A stretch of DNA of 61,672 nucleotides, filler included, from Basidiobolus ranarum (taxonomy: Eukaryota): NCBI GenBank assembly GCA_040143965.1. It is 15 parts of 15 records of this genome, joined end to end, with 100 filler letters (N's around TTAATTAATTAA, not from the genome) between each part and the next. Parts side by side here need not be neighbours in the genome. Positions count along the whole stretch, not along the records: positions 16,508 to 20,529 come from JASJQH010009029.1; 14 more parts are not named here. The stretch is one strand, 5' to 3'. How positions within the stretch are numbered: the first letter of the stretch is position 1; each line of letters begins with the position of its first letter. Position numbers and translations under genes: made by a program. Positions 1 through 61,672 of the stretch are shown piece by piece. The notes under the pieces were generated by a model. The model was not told the origin of the DNA and searched no databases. It saw nothing but the letters and a program-made list of their open reading frames with translations.

Positions 1-300
1 GAGAAGACTATGGCTGATTTGGCATATGTTGGGGATGAATGCAGAAGGCTAGGATGTGTCACTGCTAACAAGAGGCCCAGAGGAGGGATACTCACAGAGA
101 GGCAAAAGCTTAATAATGACATTTTTTCCCATTTTATAGCAAGAGTAGAACATAGCTTTGGTTTCATAAAGAGATATAGCATTGTAGCAGGAAAGTATAG
201 AGGAAAATCATTTTGTGGGCCTTAATCAAAGTTAGGCAAAGTAGTCAAAATCCTGATTAATTCTTGATACATCCATACTCAAAGATATCCATTGAGAGCT
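1..300 (+). mobile_element. PIF/Harbinger-ISL2EU-like (DDE_Tnp_4) transposase C-terminal relic
   Basis: ADLAYVG...KRPRGGILTERQKLNNDIFSHFIARVEHSFGFIK fits the DDE_Tnp_4 pattern (D-x-x-Y...KP....LT..Q...N......R..VE..FG.LK). Confidence 0.75.
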
Positions 301-1636
301 CTGGACTTAAGACACTATGAATAAAGCTTTCTTCTTCTTTTGAATGTACAATAATGTCTAAAAGTACTTTTCTTACATATATCATATAAGTAAAATAAAC
401 TGTTTCCCAAACGGTAAAAAACATCATGCTGGATAGTGCCCAATCATGCCAATTTGTGCTGGCACACTTTTTAGCTGGCCTGATCTGGCTCAATAAAATG
501 GAACAAGTATAATAAATCAGCCAGCTTAGGATACAATACTCAAAGACAAATTCAAGATATTCACAAACTGAGTTTCCTAGTGAAATGGGCCTGGGAGTAT
601 TCCAGATAGGATGGAGCCAAGAGTAAAGATTTCCATATTGAATGGAGCCATACATAGAATGTTCCTTGGTGCTTGGCCTAAGAGTTGATAATAGTAAGTA
701 GTTGCTGAAAGTTGAGAAGTAAGAGCTGGGAAGATGCCTTTTGTTCCTTCCCAAGTAAGCATAAAAAGAATGTGAGTAGTATAGAAGAAGAGAGACAAGA
801 TGGGAATGGTGGGAGAGTAAAAAACACAATATCTATCCTTAATCCTGCACCTATTGATGAATACCCAGGAGGTGAAGTGAAACATAGCATCAGGGCATGG
901 GTTAGTGAAACCAGAGAGAGAGGTGAAAGATATGAATGTTCTGGTAAGGGTAATTATGAAAACAGGGGGTCTGGGCGACCTGGTCCTCCCAGTATAAAAA
1001 GAAAGCAGGGGGCTTGGGGATGGAATCCCTCAAGTACACCCTTCTGCCACAATATACTTAAGTTAATACTATATAAGAAAAATTGGGATTGCCTAAATCT
1101 TCCAAAGGTCAGATCTCTGACCTTGGACACATCTGAGACAGAAATAATTGATATTTTTTAATTTATTATTAATTTACCAGTCTCTGAAGAATTAAAGTGA
1201 AGATATTCTCCCTCATCTATAAGAGCTTTTAACCATTTTAATTTTATCATTGGTTGACTTGCTACCTTTTTAGCTTCATATTTTGCAATTTACTTATTAA
1301 GGATAATCTTTGTATACTTTTAAGAATAAAGAGAAAACTTGAGTGAAATTATGGATTTGTAACATTTGGAAGAACTTATGAAGAATACAATGTAGGTAAA
1401 GACAAAGTGAATATTGAAGATAACATATTTAAGTAACAATTATAGCAATATTGAAAGTGCTGATAAAAAGCTTTCTACTTGTAGTTGGTGACTCATGCTT
1501 TACAGATATTGATATATCACTAGCACTCAGCTGCATATATGTATGCTGATATACAAAATAGCAAAATAGCCACTAAAATTGATTTTTAGGTGGAAAAAGA
1601 TGTGTAATCACATTTAATTATGATTATATCGGATAC

Positions 1637-1780
1637 TGCTGAAGTTTATTGTCTTTATCATATTTGTTATCCCTATTTTTTTGCACCCAACAATCTCATA
1701 CATCACATATAAGTTAGTTAAGATTACTTAGGCAAATATCACTTAACTGCAAATGTGAACATATATTAGATATAGATACA
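1637..1780 (+). repeat. LTR-like repeat, family C (partial)
   Basis: Starts TGCTGAAGTTTATTGTC and is the reverse complement of 49445-49585, which ends ...AAACTTCAACA. Confidence 0.55.
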
Positions 1781-2099
1781 AATAATGTGAGAATTAGCAA
1801 TTCCATATTGGAAATTTTCAAGCTCATCCAAATTGCCCCAAAGATAGCTCATTTTACTCCTGCAGATGCTTGAAACACAACTCTTGTGTTAGCTTACTGT
1901 GTTTCCACCAAAATATGTAAATGCTTCATTTCTGGACAATAAATAATTATCTCAGAAAGCTATTCACAACTGCACATTTCTAAAGTTCCTACAAACAGCC
2001 CATATTTTCCCAATAGATACATATGGGTCTACAGTATGGAAAGAAAAGAAAAAGCTCTTTCTATCTTTAGAGATATTAAAACTCCTGAAGAGACTGAGA

Positions 2100-3484
2100 C
2101 TGGAACTAAAATCAAGTAAATAGGCACTGATACTGGTGGAGAATATATTTCAATGCAAATTAATAACTTTTGCAAAGTTCATGGAATTAAGCAAGTAACC
2201 ACTGCCCCCTATTCACCTCAACAAAATGGAGTTGCTGAGAAAGCTAATAGGACTATAACAGAAATGGCAAGATCTGTGATAAATGCACAAAATTAACTCC
2301 CAATTCTATGGCAGAATCTGTTGCTGTATCAGTATACCTCAAGAATAGAAGTTTGACTACAAGTCTGGCTAACTCTGTACTATATCAAGCTTGGTTTGGA
2401 GTTAAACCTGATGTAAAACATCACAAGATCTTTGGATGCTTTGCTTATGTCAAAAATATGAACAAAAATTGGTCTAGATCTGATCCAAAAAGTAATAAAT
2501 ACATATTTCTGAGTTAATGTATTCTAACTATGATCTACAAACTCTATGATACAAAAGATTCAGAGTTAGTCAAGGCCAGGCATGTTTTACTTGATGACAA
2601 TGCAAATTTTCCATTTATAATGATCTCAGATGATGATGAGAATGGATCTTCTCCCAATCCAATCATTCAAATTGACTTGTACAGGAACAACAAAGAAAAT
2701 AGCATTCCTATGGGCTTTTCAACCAAAATTCAGCCTATTGAAGTGCCAAATACAATGCCAGAGGCTGTAGTACCTTTATCTGAAACCATGAGATCAAATC
2801 AGATAGGAAATAGCCCTGATCACTATATCAATGAGTCTCAAAATTGGGCCTGTGCCTGCAAAGCTCACATATATGGGCCCCAGACTGTAAAAGAGGCCCT
2901 GAATGACCCTCATGCAAGATTTAGGAGATATGCAATGGCAGATGAGTGCCAGGCTTTGATTGAAAATAAATTTGGAGTTTAACCAACTTTCCTGAAGATT
3001 GAGAATCAATTAGCTGTGAATAGGTGTTTTGAGCTAAACCCAACTCTAATGGCATTATGTAAAGATTTAAGGCTCAATTGGTGGCCAAAGGGTATTTCAA
3101 ATGCCAAGAATAGATTATACTGTAACTTTTACTCCTGCAGCAAAGTATAGTTCAATTTGATTGCTTTTAGCAATTTCAGCCAAATATCAGTTGATAATAC
3201 ATCAAATGGATGTTGAAGCTGCTTTTGAGAATGGTGAGCTTGCTGAGGAGATCTATATGGACCAGCCAGATGGATTTGTGGATCCATAAAGTCCTAAAAA
3301 AGTTTTTGGACTCCAGAAAATGCTGTATGGCTTAAAACAATCTCCCAGAGCTTGGATTAGCAAGATGGATCCTTTTTGCCAAAATGCAAATTCCAAAAGA
3401 GTAATGCTAACTATGGTATCTACTTCAGGCCTGATAAAACAAACCTAGTTTTATTAGCCTTATGGTAAGATGATCCTACTATAT
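2100..3484 (+). mobile_element. Ty1/Copia retrotransposon relic (integrase to reverse transcriptase), degenerate
   Basis: Integrase TAPYSPQQNGVAEKANRTITEMARS and KIFGCFAYV; RT IHQMDVEAAF.NGELAEEIYMDQPDGF and LYGLKQSPRAW. Many stops and frameshifts. Confidence 0.92.
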
Positions 3485-4029
3485 CCCTAACAGAAGTTTG
3501 AGGATTGTTATCATAGGAAAACCATCACAATTTTAATCTATTTGGGATTGACCATTTACTTAGCATCATAAAATTGTCAAGTTAGATTTGATTTTAATCA
3601 ATTTTTTCAGTTTCAGGAGTGAAGTTTCAAGATCTCATGAAATAGTTGCATAGTATTGGCTACAATCTCACAGAACTATGGATCAACACATGTGTGAAAA
3701 ATGTAAATCAAATTTTACAAAATTACCACTTGAATGTCTACTTGTCACCTTTGAAATCCCTAGTCTCTTTGATATATTCTGCTGAATATTTTTATAGAGT
3801 TCTTCATACCCAAGGTTTAGCTCATACCCAACACAAGTTGGTGTCAATATCTCCATCAAAGCCCACCATTGTATTAATGTTGCTGAATCAACATTCTTCC
3901 AGATATCTGGTGGATACCCTGCAATATTGTGTCACTCTGTATTAAGTTCTTCCCAGATATCTGCACAGCAAACAGCAGACGGAATGTCAAGTGGAATGTT
4001 CTTCTTCTGAGGCCAATTTCTGCATACTT
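3485..4029 (-). mobile_element. Terminal segment of a DNA transposon (terminus CCCTAACAG) with a decayed ORF, inserted into the Copia RT
   Basis: The same segment occurs inverted at 49762-50227 (ending CTGTAAGGG) and about 36100-36408. The copies end at the same point. The minus frame reads ...DIWEELNTE*HNIAGYPPDIWKNVDSATLIQWWALMEIL... Confidence 0.65.
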
Positions 4030-4129
4030 NNNNNNNNNNNNNNNNNNNNNNNNNNNNNNNNNNNNNNNNNNNNTTAATTAATTAANNNNNNNNNNNNNNN
4101 NNNNNNNNNNNNNNNNNNNNNNNNNNNNN
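4030..4129. other. Artificial contig-joining linker (N44-TTAATTAATTAA-N44), first of 14
   Basis: Identical 100-bp spacers with stops in all six frames start at 4030, 8157, 12283, 16408, 20530, 24650, 28770, 32889, 37007, 41122, 45235, 49345, 53455 and 57564. Contig lengths fall steadily from 4029 to 4009 bp. Confidence 0.99.
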
Positions 4130-6738
4130 ATCTGAAAAGTGAAGGTTTCTTTGATAACATGTATGATCATGCATTTGCATTGGCTCTGGATGGTTTCTCA
4201 CTAAACAAATACACCATTGGAAAGGCTTGCTGGCCAATAATTTTGATCAACTTAAATCTTCCTCCTTCTGAATGGTATAAGAGTCATAATATTTTGATAC
4301 TATCCATCATATCTGGACCTAAATCACCAGGGCTTATAGATAGCTTCTTGGAGCCTTTGGTTGCGGAATTTCAATGGTTATCTAATGGTGTTCAAATGGG
4401 TGATCATTTTACAAAGGCATATTTCATTGTATGTATTGGTGACACTCCTGCCACCTATAAGCTTCAAGGTTTTTGCAGGCATGATGCACTATCTTGCTGT
4501 AGATTTTGTCAAATCAATGGAGTTTACACTATCAGGCATACACTTTACTACAATCAAAATACAACACTAAACTCCATGATTTTACAATCATGAGGATGAT
4601 CAGATTTCAGCATGATCACTAATATCAATTCATGAAATAGCCTGTATAACATCTAACTTGGTATTAGCCATAAGCCAAAGATTATATTGCTAAAGGGGAT
4701 CAGCTGGAGCCAGAGCTTCCCATTAGGCACTATGCACTTACTATTTAACAACATTGTAATACTATTTACTCAGCTATATAGCGGAAAGTTCAATAGGAAT
4801 GAGCCATTGAAGATAGGATCAAAGTTTGAATCAATTCCTTTCGAAAATGATTAAAAATGTCAAGATATACTCATATTTTACCAGGACTCTCATCAATATC
4901 CACTCATCTAGGTGTTTGTACAAATGCAAAGACTGGAGGTATTGGATTTGTGTATATTCAACTGGATTCTTGAAAAGATTTCTACCTGATAAGTATTGGC
5001 AACTTTGGGAGTTGCTTGTCAATATTATTTGTATATTCTGATGGCAACAACTCACATTGGCAGATCACAGGCAGATACAGTAGCTGTGCAAAGATTTTGT
5101 AATTGGAGATGAAAAACCTGATTACATGTAAGAAGAAGATAGACTGAATCAATGTAGGTATTCAATACATTCCCTGCTGCATCTTTCACAATGCTTAGAT
5201 ATTATACACCCTTGTTATACATTCTGGGAGTTCCCAATGGAGTGCATCTGTGGGTAATGATGCTCCATGTTAAATCCTCTATATTTCCATATGCTAATCT
5301 GATTAATGGTGTATCAGCAAAATCAGTGATGGATGTATTGTAATGGGTTAAGGAGATTTCTAGGTATATTAACCTTTCAACAATGAGCTTTTTCCAATGT
5401 GCTCATGGGTTCTCACATTGTTTGAGCACAATAACAGCAATAAAATGAAATTGATGGACACAGAGTACTACCTCTGTAATTTTGACCAATTTGTTTGTCT
5501 GATTATCTGACAGTATTTCTAAGAAAGCTGCAAAACACACTTCTGGGGGAGATAGATCAAGATACATAGTATTCACATTTTAGCTAAGGCTAATCTATTC
5601 AAGCAATGACACATCTCCTTGTGGCAAGACATTTGTTGACTGCAAGTTTGGGATATATTGGCTGAATTCTTTATCAAAATTTGCCCAAAATCCATGAGCT
5701 TATTCTCATTGTGAATGGTAACAAGTGTCACAATAAGGAACTGGAAAAGGACTGGAAACCACAACAAGAGGCTAGAAGGCAGGAGAGTACTTAGGTGTAG
5801 ATCATAAGATAAGACTGGACAAAGAAGATAGTTTGGCAAGAATCTTTATTGATAACTGACATTGTTCAGACTGAGATCTGATCAAGGAATACATGGGGCT
5901 TATATAGATATTGCAAGGTGAAACATAATATACTGAATAGGGAATATACTCTGGCAAGTTCAAGAGTCAGCATGTGGGGACTACAAGGACCAATACAAAG
6001 AGGGATGATGTAAAGATGATCAGGTGACCTTCCATGGAAGGTCTTGGCAGAAATACACCATATGTTGGATGACATGATTGTTCAGGTTTCATGGAATGTT
6101 CCAAAGAACATGACTTCCATATAAGGTAATCAGGATGAACCAGCACAAGATTGCCAAGAAGGGATGGCACAGCAGACAAGATGTCAAAATCTAATAATAG
6201 AAGAGTTCTGTTTGCAGTGGATCAGTATGCCAAGATTAGAATCATGACAACAAGAGTCAGATATTTGCTAAGTGTCAGTGCTATTCAAAATTTCAGATGT
6301 TTAGCAATTTTTTCACCATTAGTTTGCTGGTAAAGCATATTGATGTTTTTGAATTATGTGTGATAAGTCAAGTATGTGCATATGTAAAGACTAAGCACTA
6401 CAAGATTCTTGTATTTTTTGATTCTCATTATGGCTGGAATACAAAGCCAAAAATTTCTAAATAAAGACATGCATATTGATTTGAATTCCTACAGCAGTAA
6501 ACCTGGTAACTTGCCATTTGGAAATTATATTGTTACAAAAATTGCTGGAAATTATTAACACATGTCAAATATGAGGATCAATATTTTAACATATATGAAT
6601 ACCATCAAGAAACCATCATCACAAAATCAAAGTCCCTGTGAGAATGCAAGCCACTGATATTGTGATGGTTGTCTGATAGTTTTGTGATTTTGGAGAGTGG
6701 GTCCTATCCTGATTACTTTGATTTTATTTTTGTTAGGG
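4130..6738 (+). mobile_element. CACTA/EnSpm-type (Transposase_21/TnpD) DNA transposon relic with its 3' terminus ...TTTTGTTAGGG
   Basis: LALDGF...CWPIILINLNLPP..WYK.HNILILSIISGPKSP..IDSFLEPLV.E, IGDTPA..KL.GF..H.A...CRFC, and the downstream H.L.HL...GP...WEFPME motif. Homologous copies at 50240-51815, 59570-61500 and 35130-35584. Confidence 0.88.
5726..6249. mobile_element. Solo LTR (probably Gypsy-type) with a 5-bp target-site duplication, nested in the CACTA transposase
   Basis: Ends TGTCACAAT...ATCATGACA, flanked by ACAAG at 5721-5725 and 6250-6254. Removing it restores the transposase sequence seen uninterrupted at about 51000-51050 (minus strand). A partial copy lies at 49590-49761. Confidence 0.88.
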
Positions 6739-6852
6739 AATTGTGACTGTTTGCTTGCTACAACAATTAATAAATTTCCATCAGGGAGTCATATCCTGAT
6801 TTTAAGTTCACCATATGTACATAGTGTTCACTTCCTCTTTTAGAGGTGTTAT

Positions 6853-7200
6853 TGTTATAGTATTTGGGAGCCTGTTGGAAATAGTTGGGAGAATTTACAG
6901 ATATTGATGGCTCTCACTTATTGATATATTGAGTAGAAAGTTGATACTAGTAGCTTGGTGAAGATGTAAACAAACTAATAAGAGGAATGTTTTAAGGAAG
7001 GCTACATGAACATGCATGTAAAGTTTGGGGTTTAGAGCACAAGTTTAAAATATCTATATTTCTGAGAACTTCTAAGTTGGTAAAATATTTGAAGTAAATT
7101 CCTATTGAGAATAATGGATAAAATCTTAGTGAATTATAAGAAAACTAAGTAGTCAGCTATATATGTCTATATAGGTGCTTAGGTATTACTAATTTCCACA
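6853..7200 (-). repeat. Copia 3' LTR, family A
   Basis: On the minus strand it follows the RNaseH end and the PPT AGTTGAGAAAAAG, starts TGTGGAAATTAG and ends ...TATAACA. Homologues at 12027, 20371, 28251 and 28684. Confidence 0.85.
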
Positions 7201-8015
7201 CTTTTTCTCAACTAAATAGTTCTAAAAACTAATCCTAATTAACATCTAAATATCTCAAATTTCTGTCTGGCTATTGGTTTGGTGAATGTACTGGCAATAT
7301 GTCTTTGGCAGAACAATATGTCAAGTCTGTAAACATATTCCCTATAGTCTCTCAAATGAAGTGGTGTCTAATATCTATATGTTTGCTTCTATTATGAAAC
7401 ATGGGACTTTAGTTAATTTGATTCCACTTTGTTTATCTGAAAATAATGTAGTTGGTGAGTTTTGAGAAGGACCTAAATCTGTTACAAGTCTTCTTGACCA
7501 TATGCTTCTTTTTGTGTCTCACAGGCAGCCATGTTTTCTGCTTCTGCTGTCAAAAGTGCATTGGTAGGTTGTTTCTTTGATTTCCAGGAAATAGCTTCAT
7601 GATAGCAAATAAATAGATATTCTGTTGTAGATCTGCTTTCTTCAATATCTGTTCCCCAATTTGCTTCTAATTTCCAATCAGATTAAAGTTTGATCCACAA
7701 TATGTTTATCTCAAACACAGATGCACAGTACCTTTCAAATATCAGTAAATCTGCTTAACTGCCATGATTTGATCAGATTGGCAATTTTGAAAATATTAGC
7801 ACATAGCCCCCATGGAGTATTCAATATTCAGCCATTTTCCAACCATGGTGTACATCAAACTACCTACTATATATTGATATGAAAATTACTGGCTTTTATC
7901 TAAATCCAAAAACATCTAGTTTGAGCCATTTTTGGTAAAATCAAGATTTTACTCTATTGAAGTAGATACTGGATTACATTCTCTCATTTTGAACTTTTTT
8001 AGTATATTCAGGATA
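7201..8015 (-). mobile_element. Ty1/Copia RT-RNaseH relic
   Basis: Minus-strand motifs DIEESRSTTEY, ISWKSKKQPT.ALLTAEAE, DKQSGI.L and FH.RSKHIDIRHHFI. Confidence 0.9.
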
Positions 8016-8156
8016 TGATAAAAGTGTTTAGGGGATTTGGAAGTGTTTTGGACAAGATTTGGATTTGTGAATTGGACACTTAAGTTTTATTGAATTGAAT
8101 ATGTCCTATTTATAGTTTACTATGAAATAGGACTATTGGACGTGCTTAGATCATAA
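8016..8156 (-). repeat. Copia LTR family B, 3' part, nested in the family A element
   Basis: Reverse complement of 59420-59560; also matches 34919-35060. Confidence 0.85.
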
Positions 8157-9924
8157 NNNNNNNNNNNNNNNNNNNNNNNNNNNNNNNNNNNNNNNNNNNN
8201 TTAATTAATTAANNNNNNNNNNNNNNNNNNNNNNNNNNNNNNNNNNNNNNNNNNNNATAGATTGATTCCTAACCCACTGAAACACCACAATCAGTGAGCG
8301 ACCAAACACTCTGCAAGGGGTTTTAGATAGCATCCATTCTGGCCAAAATATCCGATTTGTTTTGATGGGATGATTCAGTCCTTTTCACCAGATCGACATC
8401 TGTGTAGATTATATGGTATCTGAGGGATTTCCGTCAAATCGGTTGTAGAGTGGATCGAACGATTCAAATATACACGCTGCTCTCAACCAATGTATTACAG
8501 CTCAATTCAGGTGCGCACAAGATTCGGATTCGGATTGGGATTGGGATTCGACGGCGGTGGCAATAGTGCTAGCGATAGTTTGGTTGGATGCTAGCAGAGC
8601 AGGAATGGTCACCAGATGTTGCTCATTTCATCGAACGTACTGGAGATCATTATTTAGATTGCAGCAGGCAGTTGGCTTACAGCCATCCCTCGATATCCAA
8701 CCGGCAATTTCCCCGCAGTGTATTGAAGAGCTTGTATTAGCCGCCCTGCTTGAATGTGACCATATGAAGTCTCTTGTTGTCCCTCGGAGTTACCAAACCT
8801 GATTGAGGGGATATCTAGCTTCGACTAGAGGGGTGGAAGAGTTGCGGATGCGAGTCAACGCCCGAACCTATCCGCGTAACGACGAGGCTTCAGTGCACCG
8901 GGAAGGGTCGACACCGCGCCAGCCAGAACTATGCCACCCTCACCAGCACATCCCAAATTCTCTCGAGATACAAGCATTCGGATATCTTTCGGAACACACG
9001 GGTTAGGGGGCGATGATTCCCTGGGAGTGATAAGGTCTTGCAATATTCTATTAAGAGTGAAATGGATTCACGAAACCGACCGTCCAAATAGGAAGTGGGA
9101 TTCTTAATGGACCGATGCGAACACCCTTTGGACCATGTGAAGATATGGCAAAGGGAGTTTCGAATTAAGTGAATCATTTGGAAGGCATATAAATTGATGA
9201 CTTCGGATGCAATTGGCTCGAATCGAACCTCGACCCCAGTCACCCATTGGCAGGGTTTGACATGCTACGGAGTCTAGAACCAGCTTGGACTTCTGATACT
9301 CTGTTAGGCTTTCGTATGGAATTAGGCCCATTTGAGCAGGATTCCGAAGGAGATCGTAGTTACTCAACGCCATATATATTCTGCTTGGTTGGGATGCGCC
9401 AACCGGGTGAAATAACCACATGTACGATGAAATTAGAGTTGAGCCTTTCAGGGTTCACATAGGCGATCTTTGGATTTCCCATATATAGATTAGGAATCAT
9501 TTGAAAGTCAGTGGTTTCAGAAGCAACACCATCTTTTGGGCCTCGCAATGTGCTATCCTGTGTCTGTTGACGAATACGTGGCACCATTCTTGGGTGGATG
9601 TCTGTCTGTCGCGACTGTTTGCTCTCGCCTCCAGGTATTAGATAGCCCCTGCATGGCCAGATCCACCGGTTGATTATGTGGAGAGAGACTGGACAGGGGG
9701 TGGGCTTGGTTTAAGGTAAAGTTTGAATGCTGTGAGCGGAATCTTATCCTGGGTTGAGATCGTGTGTGGTGATCGTATGTGATGATCGCCAAGTAAGGAA
9801 CCTTAGACCTAAGCCCGTACAAAAGAAGCGAGCATCTCAGAGAGACTGTAACTCGGGTTTCTAGCATGAGAGCGAGCCACACATTTCCCAGCTAAGAAGG
9901 GAAGCTTGTTTGGGGCTCGACTCA

Positions 9925-9970
9925 CACGGCACCGCACCGCACCACACTGCACCAAACCACACCGCCACAC
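9925..9970 (+). repeat. Degenerate pentamer microsatellite (CACCG/CACCA)n
   Basis: cacggcaccgcaccgcaccacactgcaccaaaccacaccgccacac. Confidence 0.7.
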
Positions 9971-12026
9971 TAATATGCTATTGACTCTCAGACGGATCCA
10001 TTGATAGGCTAATCCAAAAATCAGAAGCTCGATCTCCTAAACAGTATCTGTTGCGATCGATATCTGTCCGCTGCTCGTTCTGCAGAATTCCAAATCCCCG
10101 TTCAACTACATTTCGACCTTGAATGATACTAAATTGGCGGGATTCACCTAACCAGCGGTTCAGTGGATTGGCTATTCTGCTTCCCCGTATCTGGGTAATC
10201 ATATGACTCGGAAGTCAGCCAAGCCTCATACTACAAGGGTCAAGTAGAATAAGTGTGGTAAGATTAGGATGGATACAGGTAAGCAGTCAGCCAATACAAA
10301 TTCAAGTATTAAGCTTGGTGTTTGAAATAGCCTGCGGTCTGTGAAGTCCCTTCTCTTTACCTCTTGACTTACCTGGGTCAGGGTAGCTTTCTTCCCCGCC
10401 GTTGCTATTTCAATACGCCCACTGTGGGATCTTTCGCAAGTGCAGTATCTCTTGATCACGTGGCGCTCTCCTCGGGTCGGATAAATTCCAATTGAGCCCC
10501 TAATCTGATCAGAATTCAATAGAGGAAATGATACCGGTAAGTACAGAAACATATGTGACTCCATAGCAAATTAGATTGCAAGGGATTATCAATCAATGGT
10601 TAGGGTTAAAGGAGACCGCACGAATGGGTACATCCCGAGGGATTTACCTAGATCCTTAACTGAACCGTCACCTATCAACATAGAAATCTAGCTGGAAATG
10701 ACAGAATCCAATTCAAGAAGTGGTCTTGTTCATTGACAGATCTGATCGTATTGTCATACATATCCAGATGTATCGTATCCCTATATAGACCTAGTGGGTA
10801 CATTGTTGATGTGGTTGGGTTGGACAATCTTATCATTCTATCAATCTCTCCTAATGGGGAATTAAGCTGCTATCTATAGACACATCCATACACTTCCAAA
10901 CCTGAAATCCCCCCGCTTGGTACTCAACGTCTACATATGAGTTGAGGTGAACTAGTACCATTGTTATAGTTACCCAATCGGTCCATTGAAAGGGTAGTTT
11001 GATATACCCTATAGCAAGCCAATAATAAGACATATCACGGATACACTCAAATATAAATCATTCGAATGAAACATCACCTACGATAAAGATTAGTAAAAAT
11101 GAATCTTTTTCAAAATGGAATTCCATTGATTTTTCTTTTGGATTGATCTACTTTAGCAAACCATTTTGGTTGGTTTTTAACCAGTGTGAAGTGGTCTATT
11201 TTTGCATCAAATTTGGGATTTTGCTCTGATGTGTTATGTATTGAAAATTCTAGTCATTGAACTAATTCTATTTGGTTATATATAGGCATGAATAAGTAGT
11301 AGGTGTATATGTTTGTCAATGAAATATTATTTAATGCTACTCGTAAGATGAGATTATCTCCATGAATCCATAGCAGCAAGTAGTAAGTGGTAATCATCCC
11401 ACAGAATCTATTATCTATTTAACCTAGCAGTTTGCGATATATCATACTAGATAAAACAATCTGAATGGAATCTACTTTACAATAGTTTTTATGCATAATT
11501 TCACTCGGAATGAAAAATTCAAGATTTTCAATCTAGATTCAAGAGGTCAACATTAGTTCATGATTTTTAGAATTTCATACTCACCACTCATATTCAATAT
11601 TAGTAATTGGTAAAATGGAATATATATATAGCATAGAATATTCTAATGCTAAATTCAATATGTAGGGCTGAGTCTACTCTTTTCAATCAATACTACTTAC
11701 AGCAGCTTATCCGTTGATTAAAGTGAACTACTCATATGAATGGGATTTGTGTACAGCTTGATGTTCTTCACACTGTTTACTATTCAGTGCCTTTTAAGTA
11801 TGATATGTCACAATCATTCATGATGCAACGCACTTCAATATCCAAGTATTCAAACTCAGAAAATTTCGTGGAATTAAACTAACAAATAATTCCTTGTCCC
11901 ATTTATTCCTACTTTCCCAATGATTGTCAGAGCATGCCAGTATAACAGAGTGAGATGAAGTGGATTCAGCTACAAGAACACCATTATGCCATGTATTTGA
12001 AAATACATCCACATCTGGAGAGTAAG

Positions 12027-12282
12027 TGTTGAAATTGGCATCGCATAAACACCTATATAGTTATATATTGCTCAGTATTTAGTTATCCGATATTGAACTA
12101 AGATATCACCTAATATTCTCAATCGAAACTGAGAATATTTTTACCAACTTAGAAGTTGTCAGATATATAGATTTTTCAAACTTGTGCTAGAAGCTGTAAA
12201 CTTTGCACACATGCTCCTGGGACCTTCCTCAACATATTCTACACGTTAGTTTGTTTACATCTTGACAAAAGTATAAATGTCA
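12027..12282 (+). repeat. Copia LTR family A (cut by contig end)
   Basis: Starts TGTTGAAATTGGCATCGC and aligns with 28251-28450 and the reverse complement of 6853-7200. Confidence 0.85.
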
Positions 12283-12382
12283 NNNNNNNNNNNNNNNNNN
12301 NNNNNNNNNNNNNNNNNNNNNNNNNNTTAATTAATTAANNNNNNNNNNNNNNNNNNNNNNNNNNNNNNNNNNNNNNNNNNNN

Positions 12383-13115
12383 TGAGTCTTTTGCGAATCA
12401 ATAATCTGTCAAATATGAGCCAAAAAGATTATGGATCATATTCAAACCGGTTGAAGAGAGAAATTCTTTAGGTATATCTTCAATATTTCTTGACGAAATA
12501 GCCAGCTTGACCTTCTTTAAATGCTCTGTTATTGTCTTTATAGCTGCCATAATCTCTTTCTCGCTTCCCTCGTTCTTCTTCATTTCGCTTTCCAGCGCTT
12601 TAATTCTTTCGTTCTTCCTTAAGAGCAAGTTAAGAAGCATTCTAACTTTGTTTCCGAATTGAAGGTTTACCTCGTTCAGATAACCAGTAACAATTTTTGC
12701 TACTTCACAAGAAGCTATCTGATGGACATACTTCATGTTGAACTGGTTCGTAAGAACAGAACTGAAAGTACTTAACCTGATACTTGAGTATTAGATCTTT
12801 TTAAACTCTTGATTCTGTGGAAACTTTCTTTTTGTCTGGCTTGTAGTTATTGAGGAGTGACAAAAGGACTTGTTTAAAAATACCAACATTAATGAAATCT
12901 TCCAAAGGAAACGCAGGATTATGTTCCAGTTTATGAGTAAAGATGTACTTCAAAAAGGAAAACATATGTGACACAAGGGTATGAACACTAGCTACAAGTA
13001 ACATGAGTAGTGAAACGTATTGTGGCTTCCACCCAATACCAGCGATTGAGCTTTTGACTGCTATAATCTTAGAGGTGGTTCTGTAAAGAGAAAAAGAGAA
13101 AGGGCGAATTGACAT
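12383..13115 (-). pseudogene. Fanzor1 (eukaryotic TnpB homologue) N-terminal half, disrupted and cut by the contig end
   Basis: Joined reading: AVKSSIAGIGWKPQY...VHTLVSHMFSFLKYIF..L...P.F.LEDFIN...FKQVLLSL...*KDLILKY..KY.QFCSYEP/NMKYVHQIASCEVAKIVTGYLNEVNLQFGNKVRMLLNLL...VKLAIS...SYLTDY*FAKDS. This is colinear with fungal (Mucorales-type) Fanzor1 N-termini as I recall them (VKTTI..W..., THTFAF.KYIF, AQQIALYE..KIQTAY.NNI..HFGNRLR, DY.F.K.SI.YD). Stops at 12801-12803 and 12398-12400, and a 1-nt frameshift near 12740. Confidence 0.8.
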
Positions 13116-16100
13116 CTTTTTTAGTTTACGGATAGAACAGTTTGTTAAGCATATACTCTCAAAGAAAACTGATGATTTACAGCAATGAAATTACACAATT
13201 TGTCTACAATTTTTCTGCCATGCATCTCAGATTTTTAGATACAAAAACTTGTCTGTCAATGCTCTCTGCAGCATGCTTAAAACACCCTAAGCCTAGCTAC
13301 TCCATTAGGCCTGGTGTAGGATGAACATAGTCAAATAGGTGTACTCGATTGAACGATCACTTAACCTTCAGTTTAACATGGTGCAGTGGTTGAACGGCAT
13401 ATATGGCTTAACAGAACACCACCTACAATGCTGACCTAGTTAATCCGACTCATCTGCTTATGGCTTATGCTGTGGTTGGAAGTTTCATGGTTCCATCGAA
13501 CCATAAATACGCAAAAGATGACTCCAAAAATACTTGAATCATTTCCCCATCATTAACAAGGAATTTAACCCAATTTTCGGATTTGTTGCAATAATTCCTA
13601 AGTGTTGAGATGACCTTCTATTTATCCCAAGCACTGCATATGGCCATTCCTGAATTAACTTTACAGTCATTGTACATGCTAGCGTGTGACATTGAGAAAT
13701 CCCAATGAAAACCAAAGTAGAGAGTAGACTTACTTGGATTCACATGTATACATCGAGCATACGGTGAATCGTCCAGATTACGCAACAATTGCCGCAGAAT
13801 ATCAAACAAATCGGTTTCTGAGCTCGTGACGCCTTCCTAATCTGAGTAGTTGCTGACGAGGTATGTTCCCGTCAGCAAAATCACACCTAACTAGTGTCTT
13901 AACTAGGCCTAAAAACCAATTGATTGCTTAATCCAGTATCAATGGTAGAGAATCGAAACATGTGGGCAAACTGGATGAAATCAGGGACCTTAGGGAGTAC
14001 AGAAAGAATAGAAAAATGATTGTGCTTACCCTGTTGAGTGTGGAACAAGTAACGTTGTTGAAGAGGACGCGGACGCGGATAGCACAAAGGAATGGTCCAG
14101 TCCTGTGTCCAATGATGAGAATCATGAGAGACAGGCAACTGGCGAGCGTAATCACTTCACTCTACCAACAATGCTCTATCTCGCAAGTGCAGTGGGATTT
14201 TTAATATGGTCCTTTGGAGATATTGATACTATTGTAGAGAGCAGTGCTTAGTAGTACAAATACTAATTCAGAAATTCCAGTATTGTTTTGAAGCAAAGCC
14301 CATTTTCAGCTGCAGCTGGAAAAGTCATTTGTTGTAATATGTCGGTCAATAGGCAAGCGATCTATTTGGTCACCACATACATCTAGAATCAAGCCAATGA
14401 ATACCCGATTCACTAAATATTACGAATCTCGTAAAACTCCCATTCATCTAAATGAATCAAAGTGCGAAATCATCTGCAGAGGTGGGAAAAAGCTGCTATT
14501 TAGGGACCAATTCTAGGTTCATATGATAGATCACCCTGATATAAGCTGCTGCCCCTCTATCATATGGTTGCAATGCAGGTATCGCCTAATTATTTGCACC
14601 ATTAACTGTTTGTGATGTTCTTTCTCGAGAATACCTTGATGATGAGTGTCATCAACGTGAGAACAAACAGAATGCTAATCCGATCTATATATGTTGGATT
14701 CTTTAAACGAGGTAAAAGATGACCCAGTCTAGCTGTTCGATGAGAGACAAAAGGTGAACTCACCCTCATATCTCTTCGTGTTATCTTTTTTGTCTAGATT
14801 TTACCTGATACTCACCTGCCAATCCTCTACGTATATTCCACAATTGATTTCGAAATAGAGGGGACAATAACTGGTAGCTGTACTGGTTTAGGAGGACTTA
14901 CAAAACGCTGTGAATAGTCATTGGTTTTTCTGGAGTCGCACATTTTCAAAGTGCACTGCAGGTAAAGATTGGATATCCTTTCTGACTAAAAGCCTCTGTA
15001 CATCCACCATAGCCTGTATACATCATACTTGGCTTCATTCTACTGCATGATACTTGATAACTCTATATCTGGAAAGGGAACTCATTGACATGCTTCCGCT
15101 CTCTTCAACAGAAAAAAGAAGCTCTACATGAGAAAGACCGAGGTTGTATATATGACTCGCATGTGAACTCAATCAGTTTATCTTGCAGATAGGTCACTTG
15201 AAGCCCCAATGAAGGAAAGTCCACCAACAATGACAACGAGTACTTGCAGCGTGTGAAACGCAGTATATACATAACTGACCGGGCAGGGCTTGTCTTGATC
15301 CCAGTAGCTTCGGATTTGTCGGTGAATCTAATCATAATCTCAGCTGATTACAAAATTAGCTAGCTTCTTTGAAATAGTGGGAAGAGTCACAATATCCCTA
15401 AATATCATGTACCTCCATGTGTACCGCCATACTTGCATAGAAATTAAACAAAATGAGTGTGATAAGTGAAATTACTGGAACACCACCTCTACGATCCAGA
15501 ATTCGCCTCGTGCTAAGTAACATCTCTGGAACAGCGTTTATATCTTGGCCCGATATCGAGCTGTAGCTCCTTTTTGTACCTTGATATGAAACAAAGATCT
15601 CTCAGATGTTTCAGCAGAATAAGGCAACCGAAGATCAAATACTTGAAAAGCATGACTTTCTGGGTTATGCCACTGCTATTCCTCGTCAGGCATGAAGTCG
15701 AACTGTATTGGCACCCAACTCAAATATACAGTGATTGGGAAATCCGAGCCACGCCATTGCTGTAGACTACTCGTAACAACCCCGACATATTTTGGGGTGA
15801 CGGAAATTACATGTAATGGATGGGAAAGTTTGCTAGGTTGGACTGAAGCACACCAATTAGATCACAGACACCATTTGAATGCTTCTGCAATCTCCATTTA
15901 ATTGGTGAGGCGTATATTTTAGAAGTAGGGACAACCTTGGGCTTGTTATAAAAGGATCCTCCACCGTTGGGTGATGTATGAGCTCCTCTTGATGATGAAC
16001 CATTGAAGCCGAGCTGGCCATTACTCAGAGTTTCTCTTGATCCAACCAACATCCCAATATTCATTGCTTTCCACCGTCTGGGTCGTCGCATTCACAAAAC

Positions 16101-16173
16101 CTCCTAGTTGATCCTGAATTAATCTACTTTATAAACACACACTCATCACCACACAACTGGACTCTCTAGCGCC

Positions 16174-16407
16174 ATGTCTCCCTCAAGTATATTAGAGGAT
16201 CAGTCCAAGTCCCCCGATTTTTATAGTTTCTCTACTCCAGTTTCTCGATGTGCCTCCCCCTTCTCTGACGAGGAGGAGGGTGACGAGACGTGCTCCGATC
16301 AAGGCTGTGCATCCCCCAATGAAAAATCCATGTTCTTGAATTTCACCTCGGACCTCAACCCTCAAAATTCCATAAAAAAGCAGAAGAACAAGAAGTCCTC
16401 CACATAC
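16174..16407 (+). CDS. 5' end of a gene cut by the contig end (acidic/Ser-rich N-terminus, possibly a transcription factor)
   Basis: ATG in GCCATG context, TATAAA at about 16130, and the frame is open to the contig end. Confidence 0.6.
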
Positions 16408-16783
16408 NNNNNNNNNNNNNNNNNNNNNNNNNNNNNNNNNNNNNNNNNNNNTTAATTAATTAANNNNNNNNNNNNNNNNNNNNNNNNNNNNNNNNNNNNN
16501 NNNNNNNCAAGATTTTTCCTTACCATCAATGTACCCAACCCCCTCTATCGATTTTTATTTGACCCACTGGAACTCACGGGAACATAGATAAAAATTTCAA
16601 AACGTTAAAATAAACTTGAACGTCTCCAACTAAATACTTTTCTCCTGTTATTCCTTATTTCTGTTAACTTTCTTCTAGATATCACTTTGAGAACCTGTTC
16701 TTGATTTGTGTTGATAAATTCCTCCTTTTTTATTAGAGATCCTCACTTTTGACTACCTTAAACAGTTTCCATATATACTAGTG

Positions 16784-17621
16784 ATGACTACTTTAGTATC
16801 TCCTGCCTCAACGCCCACCACTGGACTTAAAGTTAAATTGCGACTTTCGAATCCCAAAAGTCCTTCCATCTCTTCATCCGTACCTCAAACAGATTCTTCT
16901 CCTGAGGTTCTTGAACAAGCCGGAGAAGAACACAAAGATAATCTGGACTCAACTTTCGATAGCACACCTACTAAGAAACCTCGTTATAATGAGTATGCTC
17001 CAATGCCTTGAATACAAATTAGATCTTTACAAAGGCTAACTTTCCTTCTAACAGCTCTGAGCCAAATCACGTCGAGGTTCCTTTTTCTGAAAGTAAGTAA
17101 CTTCTTTCACTTGTAACGTTCAAGAAAATACTTTCAGTTTACAAATATCAGAGTTAACTCTTTATTATCGTACCAGCTATTACTAATACCCCAAATGATA
17201 CTAAACGTGAGGGAGTGGAAATGCCACGAAAATGGCAGAAACGTTCTTTGGTAATTCGTACCTTGACAGGGGAGGTATCCTTTACTTCGTGGCGTCCAGG
17301 TAAACTAGACTTCTGTAAATCCTACTATATTTGAATGTGTCTTTAACCAGGGTTTCTTATAATTTAGATGGCCCGCCTTTGCTTAAGCGCCCTGCAACTA
17401 TTGAAAAGTTCAACTCCCCACACCCTATAGCTGACTCTACTCGTCCGGTACCCTGTGTTTATCCTGGATGTAATCGTAACTTTACTGACCAAAGTGGCCT
17501 AACTAAGCATATGATAGTTCACGGACCTAAAACCTTTTTCTGTGGTCTGGATGGATGTGCAAAGAGCTTTGCCGATCGTACACGATTAAGAAGACATCAG
17601 AGAGGTGTTCATGGGCAGTAA
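16784..17621 (+). CDS. YY1/Pho/Iec1-like C2H2 zinc-finger protein with a REPO (2W-hairpin) motif; 4 exons, 207 aa
   Basis: Exons 16784-16992, 17055-17092, 17177-17299 and 17368-17621, with GT-AG introns in consistent phase. Exon 3 encodes RKWQKRSLVIRTLTGEVSFTSW (YY1: [22 protein letters not shown]). Exon 4 encodes two C2H2 fingers joined by the YY1-type HGP linker. Confidence 0.85.
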
Positions 17622-18290
17622 AGATCATTGTTGAATAATTCGTTTGCGCCACTAGACTATCTTGAACTCTTTTACCTTATGAAGCAATGTGGTCATTATT
17701 TTGTTGGAGAATTGTATTCTTTACGAATTCGCGTCTTTTCAGAATTCATCTGTACAATTTTTATGAGATTATATTAGTCATTTGATATAGATAATCACTT
17801 CGTCACTTCCAGATTTGTTTTTTGTAGATAGTCGCCGACCAGAGTTCATCCCTCGTCACTTGTTAGCTCTGACATCTCTCAGCTGTATATGATTACATGC
17901 TGATTACTTCTAACCTCTCCCTTTCTCTTCCCCTTCACTATTGAATAAATTAATAAACATCGAACATTTGATTTACCAGGGCTTCTTGTCAGTACTTAGA
18001 TTCATTGAGGTGTTGCTTAGTGATTAAAAAAAAAATTGTCATTGGTTTTTTTTCTCGGAATTCTATACATTATCCTAAACATAATTATTGACCGCTATTT
18101 ATCGGGTTTTCATTTCACCCTATTTTAGTTCTATCTCATCGTTTCGAATTGACTGGATATCTGTTGTCACAGTCACATTATCCAAGTGGTAAAGAGATTT
18201 ATTCAAAAATGGCCTGCAGTTGTGAAACGTAGTTAACATCTGAAGGAATGATTAATGTTGTGACATGGCCTAGAAACCCACTTCACCGTA

Positions 18291-19085
18291 CTATATTTCG
18301 GGGTTTAGTATCTTGGATCTAACGGCAATCTCAACAAAGTTGGCCACAGTTGGTCCTAAGAGGGCTTCGTCGGGTCTTTTAAAGTCTTTTGGCAGTCGCT
18401 CATGAGCAAATACATCCATCACCGCTTCTTTGGAGACCTTTCTGTCTTTACCAAAGACATCCACGAATATACCCATTTCGAATTGTATGATGGCCTTTAG
18501 TCTGGGAGTATAAGTAACATTGGGATTGTTTTTCAAACTGTGTAGGATGCGCTTATTACTTAGTCTGGCAAAATCCTCCAACGTAAATGTATTCCCATCA
18601 CTCGCAGAATTCTCCAGTTGTCGAAGCAGCTCTGGGTCAGCATTTACCGGATCCCCTAGGTTAGTATCTTTACGTGATAGTGAAAAATCGTGCTCTATTA
18701 AGTTATGAACTCTCAGGTCTTGGAGACTTGGTATAACCATGCTTGAGTCTGTATATTCGCCTATATGACTATAAAATACTGCCACTAACACATCGCGAGG
18801 AAGAGGGTGCACATTTAATGAATCTTCCAAGCCCTGTCGTAATTGATAAATGGTAATATTCCTCCCAGAGCGTGGAAGGTAGCCATGGTTAGATAGTGTA
18901 TTCAAGACAGGACATGGCCCCCGAATGGCATTCCTCGGCTTTTCCCAGTGGTGATCCTCTATTGCTAGTCCATCTTCGAGATCTAGAGTAGCCGATACCA
19001 GCTGACCTGACAAGCAAATAAGTAATAAGCAAGCAAGGGAAAAACTCAGGCGATGTACGAGTAATTCTTTAAGCGTGTACCACAT
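18291..19085 (-). CDS. Heme-thiolate peroxidase / short unspecific peroxygenase (Peroxidase_2 family), intronless, probably secreted
   Basis: RGPCPVLNTLSNHGYLPRSG (PCP heme ligand), IEHDFSLSRKD (EHD-S-S) and a hydrophobic N-terminal segment. First ATG at 19085. Confidence 0.92.
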   Translation of the reverse strand: MWYTLKELLVHRLSFSLACLLLICLSGQLVSATLDLEDGLAIEDHHWEKPRNAIRGPCPVLNTLSNHGYLPRSGRNITIYQLRQGLEDSLNVHPLPRDVLVAVFYSHIGEYTDSSMVIPSLQDLRVHNLIEHDFSLSRKDTNLGDPVNADPELLRQLENSASDGNTFTLEDFARLSNKRILHSLKNNPNVTYTPRLKAIIQFEMGIFVDVFGKDRKVSKEAVMDVFAHERLPKDFKRPDEALLGPTVANFVEIAVRSKILNPEI

Positions 19086-20370
19086 GACGGAGGCAAGTAA
19101 CAATCAATGGAAGACTCTTTTGCCGACCTGAGTTGTGATCACCTCTACCTTAGTTTATAGTTATATATCCATTGTTTCAATTCCATTTCCTCTATTGCTT
19201 TGTTTCGGATACTTCTTCAGATCCATCAAACTATGTTTCCACATTAGACAGGTCAGATACCATTCCTTCGTAACTAGTTTCAGCTTAAAGGTTGGAATCC
19301 CTGCATATAACACAGTTCTACTCTGAATCGCGATCCTCAATGAGGATTATCTATATGGGTAGTGGATGGATTAATTGAGCTTCACCGTACTAAATGAATC
19401 AACAATGTATTTGGTTTTATGCTTTAATCAGGCATTGTTGTCATACTCACCAACGGATCCTAGAATACTTTGTTTGGCCTTTGTCGGATTGATCAAGGTC
19501 CGTACAGATATGTACAAACCCTCCTTAAATCATCCATTCTACTACCTTCTGCAATTGTAAGCTATCTCTTAAGTCACTGCCATTAGACAGATCTCCATGC
19601 TGATGGCTATTTGGCCATCTTGCTCAATTCTTGGATTGATTTTGGTTATTTAAACTGCATCAATGTACTGGCTATCTAAAGCTCACAAGGCCATTGTTTT
19701 ACAGCTTCCTTTGGTGGCATATCTCTATTTCACCTTTCACTGCCTTCTTATTAATCAGATAGTAGCCCATTTAATTAGAGTCTAATCAGAATTGGGTTTA
19801 TCGCTGAAGATCAAACACAGACCAATGTACAAATAATCTCGTTGCAAACAATCGAGATTTGTTTCACGATTACATGATATTTGAGATAAACTGAAGCAAC
19901 ATGCAGTGTGTATTTATTGTTCTGTTGAATTGAAGACTAATATATTGATATTCCGTATTGCAAATGAAATGATAAGATGCATGATTGTGGTTCTGGAATG
20001 TGAAAGAAGCTGGGGAAAGTGTTTGGTAAGTTTCCGAGCAGGTTTGAAGGTTTTGGTTTGATTCCAAATTTCAGAGATTTTGCCATGACCATGCTTATTC
20101 TTACGATCAAACAAATAGTCTAGGCATGATATCAGTTAAAACATTGGAATTGTATACCTGACTATTCATAGAGCATATTTGGTAAAAACCACACTGCTTA
20201 CTTGAGTATCTCATAAGCCAAAACCATAATATACATTTTGTATATCTCCAAAACCATGAGAACTGACCAGGCTTGCTGAAACATCAGAGCTAGCTACCTA
20301 AATATTCATATAGCACATATTTCTTCCAACCATATTGAACATTTTCTATTTCATCCCAAATACTTGAAAA

Positions 20371-20529
20371 TGTTAAAGTGTTTGGGAGCCTGTCGGAAGT
20401 GGTTTGGAGAATTAGAGAAATTGGTGGTTTTCACTTATTGATTTATTGAGTATTCAGTTGACATTTATAGTTTTGTCAAGATGTAAACAAACTAACGTGT
20501 AGAATATGTTAAGGAAGGTCCCAGGAACA
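20371..20529 (-). repeat. Copia LTR family A, 3' part
   Basis: Minus strand ends ...GGCTCCCAAACACTTTAACA and matches 6853-7010. Confidence 0.85.
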
Positions 20530-20783
20530 NNNNNNNNNNNNNNNNNNNNNNNNNNNNNNNNNNNNNNNNNNNNTTAATTAATTAANNNNNNNNNNNNNNN
20601 NNNNNNNNNNNNNNNNNNNNNNNNNNNNNAAACATCATGCATGCCTTTTTTTGAAAGCTCCGAAAAGTTAGCCAGACAAGTTTAAGTAATATAGGTTATT
20701 TCCAACCTCAACTAACTTCTCCCCAATTGCTTTAGCATGCACCAAAGTGATCTTCCTAGTGTGTATAAAAGATTTATCAGTGT

Positions 20784-20856
20784 TGGAGATCCAGGGTATC
20801 GATCCCTGTGCCTCTCGCATGCAAAGCGAGCGCTCTACCATTTGAGCTAGAACCCC
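20784..20856 (-). tRNA. tRNA-Ala(UGC)
   Basis: GGGGTTCTAGCTCAAATGGTAGAGCGCTCGCTTTGCATGCGAGAGGCACAGGGATCGATACCCTGGATCTCCA; full cloverleaf with the G3:U70 pair. Confidence 0.96.
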
Positions 20857-21051
20857 ATGAGATGAAAGGGAAATGTCTAGAAGAAAAAACTTCTTGTATC
20901 GTGAAAAACGTCTTTCTCCATTAAAGGCCAAAAACGTTGGGTGTGTTCATATCACAAACTGTCAGATCTACGTGGATTTCTCTGGTCAATGAATTTCCCC
21001 GCTCTACCATAGGTATTCACATATCCTGCCCGAAAAGGTGGGAAATAAAAA

Positions 21052-21124
21052 TGGTTCCAGTGGGGATCGAACCCACGACCTTCTGCGTGTAAAGCAGATG
21101 TGATAACCACTACACAATGGAACC
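21052..21124 (-). tRNA. tRNA-Val(UAC)
   Basis: GGTTCCATTGTGTAGTGGTTATCACATCTGCTTTACACGCAGAAGGTCGTGGGTTCGATCCCCACTGGAACCA followed by a T-run terminator. Confidence 0.96.
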
Positions 21125-21528
21125 GGCTTATACTACTCTTCTATTTACATATTAGTAGTGGACCATTTGATAATTGACAGTAGATCGGTAGACTAAGCCA
21201 TTCATACATATGGATATCACCATGCCAGATTCAGCATACAAGTATATCAATGTCAATGTCAAAGAATCGAGTAGAGCAAAAGAAACAAAAAATGACAGTG
21301 AGGATACTTAGTCCGGATGGTATTTAGTCAAAAATAGTCAACCTAACTTTAACATAGATTCCTAATGATACTATATCACTGTACTGTAGTGGTTTCTTGT
21401 CGAATTTAAAGTAGGGATGGGATGTAGCATACTTCAAATATCTCAACAGAGAGCCGACTTATATGCATCCAATACCTAGAATGCCTTTCCAAACTAACTA
21501 AAAGTGAAGAGATGATTTTTGAAAAATT

Positions 21529-21610
21529 CGTCGGCCACAGGATTTGAACCTGTGCGGGCATAGCCCAATAGATTTCAAGTCTATCTCCTTAACCACTCGG
21601 ACAGACCGAC
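21529..21610 (-). tRNA. tRNA-Ser(UGA)
   Basis: GTCGGTCTGTCCGAGTGGTTAAGGAGATAGACTTGAAATCTATTGGGCTATGCCCGCACAGGTTCAAATCCTGTGGCCGACG; long variable arm, G73. Confidence 0.96.
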
Positions 21611-21802
21611 ATTTTGTTTCTGGAACCGCTGGATCAAGAGGTAACAATCCAAACTTTGCTATGCCTAAAGAAGCATTTATGCTTCCATCACTCACCGATA
21701 TGTATTCCATTCAATGGGGTTCCACTTACCCAATTTCACTATTTGGCGATCAACTGTCAGCAAGGCTTGGAGCATCTCAGAAAAATTAAAAAATCAAAAG
21801 CA

Positions 21803-21874
21803 TGCCTGCAGGCGGGTTTGAACCACCGACCTTCAGTTTACAAGACTGACGCACTACCACTGTGCTATACAGGC
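21803..21874 (-). tRNA. tRNA-Thr(UGU)
   Basis: GCCTGTATAGCACAGTGGTAGTGCGTCAGTCTTGTAAACTGAAGGTCGGTGGTTCAAACCCGCCTGCAGGCA followed by T-runs. Confidence 0.95.
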
Positions 21875-22300
21875 TATCTTCTATATCTCTTGCTTCCTAC
21901 TTAGTTTATCAAAAAATATTGGTATCCTATCTCCGAAGTGAAGGGCCCATCCATTTCTGGAATGTTAGGCTGGATGGATTTATTAATTGAGCAACTTGCT
22001 TCAGCTACGGTTCCCCCACTTCACTACTGTAAAGAGGAAATTCAATCAACCATCAAAAATGATATACTAAGCAATCATTTCAAAGTTATATCTCAACACA
22101 TTGCATTCTTGTTATTGCGTTGTATTGTGAGTTTTCACCTACACACTTACTCTCATGAATTCTTTTGACATGGGTTACGATGAAAGCAGCATAGCTACTC
22201 TCATCTCCCTGAGCTTTCTTTCCCTTACTGGCCAGTCACGGAATCTCCATTCAAATGTGAGCTATGCTCATGTACTATGTATGCTGAGAAAAGATAAAAT

Positions 22301-22373
22301 TGCTTTCGCTCGGGTTCGAACCGAGGACCTTGTCCGTGTGAAGGACACGTGATAACCACTACACTACGAAAGC
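22301..22373 (-). tRNA. tRNA-Val(CAC)
   Basis: GCTTTCGTAGTGTAGTGGTTATCACGTGTCCTTCACACGGACAAGGTCCTCGGTTCGAACCCGAGCGAAAGCA. Confidence 0.96.
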
Positions 22374-22851
22374 TAATTATAATTCATGCTGCACTCGTAT
22401 TTCTATACCATTTTATTTATAATGAAATCATCTGAGAAAAGACCTACAACAGCTGCTCAACCGTAAGCAGGTAATTTATTTCATCCAGTGCTTTTTTGTC
22501 TCCGAATATATGGGTTAGGGGATGTGGTTTCTATTTCTTACCAAGCAAAGCTCCTTGCAAAGTGGATAACAACAATCTAGCACCTTTAGGTGAGTGTGCA
22601 TACATGCTCGAAGAGAAGAGAAAGAAGTATCGTAGCCCCTACTTCTCTTTGTGGAAGATTGGGGTTAGGTGAGAGGTTGAATATTCAGGGAAAGAAAGAC
22701 AAAGTAGATGTATTTTTGCATTATGCAAAAAGGGACTTATTACTGAGGCTCCTAATAGCTTGCTTTTACCAATCACAACAGCTAGTGACGAGCATCAAAT
22801 CATCGTACTCAAATCAGTAAAATTTCATTTCTTAATAAGCAAGTCTATAAA

Positions 22852-22922
22852 GCCATTGTAGTATAGTGGCAGTACATCGCGTTGTGGCCGCGTCGACCTC
22901 GGTTCGATTCCGAGCAATGGCA
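22852..22922 (+). tRNA. tRNA-His(GUG)
   Basis: GCCATTGTAGTATAGTGGCAGTACATCGCGTTGTGGCCGCGTCGACCTCGGTTCGATTCCGAGCAATGGCA followed by a T8 terminator. Confidence 0.95.
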
Positions 22923-23109
22923 TACTTTTTTTTCATCTCACACCTCTGCAATTGGTAGTCGCTTAGTATTGGTAGATTGGCTCAAACTTTGTCCATTGTA
23001 AAGGCCATTAGAAAAGGGACTTTTAAGGATTATTAGTTTCCTTTTAAAAATGTTCATATTAGAATGGATTTGAGTAAGATTATGTTGTGTTAATGGTAAT
23101 ACAGAGCAC

Positions 23110-23181
23110 GGTTTCGTGGTGTAATGGTTAGCACCCAAGACTCTGAATCTTGTAATCCGAGTTCGATTCTCGGCGAGACCT
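23110..23181 (+). tRNA. tRNA-Gln(CUG)
   Basis: GGTTTCGTGGTGTAATGGTTAGCACCCAAGACTCTGAATCTTGTAATCCGAGTTCGATTCTCGGCGAGACCT followed by T5. Confidence 0.96.
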
Positions 23182-23596
23182 CTTTTTGCTTTCATTTTAA
23201 TTTCTCATTCAATAGGGATCAACTCCCAACTTATTTTCACTAGTTATCGCCAGCAAAGTCTTTCTCCCAATGAGGATTTGCAGTATATTTGTTAGGTAGT
23301 CATATCAGATAGGCCTTGTTGTTTTTTACGTAACTGTTATATTACTGCTTTCAGAAGGTTCGAATTTTAGTAAATCAGTTTCTTTTTACATATGGGAAAG
23401 TAAATGTTAGATATTTCCAAGACTTTAAATGCGAGAGAAGAAAATAACGCACAACTCTGATGAACTTGGAGTTGCCTAGGCCATATCGGTTCTCTCTCTC
23501 TCCACCTCTCATTGACAGCTTTGAGGAACTGATCTACAATGATTGTGCTATGCTATTATAGATTCAAATATTTTAGAATACTTTTTGTACCATTAA

Positions 23597-23679
23597 GGTA
23601 ACATGGCCGAGTTGGTCTAAGGCGCCGCACTCAAGTTGCGGTCTCGTAAGAGGCGTGAGTTCGAATCTCACTGTTATCA
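23597..23679 (+). tRNA. tRNA-Leu(CAA), intronless
   Basis: GGTAACATGGCCGAGTTGGTCTAAGGCGCCGCACTCAAGTTGCGGTCTCGTAAGAGGCGTGAGTTCGAATCTCACTGTTATCA followed by T5; long variable arm. Confidence 0.96.
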
Positions 23680-24624
23680 GTATTTTTAATGAGGAATGCA
23701 TCGATTTTCCAGATGATTCTGGTATATGCATAACTCTATTCTTTCCAACAATACAGCTCTTTTTATTTTAAAGTAGACCATCATAGGATACGATTACTAT
23801 AGATTTTTGTAGTAGATCGACTTTAGAACGTAGAAACTTCCGATACAGAGTCCATACTTTTAAACCAAATCCTTATATTTCACCTGCGAGCATTTGGCTC
23901 AGGTGCTTCGTAGTCCGACTACAGAGAAAGGCTAATTCTCTGTCAAATGAAACCCGGAGTTCGAGTCGGTCAACATGGAATTTAAGTAATGCCCATCTTA
24001 TCGTCGCTTTGGGAATCATAGGAGGGTAGATTCAAATTTTCCATAAAAATCCACCAAATTTTGATGCGCATTTGGAGTAATGATCTCAATCCTTGCTTCA
24101 CTGGCCCTAATCCGTTCCAATCCAGAGGAAAAGTCTTTTGAGTGATGCCTTTTTTATAAGCGTAAATGGGATATCAACAGCGATTTAGCAATAGGCTAAC
24201 TTTGAATTTGAATACGGTTTGATCAAGGGATATTTGATGGGACTTTCTTTAGTCATCTTCTATAAATAATGGATAATATGCAAGTCCTGAGCGTATAGAT
24301 ACATGTAATCTAAGTTAGGCCTAAATAAACCATTTTGATCATATTGATGATTATCTATTTATGCTATGTTCGTAGGTAATTACCGATCCCTCGATTTTCT
24401 TCCTTCAAATTTGAATATCAAACAACGTGACTCTATTCTTCATCGTACCAAATACCTACCTACTGAAATTTTGTGCTATGTCATGCGTTCGGATATTTCT
24501 CCGCGCACTAGCCATGGATTTGTATAAAAGCTGAGAGGCAGCTGAAAATAGAAAGCAGGCATTTCATTGTCATCAAACTCCCTTCCTTCCACCTTCAGAA
24601 GTAACACAAGCAAGCGCTTCCATC

Positions 24625-24649
24625 ATGAGATACTGTTTGATTATCGCAC
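24625..24649 (+). CDS. Start of a gene cut by the contig end (MRYCLIIA..., signal-peptide-like)
   Basis: TATAAAAG at about 24522 and CATCATG start context; only 8 codons are visible. Confidence 0.35.
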
Positions 24650-24809
24650 NNNNNNNNNNNNNNNNNNNNNNNNNNNNNNNNNNNNNNNNNNNNTTAATTA
24701 ATTAANNNNNNNNNNNNNNNNNNNNNNNNNNNNNNNNNNNNNNNNNNNNTGCCTGGGTTTGTTAATGAAATCCTTTTTAACGTACTAACCATTGTTTCTT
24801 TCTCAAAAG

Positions 24810-25408
24810 GAACCGACCACATAATCACCATGGACTTACACGATCCCCAATTCCAAGGATATTTTGATATCCCAGTCGATATGATTAGCGCCGAGTCTTC
24901 CATCCTTGACTACATTAAATCTCAGATACCCAACTATCGTGATGCTGTTATTGTCTCTCCGGATGCTGGTGGCGCCAAGAGAGCTACTTCAGTTGCTAAC
25001 CAACTTAATCTCGATCTAGCTCTCATTCACAAGGAAGGAAAGACTAACGAGATATCTCGAATGTCCTTAGTTGGCGATGTTCAAGGAAAGCCAGTTATAA
25101 TCATCGATGATATTGCTGATACATGTGGAACTCTCGGCCTTGCCACGGAGCTGCTCCACCAAAGAGGTGCTACGGAAATTTATGCAGTGGTTGCCCACGG
25201 TATCCTCTCTGGAAAAGCCATCGAGATCATTAACAAGTCTCCAATGAGTCAAGTGGTCGTCACTAATACTGTTCCTCACGAAGAGAAAAAAGCTGGATGT
25301 AGCAAACTTCGTACCATCGATGTATCTGGACCATTCGCAGAAGCCATCCGAAGAATCCACAACGGTGAAACGCTAGCACCCCTTTTCAAAAAGAAACCAT
25401 ATGTCTAA
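24810..25408 (+). CDS. Ribose-phosphate pyrophosphokinase (PRPP synthetase), last exon
   Basis: Branch site TACTAAC at 24783 and acceptor AG at 24809. Motifs ITMDLHDPQFQGYFDIPVD, VSPDAGGAKRA and IIDDIADTCGTL (PRPP-binding loop). Confidence 0.95.
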
Positions 25409-25960
25409 TGTACAGTGAGGAAATTGTTATAAAACACCACAGCACTAAAGATTGTTTACCACATCGACAGTTCAACCTTCATGAAAACATTCCTCACTAT
25501 TTTTGCAAATAAGAACCAAATTCAACCCTCTATATTGATAAGTTCATGGACGTAGGCGCACATTCATATGGTTATTTTATTCTATATCACTTTGACCCAA
25601 ATAAATCCACCATCTCGGTGTTTTCATGGAAGAGTAACATACAATGAGTTTTAATGGATCATACAGATCAACATATCATTACTTGTACAGAATTGAATCA
25701 ACATGAATACTTCGGGAGTATGTATTGATGCAAAGAACAGGGGTAAACGAATGAAGGGAATCGATGGTATTATGAAGAGCAAATTGCAAGCCGTGTATTA
25801 CTAATTACCGAATCTACATTCAAGAAAAGGAGTCTGGGACATGAAACAATTGAAGCATAAAGACAACATGCAAGGTACCAAATGGTGAAATGTACATAGG
25901 CTTCGAATTTTAAGGTTAACAGTTAGTATTAAATATATGTACAGAATTAGACTCCAAACT

Positions 25961-26200
25961 CTAAATCTCCTCGGAGTTGATCTCTGACTCCAGGTAGTTA
26001 CGGGCCTCCATCTCTTGTTTAGCATAGTAGTAAACGTACTCAAAATCAAGATTTGGCAGACTTTCCAGATTCAAGGCCGATTGGGGATCAAGGTTATATG
26101 TCCCGGGGTTGACTAAAAGATCAGGGTTCCCAATCGGAGCAGACCGAGAACGCACAATGGAGAGTGACAAAAGAGCGAGGGTTTGAATGACATTACGCAT
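25961..26200 (-). CDS. Small putative secreted protein (79 aa)
   Basis: MRNVIQTLALLSLSIVRSRSAP signal-like N-terminus and TATAAAAG about 45 nt upstream on the minus strand. Confidence 0.55.
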   Translation of the reverse strand: MRNVIQTLALLSLSIVRSRSAPIGNPDLLVNPGTYNLDPQSALNLESLPNLDFEYVYYYAKQEMEARNYLESEINSEEI

Positions 26201-28189
26201 TGTACAAGAGTATTGGGTAAGGGACTATCCACGACAGCCAGTCCTTTTATATGAACCATTAACTGCATTCATTTTGGCGTCTATGATTTATTGATGAGCG
26301 ACTTTTAGAGACATGGCCATTTCACGGATTACGCCCAAAGTTTCACCACAGACATACGAGGTGGGCGGTCATCAGAATTGCAACCCTGACTCTCAATCAA
26401 TAGGAATATCCACCCATTTCTACAAAACACCGGATTACGAAGAAAATGTTGTATCTTGATTGGTTTATAAATATGGACTATTCGATAAATAGCCCTAATG
26501 AAGCTACCAATGACAATTAACTCACGATGAGATTGCGTGCGACAATGCCAATGTAATATCTACGCCTTTCTAGTTCAAACCTGGCTGGCGTAATAGCGGA
26601 TTTAGAACTATGCAAACAGATCGATAGTAGAAAAACCTGATGCTATAGGCCAACACAAGGCTTCCGATTTCCAAGGTAATTCAACCCTCCATATACCCCA
26701 CCCACTAACCCAAGTAGGCGCTCATAGTTACCACACTTAACAGCTGGATCAATCACTTTGACAGCCCTATTCAACAATCCATTGCGGTACTTTGACAAGA
26801 TTAGCCGACGTGGCTAAAATAGTTTGCCATCGGATAGATGTTCGTCATTGATAAGTAGAGGCTATTTTTAAACGGGGGCTGTGCCACTTGAGATATCGTG
26901 ATTTTGAGTGTCCGATGTGATGTGCACATGTGCTCATCAAGTCCCTTTGGAGTCGACGCTGGTGGTAATTTGACACAATGATGATCTAGCGTTAGCTATG
27001 CATGGATCGGCGTAAGTGTTGCAGGAGTTGTTTTGTCAAGGATAGATCAAGTCGACCCTGGAGTAGTGATTTTGAAGGGCGTATGTAAAAATAGCCTAAT
27101 TCTGCAGCAACAAGAGTAGTAGCAGCTCAGAGTCCAACCATCGAACATTCATCTCTTGATTGTTCAGTTTCTCCAGTCACAACTCTATTTGCTTGATACC
27201 AACGCTTTTTTTCCACCATCGTACTACGACACTGACGTATAGCAAGACCACTGCATTTTTCATGGTCTGTAAATGGCTGCGAGACGCATGCTTTGAGATG
27301 ATCAGAATGGTTTCAATAAAGGGTTGGCTTCCAAATTAGTACTTACACTACTAGAATTCCCACTTTTATGCTCAAGTCACACCGGATTGGTGTCTGCTTT
27401 TGTATGGAATAAAACAATTTGTTTGAATACTCAGGATGGGGTACACACTTAATTATGGAAATGATATCATGCAGAGATTTGCACTGGATATTTTACCGCA
27501 TCGAAACAAGTCATTTACATTTGGATTCAGGTTGCAGCAATGTAACAGTAGAAATTTACTTGGATGATATTCAAAATGCTTGGAAACATATTGGAAGAAC
27601 CTATGCTATAACCATATGAGACTAATTGACATTTGCAATAATTGAAAGAGATGCAAGTTGTGCATTTATTACTCAAGTCAACGGAACCATTGAAGTCAGC
27701 CAGGCCTATTGCCACAGTCGTTATGCACCCTATTCGTAAATCGCAATCACTAGCTTACGAAATAATCACAAAATCTCAAGCATAAGATTAGAAGATAGTA
27801 TTTATAGATACTCCAATTATAGTTCGCAAAGTATTGAAAATGGTCGAATTGTATCTTGCACGAATATTTTGAATATAGTAACATACAGCGTTAATCTTTT
27901 TTATTTACAAGATATTAGCACTCCCTTTTCTAATACTGACAATCAACGTATATAGCACGAATATCAATAAGCTGCGATAGACTTCTAATTTACATACACC
28001 ACCTCCTAAATCTATACTAGTACTGCTAAACATTACTGCTACTTTTGTGAGTTCTTTAGGGGCACAATTTGTAACGGTACCTATATCTATTTGAAGCTCA
28101 AGATGCCTATGCAGCCTATGGCCGTTGTGCATTGGAGTTGAATGCAACTCAAGAATCTCATTTAGTTGTTCCATATTTCACTGAGATAT

Positions 28190-28769
28190 CACTAACCAAT
28201 CTTAGACCTCCTTTAGGATTAGTTTATATAACTATATAGTTGAGGGAGAGTTTCGAAATTAGCATTGCCTAAACACCTATATAATCATATATAGCTTAGT
28301 ATTTAGTTATCCTATATTGAACTAAGATATTACCCTTATTCTCAATCGGAATTTAGAAGTTCTCAGATATATAGACTTTTCAAACTTGTGCTAGAAGCCC
28401 CAAACTTTGCACATATGTTTCTGGGATCTTCTTTAATACATTCTACACATTAGTATTTTTACCAACTTAGAGGTTTCTCACATATATCAATTTATCAAGC
28501 TGTTGTAGAGGCCCCAAACTCTACATACATGTTCACAGGACCTTCTTTAATCTACTCTACACATTTGCTTGGTTACTATTTGACCAAACCATTAATGTAA
28601 GCCTTCCATTCATTAAATAAATAACTAAAACTGCAAATTCTTGTAGCTCTCCAAACTGTTGAAGTATTTTGGGATCCTGTTAGTGTTAAAATTAGCATTG
28701 CCTAGACACCTATATAGTCATATATAGCTTAGTACTTAGTTATCTTATAATTCACTAAGATATTATCAA
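28190..28769 (+). mobile_element. Copia 3' end: PPT plus LTR family A (with internal duplication) and the start of a second LTR-A
   Basis: TTAGGATTAGTTT...AGTTGAGGGAGAG (PPT), then an LTR from 28251 and a second LTR start TGTTAAAATTAGCATTGCC at 28684. Confidence 0.8.
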
Positions 28770-28869
28770 NNNNNNNNNNNNNNNNNNNNNNNNNNNNNNN
28801 NNNNNNNNNNNNNTTAATTAATTAANNNNNNNNNNNNNNNNNNNNNNNNNNNNNNNNNNNNNNNNNNNN

Positions 28870-29960
28870 ATTTTATTGTTGATTGCTGTTTGAAAATCGC
28901 TTGCCGACAAGTAACTAATTAATGGATTAATTTGGTTTTTTAACTTACCACATATACATGATTTTCATCGAAATCATCATCACTCTTGCCACAAAATAGT
29001 ATGCGTTGCCTGAAAATTTAAGCAATACAACTAATATTATTGAATACAGTAGAATACACTGAATATTATATGTAAGTGTGCTAAAACTGTGGTTGACCTT
29101 TACTACTTTTACAAAATTTACGGAACCAAATTTAATACATATCAACTTTCAGTATTTTCAATTTTCTGACTACATACTTGTGGTAACTGACATCATTAAC
29201 TGAGCAATCTCATGTGGTTCATTTGTAGTACAACAATGGGTTTCTATTACTGCATTGATAATTTCGAGCAAACAACGTTATGTCAATCAAATAGTTGTAC
29301 CAATCCAATATTTATCAGCGCATTCATCATTATACAATTGATGAATTCATTTAGTAACAAGCCCTTGAACTCTGGGCTTTTGAGCATCATTATTATGTAT
29401 CTCATGCAGCATTTACAAAGTTTTTTTGAAAGTTATGGTTAAGAAAACTTGTTGACTGCTTAATAACTCTCCATTGATCACCATTGTATGAAGTTGTCTA
29501 GTTTGTACTGAACTGAATCTATATAATCAGTACTCTGAAGTTCTTGCAAAAAAGCAGAGTATTGTGACTGCATAATTAGTGAAGATATGATATTGCTGGT
29601 GTAAGACATGTTGTTTTGTGGCCCCAGAAATAGCAATCATTTGTTATAAGTCTAGTTGTGAAAAGATTGGCAATCGGTCACATCAAGTATAGGAGATGCC
29701 CAAGTATAGCATAGTACCAACTGTAATAAAAAGTATGACATGCATAAAAAGTCATGAATAGTACCAACATTTTCTGGTGACCAGATGTTTAATCTAAAAT
29801 GGATACCTAGCTGGTTACTCAATAATGTCATGTCATGTGAATGCAATGGATCAGTGATAATTGATTTGAAAAATCTATACTGCTCACCATTGCTAGATAG
29901 CCTCATAAAAGCCAGCCCAGTATTAATGACTGGCTATTCTGTCAAAGGTAACAAGCAGCT
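28870..29960 (-). mobile_element. Heavily decayed DNA-transposon-like sequence (possibly hAT)
   Basis: CpG-poor, with broken reading frames. IHFRLNIWS loosely resembles the hAT first catalytic Asp region. Confidence 0.3.
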
Positions 29961-30990
29961 TGGTCTGCACCTCTTCTAAGCGACTATCAAACAATTCTCG
30001 AACCATCCCAGAATATTTATCAATGAATTCCGTCATTTGGGTCGTATTACTACAGACCTCTCTCTTCGTCAAACTAGCATCAATTTGAGGCCAAAGGGCA
30101 GCTTTCATATGAGCAGTACCGTGCTCTCCGTGACCGAAAGAGCTACGGAGTGAACTATCAGTACAACTCGCTAAATTGAGCATTGGAACCTCTGTCTTCT
30201 TGGGTACGAATCAGTACTGGAATAATTGTGGCGTCAAGGAGCCTAATATCAATGTTATATTCCTGAATATGCCGTTGCCAAACAGCATCCATTACCCTCA
30301 CAGAGTGATACCGATTGAATAAAAAAAAGTAAATGACCACCATTACAAAGCTCAATAGAGCGAATTTTCAAGAAAGTAACCAGTTGATGGTGACCTTCTT
30401 CTTGAATCTGATGCATTTCATCAGTGGTAATTTCGGAAGAGTGAAGTGTTAGCGGACGATAAAGAGGTGTGTGATATTTTGAAGCCAATGAACACAGTTA
30501 AATACCACACCAAGATCAATGTAATGACTGGGAAGGCACTGGTTGTAGAAAGATTCTGCACTTACCATGACAATATGGAGTTATCCTGATTGTCGTGGAG
30601 GAGTGAATGATGCTGGTAGGTTAAATCAGAGTCATACGGGTATCTATAGCTAATCACTTCTCCTAAGTCATTGAAAGGAAGATCATTATGGTAGACCAGT
30701 ACAGATAGGGGATCCTTAGTAATTTCTGGATGGAATCTAGGGTAGCATTAATGACAGTCATTGAGTTTCTCCCATGACTACACCCATAATCACCAATGGT
30801 AAAAGTGGACCTGATCTTTGGTACCTGGTATCGCACTATAGTGACAATCGAGTAAGATAAGATTTTGTTAATTCATTTGGTTATGGAACGAATATGTACC
30901 TAAGTTGTCCAATGTTTCAATCCCAAATTGATTCATTTGGGCCTGAACATCGGAATTGGAATTATAATTTTGCATTGGTTGAGCGCCCAT
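29960..30990 (-). pseudogene. SABATH-family SAM-dependent carboxyl methyltransferase (Methyltransf_7) pseudogene
   Basis: Exon 1 (30990-30900) MGAQPMQNYNSNSDVQ, then intron 30899-30836. Across frameshifts it continues FTIGDYGCSHGRNS, VYHNDLPFND, ESFYNQCLPSHYIDLG..FNCVHWL, FLKIRSIELCNGGHL and IPVLIRTQED, which are the SABATH motifs in the expected order. Confidence 0.88.
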
Positions 30991-32467
30991 TGAGTGTTAG
31001 GATTTTCATTGTATATATATCACGAAAACATAAGTGCTCCGATTCCATACATACTCCATACAATGAGAATATCAACTGTCTGATCTCTACTCAGCGTGCA
31101 CCGTACCCTGCTACCTGGATTATATCTCTGTGTATTTAAACTACCTCCTTCCGAGATGGAACATGTTGAATTGTCGTTTTGGCTCATGACACTTGAGTAC
31201 CAAGTTATTCAGGTTTTCTATATTTATAGACACTTCCTGCTCTTAGGGACTGTATATGGTTTCAGTGGTTTTGGAAATAGTTCTATGCATTCCGTAGCTG
31301 GTGAGAGCATGAAAGATGAAACTGTTTCGTTCGAACAGAAACTCTACGTCCTTTAGAGGAACCGTTTGTGCTATATAGTGTGAGTTACTTTTTATTGTAA
31401 ACAAAGCAAATAATTTACTCGACTCCTCTTGAACAACGTCTATTTATAAAATCAAGCAAGAACGTCACTACTACTTATGTCATCTTGTCCAATAAGCCAC
31501 TGATACAATAAATGCTTTTCAGATAGAACAATATATGCGATACCACTCTAATGATATATGCTAAATTACTCAAATAACATATATATATTCTATTGATGCA
31601 CTGATTTTATTAATCAAGATAATCATGTGACTTATATATTATCGAGTGTTGGGAGTCATGTTAACTCACACCTCACCATACTTACATCTTATCGGTTGAT
31701 AGCTTAGATAGGGCAGTTACGAATTATATTTCTAGTAAAAGAACTGCTTGATCTTGTACTATTCATGAATATGGCGTAGTAGCATAGGTATAAATTAACA
31801 TATAAGACCTATTCAAATGGGGCAGCATTCGACTATCCGGACACTTACTAATACTTCATTATACTCAATGAACTCGATGGCATCCATGGGATGTTAGAGT
31901 AAGACTTTGTAAATCATCGATATTTCTTAGGGGATAACCCTTGCCCTATTATCCTTACCCTAACCCTCTATTCCTTATCGCCAAAGTTGTATGGTTTTGA
32001 AAAGGACCAATCACATTCTAGTTGTGTTGTTTTCAAATATAACCAACCACGTTCTAGTTGTATCTAAAAGTCCTTAACGGTCCCTGGCCGTTCCTGACCA
32101 AATGCAGTCATTTAATATTAACCATTTCGGCTATAACAATCTAGATCCTAACACAACGTATGGGGTAAGAGAATAATTCTCCTGGATTCGAGCGTAGTGT
32201 CATGTGACTAGTGCCCAATCTATCCAAGTAGAAATCATGAGTGAGAATTTCTGCTTAATCTCTACGAGCAGTTTCAATAAAAGCAAGTATTGCATTTTAA
32301 AACCGGGAAGTTTTAATCAAGATTTTGTTTCAAAAAAATACGTCTATATTTTGATATATTATACAAATCTATATGAGATACGAAGCTCAATGTATGAAAA
32401 AGAGAAAATGTGAATAGATTGATTAATCTACGCACTAGGATCTGTTGATTAACTAGCCAGTAGTCCA

Positions 32468-32888
32468 TTAATTACCAACAACTTGCTTTTCAACATCAGA
32501 AGTTGGGCAAGGTGCAGGCACAGACTGAAGACAAGGTGCGTTAAACACAGCACCGGAGTATATTCCACGCAGGGTATGAATAGCTACAGTGAACCAATTG
32601 AGAACCAACCAACAGACAAAGAATGATGTCAACCCATGGAAGAATCGAGAGTGGGTAGCAATAGCGATGTTGAGAGTACCAGCTGTAAACACACCGAGGG
32701 GGAAAGTAAGTCCCCACCATCCCATATTATAGGAAAGTGTCTGCCGTCTGACCACCATCGAAGTCACAGCAAAGATTAGATACCATAGGCCATATGCCCA
32801 TAAGAAGAATGCTATAATCACACAGCATGTAAAAGCACTGTCTCCGAACCCAGGCGCCCACTTATCACCAACAACCTTCTGAGCAGCC
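32468..32888 (-). CDS. SLAC1/TDT family transporter (Ssu1/Mae1-like), C-terminal part
   Basis: FLWAYGLWYL...YNMGWWGLTFPLGVF signature; frame open to the contig end. Confidence 0.9.
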
Positions 32889-32988
32889 NNNNNNNNNNNN
32901 NNNNNNNNNNNNNNNNNNNNNNNNNNNNNNNNTTAATTAATTAANNNNNNNNNNNNNNNNNNNNNNNNNNNNNNNNNNNNNNNNNNNN

Positions 32989-35130
32989 ATCCATATAGGG
33001 CTTCAAATGGAGTAGAATTTTGAAGCAATCTTGTTGGGCTTCTGTATTTTATATTTTGCAGTAGAGACAGATTCAGCGGAATATTGATAATCTCACTTTA
33101 AATCATGTAACATTGATGATGCTATCTCCACTATGGTCAAATTAGCACATTCTGCAACTCCCATTTGCTGTCAAGAACAAGGTACAGTAGTGTGTTACTT
33201 AATTACATATTTAGAACAAAAACTAATAAAGTCTTTAGAGAGGCATTCTCCACCGTTATTACTCATTGGGACCCTTATTTTTTGTGCTGGTTGTTTCTCT
33301 ACCATTGCTTTGTAGGGCCTGAATGTAGTCAAGACTTCATATTTTGATTTGAGAAAGAATACCCAAGTATATCTTGTTTTGCATCAAAAATGGTGCTAAA
33401 GACCATTTCCAACCTAGTGAGATGTTTTCCATGGGCCCAAATAGATCAGAATGAATCAGGGCAAAAATCTGAGTAGATATTATCTCTCCAAAGCCTGAAA
33501 ACAGCTTGCTGTGATGTTTTCCAAATATGCAACCTTAACACATATACAATTTAGTGATATTTTCAATTGGTTAGCCTGAAACAAGCTGATTTTAGATTAT
33601 TTAGGTCAGCTTTTGTTCCTCAATTTGGCCTATACTTCTATGCCACATTTGACAGCTTATTTTACCGGTTTTGGCCAAGCTTGCATGCAACAAATCCAAT
33701 TTGTTGATTTCTAGCTTGTCTAAGTTTTGGGTTTTGATCCTAGTAGCTGATTTGATATCATTTTGATCTGTGATAGTGCATCCAGCCTTACTGAACACAA
33801 AATTTAGTCCTTGAGCTGTTGCCTGGCTTACAGAGAGTTGATTCTTGGCTACACTTGGTACATCAAGTACTTCTTCTAGTTTGGCAAATGTTGTAGCCGA
33901 TCTTTAGTCTAAATTGAGCACAAATGTGCCCTTACCAACTGCATCTAGTGCATAGTAATTATCTAAGTGGACTTTCTGTGTTTGGATTGGTCTTAAGTTA
34001 GAAAACCAGTCTTTGTGGTTTGACATATGCTGGGAAGCTCCTGAAGCAATGTAGCCTGTTTCTGTGTATTCTTTGGTGGTTACTGATAGGGCAGACATAC
34101 ATACAAAATCCTTATCAGTGCCTACTTCTTTTGCTTGTTCTGATTTTAGCTTTTGGCAAAAATCCTTTTTCTGCAATCTTCAATAATACGGCTTGGTTTC
34201 TTGCAATGCTTGCAGATGATTGATTTCCTGTTAGGGGCACTATTATAGAAGCCTGTTGGGCATTTTACAGCTCCAAAAAATGCCTGTTGTGCATTATTTT
34301 ACTAAGAATTAGATCTCCTTGTTTCTTCATTTCAAATCCTAGTACCAATATATTCCATTCTTAATGGCTCTGATCTTGATTCTAGGCAATTATGAGGTTC
34401 CCAAACTTGTTGGGCAGGCTCCCAAGTAGCATCATGACTAAGTCATCTTCATTTAGAGGTGCCTCAATGGATGAGAGATGATCAGCCATAGTTTTTCCCT
34501 AATTTATATGTTGAAGCATAGAATCAGCAGAACTCATCTGAATTGAGAATAATATTTGCCAAGATATAGCCTATTAGCCAGACTTTCAGTCACATATAGT
34601 CCCTCAAGTGTTTCCAAGGCATATTTGATGTTTTTGGCAGACTTTATGTGCCTCATTTGAGAATTTCTGACATGAAGACAAAGTGTAGAGAGTGCTTTCA
34701 TTGGCTTCTTGTGAAAGGCAATGATGGCATCTGGTGGTCCCTCTGGCTCTATTTCTTCTCCTGTAACAAATCCCCAAAGGCCCTTGTCTTCTAGCACCAT
34801 TTGCATCTTTAACTACCAGAGGTGAAAGTTATCACTATTAAAATGGTCTGTAGATGCAAAAATGTTGATGCTAGTACTAGTAGACTTTCCGTTACCAGCT
34901 AGCTTGGGGCTCACAAATAGATAAAGTGTTTAGGGGAGTTGGAGGTGTTTAGGACAAGATTTGGATTTGTGTATTGAACACTTAAGTTTTATTGAATTGA
35001 ATAAGTACTATTTGTAGTTTACTATGAGATAAGACTATTGGACATTCTTAGATCATACCAAACATGCCTGTTAAGCATGGGTCAAATTTGAAGTGATTTG
35101 GAGAAGGCTTGAGAACAAAGTGATTCAAAA
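32989..35130 (-). mobile_element. Ty1/Copia 5' part: LTR-B, PBS, gag, protease, integrase (degenerate)
   Basis: LTR-B at 34919-35130, PBS-like TGTGAGCCCCAAG, gag NFHLW..KMQMVLEDKGLWGFV, Zn knuckle, protease ASGASQHMS, WHRSIG, and integrase HSDLFGP. Confidence 0.9.
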
Positions 35131-35584
35131 TTTCAGATGTTTTGGAATTTTTCCACCATTAATTTCCAGGTAAAGCATATTGATATTGTTGAGTTATGTC
35201 TTCAAAGTCAAGTATGTAAGTATAGAGATTAAACACAACAAGTTTCTTGTATTTTTTGCCTCTCATTATGGCTGACATACAAAGCCTAAAATATCCAAAC
35301 AAAGGCCTGTATATCAATCAGAATTCCTATGGCAGTAATCCCAATAATTTTCCATGTAAAAATTAGATTTTTACAAAAATTACCAGGAATTATATGATGC
35401 ATGCCAAATATGGGGAGCAATAGTTTAACATGTATGAATACCATCAAAATATCGTTAACAAGCTGTTGTCTTACCATCAAAATACCTGGCAGAATGCAAG
35501 CCACCAATAATGTGACAGTCTCTGATGGACTTGCAATAAGGGTGGATCCAATCCAGATCAAATTGATTTCAACTTTTGTTTGGG
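35130..35584 (+). mobile_element. CACTA transposon 3' terminal segment
   Basis: Homologous to 6285-6738 and ends ...TTTTGTTTGGG. Confidence 0.7.
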
Positions 35585-36753
35585 AATTATAATGGAAAAT
35601 TAAGTTGAATGTAGTAATGAATTGTGTGTGAGCATAAGTGAATGCTGCAGAGTTGCTATCTAGGCTGTGACATGCAAGAATGCTACAATATTGCAAGTAA
35701 TATAGCATTCCAAAGCATCTAGGCATCAGTTAGATGGTCACTACACAACAAATACAAGACCTTCTAAAAAACATAAGAGCCATTGAGTGTGGCCCAACTG
35801 TCCTGCTTACCAACTTCTTCTTTCCACTGCAAAGACCTGCATTTCCTGAGTTGAATATGGAAGCTGGTATATTGTTGATTTGGCTCAATTTTACCATATA
35901 GCCAAGAATACCAATTTTAAGAGTTCAGAAGTTGGAAGTTTATCAAGCACCAGGTATCTCTCAACAAGCTATAATCCCAACAATGAAACTCACAGCTTTC
36001 AAACCTTGCCTTTTACTTTTCAAAGTGTTGATATTGACCACAAATTTAAAGGCAAATGAAAAAGCTATCTATGCACAACAAAGCAGTAATAATTACTTGT
36101 AACAAAGTTGAGGATAATGTATTGATGAAGCTAGGAATTTCAAAGGTGACAAACTAGCTTTCAAGTGTTGAAAGTGTAAAATTTGGGTTATGTCTATCAC
36201 ACATCTGTTGATCCATAGTTTTCTGATATTGAAGCCAGTTATGTTCAGCCATTTGGCAAAATTCATAGATATCACTCCCAATATTAAAAAAATTGATTAA
36301 AATCAAATCTGACTTGATGATTTTGTCATGGCAAGTAACTAACCAATCCCAAATGGATGAAATTGTGATGGAGTTCTTGTGATAACAATCCTGGAATTTT
36401 GATTAGGCATTAAAAATAGCCTTAACCACTATATCATTGAGTCTCAAACTGGGCCTATGCTTACACAGCTCAAGCAGCTGTGCCCCAGACTATAAAAGAG
36501 GCACTAAATATCCCTCACAAGAAAGTTAGGAGAAATACCATGGCTAATGTGCACTAAACTTTGATTGTTATACAAACTTTATTGTAATGAGCTCACCAGA
36601 TAAAGAAAATTGAATGGATACAAATTGGTGTTTAAAGGTTTACTACAGGTCTGCTGGCACAGCAGAATAGCACCCTACCACAAACTCTAGGATTGTTGTA
36701 GTATGAAAACCACAACAATTTAAATCCATTTTAGATTGACCATCTATTAACCA

Positions 36754-37006
36754 TCATAATAGTGTCATGAATAAAACTTTCTCCTGGCTTGAAACCTGAT
36801 TTGCTTGTTTTGACTTCTCATTTTTGTTGTAATATCTTGATTTGCAATCTTTTAACTGGTGTCTGGGTTTGTTACAACCATAGTATAAACCTGGTTTCCT
36901 TCTTCTGTAACCTCTGTACTTGCCAAAGCTATGTTTTCCAGCTCCAAAAAGAGCCACTTCCTCAGATTCTTTCTCCAAATTCTTACTTCTGAGGTGTTGA
37001 TCAATT
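36754..37006 (-). mobile_element. Copia gag zinc-knuckle relic
   Basis: YYGCNKPRHQLKDC is a decayed CX2CX4HX4C knuckle in a CpG-free context. Confidence 0.6.
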
Positions 37007-37106
37007 NNNNNNNNNNNNNNNNNNNNNNNNNNNNNNNNNNNNNNNNNNNNTTAATTAATTAANNNNNNNNNNNNNNNNNNNNNNNNNNNNNNNNNNNNNN
37101 NNNNNN

Positions 37107-40100
37107 TAGAAGGTGTACTGATGTCTAGATATGCAGCACGAACGTCAGTTTCGATATGGTCCATAGACCAGCCATCATAAAGGACATGATGAATGGTCCA
37201 TATAAGATAGGTGGCTGACTCACGAACTTTCAAAAGTGTCAACCGAGTCTGAGGCTCGCTGATAGGTATTCCCTTGGCCCTATCCTGAGCCAGTATATGT
37301 GAAATATCACTATCTAGTGACGGAATTTGCTCAAGCTCACATAGATTCCATAGAATGCGTTTTTCACTAAGCACTACCTGAAGGCCACTCAAATGAGAAA
37401 AGTTGCTAGTCGAGAATAATACAGTTGTTCGAAGAATTGGATTTGCCCTTATCATCATTTCCCAGGCGGATTGAAGCCGATGAACATTAACACTAGGCTC
37501 AAATTTGAACACTCTCTGAGTTAGGTAACTTGCGTTGTCTTTCATGCTCACAGCCATTAGACCCTCTTGAAGAGGAGAGCAGGGATAGATATCATCTACA
37601 TCTGCTAGGTCAATGCCATTCTGTACTATGTCACAATCTAGCAGATGGTCAAGTTCTTCCTGTTCCAGGTTAAGTAAGGCGTATTTTTCTATAGACTTGG
37701 ATGCTTGGACATCAGATGTTGCTGATAAATCAAGTGAAGCAATCTCGGTAATGGTTGGATATGAATAGAGATCTTGTACAGTTAACTCGAATCCAGCTCT
37801 ACGGGCAACGCTTATTAGTTTTATGGCTAGGATAGAGTCACCTCCTAAAGCAAAGAACGAATCATTCACTCCTATCGAATTCACAGGCATATTAAGTATC
37901 TTTGACCATAGATTCACCCAATGCTTCTCTGTAGTTGTTCTAGCTTCAACATATCCATTGCCGACTGACTGATTCATCAATAGCAAATCAGCTTTGTCTA
38001 TGGTAGTATAGAAATCGGCTAAGAATTTACGATTTATCTTCTCACTGGTAGTTGTAGGCATTTTGTTAATGGGTACCCAAATGGTAGGCACCATATATGA
38101 AGGGAGTCGTTTCCTAAGTAGGTGTGCCACCTCAATGATATAAGAAGCTGCCGTGACGGATACCTCTCCTTCGAGTTTGCTTATGTCGTCGTTAATTTCC
38201 GTTAGATCTTTGAAAACAATAAAAGTAACAAGGGCCTGATGATTGATACTTTCATCGCTGACCAAGGGAAGTACACACGCACTTGCGACTTGGGGGTGAC
38301 CATGAATCGCGTTTTCTATTTCATCCAACTCTACTCGCAAGCCATGAATCTTGATCTGATTGTCTTTTCGGCCCATCAACTCTACTGATCCGTCTTCATT
38401 AAATCGAGCAAGATCACCTGTATTATACATTCGTTCCCCTTCCACAAAAGGACTGGCCACGAAGACTTTCTGCGTAAGATCTGGTCGGTTTAGATATCCC
38501 CTAGCAAGTTGTGGTCCTGAAATATACAGTTCACCAACTGCTCCTATAGGTACAAAATTCATACCAAGATCTAGTATATAGATCCTGTTATTGCCAATTG
38601 GCTTCCCTATATTGCCACAGGATGTTGTATTTTTTACTTCGGGGTTTATCAAAGTCAACACAGTGGTTTCTGTAGGGCCGTAACCATTACATATCTCCAC
38701 ATATGGATACCAAATGTTACGAGCAGTGGTAGTCAACATTTCACCTACATTCATCAGTCGCTTCACAGACGGCACCTTAGCTGGGTCAATGAGTGTTGCG
38801 ATAGTAGGTGTCAACAGAATTGATGTTACATTTAACATCCGGATGGACTCTTCCAAATCTGACAGTAAATATTCCTGGCGAGATATGGATATACAAGCAC
38901 CAATAGTGAGAGGATGAAGTAATTCAATCACCGAAATGTCAAAGGTATAATTGGTGAATTGCAAGACTGAATCATTGGTGGTGAGTTTCCATTCTTGATC
39001 AAGCGCTTGAATGAAGTTGGCAACAGCAGAGTGCTCCACCATCACTCCTTTAGGTGTACCAGTGGAGCCCGAAGTAAACATAACGTAGCAGAGATTAGAT
39101 CTTTCCAATTGGCTCTTATTTGGATTAGTAGCTGGATTTTGACGAATTCTCTCATCGTCAGTATCCAGTAGAATCAAGTTCACTTTCTCAAAGTTTTGTT
39201 TGTACTTGGCAAGTGTTATCACAACTTGAGTTTTTGTCTCATTGAGAATGAAGTTGTTACGTTCAATTGGATTATTGGGGTCAAGTGGAACATAAGCTCC
39301 GCCGGCTTTGAGCACTGCTAGGATAGCTACTATCATGAACACCGACTTATCCAGACAAAGTGGCACCATCGATTCTGGACGAACGCCCAGTTCGACCAAA
39401 TGATGCGCCAGTTGGTTGGCCCTTTGGTTGAGCTCCGTATAAGTGACATATTCGGAAGTTTCGAATTGTACTGCAATATTGTCAGGATGGATGAGTACAT
39501 TCTTTTCAAACATCGAGTGAATAGAGATAATTTCATTATCATTAAAACTTGTTCCACTCCAACTCTCTACTAATGCGGCTTCTTCAAATGTTATGATGTT
39601 AGATCCTTTCATCAAAGTATGGGGATCACTTAGAATTACTTCCATTGCCGCCGTAAAATGGCTGACGATCCAACACGCTTCGAACTCAGTCACTGCCTGT
39701 TTGTTGTATGTTAATGAAATCTGGTGATTCGATCCTTGACTGCTCAACTCCATCACTATGGGATAATTAGAGGGCATGGTTGCTGTTATCTCCTTCAGCC
39801 CAATTCCTGCGAGTCCTTGCATTTTACCTAACTGATCAAGATTCTGTATGACTATGAGAGAATCAAACAGAGAGTTTACACCTTCATCGCAGCAATGCTT
39901 GAGAATGTCCTGTAATCCGACGGTCTGATGCTGACTTTGCTCAATCTGAGTAGCCTGTATCAACTTCATTATACTTAAAAGAGATGAATCATCCAGCATA
40001 GAGATACGTATTGGCAGTGTATTGATACATGGGCCACATATATCTTGTATATCCTTGAGAGGAATATTCCTTCCCGAATTCACAGCACCAAACACAACGT

Positions 40101-41121
40101 CTGAATTTCCAGTGTGTACTTTTAGTACCATTGCCCAAGCTAGATAAGCGACTGTGGCCATTGTAATGGCATGAACATTGGTCAATGAATTAAAATCTGC
40201 ATGCAACTCCCTCGTAATCTGTGATGAACATTGAAGTTCTCCAGAGTCAGATGTTGATTTAGCCAAGTGTGTCATAGGTGTGTTACTAAGAGCTATTTTC
40301 CAATAATCTAGAGATCTGTGCTTATCCAACGACAATATGTACTCGATGTACGTATTGTACGAAGGCCTAGAAGGTGTACTGATGTCTAGATATGCTTCAC
40401 GGACATCATTTTCTATCTGACCCATCGACCAGCCATCATAAAGAGCATGATGAATTGTCCATATAAGATGGGTAGCTGAACCATTAACTCTCAAAAGTGT
40501 GAACCGAGTTTGAGGGTCGTTGGCCGGTATTCCCTTAGCCCTGTCTTGAGCCAGTATATGTGAAATGTCACTATCTAGTGAGGCAATTTGCTCAAGATCA
40601 CATACATTCCATAAAATGTGTTCTTCATTGAGAACAACCTGAAGACCACTTAAATGGAAAAAGTTGCTCGACGAGAATACTATCGTTGTTCGAAGAATCG
40701 GATTCGCCCTTATTACCACTTCCCAGGCAGATTGAAGCCGTTGCACATCGATATTAGGCTCAAACTTGTACACTCGCTGAGCAAGGTAGCTTGCGTTGTC
40801 TTTCCTGCTCAGTGCCATAAGACCCTCTTGAAGAGGGGAACAGGGATAGATATCATCTACATGTGCTAGATCAATGCCATTCTGTACTATATCACAATCT
40901 AGCAGATGGTCAAGTTCTTCCTGTTTCAGCTTAAGTAAGGAGTATCTTTCTATTGGAGTGGATATCTGGACATGAGACGTTTCTGGTAAACTAAATGAGG
41001 CAATCTCAGCAATGGTTGGATATGAATAGAGATCCTGTACGGTTAATTCAAATCCAGCTTTGTGAGCGACACCAACAAGTCTTATGGCTAGGATAGAGTC
41101 ACCTCCAATAGCAAAGAACGA
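37107..41121 (-). CDS. Non-ribosomal peptide synthetase, internal fragment (T-C-A-T-C partial)
   Basis: The frame is open across the whole contig. PCP FFAxGGDSI twice, C domains DIYPCSPLQEGL and HHALYDGWS/HHVLYDGWS, A domain YVMFTSGSTGTPKGV, NGYGPTE, TGDLAR and GRKDNQIK. Confidence 0.97.
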
Positions 41122-41260
41122 NNNNNNNNNNNNNNNNNNNNNNNNNNNNNNNNNNNNNNNNNNNNTTAATTAATTAANNNNNNNNNNNNNNNNNNNNNNN
41201 NNNNNNNNNNNNNNNNNNNNNTGGTATATATCTTGTTAGTTTGTGGGAATAAATCTTGTG

Positions 41261-44200
41261 ATGACCGCACACCACGAACCAAAATCTTTCTTAGATATCG
41301 AGGAGCCACATGAGCTCGCAGATAGTTTCCGATCTCGTCACGTTCACTTCAAGGGGTTATTTGCGAGTTTATCAAAAGATGCTACCGAAGTTAGAAGAAA
41401 TTCAGCAGAGAAAACTAAAGAAATTTCCGAGCGTGAAGGAAAAATCTTTAGTAGAGCTACAAAGTGTATCGAAAAATTTTGCTGGCCTCTTCCCTATCAT
41501 CCATATGTTAAAGATAATAATATGGACGCTGCTCAGTATTTTACTCAAATCCCCGTACCTCAAGGAAACGATTCTTACTCTGCAACTCCTAATCTTATGT
41601 CACCTCATCCAAGCCAAATAGTCTCAGTTAGTCAGACCAGGTATACTTCATTTGATATACCTCAGATCTTGTCACCTGTTAATAGAAAAATATGTACGAA
41701 GTCCAAATAGGGAGTCCCCTTCCCAATCTGTTAGAGCGAATCTCCGTGAAAAAGCATCACATGCAAGACCTTCAAGGTAAGTGTAGGAGCTAGGCTCTTG
41801 TATTCCGTAATAGTGACACACCTTGAGATATACTAATCACGCCACACAGCAGTAAACATCAGACCGATTCTAGAAAAAAATTAGATACTCAACGAACGAA
41901 GGAAGACTTCGACATTGTACGTTGTATTTATTTCATGAGTAATTATATACTTGTAAAATAATCTAATGACTATCAACTAGATTATCGCTGGCCTCTTGGA
42001 AACAATCGTCAAAATCAAGGTATATAGTTATATAGATCCCTGGCCAACTATGGTCTTGAGAGCTCACCAATTCCATTAATATACAGTCGGTGCCTAAATT
42101 CACCGAATTTAGTATTCCTACGGATAAGCCTAAGGCCAAGAAATCCAACCTTACATCTACCAAAACTCAAGAAAAGAAAACTATCACAAATAATGAGAAA
42201 GAGGAGGGAGAAGCAAGCGATGATGAAAGCTACGTCAAGCGGTACGTGAATCATGTTCAAACATATTGTATGGCTTATGCTAAATCTTAACTGAACAAAA
42301 GGAATAAGAAAGATGTAGAGAAGGTTACTATATCAAGGTATATTGTGAGAATACAATTTTTCAAGGTATGTTGTTATTAAAAAGAGGCATATATATATCT
42401 GTAGTAAGCAAAATGGACACACCGGCGATTTGAGAAAATCAGAAACTCCGATAGATTCACACGATATTAAAGTGGAGAGGTATTTGTGATTATTATGGAA
42501 ACAGTAACAACTCGAGGACTAATACTTTATCCTGTGCCATCTTCTGATGTGCGTATGTAGAGTAAAGCAAGCTAAGAGGCTTTCAGGTGAGGTTGATTCT
42601 GAATCTGATACAACGAACAAAAGACTCAAAACGACCGGGAAAAGGTACCCAATCCGAAGAATTGTTAGGCCTTTATAAATCTTATGTTTTCCACTATTAA
42701 CCTGGGGAAATTATTGCTAGGGAAATATCTACAAAACAATCCGAAGTTGATCCCAATACCGTATCTTCGTTTGATAAACCACGTCCCGTCAGTAAAAGGT
42801 ACTTGTTTTCTTGTTCATAACTGGGCTCGAAGCTGTAGTTCACTTCAACTCTCGCTAACTATCCTCATTATTTTTTAGTAAGCCAAGTCCTAAATTTTTA
42901 TCCAAAGATCAATCTAACTCCTCCAAATCACTAGTTGTTGAACTCAAGTATCCAGACAAAAGCAAGAGTAATAAGCGTGATCCCGTCAGACGCAAAAATC
43001 GTGGTAGCTATTCTAGTTCAGAGGAAAGCAATGGTGATTCCGATAATGATAATAGATCTCGCCGATTAAAGGATTCGAAGTATGAAGCGGAAGAGAAAAT
43101 ACCTATCAAGAAGGGAAACTCCAACCTCAACCGCACTCAATTAGATGAAAGTAATCGCCACGTCAACAACGAGACTAAGAGAACCAAACTACCTGTAAAA
43201 AGCAAACCCTCCTCCAGACAATCTCAACATACCGATTCTGATTCCGACGTGGATACACGTGTGAAAAAGAACCCCAAATCACGAAAGAGCATGGAACAAC
43301 ACCCTGACGATTCTGATATCAATACGAATTTGGATATGAAAATTAAGGCTGCTAAAGCCGCTCGACGTTCTCAAAATGAAGAATCGGATGCTGATGCTGA
43401 TATCGAACCCAAGTTAAAGAAGATAAAAGCCTCTAAGGTTACAAGCTCCAAGCCTAGCCGGCATAATGATTCTGATATCGAATCAGATATTGATTACAAG
43501 ATAAAGAAGATCAAAGCTAATCGCTTTGAGAAGAAGGTCGATGATACTGGTAATGAGCCCCAGTACAGAAAGCGATTATCTACTGACCCTGCTCCTGATA
43601 AAAAGGCGATGGGTGATTCTTCCTTGGATAATGAGCTTTTAACACCGACCAACAATGACAGTAAAGCAAGACGTATATCAAATCGCTCCCCTAAAGCAGC
43701 CAAGCCTCTCAAACGTTCAAGTTCCGTTGTTTCATATAGTGATGAGAGTGAGGCAGAGAAGACTAGGAGTTTCGCTATTCCCGAGGTAGAGCAAAGAAAC
43801 AACGCCACAAAAAAGAATGGCAGGTCCAAAGCGAAGGAGTCGACAGATTCCAGTCAAGACCCCAAGTCTAGGCGAAATAAAAACGTGGTCCTCACCGATG
43901 TAACATCGGATCCTATCAAAAATAGAGCCATCAAATCGACCAACACTAAAAGAAGCAAAGAAGTGGATACATCTGAGGTTTTCTCTGAACCTAGCAAGCT
44001 GAAATCTGCATCTTCTGTATCTCGCAAAAGCAGAGATTTAGACCTTGAGCAATCAATTGAATCCGTCAAGGTCAAAACATCGCGCCGTTTGAAGGAAACT
44101 GATATTGCCGAAGACAAAACACCACAGCCTTCTATTTCTCGTAAATCCAAAGAAGATATCACAAGTGAAGATGAAAAACTCTCTCAAAGAGCATCTATAC

Positions 44201-45234
44201 GTAAAGTGAAGAAGGATGTTTCCCCCACTCGAGAGAGACGCGTCGAAAGGAACGATGCTATCAAGTTAAAACAATCCAGTGAAGTATTGACCTCGCCTAG
44301 CCGAAGTAAGAATGACAAAAAAAGGATTAGATCAGATGATACACCATCTTCACGTGAACATTCCAGACCTTCTTCTAGTTTACAAAGCAAAAAAAGCGTC
44401 GAAGATGTGGATTCTATCTCCAGAGGTCGTAATTCTATTGTTTCTAAAGATAGGAGCAGGAGTCGATCAATGGAGCGTCGAGAAATAGATTTCCAAGAAA
44501 GAGAGCGAACGTCTTCAATTGATAAAAGATCGAATGTTGACAAACTGGACCGAAGCTCGTCCACTCTCTCCGAAAAATCTTCATCAAGAGATCGTCAAAG
44601 ATCCCGCGAATCCCGAATTCAACGTAGACCTAGTCCAAGTAGATCTCAGTCCCCAATACGTCGCAGCAGAGATGACTCACGGGATTCCCGGGTTTCTGAC
44701 CGACATGACAAAGCTTCTACTCTTGATAACTCTCATACTTCAACTAAGCCTATTGACGACAAATACAGTAGCTCCAAACATGCATCTGCTGATAGAAAAT
44801 CCACCACCGTCAAGAGTAAAAGTCGCGATAATATCGAGACTGATGATAGGAACCGAAGTCGATCAAAAGATGAAAGTCGCGACAATACAGATATTGAAGA
44901 TAGGAAACCTAACCGATCCAAGGAAGAAACAAGCGAGCTAAGGAAATCACGACCAAGCTCGACAAACACTCAAGCAGCAGAGAGCAAGCAAAGAGAATCC
45001 ATCGAAACTACCCAGAAGAAGACCTTGTCTCTGGCCGACTACCGTAAGCAGAAACCTGAGGTTAAAACAAGTCGATCGGCCAACTCTAGGGATGATAGCC
45101 CTAAAGAAACCAAGAAACCTAGTTCCGAGAATGGTTCTTCGAAAGACAAGACTGAAAAGCACCCAATCGCCAAGTCTACTGATTTATCTCCCGAGTCAAC
45201 TAAATCCTATGGGTCTGGTGTCCCGGCCGCCTCT
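41261..45234 (+). CDS. Multi-exon gene for a large low-complexity S/R/K/D-rich (probably nuclear) protein, 3' end missing
   Basis: Long exon 42879-45234 is open after GCTAAC...TTTTTAG. Several short GT-AG introns lie upstream, but their exon boundaries were not resolved. Confidence 0.75.
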
Positions 45235-45334
45235 NNNNNNNNNNNNNNNNNNNNNNNNNNNNNNNNNNNNNNNNNNNNTTAATTAATTAANNNNNNNNNN
45301 NNNNNNNNNNNNNNNNNNNNNNNNNNNNNNNNNN

Positions 45335-46341
45335 ATAGCCCCAACTCAAACGGTAAGATACTGAGCAGTTTTGTTACCATAGATAGAAGTAAATATGGAG
45401 GTGGAGTAGTACATAATACTGTTAATACCACAAGGTTACTGGATAATACATAGGAACATGTATAGGAAAGCGTGTTTGCGAGTTAACGGGTCTTGCATAA
45501 TGAGTCGGAAGCCATCCATCATTGAGGTTTGTTCACCTCTAGCTTTGGCCTGAGCACGGACATCTACCATAGTTTGAAGCTCATTTGTAATATCCATACC
45601 TTTATGGAGTTTGAGTAAGGATTTTTCCCCATCTTCAATACGATCCTTGTAAACATAATAGCGAGGAGTCTCAGTGACGAATGATAGAGTGACTAACTGA
45701 ATAATGGCAATAACACCAGTGATCGCCATACATATACGCCAGCCGACACGACTGGATAAACCGAGTCCACTGGCTGGAGTAACCAATTGTCCAATGACAC
45801 ATGTAAGTTGGGTCAGAGCACCATAGGCACTACGAACCTGGGTATTGGATATTTCACCGATATAAGTAGGGACAACAGTTCCAAAACCTGAGCCAATACC
45901 GGTGAATAGACGTCCAACGATCCACTTTCCCTTGCTCTTAGAGAGCCCAATAAGCAATGCGCCTATAATAAAGAAAACGTTGTTGATTAGCAGTGAGTTA
46001 CGACGGCCAAATCTGGCTTGGGCCCAGCCCGCAGAAAGACCTCCAATGGCTCCATCGATAGAGAAGCTACTCGCAGCAAAACCCCGCATCTAGTCACTTG
46101 TCGGGAAACAACTGGGGAATCCGTTTACTTTCTCATCGGGATTATCGCAACTGATAATAGATGACTGAATGATATTGGTATCCGAGGTATTCCAGCCATT
46201 ATTGAATGAGACCAGGCAAGTGATGGAAACACAAAATATCGAATGGATGGAGAACCCAGCTTGTGATGAGTCAGTTGACCCTTTTGCCTCTTTAGCAGAA
46301 CAGCTAAACATCTTTGATATAGTGTTACGTTCAGTAAACAC
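45335..46341 (-). pseudogene. MFS sugar-porter (GLUT-like) pseudogene
   Basis: SFNNGWNTS, RFGRRNSLL, VPTYIGEIS, ETPRY and Q*PCGINSIMYYSTSIF. In-frame stops at 46090-46092 (TAG where Trp is expected), 45436-45438 and about 45347. Confidence 0.88.
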
Positions 46342-47628
46342 TTAAGTTGAGTGTTTTGAATTTCCGAGATTATTGCAGAAATATTTAGGTTTATTTATAC
46401 CATAGTGATCAATCCTTTCTAGTATAATCCATCTTCGGTTACTTTCGGAATCAGCAGATTCGAGAAAATGTGGTAATTGCGAAGAATTACTGGGTTTATA
46501 TAGGCTTAAATAGGTAATTTATTTCCCCGGATTGCTCACTCTATTTTGGAAAAGATATCTGATTCATCATTTGTAAGTTGCTTTTGGGCCTAGAATTACA
46601 ACATAAAATATTCATCAAGTCAGGTGATGTAAATTCATTCAGCTGAAAGGTTAAGTGATTTCTACGGAGAATAAAGGAAAAACTTCTCCGTATAGACTTA
46701 ACTTGGCGGCAACTGCTTAGCACTTTTACTTTTGCTGTTGCTGTAGCATGTTCATAGAATGATAATGACTTAATAGGCGCTATCATGTGACCGAATTGAG
46801 TTGTGACTTCGGTCATGCCGATCAAATCATGTTCAAGCCATTCTAGGGTTAAGCGGGACTGAATCCTTTCCTAATTTGGAATCAACTTAATTAGGGTTCT
46901 ACACTAATATAGGAGGCAAGTGTGACGATCTTGCTGGTTGACCATTCCAACTACTTCTGAAACCCTGCCAGCTTGTACATTATTTTTGAGTGTATTTTTT
47001 GACATTCTAGTCAAGAGGGTATTTTTTGAATCGACCAAATTTATCATTTGAATCCGACTATGCCAATATGGATTGAAACTTTATTGACTACAAAAAAATT
47101 CCTCTTTTTGTACCCAGTTCTCTCATTAATCATATCAATTATTAACTACTCAATTGTTCAACTCTGTATCATCTCTGTGCTGCTGTTGTTATTAATATCG
47201 GTATACTTGCACGTTTACGTGGTTGATACTGTAAGAGAGTAGTCTATGGATGACGGGATTGGAAGAACAAATAAGCTCAGTGGTAGATGCGTCAGTCCTG
47301 AAACACTGAATATTATTCAGAGGTCACCGCAAGGAGGAATGATTTTCCCAAGTTTGCTGTTGTAAAACAACATAGAGAGAGAGAGAGAGAGTTGTCCAGG
47401 TATTCCTTAAAGTATTTGTGTTGCAATTTAGTGATCTTTGACCACCCATTATATAGCTGTTTTCTAATGAACTTTGTACGAAACAATTTCAACAAAGATA
47501 TATGAAGCAATTGAATTGAGTTTATTAAAAAACATTGCAAATTAACTGCGAATCCAAGTGATAATGCTGAATGGTTATGTTAAAGTGAAGTTCATTTACT
47601 ACCGCAGAAGTAAATATGTAAATGATGT

Positions 47629-48519
47629 TTAACGACGGGCAATGGTGGCAGTGATTAAACCAGATGGGTCACTGACAGGTTGGAAGATGTTCATATCCTT
47701 ACCTTCGTTAGGAAGGTTGAAAGGCTTGAGGTTGACACTGAAGTAATGCTTGTTGGGAAGAGCATAGCTGATTTCGCTAACATCCTTGTAGTCACCCAAG
47801 ACCTTCTCTCCCATACGGTACATGGTGGCTTGAACTGAGGCAGAGTCATCAGTGGCAAAGGTGCTTAAGGTGATTTCACGAGCACCAGTGGCAATTTCAT
47901 CGAAAGGAATCTCCTCAACCTTGGACTTTTCAAGGTTGTAGGTCCACTTGGCATCAACACTGGTGGAGAAGATACGGTCGGTGGCATCTTGAAGAGTGGT
48001 GTACTCACAACGATGGAAGTTGGTGAAGGATGAACCGGTGGTCTTCAACACAAGGAGATCCTTGAGGCGAGACTCAATGGTGACCTTTCCACTGCGAGAA
48101 ACGACTAACTCGGCGCGTCTGGTCTCCTCACCATCACGAAGGAAGGAGTGAGGGTGAAGTTGACCGTCAATGTTGACACGAGACCAACGGTGTTGGATGA
48201 TGTTGACATAAACATCATCGACATGGGAGTATCTGTTGATGAAGTGTTGACCGATCTCATAACCGAAACGCTCAATGGTTTGAACGTTGTTGGATTTCTT
48301 GGCAAGAACATAGATGGTGTTCTTGACGGTGTCGGTGGGGACAATGGAGCTGTTGTCAGCCTCAGTGTAAGAGGTCTCAAATTTGCCATCAAGAAGAACT
48401 TGGCAAGTAAGTTCAATAACATCGTGCCAGTTCTGGGTGTGACGAATGACCTTGGTGACGCGAACCTTGGTCTTGCCATAGGCTTGTTTCTTTAAGTAAG
48501 CACCAGCGTTAGAAGACAT
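47629..48519 (-). CDS. uox: Urate oxidase (uricase), 296 aa, intronless
   Basis: YGKTKVRV, DNSSIVPTDTVKNT, VLKTTGSSFTNF, DRIFSTSV, SASVQATMY and LPNKHYF; strong bias toward C/T-ending codons. Confidence 0.97.
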   Translation of the reverse strand: MSSNAGAYLKKQAYGKTKVRVTKVIRHTQNWHDVIELTCQVLLDGKFETSYTEADNSSIVPTDTVKNTIYVLAKKSNNVQTIERFGYEIGQHFINRYSHVDDVYVNIIQHRWSRVNIDGQLHPHSFLRDGEETRRAELVVSRSGKVTIESRLKDLLVLKTTGSSFTNFHRCEYTTLQDATDRIFSTSVDAKWTYNLEKSKVEEIPFDEIATGAREITLSTFATDDSASVQATMYRMGEKVLGDYKDVSEISYALPNKHYFSVNLKPFNLPNEGKDMNIFQPVSDPSGLITATIARR

Positions 48520-49192
48520 TATGTTGGATAAAAAGACTGACAAATTTGAACAATCAAAATCATTTGAGGAGAGGGTGGTTTTATATGATGATGGGGAGTA
48601 GAAAGCTCGGAAACCCAATTGATTCCAATAGATTATAATATTAAGTTACACATTTAGAAATACGGAGATTGTGTTTATTTAGATGGATAATCAATCTTGT
48701 CAATGCGAAAAATTCTCGACTAATTTAGATGTCCGTGACCAGATAATCAGTATAAACTATACTCGTGGTGAATCTCCCTTCTAGTTTGTCTTCCTTTTTG
48801 TTCTCAAGACGTATACTAATTTAGTACCAGTAATTATTCCCATGCCATCTGTGATCCGACGCTTAACCACAAGAACTTTCATCTTTATGTCTAGGTGTTG
48901 ACGGGTTTTAATTGTGCCCAGCAGATTAATTAGGATTAGAACATTTAAAACAGTTAAACTCATGTGTTAGTGAAACATGTATGTCATCGCTAGTTTCAAT
49001 TGATAGTAAGAATTCGGGTAGGGTTGTTGGTCTAGAACTTGGTCCATACATTACTACGATAACAGTTTCAATTAAATTTCATCTTAATACAGTGAATATT
49101 TTATATAGACAATAATTTATTTTATGCGATAAGATCACAGTGAATGATATGCTTAATGCTAATTAAGTGAGAAAACCATTACATTGGTTAAC

Positions 49193-49344
49193 TTAGAATT
49201 TGTTTCCACGACGACCGATGGTGGCAGTAATATAACCAGAGAAGTCAGTAATGGGTGAGAAAACGGTCATCTCTTGGCCAGCGTTAGGAAGGTTGAATGG
49301 TGCAAGGTTGGTGGTGAAGTGATGGCTGTTAGGAAGAGCATAGT
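49193..49344 (-). CDS. Second tandem uricase-like gene, 3' end only
   Basis: YALPNSHHFTTNLAPFNLPNAGQEMTVFSPITDFSGYITATIGRRGNKF* aligns with the C-terminus of the 47629-48519 uricase. Confidence 0.88.
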
Positions 49345-49444
49345 NNNNNNNNNNNNNNNNNNNNNNNNNNNNNNNNNNNNNNNNNNNNTTAATTAATTAA
49401 NNNNNNNNNNNNNNNNNNNNNNNNNNNNNNNNNNNNNNNNNNNN

Positions 49445-51815
49445 ATATATATAAAATATTTGTTCCGATTTGCAGCTAAGTGACATTTGACTAAATAATA
49501 TTGACTAACTAATATGTGATATATGAAATAGTTAGGTGTATAAAGATAGGGATAACATATATGATAAAGACAATAAACTTCAACAATGATTGGTCAGGTT
49601 TCATGGAATGTTCCAAAGAACATGACTTCCATATAAGGTAATCTGGATGAACTGACACCAGATTGCTGAGAAGGGATGGCACAGTAGATTTGATGTCATA
49701 ATCTAATAATAGAAGAGTTCCATATGCAGTGGATCAGTATGCCGAGATCAGAATCATGACAGATATCTGGGAAGAGCTTAATACAGAGTGGCACCATGTT
49801 GCAGGATATCTGCCAGTTAGCTGAAAGAATGTTAATTCAGCAATATTAATACAACGGTGGGCTTTGATGGAGATATTGATACAAACTTGTGTTGGGCATG
49901 AGCTAAACCTTGGGTATAAAAACTCTAAGAAAATATGGAGGAGAATAAATCAAAGAAACTAGGAATTTTGAAGGTGAAAAATCAGCATTCAATTTGTAAA
50001 TGTGTAAAATTTGAGTTATATTTTTTGCACATGCATTGATCCATAGTTCTCTGAGATTGAAGCCAATCAAGTGCAACTAATTTTCAAGAACTTGAAACTT
50101 CACTCCTGAAACTGAAAAAATGGATTACAAAGATATATATTTTGATGATTTTATAAATAGTTAATCCCAAATGGATTAAAATTGTGATGGTTTTCCTACA
50201 ATAACAATCCTCAAATTTCTGTAAGGGACTCTAGTTATATCAAACCATTACTTTTGACCAAAGACACACTTTAAAGGTGGCTTTGTTATCATTATACATG
50301 TTAGATATTACAACCAGAATCTGAAAAGTAAAGGTGTCTTTGCAAACACATATGATGATGCCTTAGCATTGGCTCTGGATGGTCTGTAACAAATCAAATG
50401 TAGCGTTGGAAAGGCTTGCTAGCCAATAATCTTAATAAACTAAGCTTTTCCTCCTTCCAAACAGTATAAAAGTCATAATACTTTGATACAATTCATCATA
50501 TCTAGACCTAAATCACTGTTCCTTATACCCTAACAAGAATAAAAGCAATTTGATCCAAAGCTGATCCACCCTCTGAAACAGCAAGACTGTCAGAGAACTG
50601 TCACAATATTGGAGGCTTGCATTCTGCCAGGGATTTTGATGGTGTAATGGTTGTTTCTTAGTATTTTGACAGTATTCATACATGTTAAAATAGTGATCCT
50701 CAAATTTGGCATGCATTATTCAATATCCAGCAATTTTTGCAAAAATATCATTTTCAAATGGCAAATTACTGGGTTTACTGCTGTAGGAATTTGAATTAAT
50801 AAGCATGCCTTTATTTAAATATTTTAGCCTTTGTATTCCCACCATTATGAGAATCAAAAAATACAGGAATCTCATTGTGTGTAGTCCCTACATATGCATA
50901 TACCTGACTGATTGGACATAACTCAACAACATCAATATGCTTTAACAGCAAACTAATGGTGCATAAATCGCTAAACATCTGAAATTTTGAATAGCACTGA
51001 CACTTGGCAAATAGCTGACTCTTGTTGCCATTCACAATTAGAATAAGCTCTTGGATTTTGGCAGATTTCCGTAAAGAATTCAGCCCATGTATCCCCAACT
51101 TGCAGTCAACAAATGTCCTGCCACAAGCAGATGTGTCATTTTTTGAATAGATTACCCCATGGTTATGACAATAATACTGCATTTCTTGATCTTTCTCACC
51201 AAGAAGTCTGTCTTGCAGCTTTCATAAAAATACCATCAGATTATTACATAAACAAATTAGTCCAAATTATAGAGGTACTTACTCTGTGTCCATGAGTTGG
51301 GCTTTGTTAATGTTATTATACTCAAACAATACAGAAACCCATGAGCACATTGAAAAGAGCCCTTTGTTGGAATGTTAATATACTCTGGAGTCTCCTTAAC
51401 TCATTGCATTTTCATCCATCACTGATTTTGCTGATACATTGTTAATCAGATTAGCATACAGTTATACTGACAATGTCACTTGGAGCATCATTTCACCGCA
51501 GGTGCATACCACAGGTGCACTCCATTGGGAACTCCCAGAATGTATAGCAAGGGCCTATAGTCTCTAAGCATTGTGAAAGCTGCAGCAGGGAATGTATTGA
51601 ATACCAGCATAGATTCAATCCTTCTTCTTTAAACCTGTAATAAAGTTTTTCACATCCAATTACAAAATCTTTGCACAGTTGCTGTATAGGCCTGAGATCT
51701 GCCAATGTGGGTTGATGCCACAAAAATATATTAACAATATCAACAAACAACTCCCAATGTTGCCAATACTGATCAGGCAGAACTCTTTTCATGATTCCAC
51801 TTGAATATATACATC
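49445..51815. mobile_element. Nested TE debris: LTR-C end, Gypsy-type LTR piece, DNA-transposon terminus and CACTA transposase fragments on both strands
   Basis: 49445-49585 matches the reverse complement of 1637-1780; 49590-49761 matches 6078-6249; 49762-50227 matches the reverse complement of 3485-3960; 50240-50515 matches 4130-4325; 50640-51815 (minus) matches 4970-6600. Confidence 0.85.
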
Positions 51816-53554
51816 CTCTTGGTGGTACTTTATCAACTCTTTGCTCTTTGTCAAAACAGGAGAAACATCACAGACTCTTCCAAGATGAAATTGCTGTCAA
51901 TGGGTACTACTAGCTAATGAAGCAACTTGTGGGCTCTTGCCCTTATTGGAGGTGTTACCTCAATTCTAGTGGTGAGTTCTATAGATTTGTCTAGTGAAAT
52001 AGATACCTTGTCAAGAGCTTCTTTGACTTAGAGTGAGCTAGTACATTTATGCAATGATCTGGACTGCTCCAATCCAACTTCTAGAATATCCTCTGATTCA
52101 ATAAATAGTTATATTTTTCTCTTTACTCCTCTGTTGATTACTCTTGCCACAGTGCCCTGAAATTATATTTTGAACTCTGCAACCTCCATCAACAGTTACT
52201 GCAAAGTCTCATGGCACTGTGATAGACTTCTATTAAGAACATCTTATGTCTGTAAAGTTGTGGTGGCAACAGCAACTTGTGGTCCATACAGACACAACTG
52301 CATTTGTAACTTTGCATTCCTAGAATCAAAATTCCTATTTCTCATTTCACACTTTCTATCCTCATAAGTTATTCTGTATATTTTCTTGCAGACTTCCAAA
52401 GGCATAAAGATATAGTATTTTCTCCAATATGAACTGAAAGTTGCTTCCCCCTTTGTCAAATGCCCCTTCCCTTGTGTTTTCCAAGTTTATCAACTACTCC
52501 CATATTTCCAAGCAAGAACTCATACTGCTTTGTGCCACTTACAACTTCATTTGACTACTCATGCAAAATTTTGGAAGAGGTTGCTTCCTGTACCAAAGTA
52601 GGTTGTGAATGAGGCAGAATCTACTCTGACATGATACTTAACTACCATATATCTAAGTGATGTTAGAATTTTGTGGTTTCAATCAGAATTAAGGATATTC
52701 TCATAATATGGGTTAAAATGTCAAAGTTTATTCCCTATAGTGTTATCCAGCATAATTCATTCTGCATTGAACTGTTTCAATATGTATATCTAATAAATTG
52801 ATACAGATCAAACTACAATTAACTTTGTGGATGCAGTTAATTATACAATTTCCATGCAATTTCACATAGTTGAAATAATTAAGGCAATTAATGTAAGCAG
52901 GAATGTTGTTATGCAAAATGTAGGGAACTTTACAGTGATGATCAAAATTCTTACGTTAATATCTTATCAAGCCGGATCAATCAATATTGCACTAGCCCAA
53001 AAAAAGAATAGTATTCTGCTCTCTATCTACTCTAAATGGTCATTCCTTGTTAATCTAAAAGAACCTATTGGCTCTCATGTCACCATCTTAGAAGCTATCT
53101 TTGAAAATATTATAAATCATATAATCCAATACCTTGCATAAGGCAGCTAGTCAAATTATCTGGTTACTATAATAACTAATGTTAAATCAGGTTTGAGTGC
53201 ATCATTAATGGTGCTAAAGTGGGAGAAGCTTCCATACCAGACTTCAAGTCATTAAGGATCATGTAGCCTCAGTGATGATAGATGTTGAAGGTGCCAGGGA
53301 CAAAAGATTCAAATGCTCTATTTTCCTTCCATTTCCTGGGGTATTTCTCAATCGAGTTCATAAGTAGTATTCCTAACACATTCCCCATGAGAAATGACAG
53401 GCCCAATAAAAACCAAAAGCTATTCTATTCTGGCAAGTACAAAGCCCACTGTGTNNNNNNNNNNNNNNNNNNNNNNNNNNNNNNNNNNNNNNNNNNNNTT
53501 AATTAATTAANNNNNNNNNNNNNNNNNNNNNNNNNNNNNNNNNNNNNNNNNNNN

Positions 53555-53720
53555 CAATTTGAAATATCGGCTTCGCATGGGAGTATCCACCATAATGAGA
53601 TGAGAGAAAGATCTTTCTTGGTTGATGCCAGGTTTGGTTCAATAGGCTCTGGCTTGTCGTTTGGCTTACTGTAAACAGGGCGATAACTGTGGATAGGATG
53701 AGTAGTTCGGTTGCTTTCAT
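53555..53720 (-). CDS. UDP-glycosyltransferase tandem paralogue, 5' end only
   Basis: MKATELLILSTVIALFTVSQTTSQSLLNQTWHQPRKIFLSSHYGGYSHAKPIFQI is nearly identical to the N-terminus of the gene starting at 56314. Confidence 0.9.
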
Positions 53721-53990
53721 GTTGAATAGAGGTTGACCTTCATCATTAGAGTGGCTTTATATTGTAAAATCACCATGTTTCATCATTATTTCATGGATCC
53801 ATCGTACTTCGTATTCGTGGTTCATGTTGAATGATACAGACTCACCTAAGATATGATCCACATCATTACTATCCATGTCATTACTCTAAAATCAGATAAA
53901 ACTTAACTTTGATGCTACGTGAGCATGATTATCACACGCCATATCATTGGCTTGGTGTGATATGAAATGCAATTTACTCCTCCGCTAGAA

Positions 53991-54007
53991 CGGATTATTC
54001 AAAGCCG
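53991..54007. promoter_or_regulatory. CGG-N11-CCG Zn(II)2Cys6-type site upstream of the UGT paralogue
   Basis: CGGATTATTCAAAGCCG; conserved with the same spacing upstream of the other UGT copy. Confidence 0.5.
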
Positions 54008-54552
54008 TACAGGCGCCGAGTTGCATCAGCTCCCAGAATCCGCAATTCAAGGGGGGGGGAATGAAGATGGTAATGTTCCTGTCGATCGCACGAATATGAA
54101 GCGGGATGGTCAAACGTTGATGACCAGTAGTCGGATTGAAAAGCACAATATCCATACGAATACTCCCTACCCCATTGTCCTATACGCTGATGATTAAACA
54201 TTAATCGAACACTATCTCAGAGATTAATCGGCATCCATAACCTGTTATTAAAAAAGCGAATTCATGTAAGACCAATTTTAATCTACAAATGATTTGCCAG
54301 TACCCGAGAATGACCTGCCAAATATTAGAGATTGTCAGGGAATAGTTTGGCGAATGCCTGATCCCATAAGAGACTAACACATATTCTGGTGTAAACCCCA
54401 TACCAAATGTCATGGTTAATGCATGGTAGCTATCCGTTGGACGTTAAAATAAAGTTTCATCTGTTTATTCAGTAATCAATTGACTAATTGGTCATTAATA
54501 TTGGAAGAGAAGTAGGTGAGTTATAATTACATGAGAGGTGCATACATCTACT

Positions 54553-56314
54553 TCACAGTTTCTTTACTTTAGTAGGTTGAGTGGTTAGATTCAAGGCATT
54601 AATGAACCATATAGCGGAGTTCACAAATATCCCAGATAAGCCCACAAGTATGGCAAATAATATAAGGTACAAATCATAATTATGAGCCTTCCAAAAGCTC
54701 ATTCGAGATTCGGGAGTTTGGAATAGCCTCTTGGTTGGATCATCTTCTGGTTTGGTGAAGATCAAGTGTTCAGCTACATCTGCCGCATGGTTAATTCGTT
54801 TGGAGTTTATATGAGCCAGGATTTGCATGTGTTGTACACTCCTCTCAAATTTTCCATCGTTGTCCTCAACTAGTTGTGTTGTTTTTTCAATCATTTCCGC
54901 TGATGTGAAGGTTCTTAAATTCATCAGTATAGAGACACCGGAAGCTTCAAGATTGCCAGCATTATAAAAATGATCGCCGAAAACCGGTAAACTTAGTACC
55001 TTAGTACCAGTAAGCAATGCCTCATTCGAACTATCCAAACCACCGTGTGAAATAAATAGAATAGTGCTGGGATGTGATAAGATGGAAAATTGGGGGGCGA
55101 ATTTGAGAATTCTAATGTCGCGATGTTCATTATTCAGAACCTTTCGTGTCGAGATGGTCGAGTTGTTGATTTGCATCTCTGACGGGAAATCATCCTCGGA
55201 TGTTTGTGTAAGTGGCCATATAACCCCATCAATTACTCCGTCATCAAGTAAATGCAAAACGCTTCTCAATATCTTCTCCACAGAGGCGGTGTCAAGATTT
55301 GCAACTGTACCAAATGCTATGTAAACGACCTTCTGTCGCTCACCAAGGAATGACGACAGTTCTGGTGTCAATGGTGGATACTCACGAGACATCAAGGGGC
55401 CAATGAGGTGTACATTGGGTGGCAAGTGTTTTGGACTCTAGAGAGCAGGGTTAATATCTGGTTGAGTCTTGGCCAATCATAGTGGATACCTACCTCGACT
55501 CCGAAAAAGCTATTGGCGAAGATAATACCTTTATCCATATTGTTAAAGCCAAATTCCTTACGAGCCACACCACCAATGCTAACTCGATCTTCATTTACTT
55601 TTCGAGCAAGTTTCCATTCCTTCCAGAAGTATAGTATTTCGTTGATGATATTAGTTCGGAGCCGATCCAAAATTCCTGGCTCTTGTGTTGGGATGGGTGA
55701 GAGATCTAGAAAAGTAGAGATATATCCAGATGCCGAATGCACTAAATAGATATCAGTATTGAAGCCAAATAATATTGATATAAAAAAGGCTTACATAATG
55801 CCAGAGAAGGAAGTTGTACAGTGAACGGAATGTCTAAGTGATGAGCAGCATCAATGCAACCAAAGTTAAAGACATCGCACATAACCAGGTCGGGTTTTTC
55901 TTTGTTGAATACTTTAAATAACTGCATGTAGGATGACTTATATGAAACAGGCCAGATTATATTGACTAGTTCGTGAATATCCATTATAGGCTTCAGTACG
56001 ACATTCTGCATCAATTTCCTGCCTTCATCTAAAGGTACGGGTAACTCGCCCATTGGTATTTTCTCGAATCCCCAAGGCTTTGCTAGATCTAGGAAAAAGT
56101 CATAGCTTACGAAGGTTACTTCATGACCACGCTCTTTCAGAGCTGTACCAATCTGAAATATCGGTTTTGCATGAGAATATCCACCATAATGAGATGAGAT
56201 AAAGACCTTTCTCGGTTGGTGCCAGGTTTGATTCAATAGGCTCTGGCTTGCCGTCTGGCTTGCTGTAGCCAGAGTGACGAGTGTGGATAAGACGAGTAGT
56301 TCAGTTGATTTCAT
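54553..56314 (-). CDS. GT1 UDP-glucuronosyl/glucosyltransferase, type I ER membrane form; 3 exons, 550 aa
   Basis: Exons 56314-55795, 55741-55494 and 55437-54553 (GT-AG, in phase). Signal peptide, SH catalytic motif, signature FAPQFSILSHPSTILFISHGGLDSSNEALLTG...LPVFGDHFYNA, C-terminal TM helix and KVKKL. Confidence 0.95.
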
Positions 56315-56598
56315 GGTGAATTGAGGTTGTTCTCAAAGTCCAGTGTGCCTTTATACAGTCTCATTCAAAAACTTGAATTCCTTGGCCATTCTAGATATCG
56401 AAAGATACAAATACAATGTAAAGCAATCAAGAAAAAATCAGATAAAAATATGCCAAGTGTAACTCTAGAGACACACAGACAAACTGTGTAAGAATCATCA
56501 TATGTAAAGCTTAACTCTGGTACTACATAAACAAGCTTCGCACACAGCATATGATTGGTTTGGTTTAATATGAAATGCAATCTACTCTACGGCAAGAA

Positions 56599-56615
56599 CG
56601 GATTATTTGAAGCCG
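56599..56615. promoter_or_regulatory. CGG-N11-CCG Zn(II)2Cys6-type site upstream of the UGT
   Basis: CGGATTATTTGAAGCCG, about 285 nt upstream of the ATG, inside a block shared with 53945-54090. Confidence 0.5.
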
Positions 56616-57663
56616 TACAAAACCGAGCTGCATCAGTATATGGAATCCGCAGTCTGAGGTGGGTCAGCTTTTAAAAAAGGCAGTGCTCCTGTTGATCGCG
56701 AGTAGATGGAGTAATCTTCGTAGTTCCTAAGGTAGTAATAGTTGCAGCATGATGCTTGAATTTCCATTTGGGTTACTCAAAGTTACAGTAATAGCAGAGA
56801 GGCTTAGACATCGATTTAAGTATATTTATACAACCTTCAACTATATATGATCCAACTGTTATCAGATTCTAGTTGTAGTCAGAATATTTAATTAGAAATA
56901 CTCATTCGTTATCAGATCTTATTGATTTGATATGATTTCACAACAGTAAGTTCCTTTTTCTTGTAGCAAATTACTAGGTTACAGTATTCAACTATCAAAT
57001 TTAAATCAAGTTACTAGGTTAGAGTATTCAGCAACCAAATTTAGATGATTGGATCATAAAGCAGGCAGAAAGTATTCGTTGGAATATCAGAGCAAGGCAC
57101 CTTATATTCATATATCGTGCTTAGCATAGTTAATGCTTGCCTTCTGAGCAAAGAGGAAAGTGAAAATCTATTTAGGATGTTTTGAAGAAATATTGATAAA
57201 ATTTCCAAATTCATTCAGAACTGCCCAAACCTTCTCCCCCAACTTTCCAAATACCTTAGTAACACAATTTGGTAGCTATTTCAATAAAGCCACAAATGCA
57301 AATTTCATATTTCTTGAGTAGATATGTAGCCACAGTATGCTATTGGGATCTGAACCATTTATACGTTGCTCAAGGTTTGGTATTAGTGCTTTATGTATAT
57401 ATTTAACAAGACTCCTATAGTAATTATACGGTTGATTTCCATTTCATTACATTCATGTACTTGTCTTATGCAAGTAGTAATTTGGTCCCGGCGAAGGACT
57501 GAAAGCTCACCAGAATAGTAGGAATGAGCACCATCCCTATATCTTTGGTATGCAAGCATCAAANNNNNNNNNNNNNNNNNNNNNNNNNNNNNNNNNNNNN
57601 NNNNNNNTTAATTAATTAANNNNNNNNNNNNNNNNNNNNNNNNNNNNNNNNNNNNNNNNNNNN

Positions 57664-59560
57664 TTAATTGAGTGCAGAGATGTGATTTTTGATGAAAAAG
57701 CAAATTTTTCACCTCAAATCACAGTTCTTGATCCAGAAAACACAATCAGCACTATTCAGGAAGTGTCTGACAAATTTCTAGCTGTATCTGAGCCCTATTG
57801 AACCAACATTTCAGTTCCAATTACATCAAAGGATGATTCAGGACCCAGACAATCATCCAGAAGGAGATATAAACCAGGAAACAGGGGGAACACTTCCAAT
57901 GATGATGTATATGCTTATGCAGCATTTTGTGACAAGCCACTGACTATAGATCAAGCTCAGGAGTGTCCAGCATCAAAATTGTGGGAAAAAGCAATGTCCA
58001 ATGAGTTTTCTTCACTTCAGGAAAATAAAACATGGGTTTTAAGTCCTCTTCCATCAGGGAGAAACCCAATAGATTGCAAATGGGTCTACAAAGGCAACAA
58101 CTGAGTTGATGGAACCATAGAAAGTTACAAAGCAAGATTAGTTGCTAAAGGCTATTCCCAGACTCCTGGAGTTGATTTTAATGAAATATTTGCTCCAGTA
58201 GCTACATTTAGCTCCATTAGATCAATCCTGGCATTCTCAGCCATCCATAGCCTTGATCTATATCAAACAGATGTAAAACAGCCTTTCTGAATGAAAGTCT
58301 ATAAGAAGAGATCTATTTGTAGCAACCAGATGAATTTGTTGACCGAAAACATCCTGATATGATCTGTAAGCTGCAGAAATTGCTCTATGGACTCATGCAA
58401 GCACCCAGGGCATGGTACAACAAAATAGTGCTTAATTAGAATATCTGGAATTCCAAAAATACATAGCAGATCACAGTATTTACATCAAAACAACCAGAAA
58501 TAGGATCCTTATCTTGGCACTATATGTGGATGACTTAATCATAGCCACAAATGGTTTAGAAGCACTTAATCACACAAAAAGAGCTTATCAAACCAATTTT
58601 GGATGACTGATATGGGTGAATTAAGTTGTTTTCTTGGAATTCAAATCAAGATAGATAAACCCAATCAGAAAATCATGCTGAATCAGTCTAGATACATCCT
58701 AGACATCCTAAAACATTTCAACATGGAGAATAGCAAGCCTGTATCAATACCAATGGATCCCATTGTTATATTAATTAAAATTTCATCTGATGTGGCCCAA
58801 AATGACTCAAATCAAAGCCAGGAGTTCCCTTATCAATCCATGGTTGGTAGTTTAATGTATACAATGGTTGGAACATATCCAGACATTGCTGTGGCAGTGG
58901 GAACAGTCAGCCAATACCTCAAAAATCCATGTTCTGAGCACAAAACTGTGCCATTACTGTGATCAAAGATAATCAAAGTGGTATTTCATTAGCTAAAAAC
59001 CCTACATTTCATGCTAGAACAAAACACATAGATATCAGGCATTATTTTGTTAGAGAAGCAAAAGATAAAGACATAATTGAACTTGTCTATTGCCCTACTG
59101 AAGAAATGATAGCTGCTATCTTAACCAAACCTTTAGCTAGAGCACAATTTGAATTATTAAGATATAAGTTAGGTTGAAGAGAAATACAAAATAATTAGTT
59201 GAGTAGGAATGTTGAAATTAGGTAAATAGCCACTCATTATTTATTAGTTTGTTTATTCATATTCTGATTATTTAGCACTCAATTCTGTCATTCAAAAATG
59301 TGTGTTTATTGCTCCAACTGATAGAAATATCAATTAGATCACTTTACCTATTTTCACTATTTTCTCAAAACTTCTCCAAATCATCTCAAACATTCACCCA
59401 TGCTTTGCAGGCATGTTTGTTATGCTCTGAGCATGTCCGATAGTCCTATTTCATAGTAAACTACAACTAGGACACATTCAATTCAATAAAACTTAAGTAT
59501 TTAATTCACAAATCCAAGTCTTATCCAAAACACTTCCAATTCCCCTAAACACTTTTATCA
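57664..59560 (+). mobile_element. Ty1/Copia 3' half (RT, RNaseH, PPT, 3' LTR-B at 59210-59560), degenerate
   Basis: [27 protein letters not shown] and DNQSGISLAKNPTFHARTKHIDIRHYFVRE; PPT AGTTGAGTAGGAA; LTR TGTTG...TTATCA. Confidence 0.93.
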
Positions 59561-59569
59561 ATGGTGGTA

Positions 59570-61500
59570 AAAATACCATCAGATCACCACACAAGCAAAT
59601 TAGTCTAATTATAGAGATACTTACTCTGTGTCCATGGATTGGGCTTTGTTCCTGTTATTGTGATCAAACAATGCAAAAACCCATAAGCACATTGCAAAGA
59701 GCCCATTGTTGACAGATTAATATATTCTGGAGTCTCCTTAACCCATTGCATTACATCCATCACTGATTTTGCTGATACATTGTTAATCAGATTAGGATAT
59801 AGTAATACTGACAATTTCATATGGAGCATCATTAAATTGCAGGTGCACTCCATTGGGAACCCTGAGAATGTATAACAAGGGCCTATAATCTCTAAGCATT
59901 GTGAAAGATGCAGCAGAAAATGTAATGAATACCAACATAGATTCAGTCTATCTTCTTTAAACCCATAATAAAATTTTTCATATCCATTTACAAAATCTTC
60001 AAACAGTTGTTGTATCTGCCTGAGATCTGCCAATGTGAGTTGATGCTGTAAGAATATGTTAACAATATCCATAAACGACTCCCAATGTGCCAACACTCAT
60101 CAGGCAGAAATCTTTTCAAAATTCCACTTGAATATATACAAATACAATGCTTTTAGTCTTTGCATTTGAATATATGCCTAGATGAGTGGATATTGATGGG
60201 AGTCCTGGTAAAATATGATGGTATCATGACATTTTCAAGTCTTTTCCCAATCAATTCAAACTTTGATCTTATCTCAAATGGCTCATTCATATTGAATTTT
60301 TCACTTTATAGCTGAGGAAGTAGCATTGGAATGTTGTGGAATAGCAAATGCCATAGTGCCTAATGGGAAGCTCTGGCTCCAGCTGATCCCCTTTAGCAAT
60401 ATACTTTTAGGCTTATGACTAATACCAAGTTTGATGTTAGACTGACTATTTGGTGAATCAGTGATCATATCAAAATCTGACTGGGCTCTCAATGGTAAAA
60501 TCATGAAGTTTAGTGTTGTACTTAGATAGCAGTAATGTGTATGCCTGTTGGAGTAACCTCCATTGATTTGACAAAATCTACAGCATGATAGTGCATTGTG
60601 CCTGCAAAAACCTCCAAGTTTGCTGATGGCAGGAGTGTCACCAATACATACTATGACATTAGCTTTAATAAAGTATTCACCCATCTGAACCCCATTAGAT
60701 AACTATTCAAATTCTGCAATCAAAGGCTCCAAGAAGCTATCTATAAGCACTGGTGAACTAGGTCCAGATATCATGGATAGTATCAAAATATTATGACTCT
60801 GGTACCATTAAGAAGAAGGAAGATTTAAGTTGAGTAAAATTATTGGCCAGCAAGCCTTTCCAATGGAATATTTGCTTAGTGAGAAACCATCCAGAGCCAA
60901 TGTAAATCATGATCATATGTGTTCTCAAAGAAACCTTGACTTTTCAGAATCTGGTAGTGATATTTATCAAGTATATGGGTAATACCATCAACTGCAAGGT
61001 TAATATTTGGGTATTAGATCAATGATCTATATTTGGGTGATTTCATCAAAACTTTAAGGTGGGGAAACAACATTATATATGCAAATATGAATGATATTTA
61101 CCTGATTCAATGATTGCCAATTGTATGCAAACAGTACATGCCTTCAGGTTTTCAGATCACCAGTGAAAGCCCAACAACCATTTGGACATGAAGGTAGTTT
61201 AATTACTGAAGGATCATAAGTTATACAATTGACAAGTGTTTTCCACTTGTACCAGGTCTGTGGCAAGCAACAGTTGCCAATCAACTGTGGTAAAGCTGTA
61301 ACAAGACCAATTAACATCTGTTTGCTAAGATTGGATTTAACTCTCCACTTCTCAATAATCAAAGCTGCTTTCTTTAATGTGAGTACAATGAGTGGACTAA
61401 TGCTTGCCAATAACATAGAGCCTGTAACAAAAACTTTGTTCTCTTCTTCAACTTCTGATATGCTAACATCTTTACTGTATTAACCAAGATCTAGCAGCAT
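59570..61500 (-). mobile_element. CACTA/EnSpm Transposase_21 relic
   Basis: SCPNGCWAFTG, ALDGFSL...CWPIIL.NLNLP, IGDTPAISKLGGFCRHNALSCCRFC and HFLLHL...GPCY...FPME. Confidence 0.88.
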
Positions 61501-61672
61501 GTCTTCACAGTTGTCTGGACTTACTGGTTTGACCAAGGATGTGCTTCCACCTACATCATTCTGGTCATATCACTGTGGTAACTCCACAGTTTCTTGACTT
61601 TTTGCAGTGCTACTACAACTTTGAGGCAAAGCACAGCCAGTGGACTAAGTGGGCAAAATAAAGTGGAAATGT

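Follow-up and report, generated by a model that had tools for sequence, protein, structure and literature searches.

The Fanzor1 fragment and its setting

The left end of a contig from Basidiobolus ranarum (positions 12383-16407 of the window, i.e. of the whole 61,672-base stretch of DNA analysed) carries two short reading frames, ORF A and ORF B, which occupy different frames of the minus strand and very probably are the remains of a single Fanzor1 gene (Table 1). The homologous stretch comprises a 5' leader of ~40 nt and codons 1 to ~234, and is cut off by the contig edge at 12383. The window itself consists of 15 contigs of 4,009-4,029 nt each, sorted from the largest to the smallest and separated by identical 100-base linkers composed of N44, TTAATTAATTAA, and N44 (e.g. 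4030-4129, 8157-8256, and 12283-12382). Since the contigs are joined by linkers, neighbouring stretches have no physical link, and the DNA at 8257-12282 is unrelated to the fragment.

Table 1. Positions of the Fanzor1 fragment, its reading frames and its lesions, counted along the window. L001 is the Rhizopus arrhizus-like reference contig; PpFz1 is the Fanzor1 protein of Parasitella parasitica.
Feature	Position	Strand	Match or evidence
Artificial linker N44-TTAATTAATTAA-N44	12283-12382	none	contig edge cutting the Fanzor1 gene
Fanzor1-homologous stretch	12383-13123	-	matches L001 2184-2921
ORF A, 104 aa, N-terminal piece with premature TAA end	12801-13115	-	PpFz1 9cf0_P 513-589, E 2.7e-7
ORF B, 112 aa, putative helical REC-lobe piece with premature TGA end	12398-12736	-	PpFz1 9cf0_P 622-735, E 1.5e-15
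Ancestral start codon site, ACA here, ATG in L001	13082-13084	-	nucleotide alignment
1-nt deletion in an A run, ancestral codon 5/6	13070/13071	-	alignment to L001
Premature TAA, TAC in L001, Tyr in all aligned relatives	12801-12803	-	alignment
1-nt insertion (coding-strand C), frame shift ...SYEPV / NMKY...	12740	-	alignment to L001
Premature TGA, CGA in L001, Arg in relatives, CpG-to-TpG transition	12398-12400	-	alignment

A first-pass annotation of this DNA had read the segments 13115-12801 and 12736-12398 as one gene joined via a stop codon and a 1-nt frameshift, and all of these coordinates and lesions are indeed present. Its translation through the TGA at 12398-12400 (DY*FAKDS) up to the contig edge could be reproduced as well and reaches the last base, 12383. 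It had further described the remnant as the N-terminal half of the gene, which is too generous: the full-length size of ~690-730 aa (L001 gene, P0012, and P0141), compared with ~234 codons here, makes it the N-terminal third. That RuvC would be out of view was correctly anticipated, the gene being cut at 12383. The window shows no RuvC domain, no zinc finger, no omegaRNA, and no ends of a transposon, and the Fanzor1 membership is read from the N-terminal region alone; past the contig end one would expect RuvC, the TNB domain with its zinc finger, and the region of the omegaRNA.

No further Fanzor pieces were detected elsewhere in the window by tblastn, neither with nine relatives (10 HSPs) nor with 152 more (179 HSPs). 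As every HSP lies within 12383-13200, the missing part of the gene is on none of the other 14 contigs. Upstream of the gene, homology to L001 ends ~36-40 nt 5' of the ancestral ATG (at ~13123 in the window and 2184 in L001), and this may be where the element common to both copies begins on its 5' side. A search for terminal inverted repeats in contig 12383-16407 and in L001 yielded only short AT-rich chance pairs. No ORF in the remainder of the contig (13124-16407) exceeds 106 aa, and none of ten flanking ORFs from it gave a significant Pfam hit. One had a weak match to RabGAP-TBC (E 0.019), and an Atlas search with it yielded nothing usable. Rfam returned no match on the whole contig 12383-16407.

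Assignment to Fanzor1

Fanzor1 proteins are eukaryotic TnpB-like, omegaRNA-guided RuvC endonucleases located on DNA transposons (PMC11423790; PMC3627910). The signature that defines Fanzor proteins is described as D...[TS][TS]xx-C4 zinc finger...RD (Bao and Jurka, 2013; PMC3627910). When the ORFs were searched by sequence against every solved structure, both matched PpFz1 (9cf0) in collinear order, and all other hits had E values above 1. Searching the window with the relatives by tblastn gave E values from 1e-49 to 6e-51, far beyond chance. The assignment to a Mucorales-type Fanzor1, already made in the first-pass annotation, is upheld by these matches, as both ORFs fall on PpFz1 in the right order with no unrelated family competing. 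The same annotation had raised the concern that the best full-length homologues might be devoid of a C-terminal RuvC/TnpB domain. This is not the case, since the relatives P0012 and P0002 match PpFz1 through the RuvC motifs. P0012 (713 aa) aligns with PpFz1 at E 9.5e-158, with SpuFz1 (8gkh) at 7e-50, and with GtFz1 at 4e-4, and P0002 (577 aa) with PpFz1 at E 1.6e-140 and with SpuFz1 at 3e-50. The alignments of both proteins span the blocks DPGRRD, DEF(K/R)TSS-C-P-x-C, and RLWNRD; in the nearest full-length relatives the RuvC triad is represented by DPGRRD, DEF, and NRD, and the zinc finger together with the RD motif reads TSSLCPSC...C...NRD in P0002 and P0012.

There is consequently little doubt about the nature of 12383-13123 on the minus strand: it represents the 5' third of a Fanzor1 copy that is dead and belongs to the Rhizopus arrhizus/delemar subfamily, with PpFz1 as a more distant relative. 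The structural study of PpFz1 (PMC11423790) uses R448 as the marker of the WED-RuvC loop and describes the REC lobe (WED/REC) as clamping both the TAM duplex and the heteroduplex. Judged by its position in the PpFz1 chain, well upstream of the WED-RuvC loop, the surviving part would represent only the N-terminal REC-lobe region (WED/REC).

Domain databases contribute little to the assignment. On ORFs A and B, Pfam reported no family above threshold, and the sub-threshold entries (CdiI_2 with E 0.017-0.033, RNase_H2-Ydr279, HAD_2, and Catalase-rel) were dismissed as chance noise. A Pfam scan of relatives likewise found a family in none of six. The protein database itself assigns PF26935.1, a model evidently absent from the Pfam copy scanned, to eight of the nine relatives from one search and to all seven from another.

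Relatives and the reference locus

Of 191 candidates from a protein-database search with ORF B, nine reached E <= 1e-3 (identity 52-78%), including B. ranarum P0001 (247 aa, 71% identity) and seven proteins from Rhizopus arrhizus / R. delemar (52-78%). A second search, seeded with P0001, added seven longer relatives of up to 742 aa among 665 candidates. By tblastn, ORF A is 75.7% identical to residues 6-114 of P0001, and ORF B is 75% identical to residues 1-118 of R. arrhizus P0002. Because P0001 covers both window ORFs in a single open frame, ORF A and ORF B are parts of one gene. The closest Rhizopus and B. ranarum proteins, 70-78% identical, are unannotated. A further fragment from B. ranarum, P0147, is 85% identical to P0001.

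Lesions and divergence were read against L001, a Rhizopus arrhizus-like metagenome contig that is a single locus from a metagenome search with a five-row alignment, and whose protein is 99.6-100% identical to R. arrhizus P0002. It harbors the closest complete gene (2220-4361), whose RuvC half is interrupted once, at 4039-4088, by a GT...AG intron of 50 nt. Aligning the window fragment to L001 required no spliceosomal intron. The L001 gene is not intact either: a T run at ~2423 has gained one nucleotide, and on account of this frameshift the Rhizopus proteins in the database (P0002 etc.) begin with MKY..., 113 residues into the protein. The 3' flank of L001 folds modestly better than shuffled sequences (z -2.2), which is too weak for an omegaRNA call. 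Upstream of the gene, L001 carries a tyrosine-recombinase-like ORF at 1-906, whose match to Phage_integrase (E 6e-4) stays below the Pfam cut-off.

Lesions and decay of the window copy

Alignment to L001 revealed five lesions within 234 codons, two of which, the lost ATG and the 1-nt deletion, go beyond those in the first-pass annotation. The column of the lost ATG is where the MEPPLK start of P0001, P0010, and P0011 aligns. The ATG at 13115 is, judging from the alignment, a fortuitous upstream start: it falls in frame because of the deletion at 13070/13071. An uninterrupted frame with a start codon is not present, and with its ATG gone, two 1-nt indels, a TAA, and a TGA the copy is unable to make a working protein; five lesions in so short a stretch identify it as a pseudogene.

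Identity to L001 is 82.5% over 744 nt by blastn, and 612 of 736 aligned bases are identical by MAFFT. Within 231 codons, the differences are distributed over codon positions 1/2/3 as 28/30/57 (dN 0.127, dS 0.473, dN/dS 0.27), and 86 transitions and 29 transversions separate the two copies. A dN/dS of 0.27 indicates that most of the divergence from the Rhizopus copy accrued under purifying selection and that the death of the copy came later; the fragment would, on these sequence data, descend from a once-active element. The CpG sites furnish mild evidence for CpG decay in the window copy: of the 24 sites in L001, nine are kept and 12 appear as TpG, CpA, or TpA in the window copy, while five of the 15 sites of the window copy are changed to TpG, CpA, or TpA in L001.

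Decay is common in the Fanzor1 family. P0001 is matched by 236 representative clusters at E <= 1e-3, by 104 at <= 1e-10, and by 12 at <= 1e-30, and many of the 236 are short fragments.

Closeness to Rhizopus and origin of the element

Basidiobolus belongs to the Basidiobolomycota and Rhizopus to the Mucoromycota. The fragment is nevertheless 75-76% identical to the Rhizopus copies in protein and 83% in DNA, with an unsaturated dS of ~0.47. Over the region of the fragment, other Mucorales Fanzor1 families reach 36-60% identity (R. microsporus P0013, 36%; P0146, 60%; Gilbertella P0158, 55%; Mucor flavus P0175, 52%). A maximum-likelihood tree of ten rows with P0013 as the root makes the window copy the sister of B. 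ranarum P0001, its nearest relative (78% identity; support 96/97). This pair stands beside the Rhizopus-like copy in a five-row clade, at a weakly supported fork (81/93). The terminal branches of the two Basidiobolus copies measure 0.13 and 0.15, compared with 0.079 for the Rhizopus copy.

Uricase, a housekeeping enzyme encoded in the window, provides a scale for these values. Two uricases from B. ranarum share 91% and 90% identity with the ORF at 47629-48645 (minus strand), those from B. meristosporus 86-87%, and those from Rhizopus only 50-52%, which makes a Basidiobolus species the most likely source of the window DNA. The unsaturated dS and the DNA identity of the Fanzor1 copies, set against 50-52% protein identity for uricase, lead to a transfer reading. 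The simplest reading, rated as moderately probable, is a horizontal passage of a Fanzor1 transposon between Basidiobolus and the Rhizopus lineage of Mucorales, after which the element multiplied and decayed in Basidiobolus. As a sequence of events, an active Fanzor1 element would have crossed between the two lineages and spread within Basidiobolus, and the window copy would then have died and decayed in place. A direction from Mucorales to Basidiobolus is suggested by the organism-named relatives, all of which apart from B. ranarum are Mucorales; it is no more than a suggestion, as names are available for only four of the ten top representatives (three Mucorales, one Basidiobolus).

The main alternative to horizontal transfer is contamination of both Basidiobolus assemblies by Mucorales, in which case the contig would stem from a contaminating Mucorales fungus and the fragment would be the remnant of a vertically inherited Mucorales Fanzor1. 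It is prompted by the organism-named relatives, which besides B. ranarum are all Mucorales (Rhizopus, Gilbertella, Mucor, and Parasitella), and by the contig itself, which has no repeat in common with the other 14 contigs and bears no host marker gene; with no recognisable host gene next to the fragment, its attribution to Basidiobolus is indirect. Composition (GC 0.40 and CpG observed/expected 0.60, vs 0.37 and 0.76 in L001) is not discriminating, although both values lie inside the range of the gene-bearing contigs (0.37-0.415 and 0.58-0.96). What makes contamination unlikely is that the subfamily recurs in an independent B. ranarum assembly, in a minimum of two fragments (P0001 and P0147), the former being both the nearest relative and the tree sister of the window copy.

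Two other explanations concern the state of the gene and not its origin. The lesions could be sequencing or assembly errors in a gene that is intact in the organism, given that the 4-kb contig is unplaced and of low quality, one among many leftover pieces of ~4 kb; the deletion sits in an A run, both indels could be artefacts, and L001 likewise shows a homopolymer frameshift. Three of the five lesions, however, are substitutions (ATG to ACA, TAC to TAA, and CGA to TGA), and the insertion at 12740 lies outside a homopolymer. Longer terminal branches than that of the Rhizopus copy and the loss of half of the L001 CpG sites to TpG, CpA, or TpA fit decay, so that an intact gene is regarded as very improbable. 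Least credible of all is a fragment that still functions as a domesticated or regulatory remnant, be it a truncated REC-domain protein or an RNA. The upstream ATG does restore a 104-aa ORF, and dN/dS relative to the Rhizopus copy is below one; yet this ORF stops at a nonsense codon within a conserved block, and the low ratio is explained by the functional past that both lineages share. Rfam, moreover, gave no RNA family, and short fragments are also numerous among the relatives in the protein library.

Comparison with known systems

The Rhizopus arrhizus/delemar copies (P0002-P0007, P0009, and L001, listed as 'hypothetical protein' or 'Transposase') show the same order of blocks as the fragment and share the MEPPLK... 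start region with the window gene. They differ from it in the phylum of their host and in their lesions: the five described above are private to the window copy, and that of L001 (~2423) is not among them.

PpFz1 (9cf0-9cf3) is matched collinearly N-terminal of the WED-RuvC loop, with moderate identity. It possesses ~125 extra N-terminal residues, and the nearest full-length relatives skip ~100 residues of its chain (993-1090), which would correspond to the FRI insertion region named in the structural study (PMC11423790). PpFz1 was solved together with a 75-nt omegaRNA (Xu et al., 2024; PMC11423790). A further difference is that the window holds a dead, truncated copy. SpuFz1 of Spizellomyces punctatus (8gkh) and the bacterial TnpB proteins (OMEGA nucleases) belong to the same superfamily, but the N-terminal pieces of the fragment do not reach either of them at E <= 10. 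High variability has been described for the N-terminal regions of both protein groups, Fanzor and TnpB (PMC3627910).

The dead fragment itself yields no nuclease, guide RNA, or TAM for study, and the biochemistry and structure of the family have already been solved. Fanzor is reportedly a programmable nuclease (the work of Saito et al. in 2023). In Mucorales, Fanzor1 families have been recorded since 2013, with four in R. oryzae, ten in Mucor circinelloides, and three in Phycomyces, some of them residing in MuDr-like elements (Bao and Jurka, 2013; PMC3627910). The family as such is therefore known, and what is possibly new is Basidiobolus as a host lineage. A text search of a library of papers found none joining Fanzor and Basidiobolus; supplementary lists may include it. 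The fragment extends the recorded host range of the PpFz1/Rhizopus-type Fanzor1 to Basidiobolus, and its unexpected closeness to Rhizopus in DNA offers a testable case of a transposon transfer across phyla in fungi of soil and gut. If true, such a transfer would bear on the spread of Fanzor elements among eukaryotes.

Other contents of the window

Several of the other contigs carry pieces of fungal genes, namely a family-2 (heme-thiolate) peroxidase (18291-19103, minus strand), a PRPP synthetase (24698-25408, plus strand), an MFS sugar transporter (45436-46089, minus strand), and a UDP-glycosyltransferase (54553-55437, minus strand). Many further Basidiobolus paralogues are 59-87% identical to the uricase at 47629-48645, which makes uricase a multi-copy family in the genus.

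Five contigs (1-4029, 4130-8156, 32989-37006, 49445-53454, and 57664-61672) have repeat families in common, with 70-91% identity. Their CpG observed/expected ratio is 0.02-0.08, compared with 0.58-0.96 in the other ten, and the near-absence of CpG looks like methylation-driven or RIP-like decay restricted to repeats.

On the plus strand at 42859-45282, an 807-aa open frame (AT skew +0.20) runs off its contig end. It was considered and set aside as unrelated to Fanzor1, being low-complexity, rich in Ser, Arg, Lys, and Asp, and without a Pfam family. Intronless NRPS genes of Basidiobolus are attributed to transfer from bacteria. An uninterrupted NRPS frame of 1,372 aa, open at both ends, extends across the entire contig at 37054-41169 (minus strand) and comprises Condensation, AMP-binding, and PP-binding domains as well as a second Condensation stretch.

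Follow-up and report, generated by a model that had tools for sequence, protein, structure and literature searches.

The locus and its gene model

The window, meaning the whole 61,672-nucleotide stretch of Basidiobolus ranarum DNA analysed here, is composed of contigs of about 4 kb joined by N44-TTAATTAATTAA-N44 spacers. Because these joins are artificial, neighbourhood across a spacer carries no meaning, and window genes outside contig G000:C9029, which starts at window position 16508 and bears the gene of interest, are uninformative on synteny. This gene, predicted at 16784-17621 on the plus strand, comprises four exons separated by GT-AG introns of 62, 84 and 68 nt and encodes a yy1-like protein of 207 amino acids, with a disordered N-terminus, a two-Trp hairpin, a conserved linker and two C2H2 zinc fingers in that order.

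Exon 1 (16784-16992; aa 1-69) specifies a low-complexity, predicted disordered N-terminus that includes the motif LKVKLRL (16826-16846; aa 15-21). It is followed by intron 1 (16993-17054; phase 2), the 38-nt exon 2 (17055-17092) and intron 2 (17093-17176; phase 1). Exon 3 (17177-17299; aa 83-123) is the hairpin exon, the REPO/2W hairpin itself extending from R100 to W121 (17227-17292, with W102 at 17233 and W121 at 17290). Beyond intron 3 (17300-17367; phase 1), exon 4 (17368-17621) encodes the linker, finger 1 (C153-H175; 17454-17528), finger 2 (C182-H205; 17541-17612) and the stop codon, all on the plus strand.

On the same contig, a heme-thiolate peroxidase gene (Pfam Peroxidase_2, E 2.8e-45) lies convergently at 18291-19103 on the minus strand. 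Elsewhere, the window contains a Transposase_21 fragment (4130-4593), a PRPP synthetase (24750-25408), a SLAC1-type channel (32468-32888), a sugar transporter (45436-46089), a uricase (47629-48645) and a UDP-glycosyltransferase (54553-56332). A non-ribosomal peptide synthetase fragment with condensation, adenylation and carrier domains (Pfam) fills its contig at 37107-41121 on the minus strand, and a long, charged, low-complexity open frame at 42859-45234 on the plus strand has no Pfam match. The open reading frame at 16135-16407 was considered as an upstream exon of the yy1-like gene and ruled out, as it belongs to another contig, before the spacer.

The window sequence alone does not yield a unique gene model, because our own enumeration found 38 possible open splice chains in it, one of which is the chosen exon set. 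The four-exon model is fixed by the existence of an identical 207-aa protein in NCBI/UniRef (KAK9685291.1, an automatic prediction labelled 'Transcriptional repressor protein yy1 [Basidiobolus ranarum]'), by matching genomic copies and by selection on exon 3 in this frame. A search of the 65-Mb assembly (13,754 contigs) with exon 3 returned only the three known copies, namely that on C9029, a near copy on C12512 (98% in exon 4) and a far copy on C7044 (84%). DNA alignments show that all three retain the donor of exon 3, the acceptor of exon 4 and the position of the stop, and the predicted models of the copies place three introns at matching sites with phases 2, 1 and 1.

Comparison of the two near copies over aa 99-207 reveals 26 synonymous changes and 2 non-synonymous ones (dN/dS 0.019). 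The hairpin codons account for 4 synonymous and no non-synonymous differences, and the 57 finger codons for 12 and none, respectively. The first 98 residues are under relaxed constraint (dN/dS 0.39-0.46). For the hairpin codons, pS relative to the far copy is 0.82 versus a pN of 0.08, with synonymous sites saturated; strong purifying selection acts on the exon that carries the hairpin. A sequence-only reading of the window had proposed this exon and frame, and all the motifs it quoted were located where it had placed them; the conserved splice sites, the purifying selection and the identical database protein establish that the exon is real in that frame. Contig C12512 begins at the same base as C9029 and is identical to it for about 110 nt before diverging, with dS of about 0.43 across the conserved portion of the coding sequence, a pattern that suggests homeologues, arising from genome duplication or hybridisation, which split at an assembly node.

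The two-Trp hairpin and the zinc fingers

Searches of 177,635 PDB sequences relate the hairpin to the REPO domain of YY1. With exon 3 alone as the query, YY1 REPO (4c5i) was matched at E 0.012 with 10 of 23 residues identical, and Pho was also matched; a designed WD40 repeat scored slightly above YY1 REPO, through summed repeats. When a profile of hairpin and linker built from five sequences was used, YY1 REPO ranked first (E 6.8e-4), with Pho in third, fourth and seventh place of 15. Exon 3 has no match in Pfam, and the INO80_Ies4 family (PF08193) was matched neither by exon pieces at E 0.5 nor by whole proteins at E 0.01.

Structural modelling points to the same group of proteins. AlphaFold2 predicts two strands, at residues 102-111 and 114-123, with pLDDT of 87-90, and disorder for residues 1-95 (pLDDT below 50). 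When the isolated hairpin model was compared with 350,542 chains in Foldseek, places 1-6 were occupied by three Pho REPO chains and three chains of Chaetomium Ies4, the latter derived from structures of the INO80 A-module, at E-values of 0.41-1.1 that are not significant by themselves. A hairpin fold common to Pho REPO and Ies4, as the initial reading had supposed, is borne out by this ranking. Hairpin identity in the structural alignments is 36% to Pho versus 21-22% to Ies4, in keeping with its description as an animal-like REPO sequence; the model superposes on Chaetomium Ies4 with an rmsd of 3.1 over 32-33 columns. Both Trp residues, which had been expected to be conserved, are invariant in 5/5 homologues, a set that is entirely from Basidiobolus and includes two B. 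meristosporus proteins. One of these (P0005) stops within finger 2, because of a faulty gene model or because the protein has been truncated further.

The fingers lead to YY1 independently of the hairpin. With exon 4 as the query, the YY1 finger domain ranks first among the 177,635 PDB sequences (E 3.7e-18), and since each module separately selects YY1 first in the PDB, the proposed YY1 kinship of both holds. In this top match, finger 1 finds its best single stretch in YY1 finger 1, scoring 21.6, 7.9, 11.1 and 18.0 bits against YY1 fingers 1-4, respectively. Its HGP linker, one residue short, aligns without gaps to YY1 fingers 1-2 alone among the five alignments shown, and its helix positions -1, 2, 3 and 6, as read from the alignment, are D, S, G and K, compared with D, S, A and K in YY1 finger 1. 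Judged by these sequence features, finger 1 is the counterpart of YY1 finger 1.

Finger 2, a Pfam zf-C2H2 match with C-X4-C and H-X4-H spacing, is ambiguous among the YY1 fingers. It scores 12.8, 9.8, 11.1 and 14.9 bits against YY1 fingers 1-4 and 19.8 bits against GLI finger 5, and a profile of the finger pair scores equally against YY1 fingers 1-2 and 3-4 (32.2 and 32.7 bits). The helix residues read from the alignment are D, T, R and R, beside E, S, K and R in YY1 finger 2 and Q, T, N and S in YY1 finger 4. Finger 2 probably corresponds to YY1 finger 2, its Cys residues spaced further apart, an assignment favoured because the mosaic expected from an internal deletion is the reverse of that seen.

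The claim that the protein has only two fingers was upheld. Two fingers followed by a stop are present in 3/3 genomic copies, and no further C2H2 finger occurs in the 2908 and 3027 bases past the stop in two copies, the third contig ending 176 bases past it. Hidden exons for fingers 3-4, reached through a possible donor at 17618, were ruled out, as no finger lies downstream. For the more specific proposal that fingers 3-4 had been lost, the evidence is mixed: two of four are gone, finger 2 as a whole scoring best among the YY1 fingers against finger 4 and having a helix like that of finger 2. A second, four-finger YY1 gene was also sought in the genome and rejected: in the five next-ranking finger loci (36-45% identity), the linkers are of TGEKP type and the hairpin pattern is absent. 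The genome also contains a related family of three- to four-finger genes (C7173, C1650 and C4042) with an IQRSALxVH finger, several of which are clustered on C7173.

Whether the remaining pair still reads DNA sequence is a separate question. The sequence-only reading held that sequence-specific DNA binding had probably been lost, which is unsupported in view of the absence of non-synonymous changes against 12 synonymous ones and the YY1-like recognition helices, which are nearly invariant among the homologues that have them. The fingers are under constraint as tight as that on the hairpin and evidently function, but such constraint does not discriminate between specific and non-specific modes of binding. 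Msn2, Mig1 and Adr1 are specific two-finger DNA-binding factors. On balance, it is somewhat more likely than not that the fingers retain sequence specificity, albeit reduced.

It is possible, if distinctly less likely, that the protein is an INO80 subunit whose fingers no longer read sequence, and instead make non-specific DNA or RNA contacts or provide a protein-binding surface. Half of the four YY1 fingers are missing, and in YY1 it is chiefly the C-terminal fingers that recognise the CCAT core. A CCATnTT-type site is the motif quoted for AtYY1. In addition, a docking study singles out three YY1 fingers as those that matter for specific binding (PMC2905368), and YY1 fingers 1-2 are described as the main RNA-perturbed region, a finger 1-2 construct shifting RNA with low specificity (PMC5100589). 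Against this stand the codon pattern and the nearly invariant helices, together with the capacity of two-finger factors to bind DNA, as described for Loz1 (10.1101/2024.09.20.614115).

A candidate client of the INO80 A-module

The hairpins of YY1 and Ies4 both sit on actin-Arp4 through two Trp residues (Kunert et al., PMC9733932), and Ies4 is called a YY1 orthologue in the same source, where it is described as lacking a recognisable DNA-binding domain. By analogy with these proteins, the most likely role of the Basidiobolus protein would be that of a YY1/Ies4-type actin-Arp4 client of INO80. The explanation that best accommodates the data, and one that is quite probable, is that of a shortened YY1 descendant that acts in the INO80 A-module as its 2W-hairpin client, in the slot taken by YY1 in humans and by Ies4 in yeasts and moulds.

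Most of the partners considered are encoded in the genome. Ino80 (DBINO, E 1.8e-48), Arp4 (best matches ACTL6A and Arp4) and actin with a conserved C-terminal Gly-Pro segment were found, and Arp8 was not identified. A Pfam search of the genome for Ies4, a weak search run without a positive control, gave no match. A complex prediction from the single sequences of the hairpin (aa 94-132) and a fish actin, run without Arp4 or controls, scored 0.01, a value that carries no weight either way; the fish actin used as a stand-in is 83-85% identical to the pieces of the genome's own actin.

By extension from homologues of known structure, W102 and W121 would clasp the actin Gly-Pro near its C-terminus, and the hairpin would span actin and Arp4, thereby stabilising the A-module. 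The fingers, carried on a conserved 30-residue linker, could retain nucleic-acid binding close to the extranucleosomal DNA that this module engages. Their target would most likely be a site of about 6 bp, shorter than the full YY1 consensus, or possibly RNA, and they may thus give INO80 a weak targeting arm.

More speculatively, the N-terminal motif may bind an ET domain of the Taf14-like or Bdf1-like type. The ET-binding consensus of Taf14 is hydrophobic-x-hydrophobic-basic-hydrophobic-basic-hydrophobic (PMC7442819), to which LKVKLRL conforms; the motif is present in 3/5 homologues, including this protein, and missing in 2/5. When aa 1-98 were shuffled 100,000 times, 102 shuffles contained a motif of this type; 46 other open frames (13,307 residues) contained none, and the window had 16 in 123,340 six-frame positions. 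These background rates flatter LKVKLRL because it was noticed before the test. Bdf1-like ET-domain genes exist at two loci in the genome, as do two similar YEATS genes (G000:C35 and C7222), one of which was checked and has Taf14 as its best PDB match, with a putative ET exon. ET-domain binding by LKVKLRL is best regarded as plausible from its sequence. In the far copy (G000:C7044, 3028-3477, minus strand), intron 3 is 60 nt long, in frame and stop-free, and its retention would add VRLKLKI, which fits the same consensus that the N-terminus of this copy does not; the occurrence is probably due to chance in AT-rich DNA.

In principle, the hairpin might work outside INO80, whether in a different actin/Arp4 complex (SWR1, NuA4 or SWI/SNF) or, following the Pho-Sfmbt example, with an MBT protein, but this is unlikely. 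The 2W motif is common to several remodellers, with Rtt102, BCL7, Swc4 and DMAP1 given as other clients (PMC9733932; PMC11761322), and the three gene copies might differ in partner. Nevertheless, the hairpin matches YY1/Pho and Ies4 in both sequence and fold, and Rtt102, BCL7 and Swc4 are absent from the 15 sequence matches and the listed fold matches. As for an MBT partner, the genome does encode an MBT-like repeat protein (G000:C6948, 2941-6791, minus strand; a 929-aa frame), but this sole match in the fragmented assembly has two widely spaced MBT/chromo-like repeats, not four in tandem, and no four-MBT protein of the Sfmbt/MBTD1 kind was found there. In the C6948 gene there are also AT-hook-like motifs and, downstream, an exon rich in Cys and His; it resembles PHF20-type proteins rather than Sfmbt.

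Relatives of the INO80 client proposed here have been recovered only from Basidiobolus. Protein searches yielded 5 relatives among 12 candidates of 81-261 aa, 0 among 59 of 364-2000 aa and 5 among 3664 of 100-373 aa, all five being Basidiobolus proteins. In HMMER, the hairpin-and-linker profile gave 19 matches among 1.84 billion representatives, comprising 2 Basidiobolus proteins and 17 multi-stretch proteins; a family scan that covered 16 of the latter, but neither P0016 nor P0022, identified 15 as WD40 proteins and assigned 1 to no clear family, and fingers were seen in none of them. WD40 proteins score on this profile because their scores are summed over repeats. A metagenome scan confirmed 3 of 63 pattern matches, all of them unrelated finger proteins with no hairpin by inspection. 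The ESM Atlas returned generic finger clusters, with ZFP42, a YY1 paralogue, at rank 3, and nothing for the hairpin; a whole-protein fold search likewise retrieved generic fingers, with those of YY1 in 19th place. No relatives outside Basidiobolus were found by these searches, which are to be regarded as insensitive because they also missed human YY1, no full-length YY1 being returned.

It is highly improbable that an unrelated fungal two-finger factor carries a REPO-looking, Trp-flanked segment by chance, for, short as the motif is, genus-restricted as its detected relatives are and readily as WD40 repeats score on the profile, two separate segments rank YY1 first in YY1 domain order, the HGP linker fits YY1 fingers 1-2 alone without gaps in the alignments shown, the WD40 scores are sums over repeats and the blank searches were insensitive.

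Relation to YY1, Ies4 and Iec1

The Basidiobolus protein shares with YY1/Pho the REPO two-Trp hairpin, a first finger of YY1 type with its HGP linker and the domain order of human YY1. It differs in finger number, two where YY1 has four (five in plants), in length, 207 residues against 414, with about 30 residues separating hairpin and fingers, and in the absence of a detected four-MBT partner. Lacking four fingers, it is classed as a variant derived from YY1 rather than as a canonical member. The Ies4 proteins of Saccharomyces, Chaetomium and Schizosaccharomyces likewise possess a two-Trp beta-hairpin, but are described as having no recognisable DNA-binding domain, and the low hairpin identity and missing Pfam INO80_Ies4 match set them further apart. 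Iec1 has two fingers. Compared by published descriptions only, Iec1 of S. pombe and IEC-1 of Neurospora resemble the Basidiobolus protein as YY1-like fungal C2H2 proteins tied to INO80 recruitment: both are named as the fungal YY1 counterpart (PMC8373062, PMC5406019), and IEC-1 is reported to be required for INO80 recruitment to a promoter (PMC5406019). In the S. pombe complex as described, however, Iec1 and Ies4 are separate subunits. Rtt102, BCL7, BDH, Swc4 and DMAP1 are similar as two-Trp hairpin clients of actin-Arp modules, but belong to SWI/SNF, SWR1 or NuA4, and none of the five occurs among the sequence matches or the listed fold matches. Additional literature drawn on includes PMC12956369, PMC10146089, PMC12326766, PMC7000912 and PMC10097750.

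The protein had initially been regarded as an ancestral-type opisthokont subunit, a view that is not supported. Plant YY1 (AtYY1) is described as combining REPO with five fingers, and INO80 of the ciliate Tetrahymena as co-purifying with a four-finger YY1. Because plants and a ciliate have YY1 proteins with at least four fingers, the four-finger state predates opisthokonts, which makes the two-finger protein derived. Its layout is intermediate between full YY1 and the finger-less Ies4 of yeasts and moulds, in an early-branching fungus. A tentative and rather doubtful extension would make it a surviving intermediate in the breakdown of fungal YY1, in which a four-finger ancestor lost two fingers, leaving the form that persists in Basidiobolus, and was later split into Ies4, with the hairpin only, and Iec1/IEC-1, with the fingers, in ascomycetes.

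No report of a hairpin-plus-finger protein in an early-diverging fungus was found in the open-access literature, where the alignment in Fig. 1E of PMC9733932 may include a relevant fungal (e.g., S. pombe) sequence; as far as these searches show, the architecture appears previously unreported. Its importance is limited in that REPO-plus-finger YY1 is known from animals and plants, an automatic 'yy1' label already exists and the range shown is one genus. If the proposed fission is true, the claims that YY1 is orthologous to Ies4 and to Iec1 would both be half right, and the protein would represent a natural minimal YY1 that targets INO80 via a shorter site or RNA and has its own ET-binding motif for Taf14. 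As a fungal protein with both modules, it offers a testable bridge between the counterpart of YY1 recognised by structure (Ies4) and that recognised by fingers (Iec1), and, by isolating finger 1, or fingers 1-2, of YY1 in nature, it may permit a direct test of their role without the rest.
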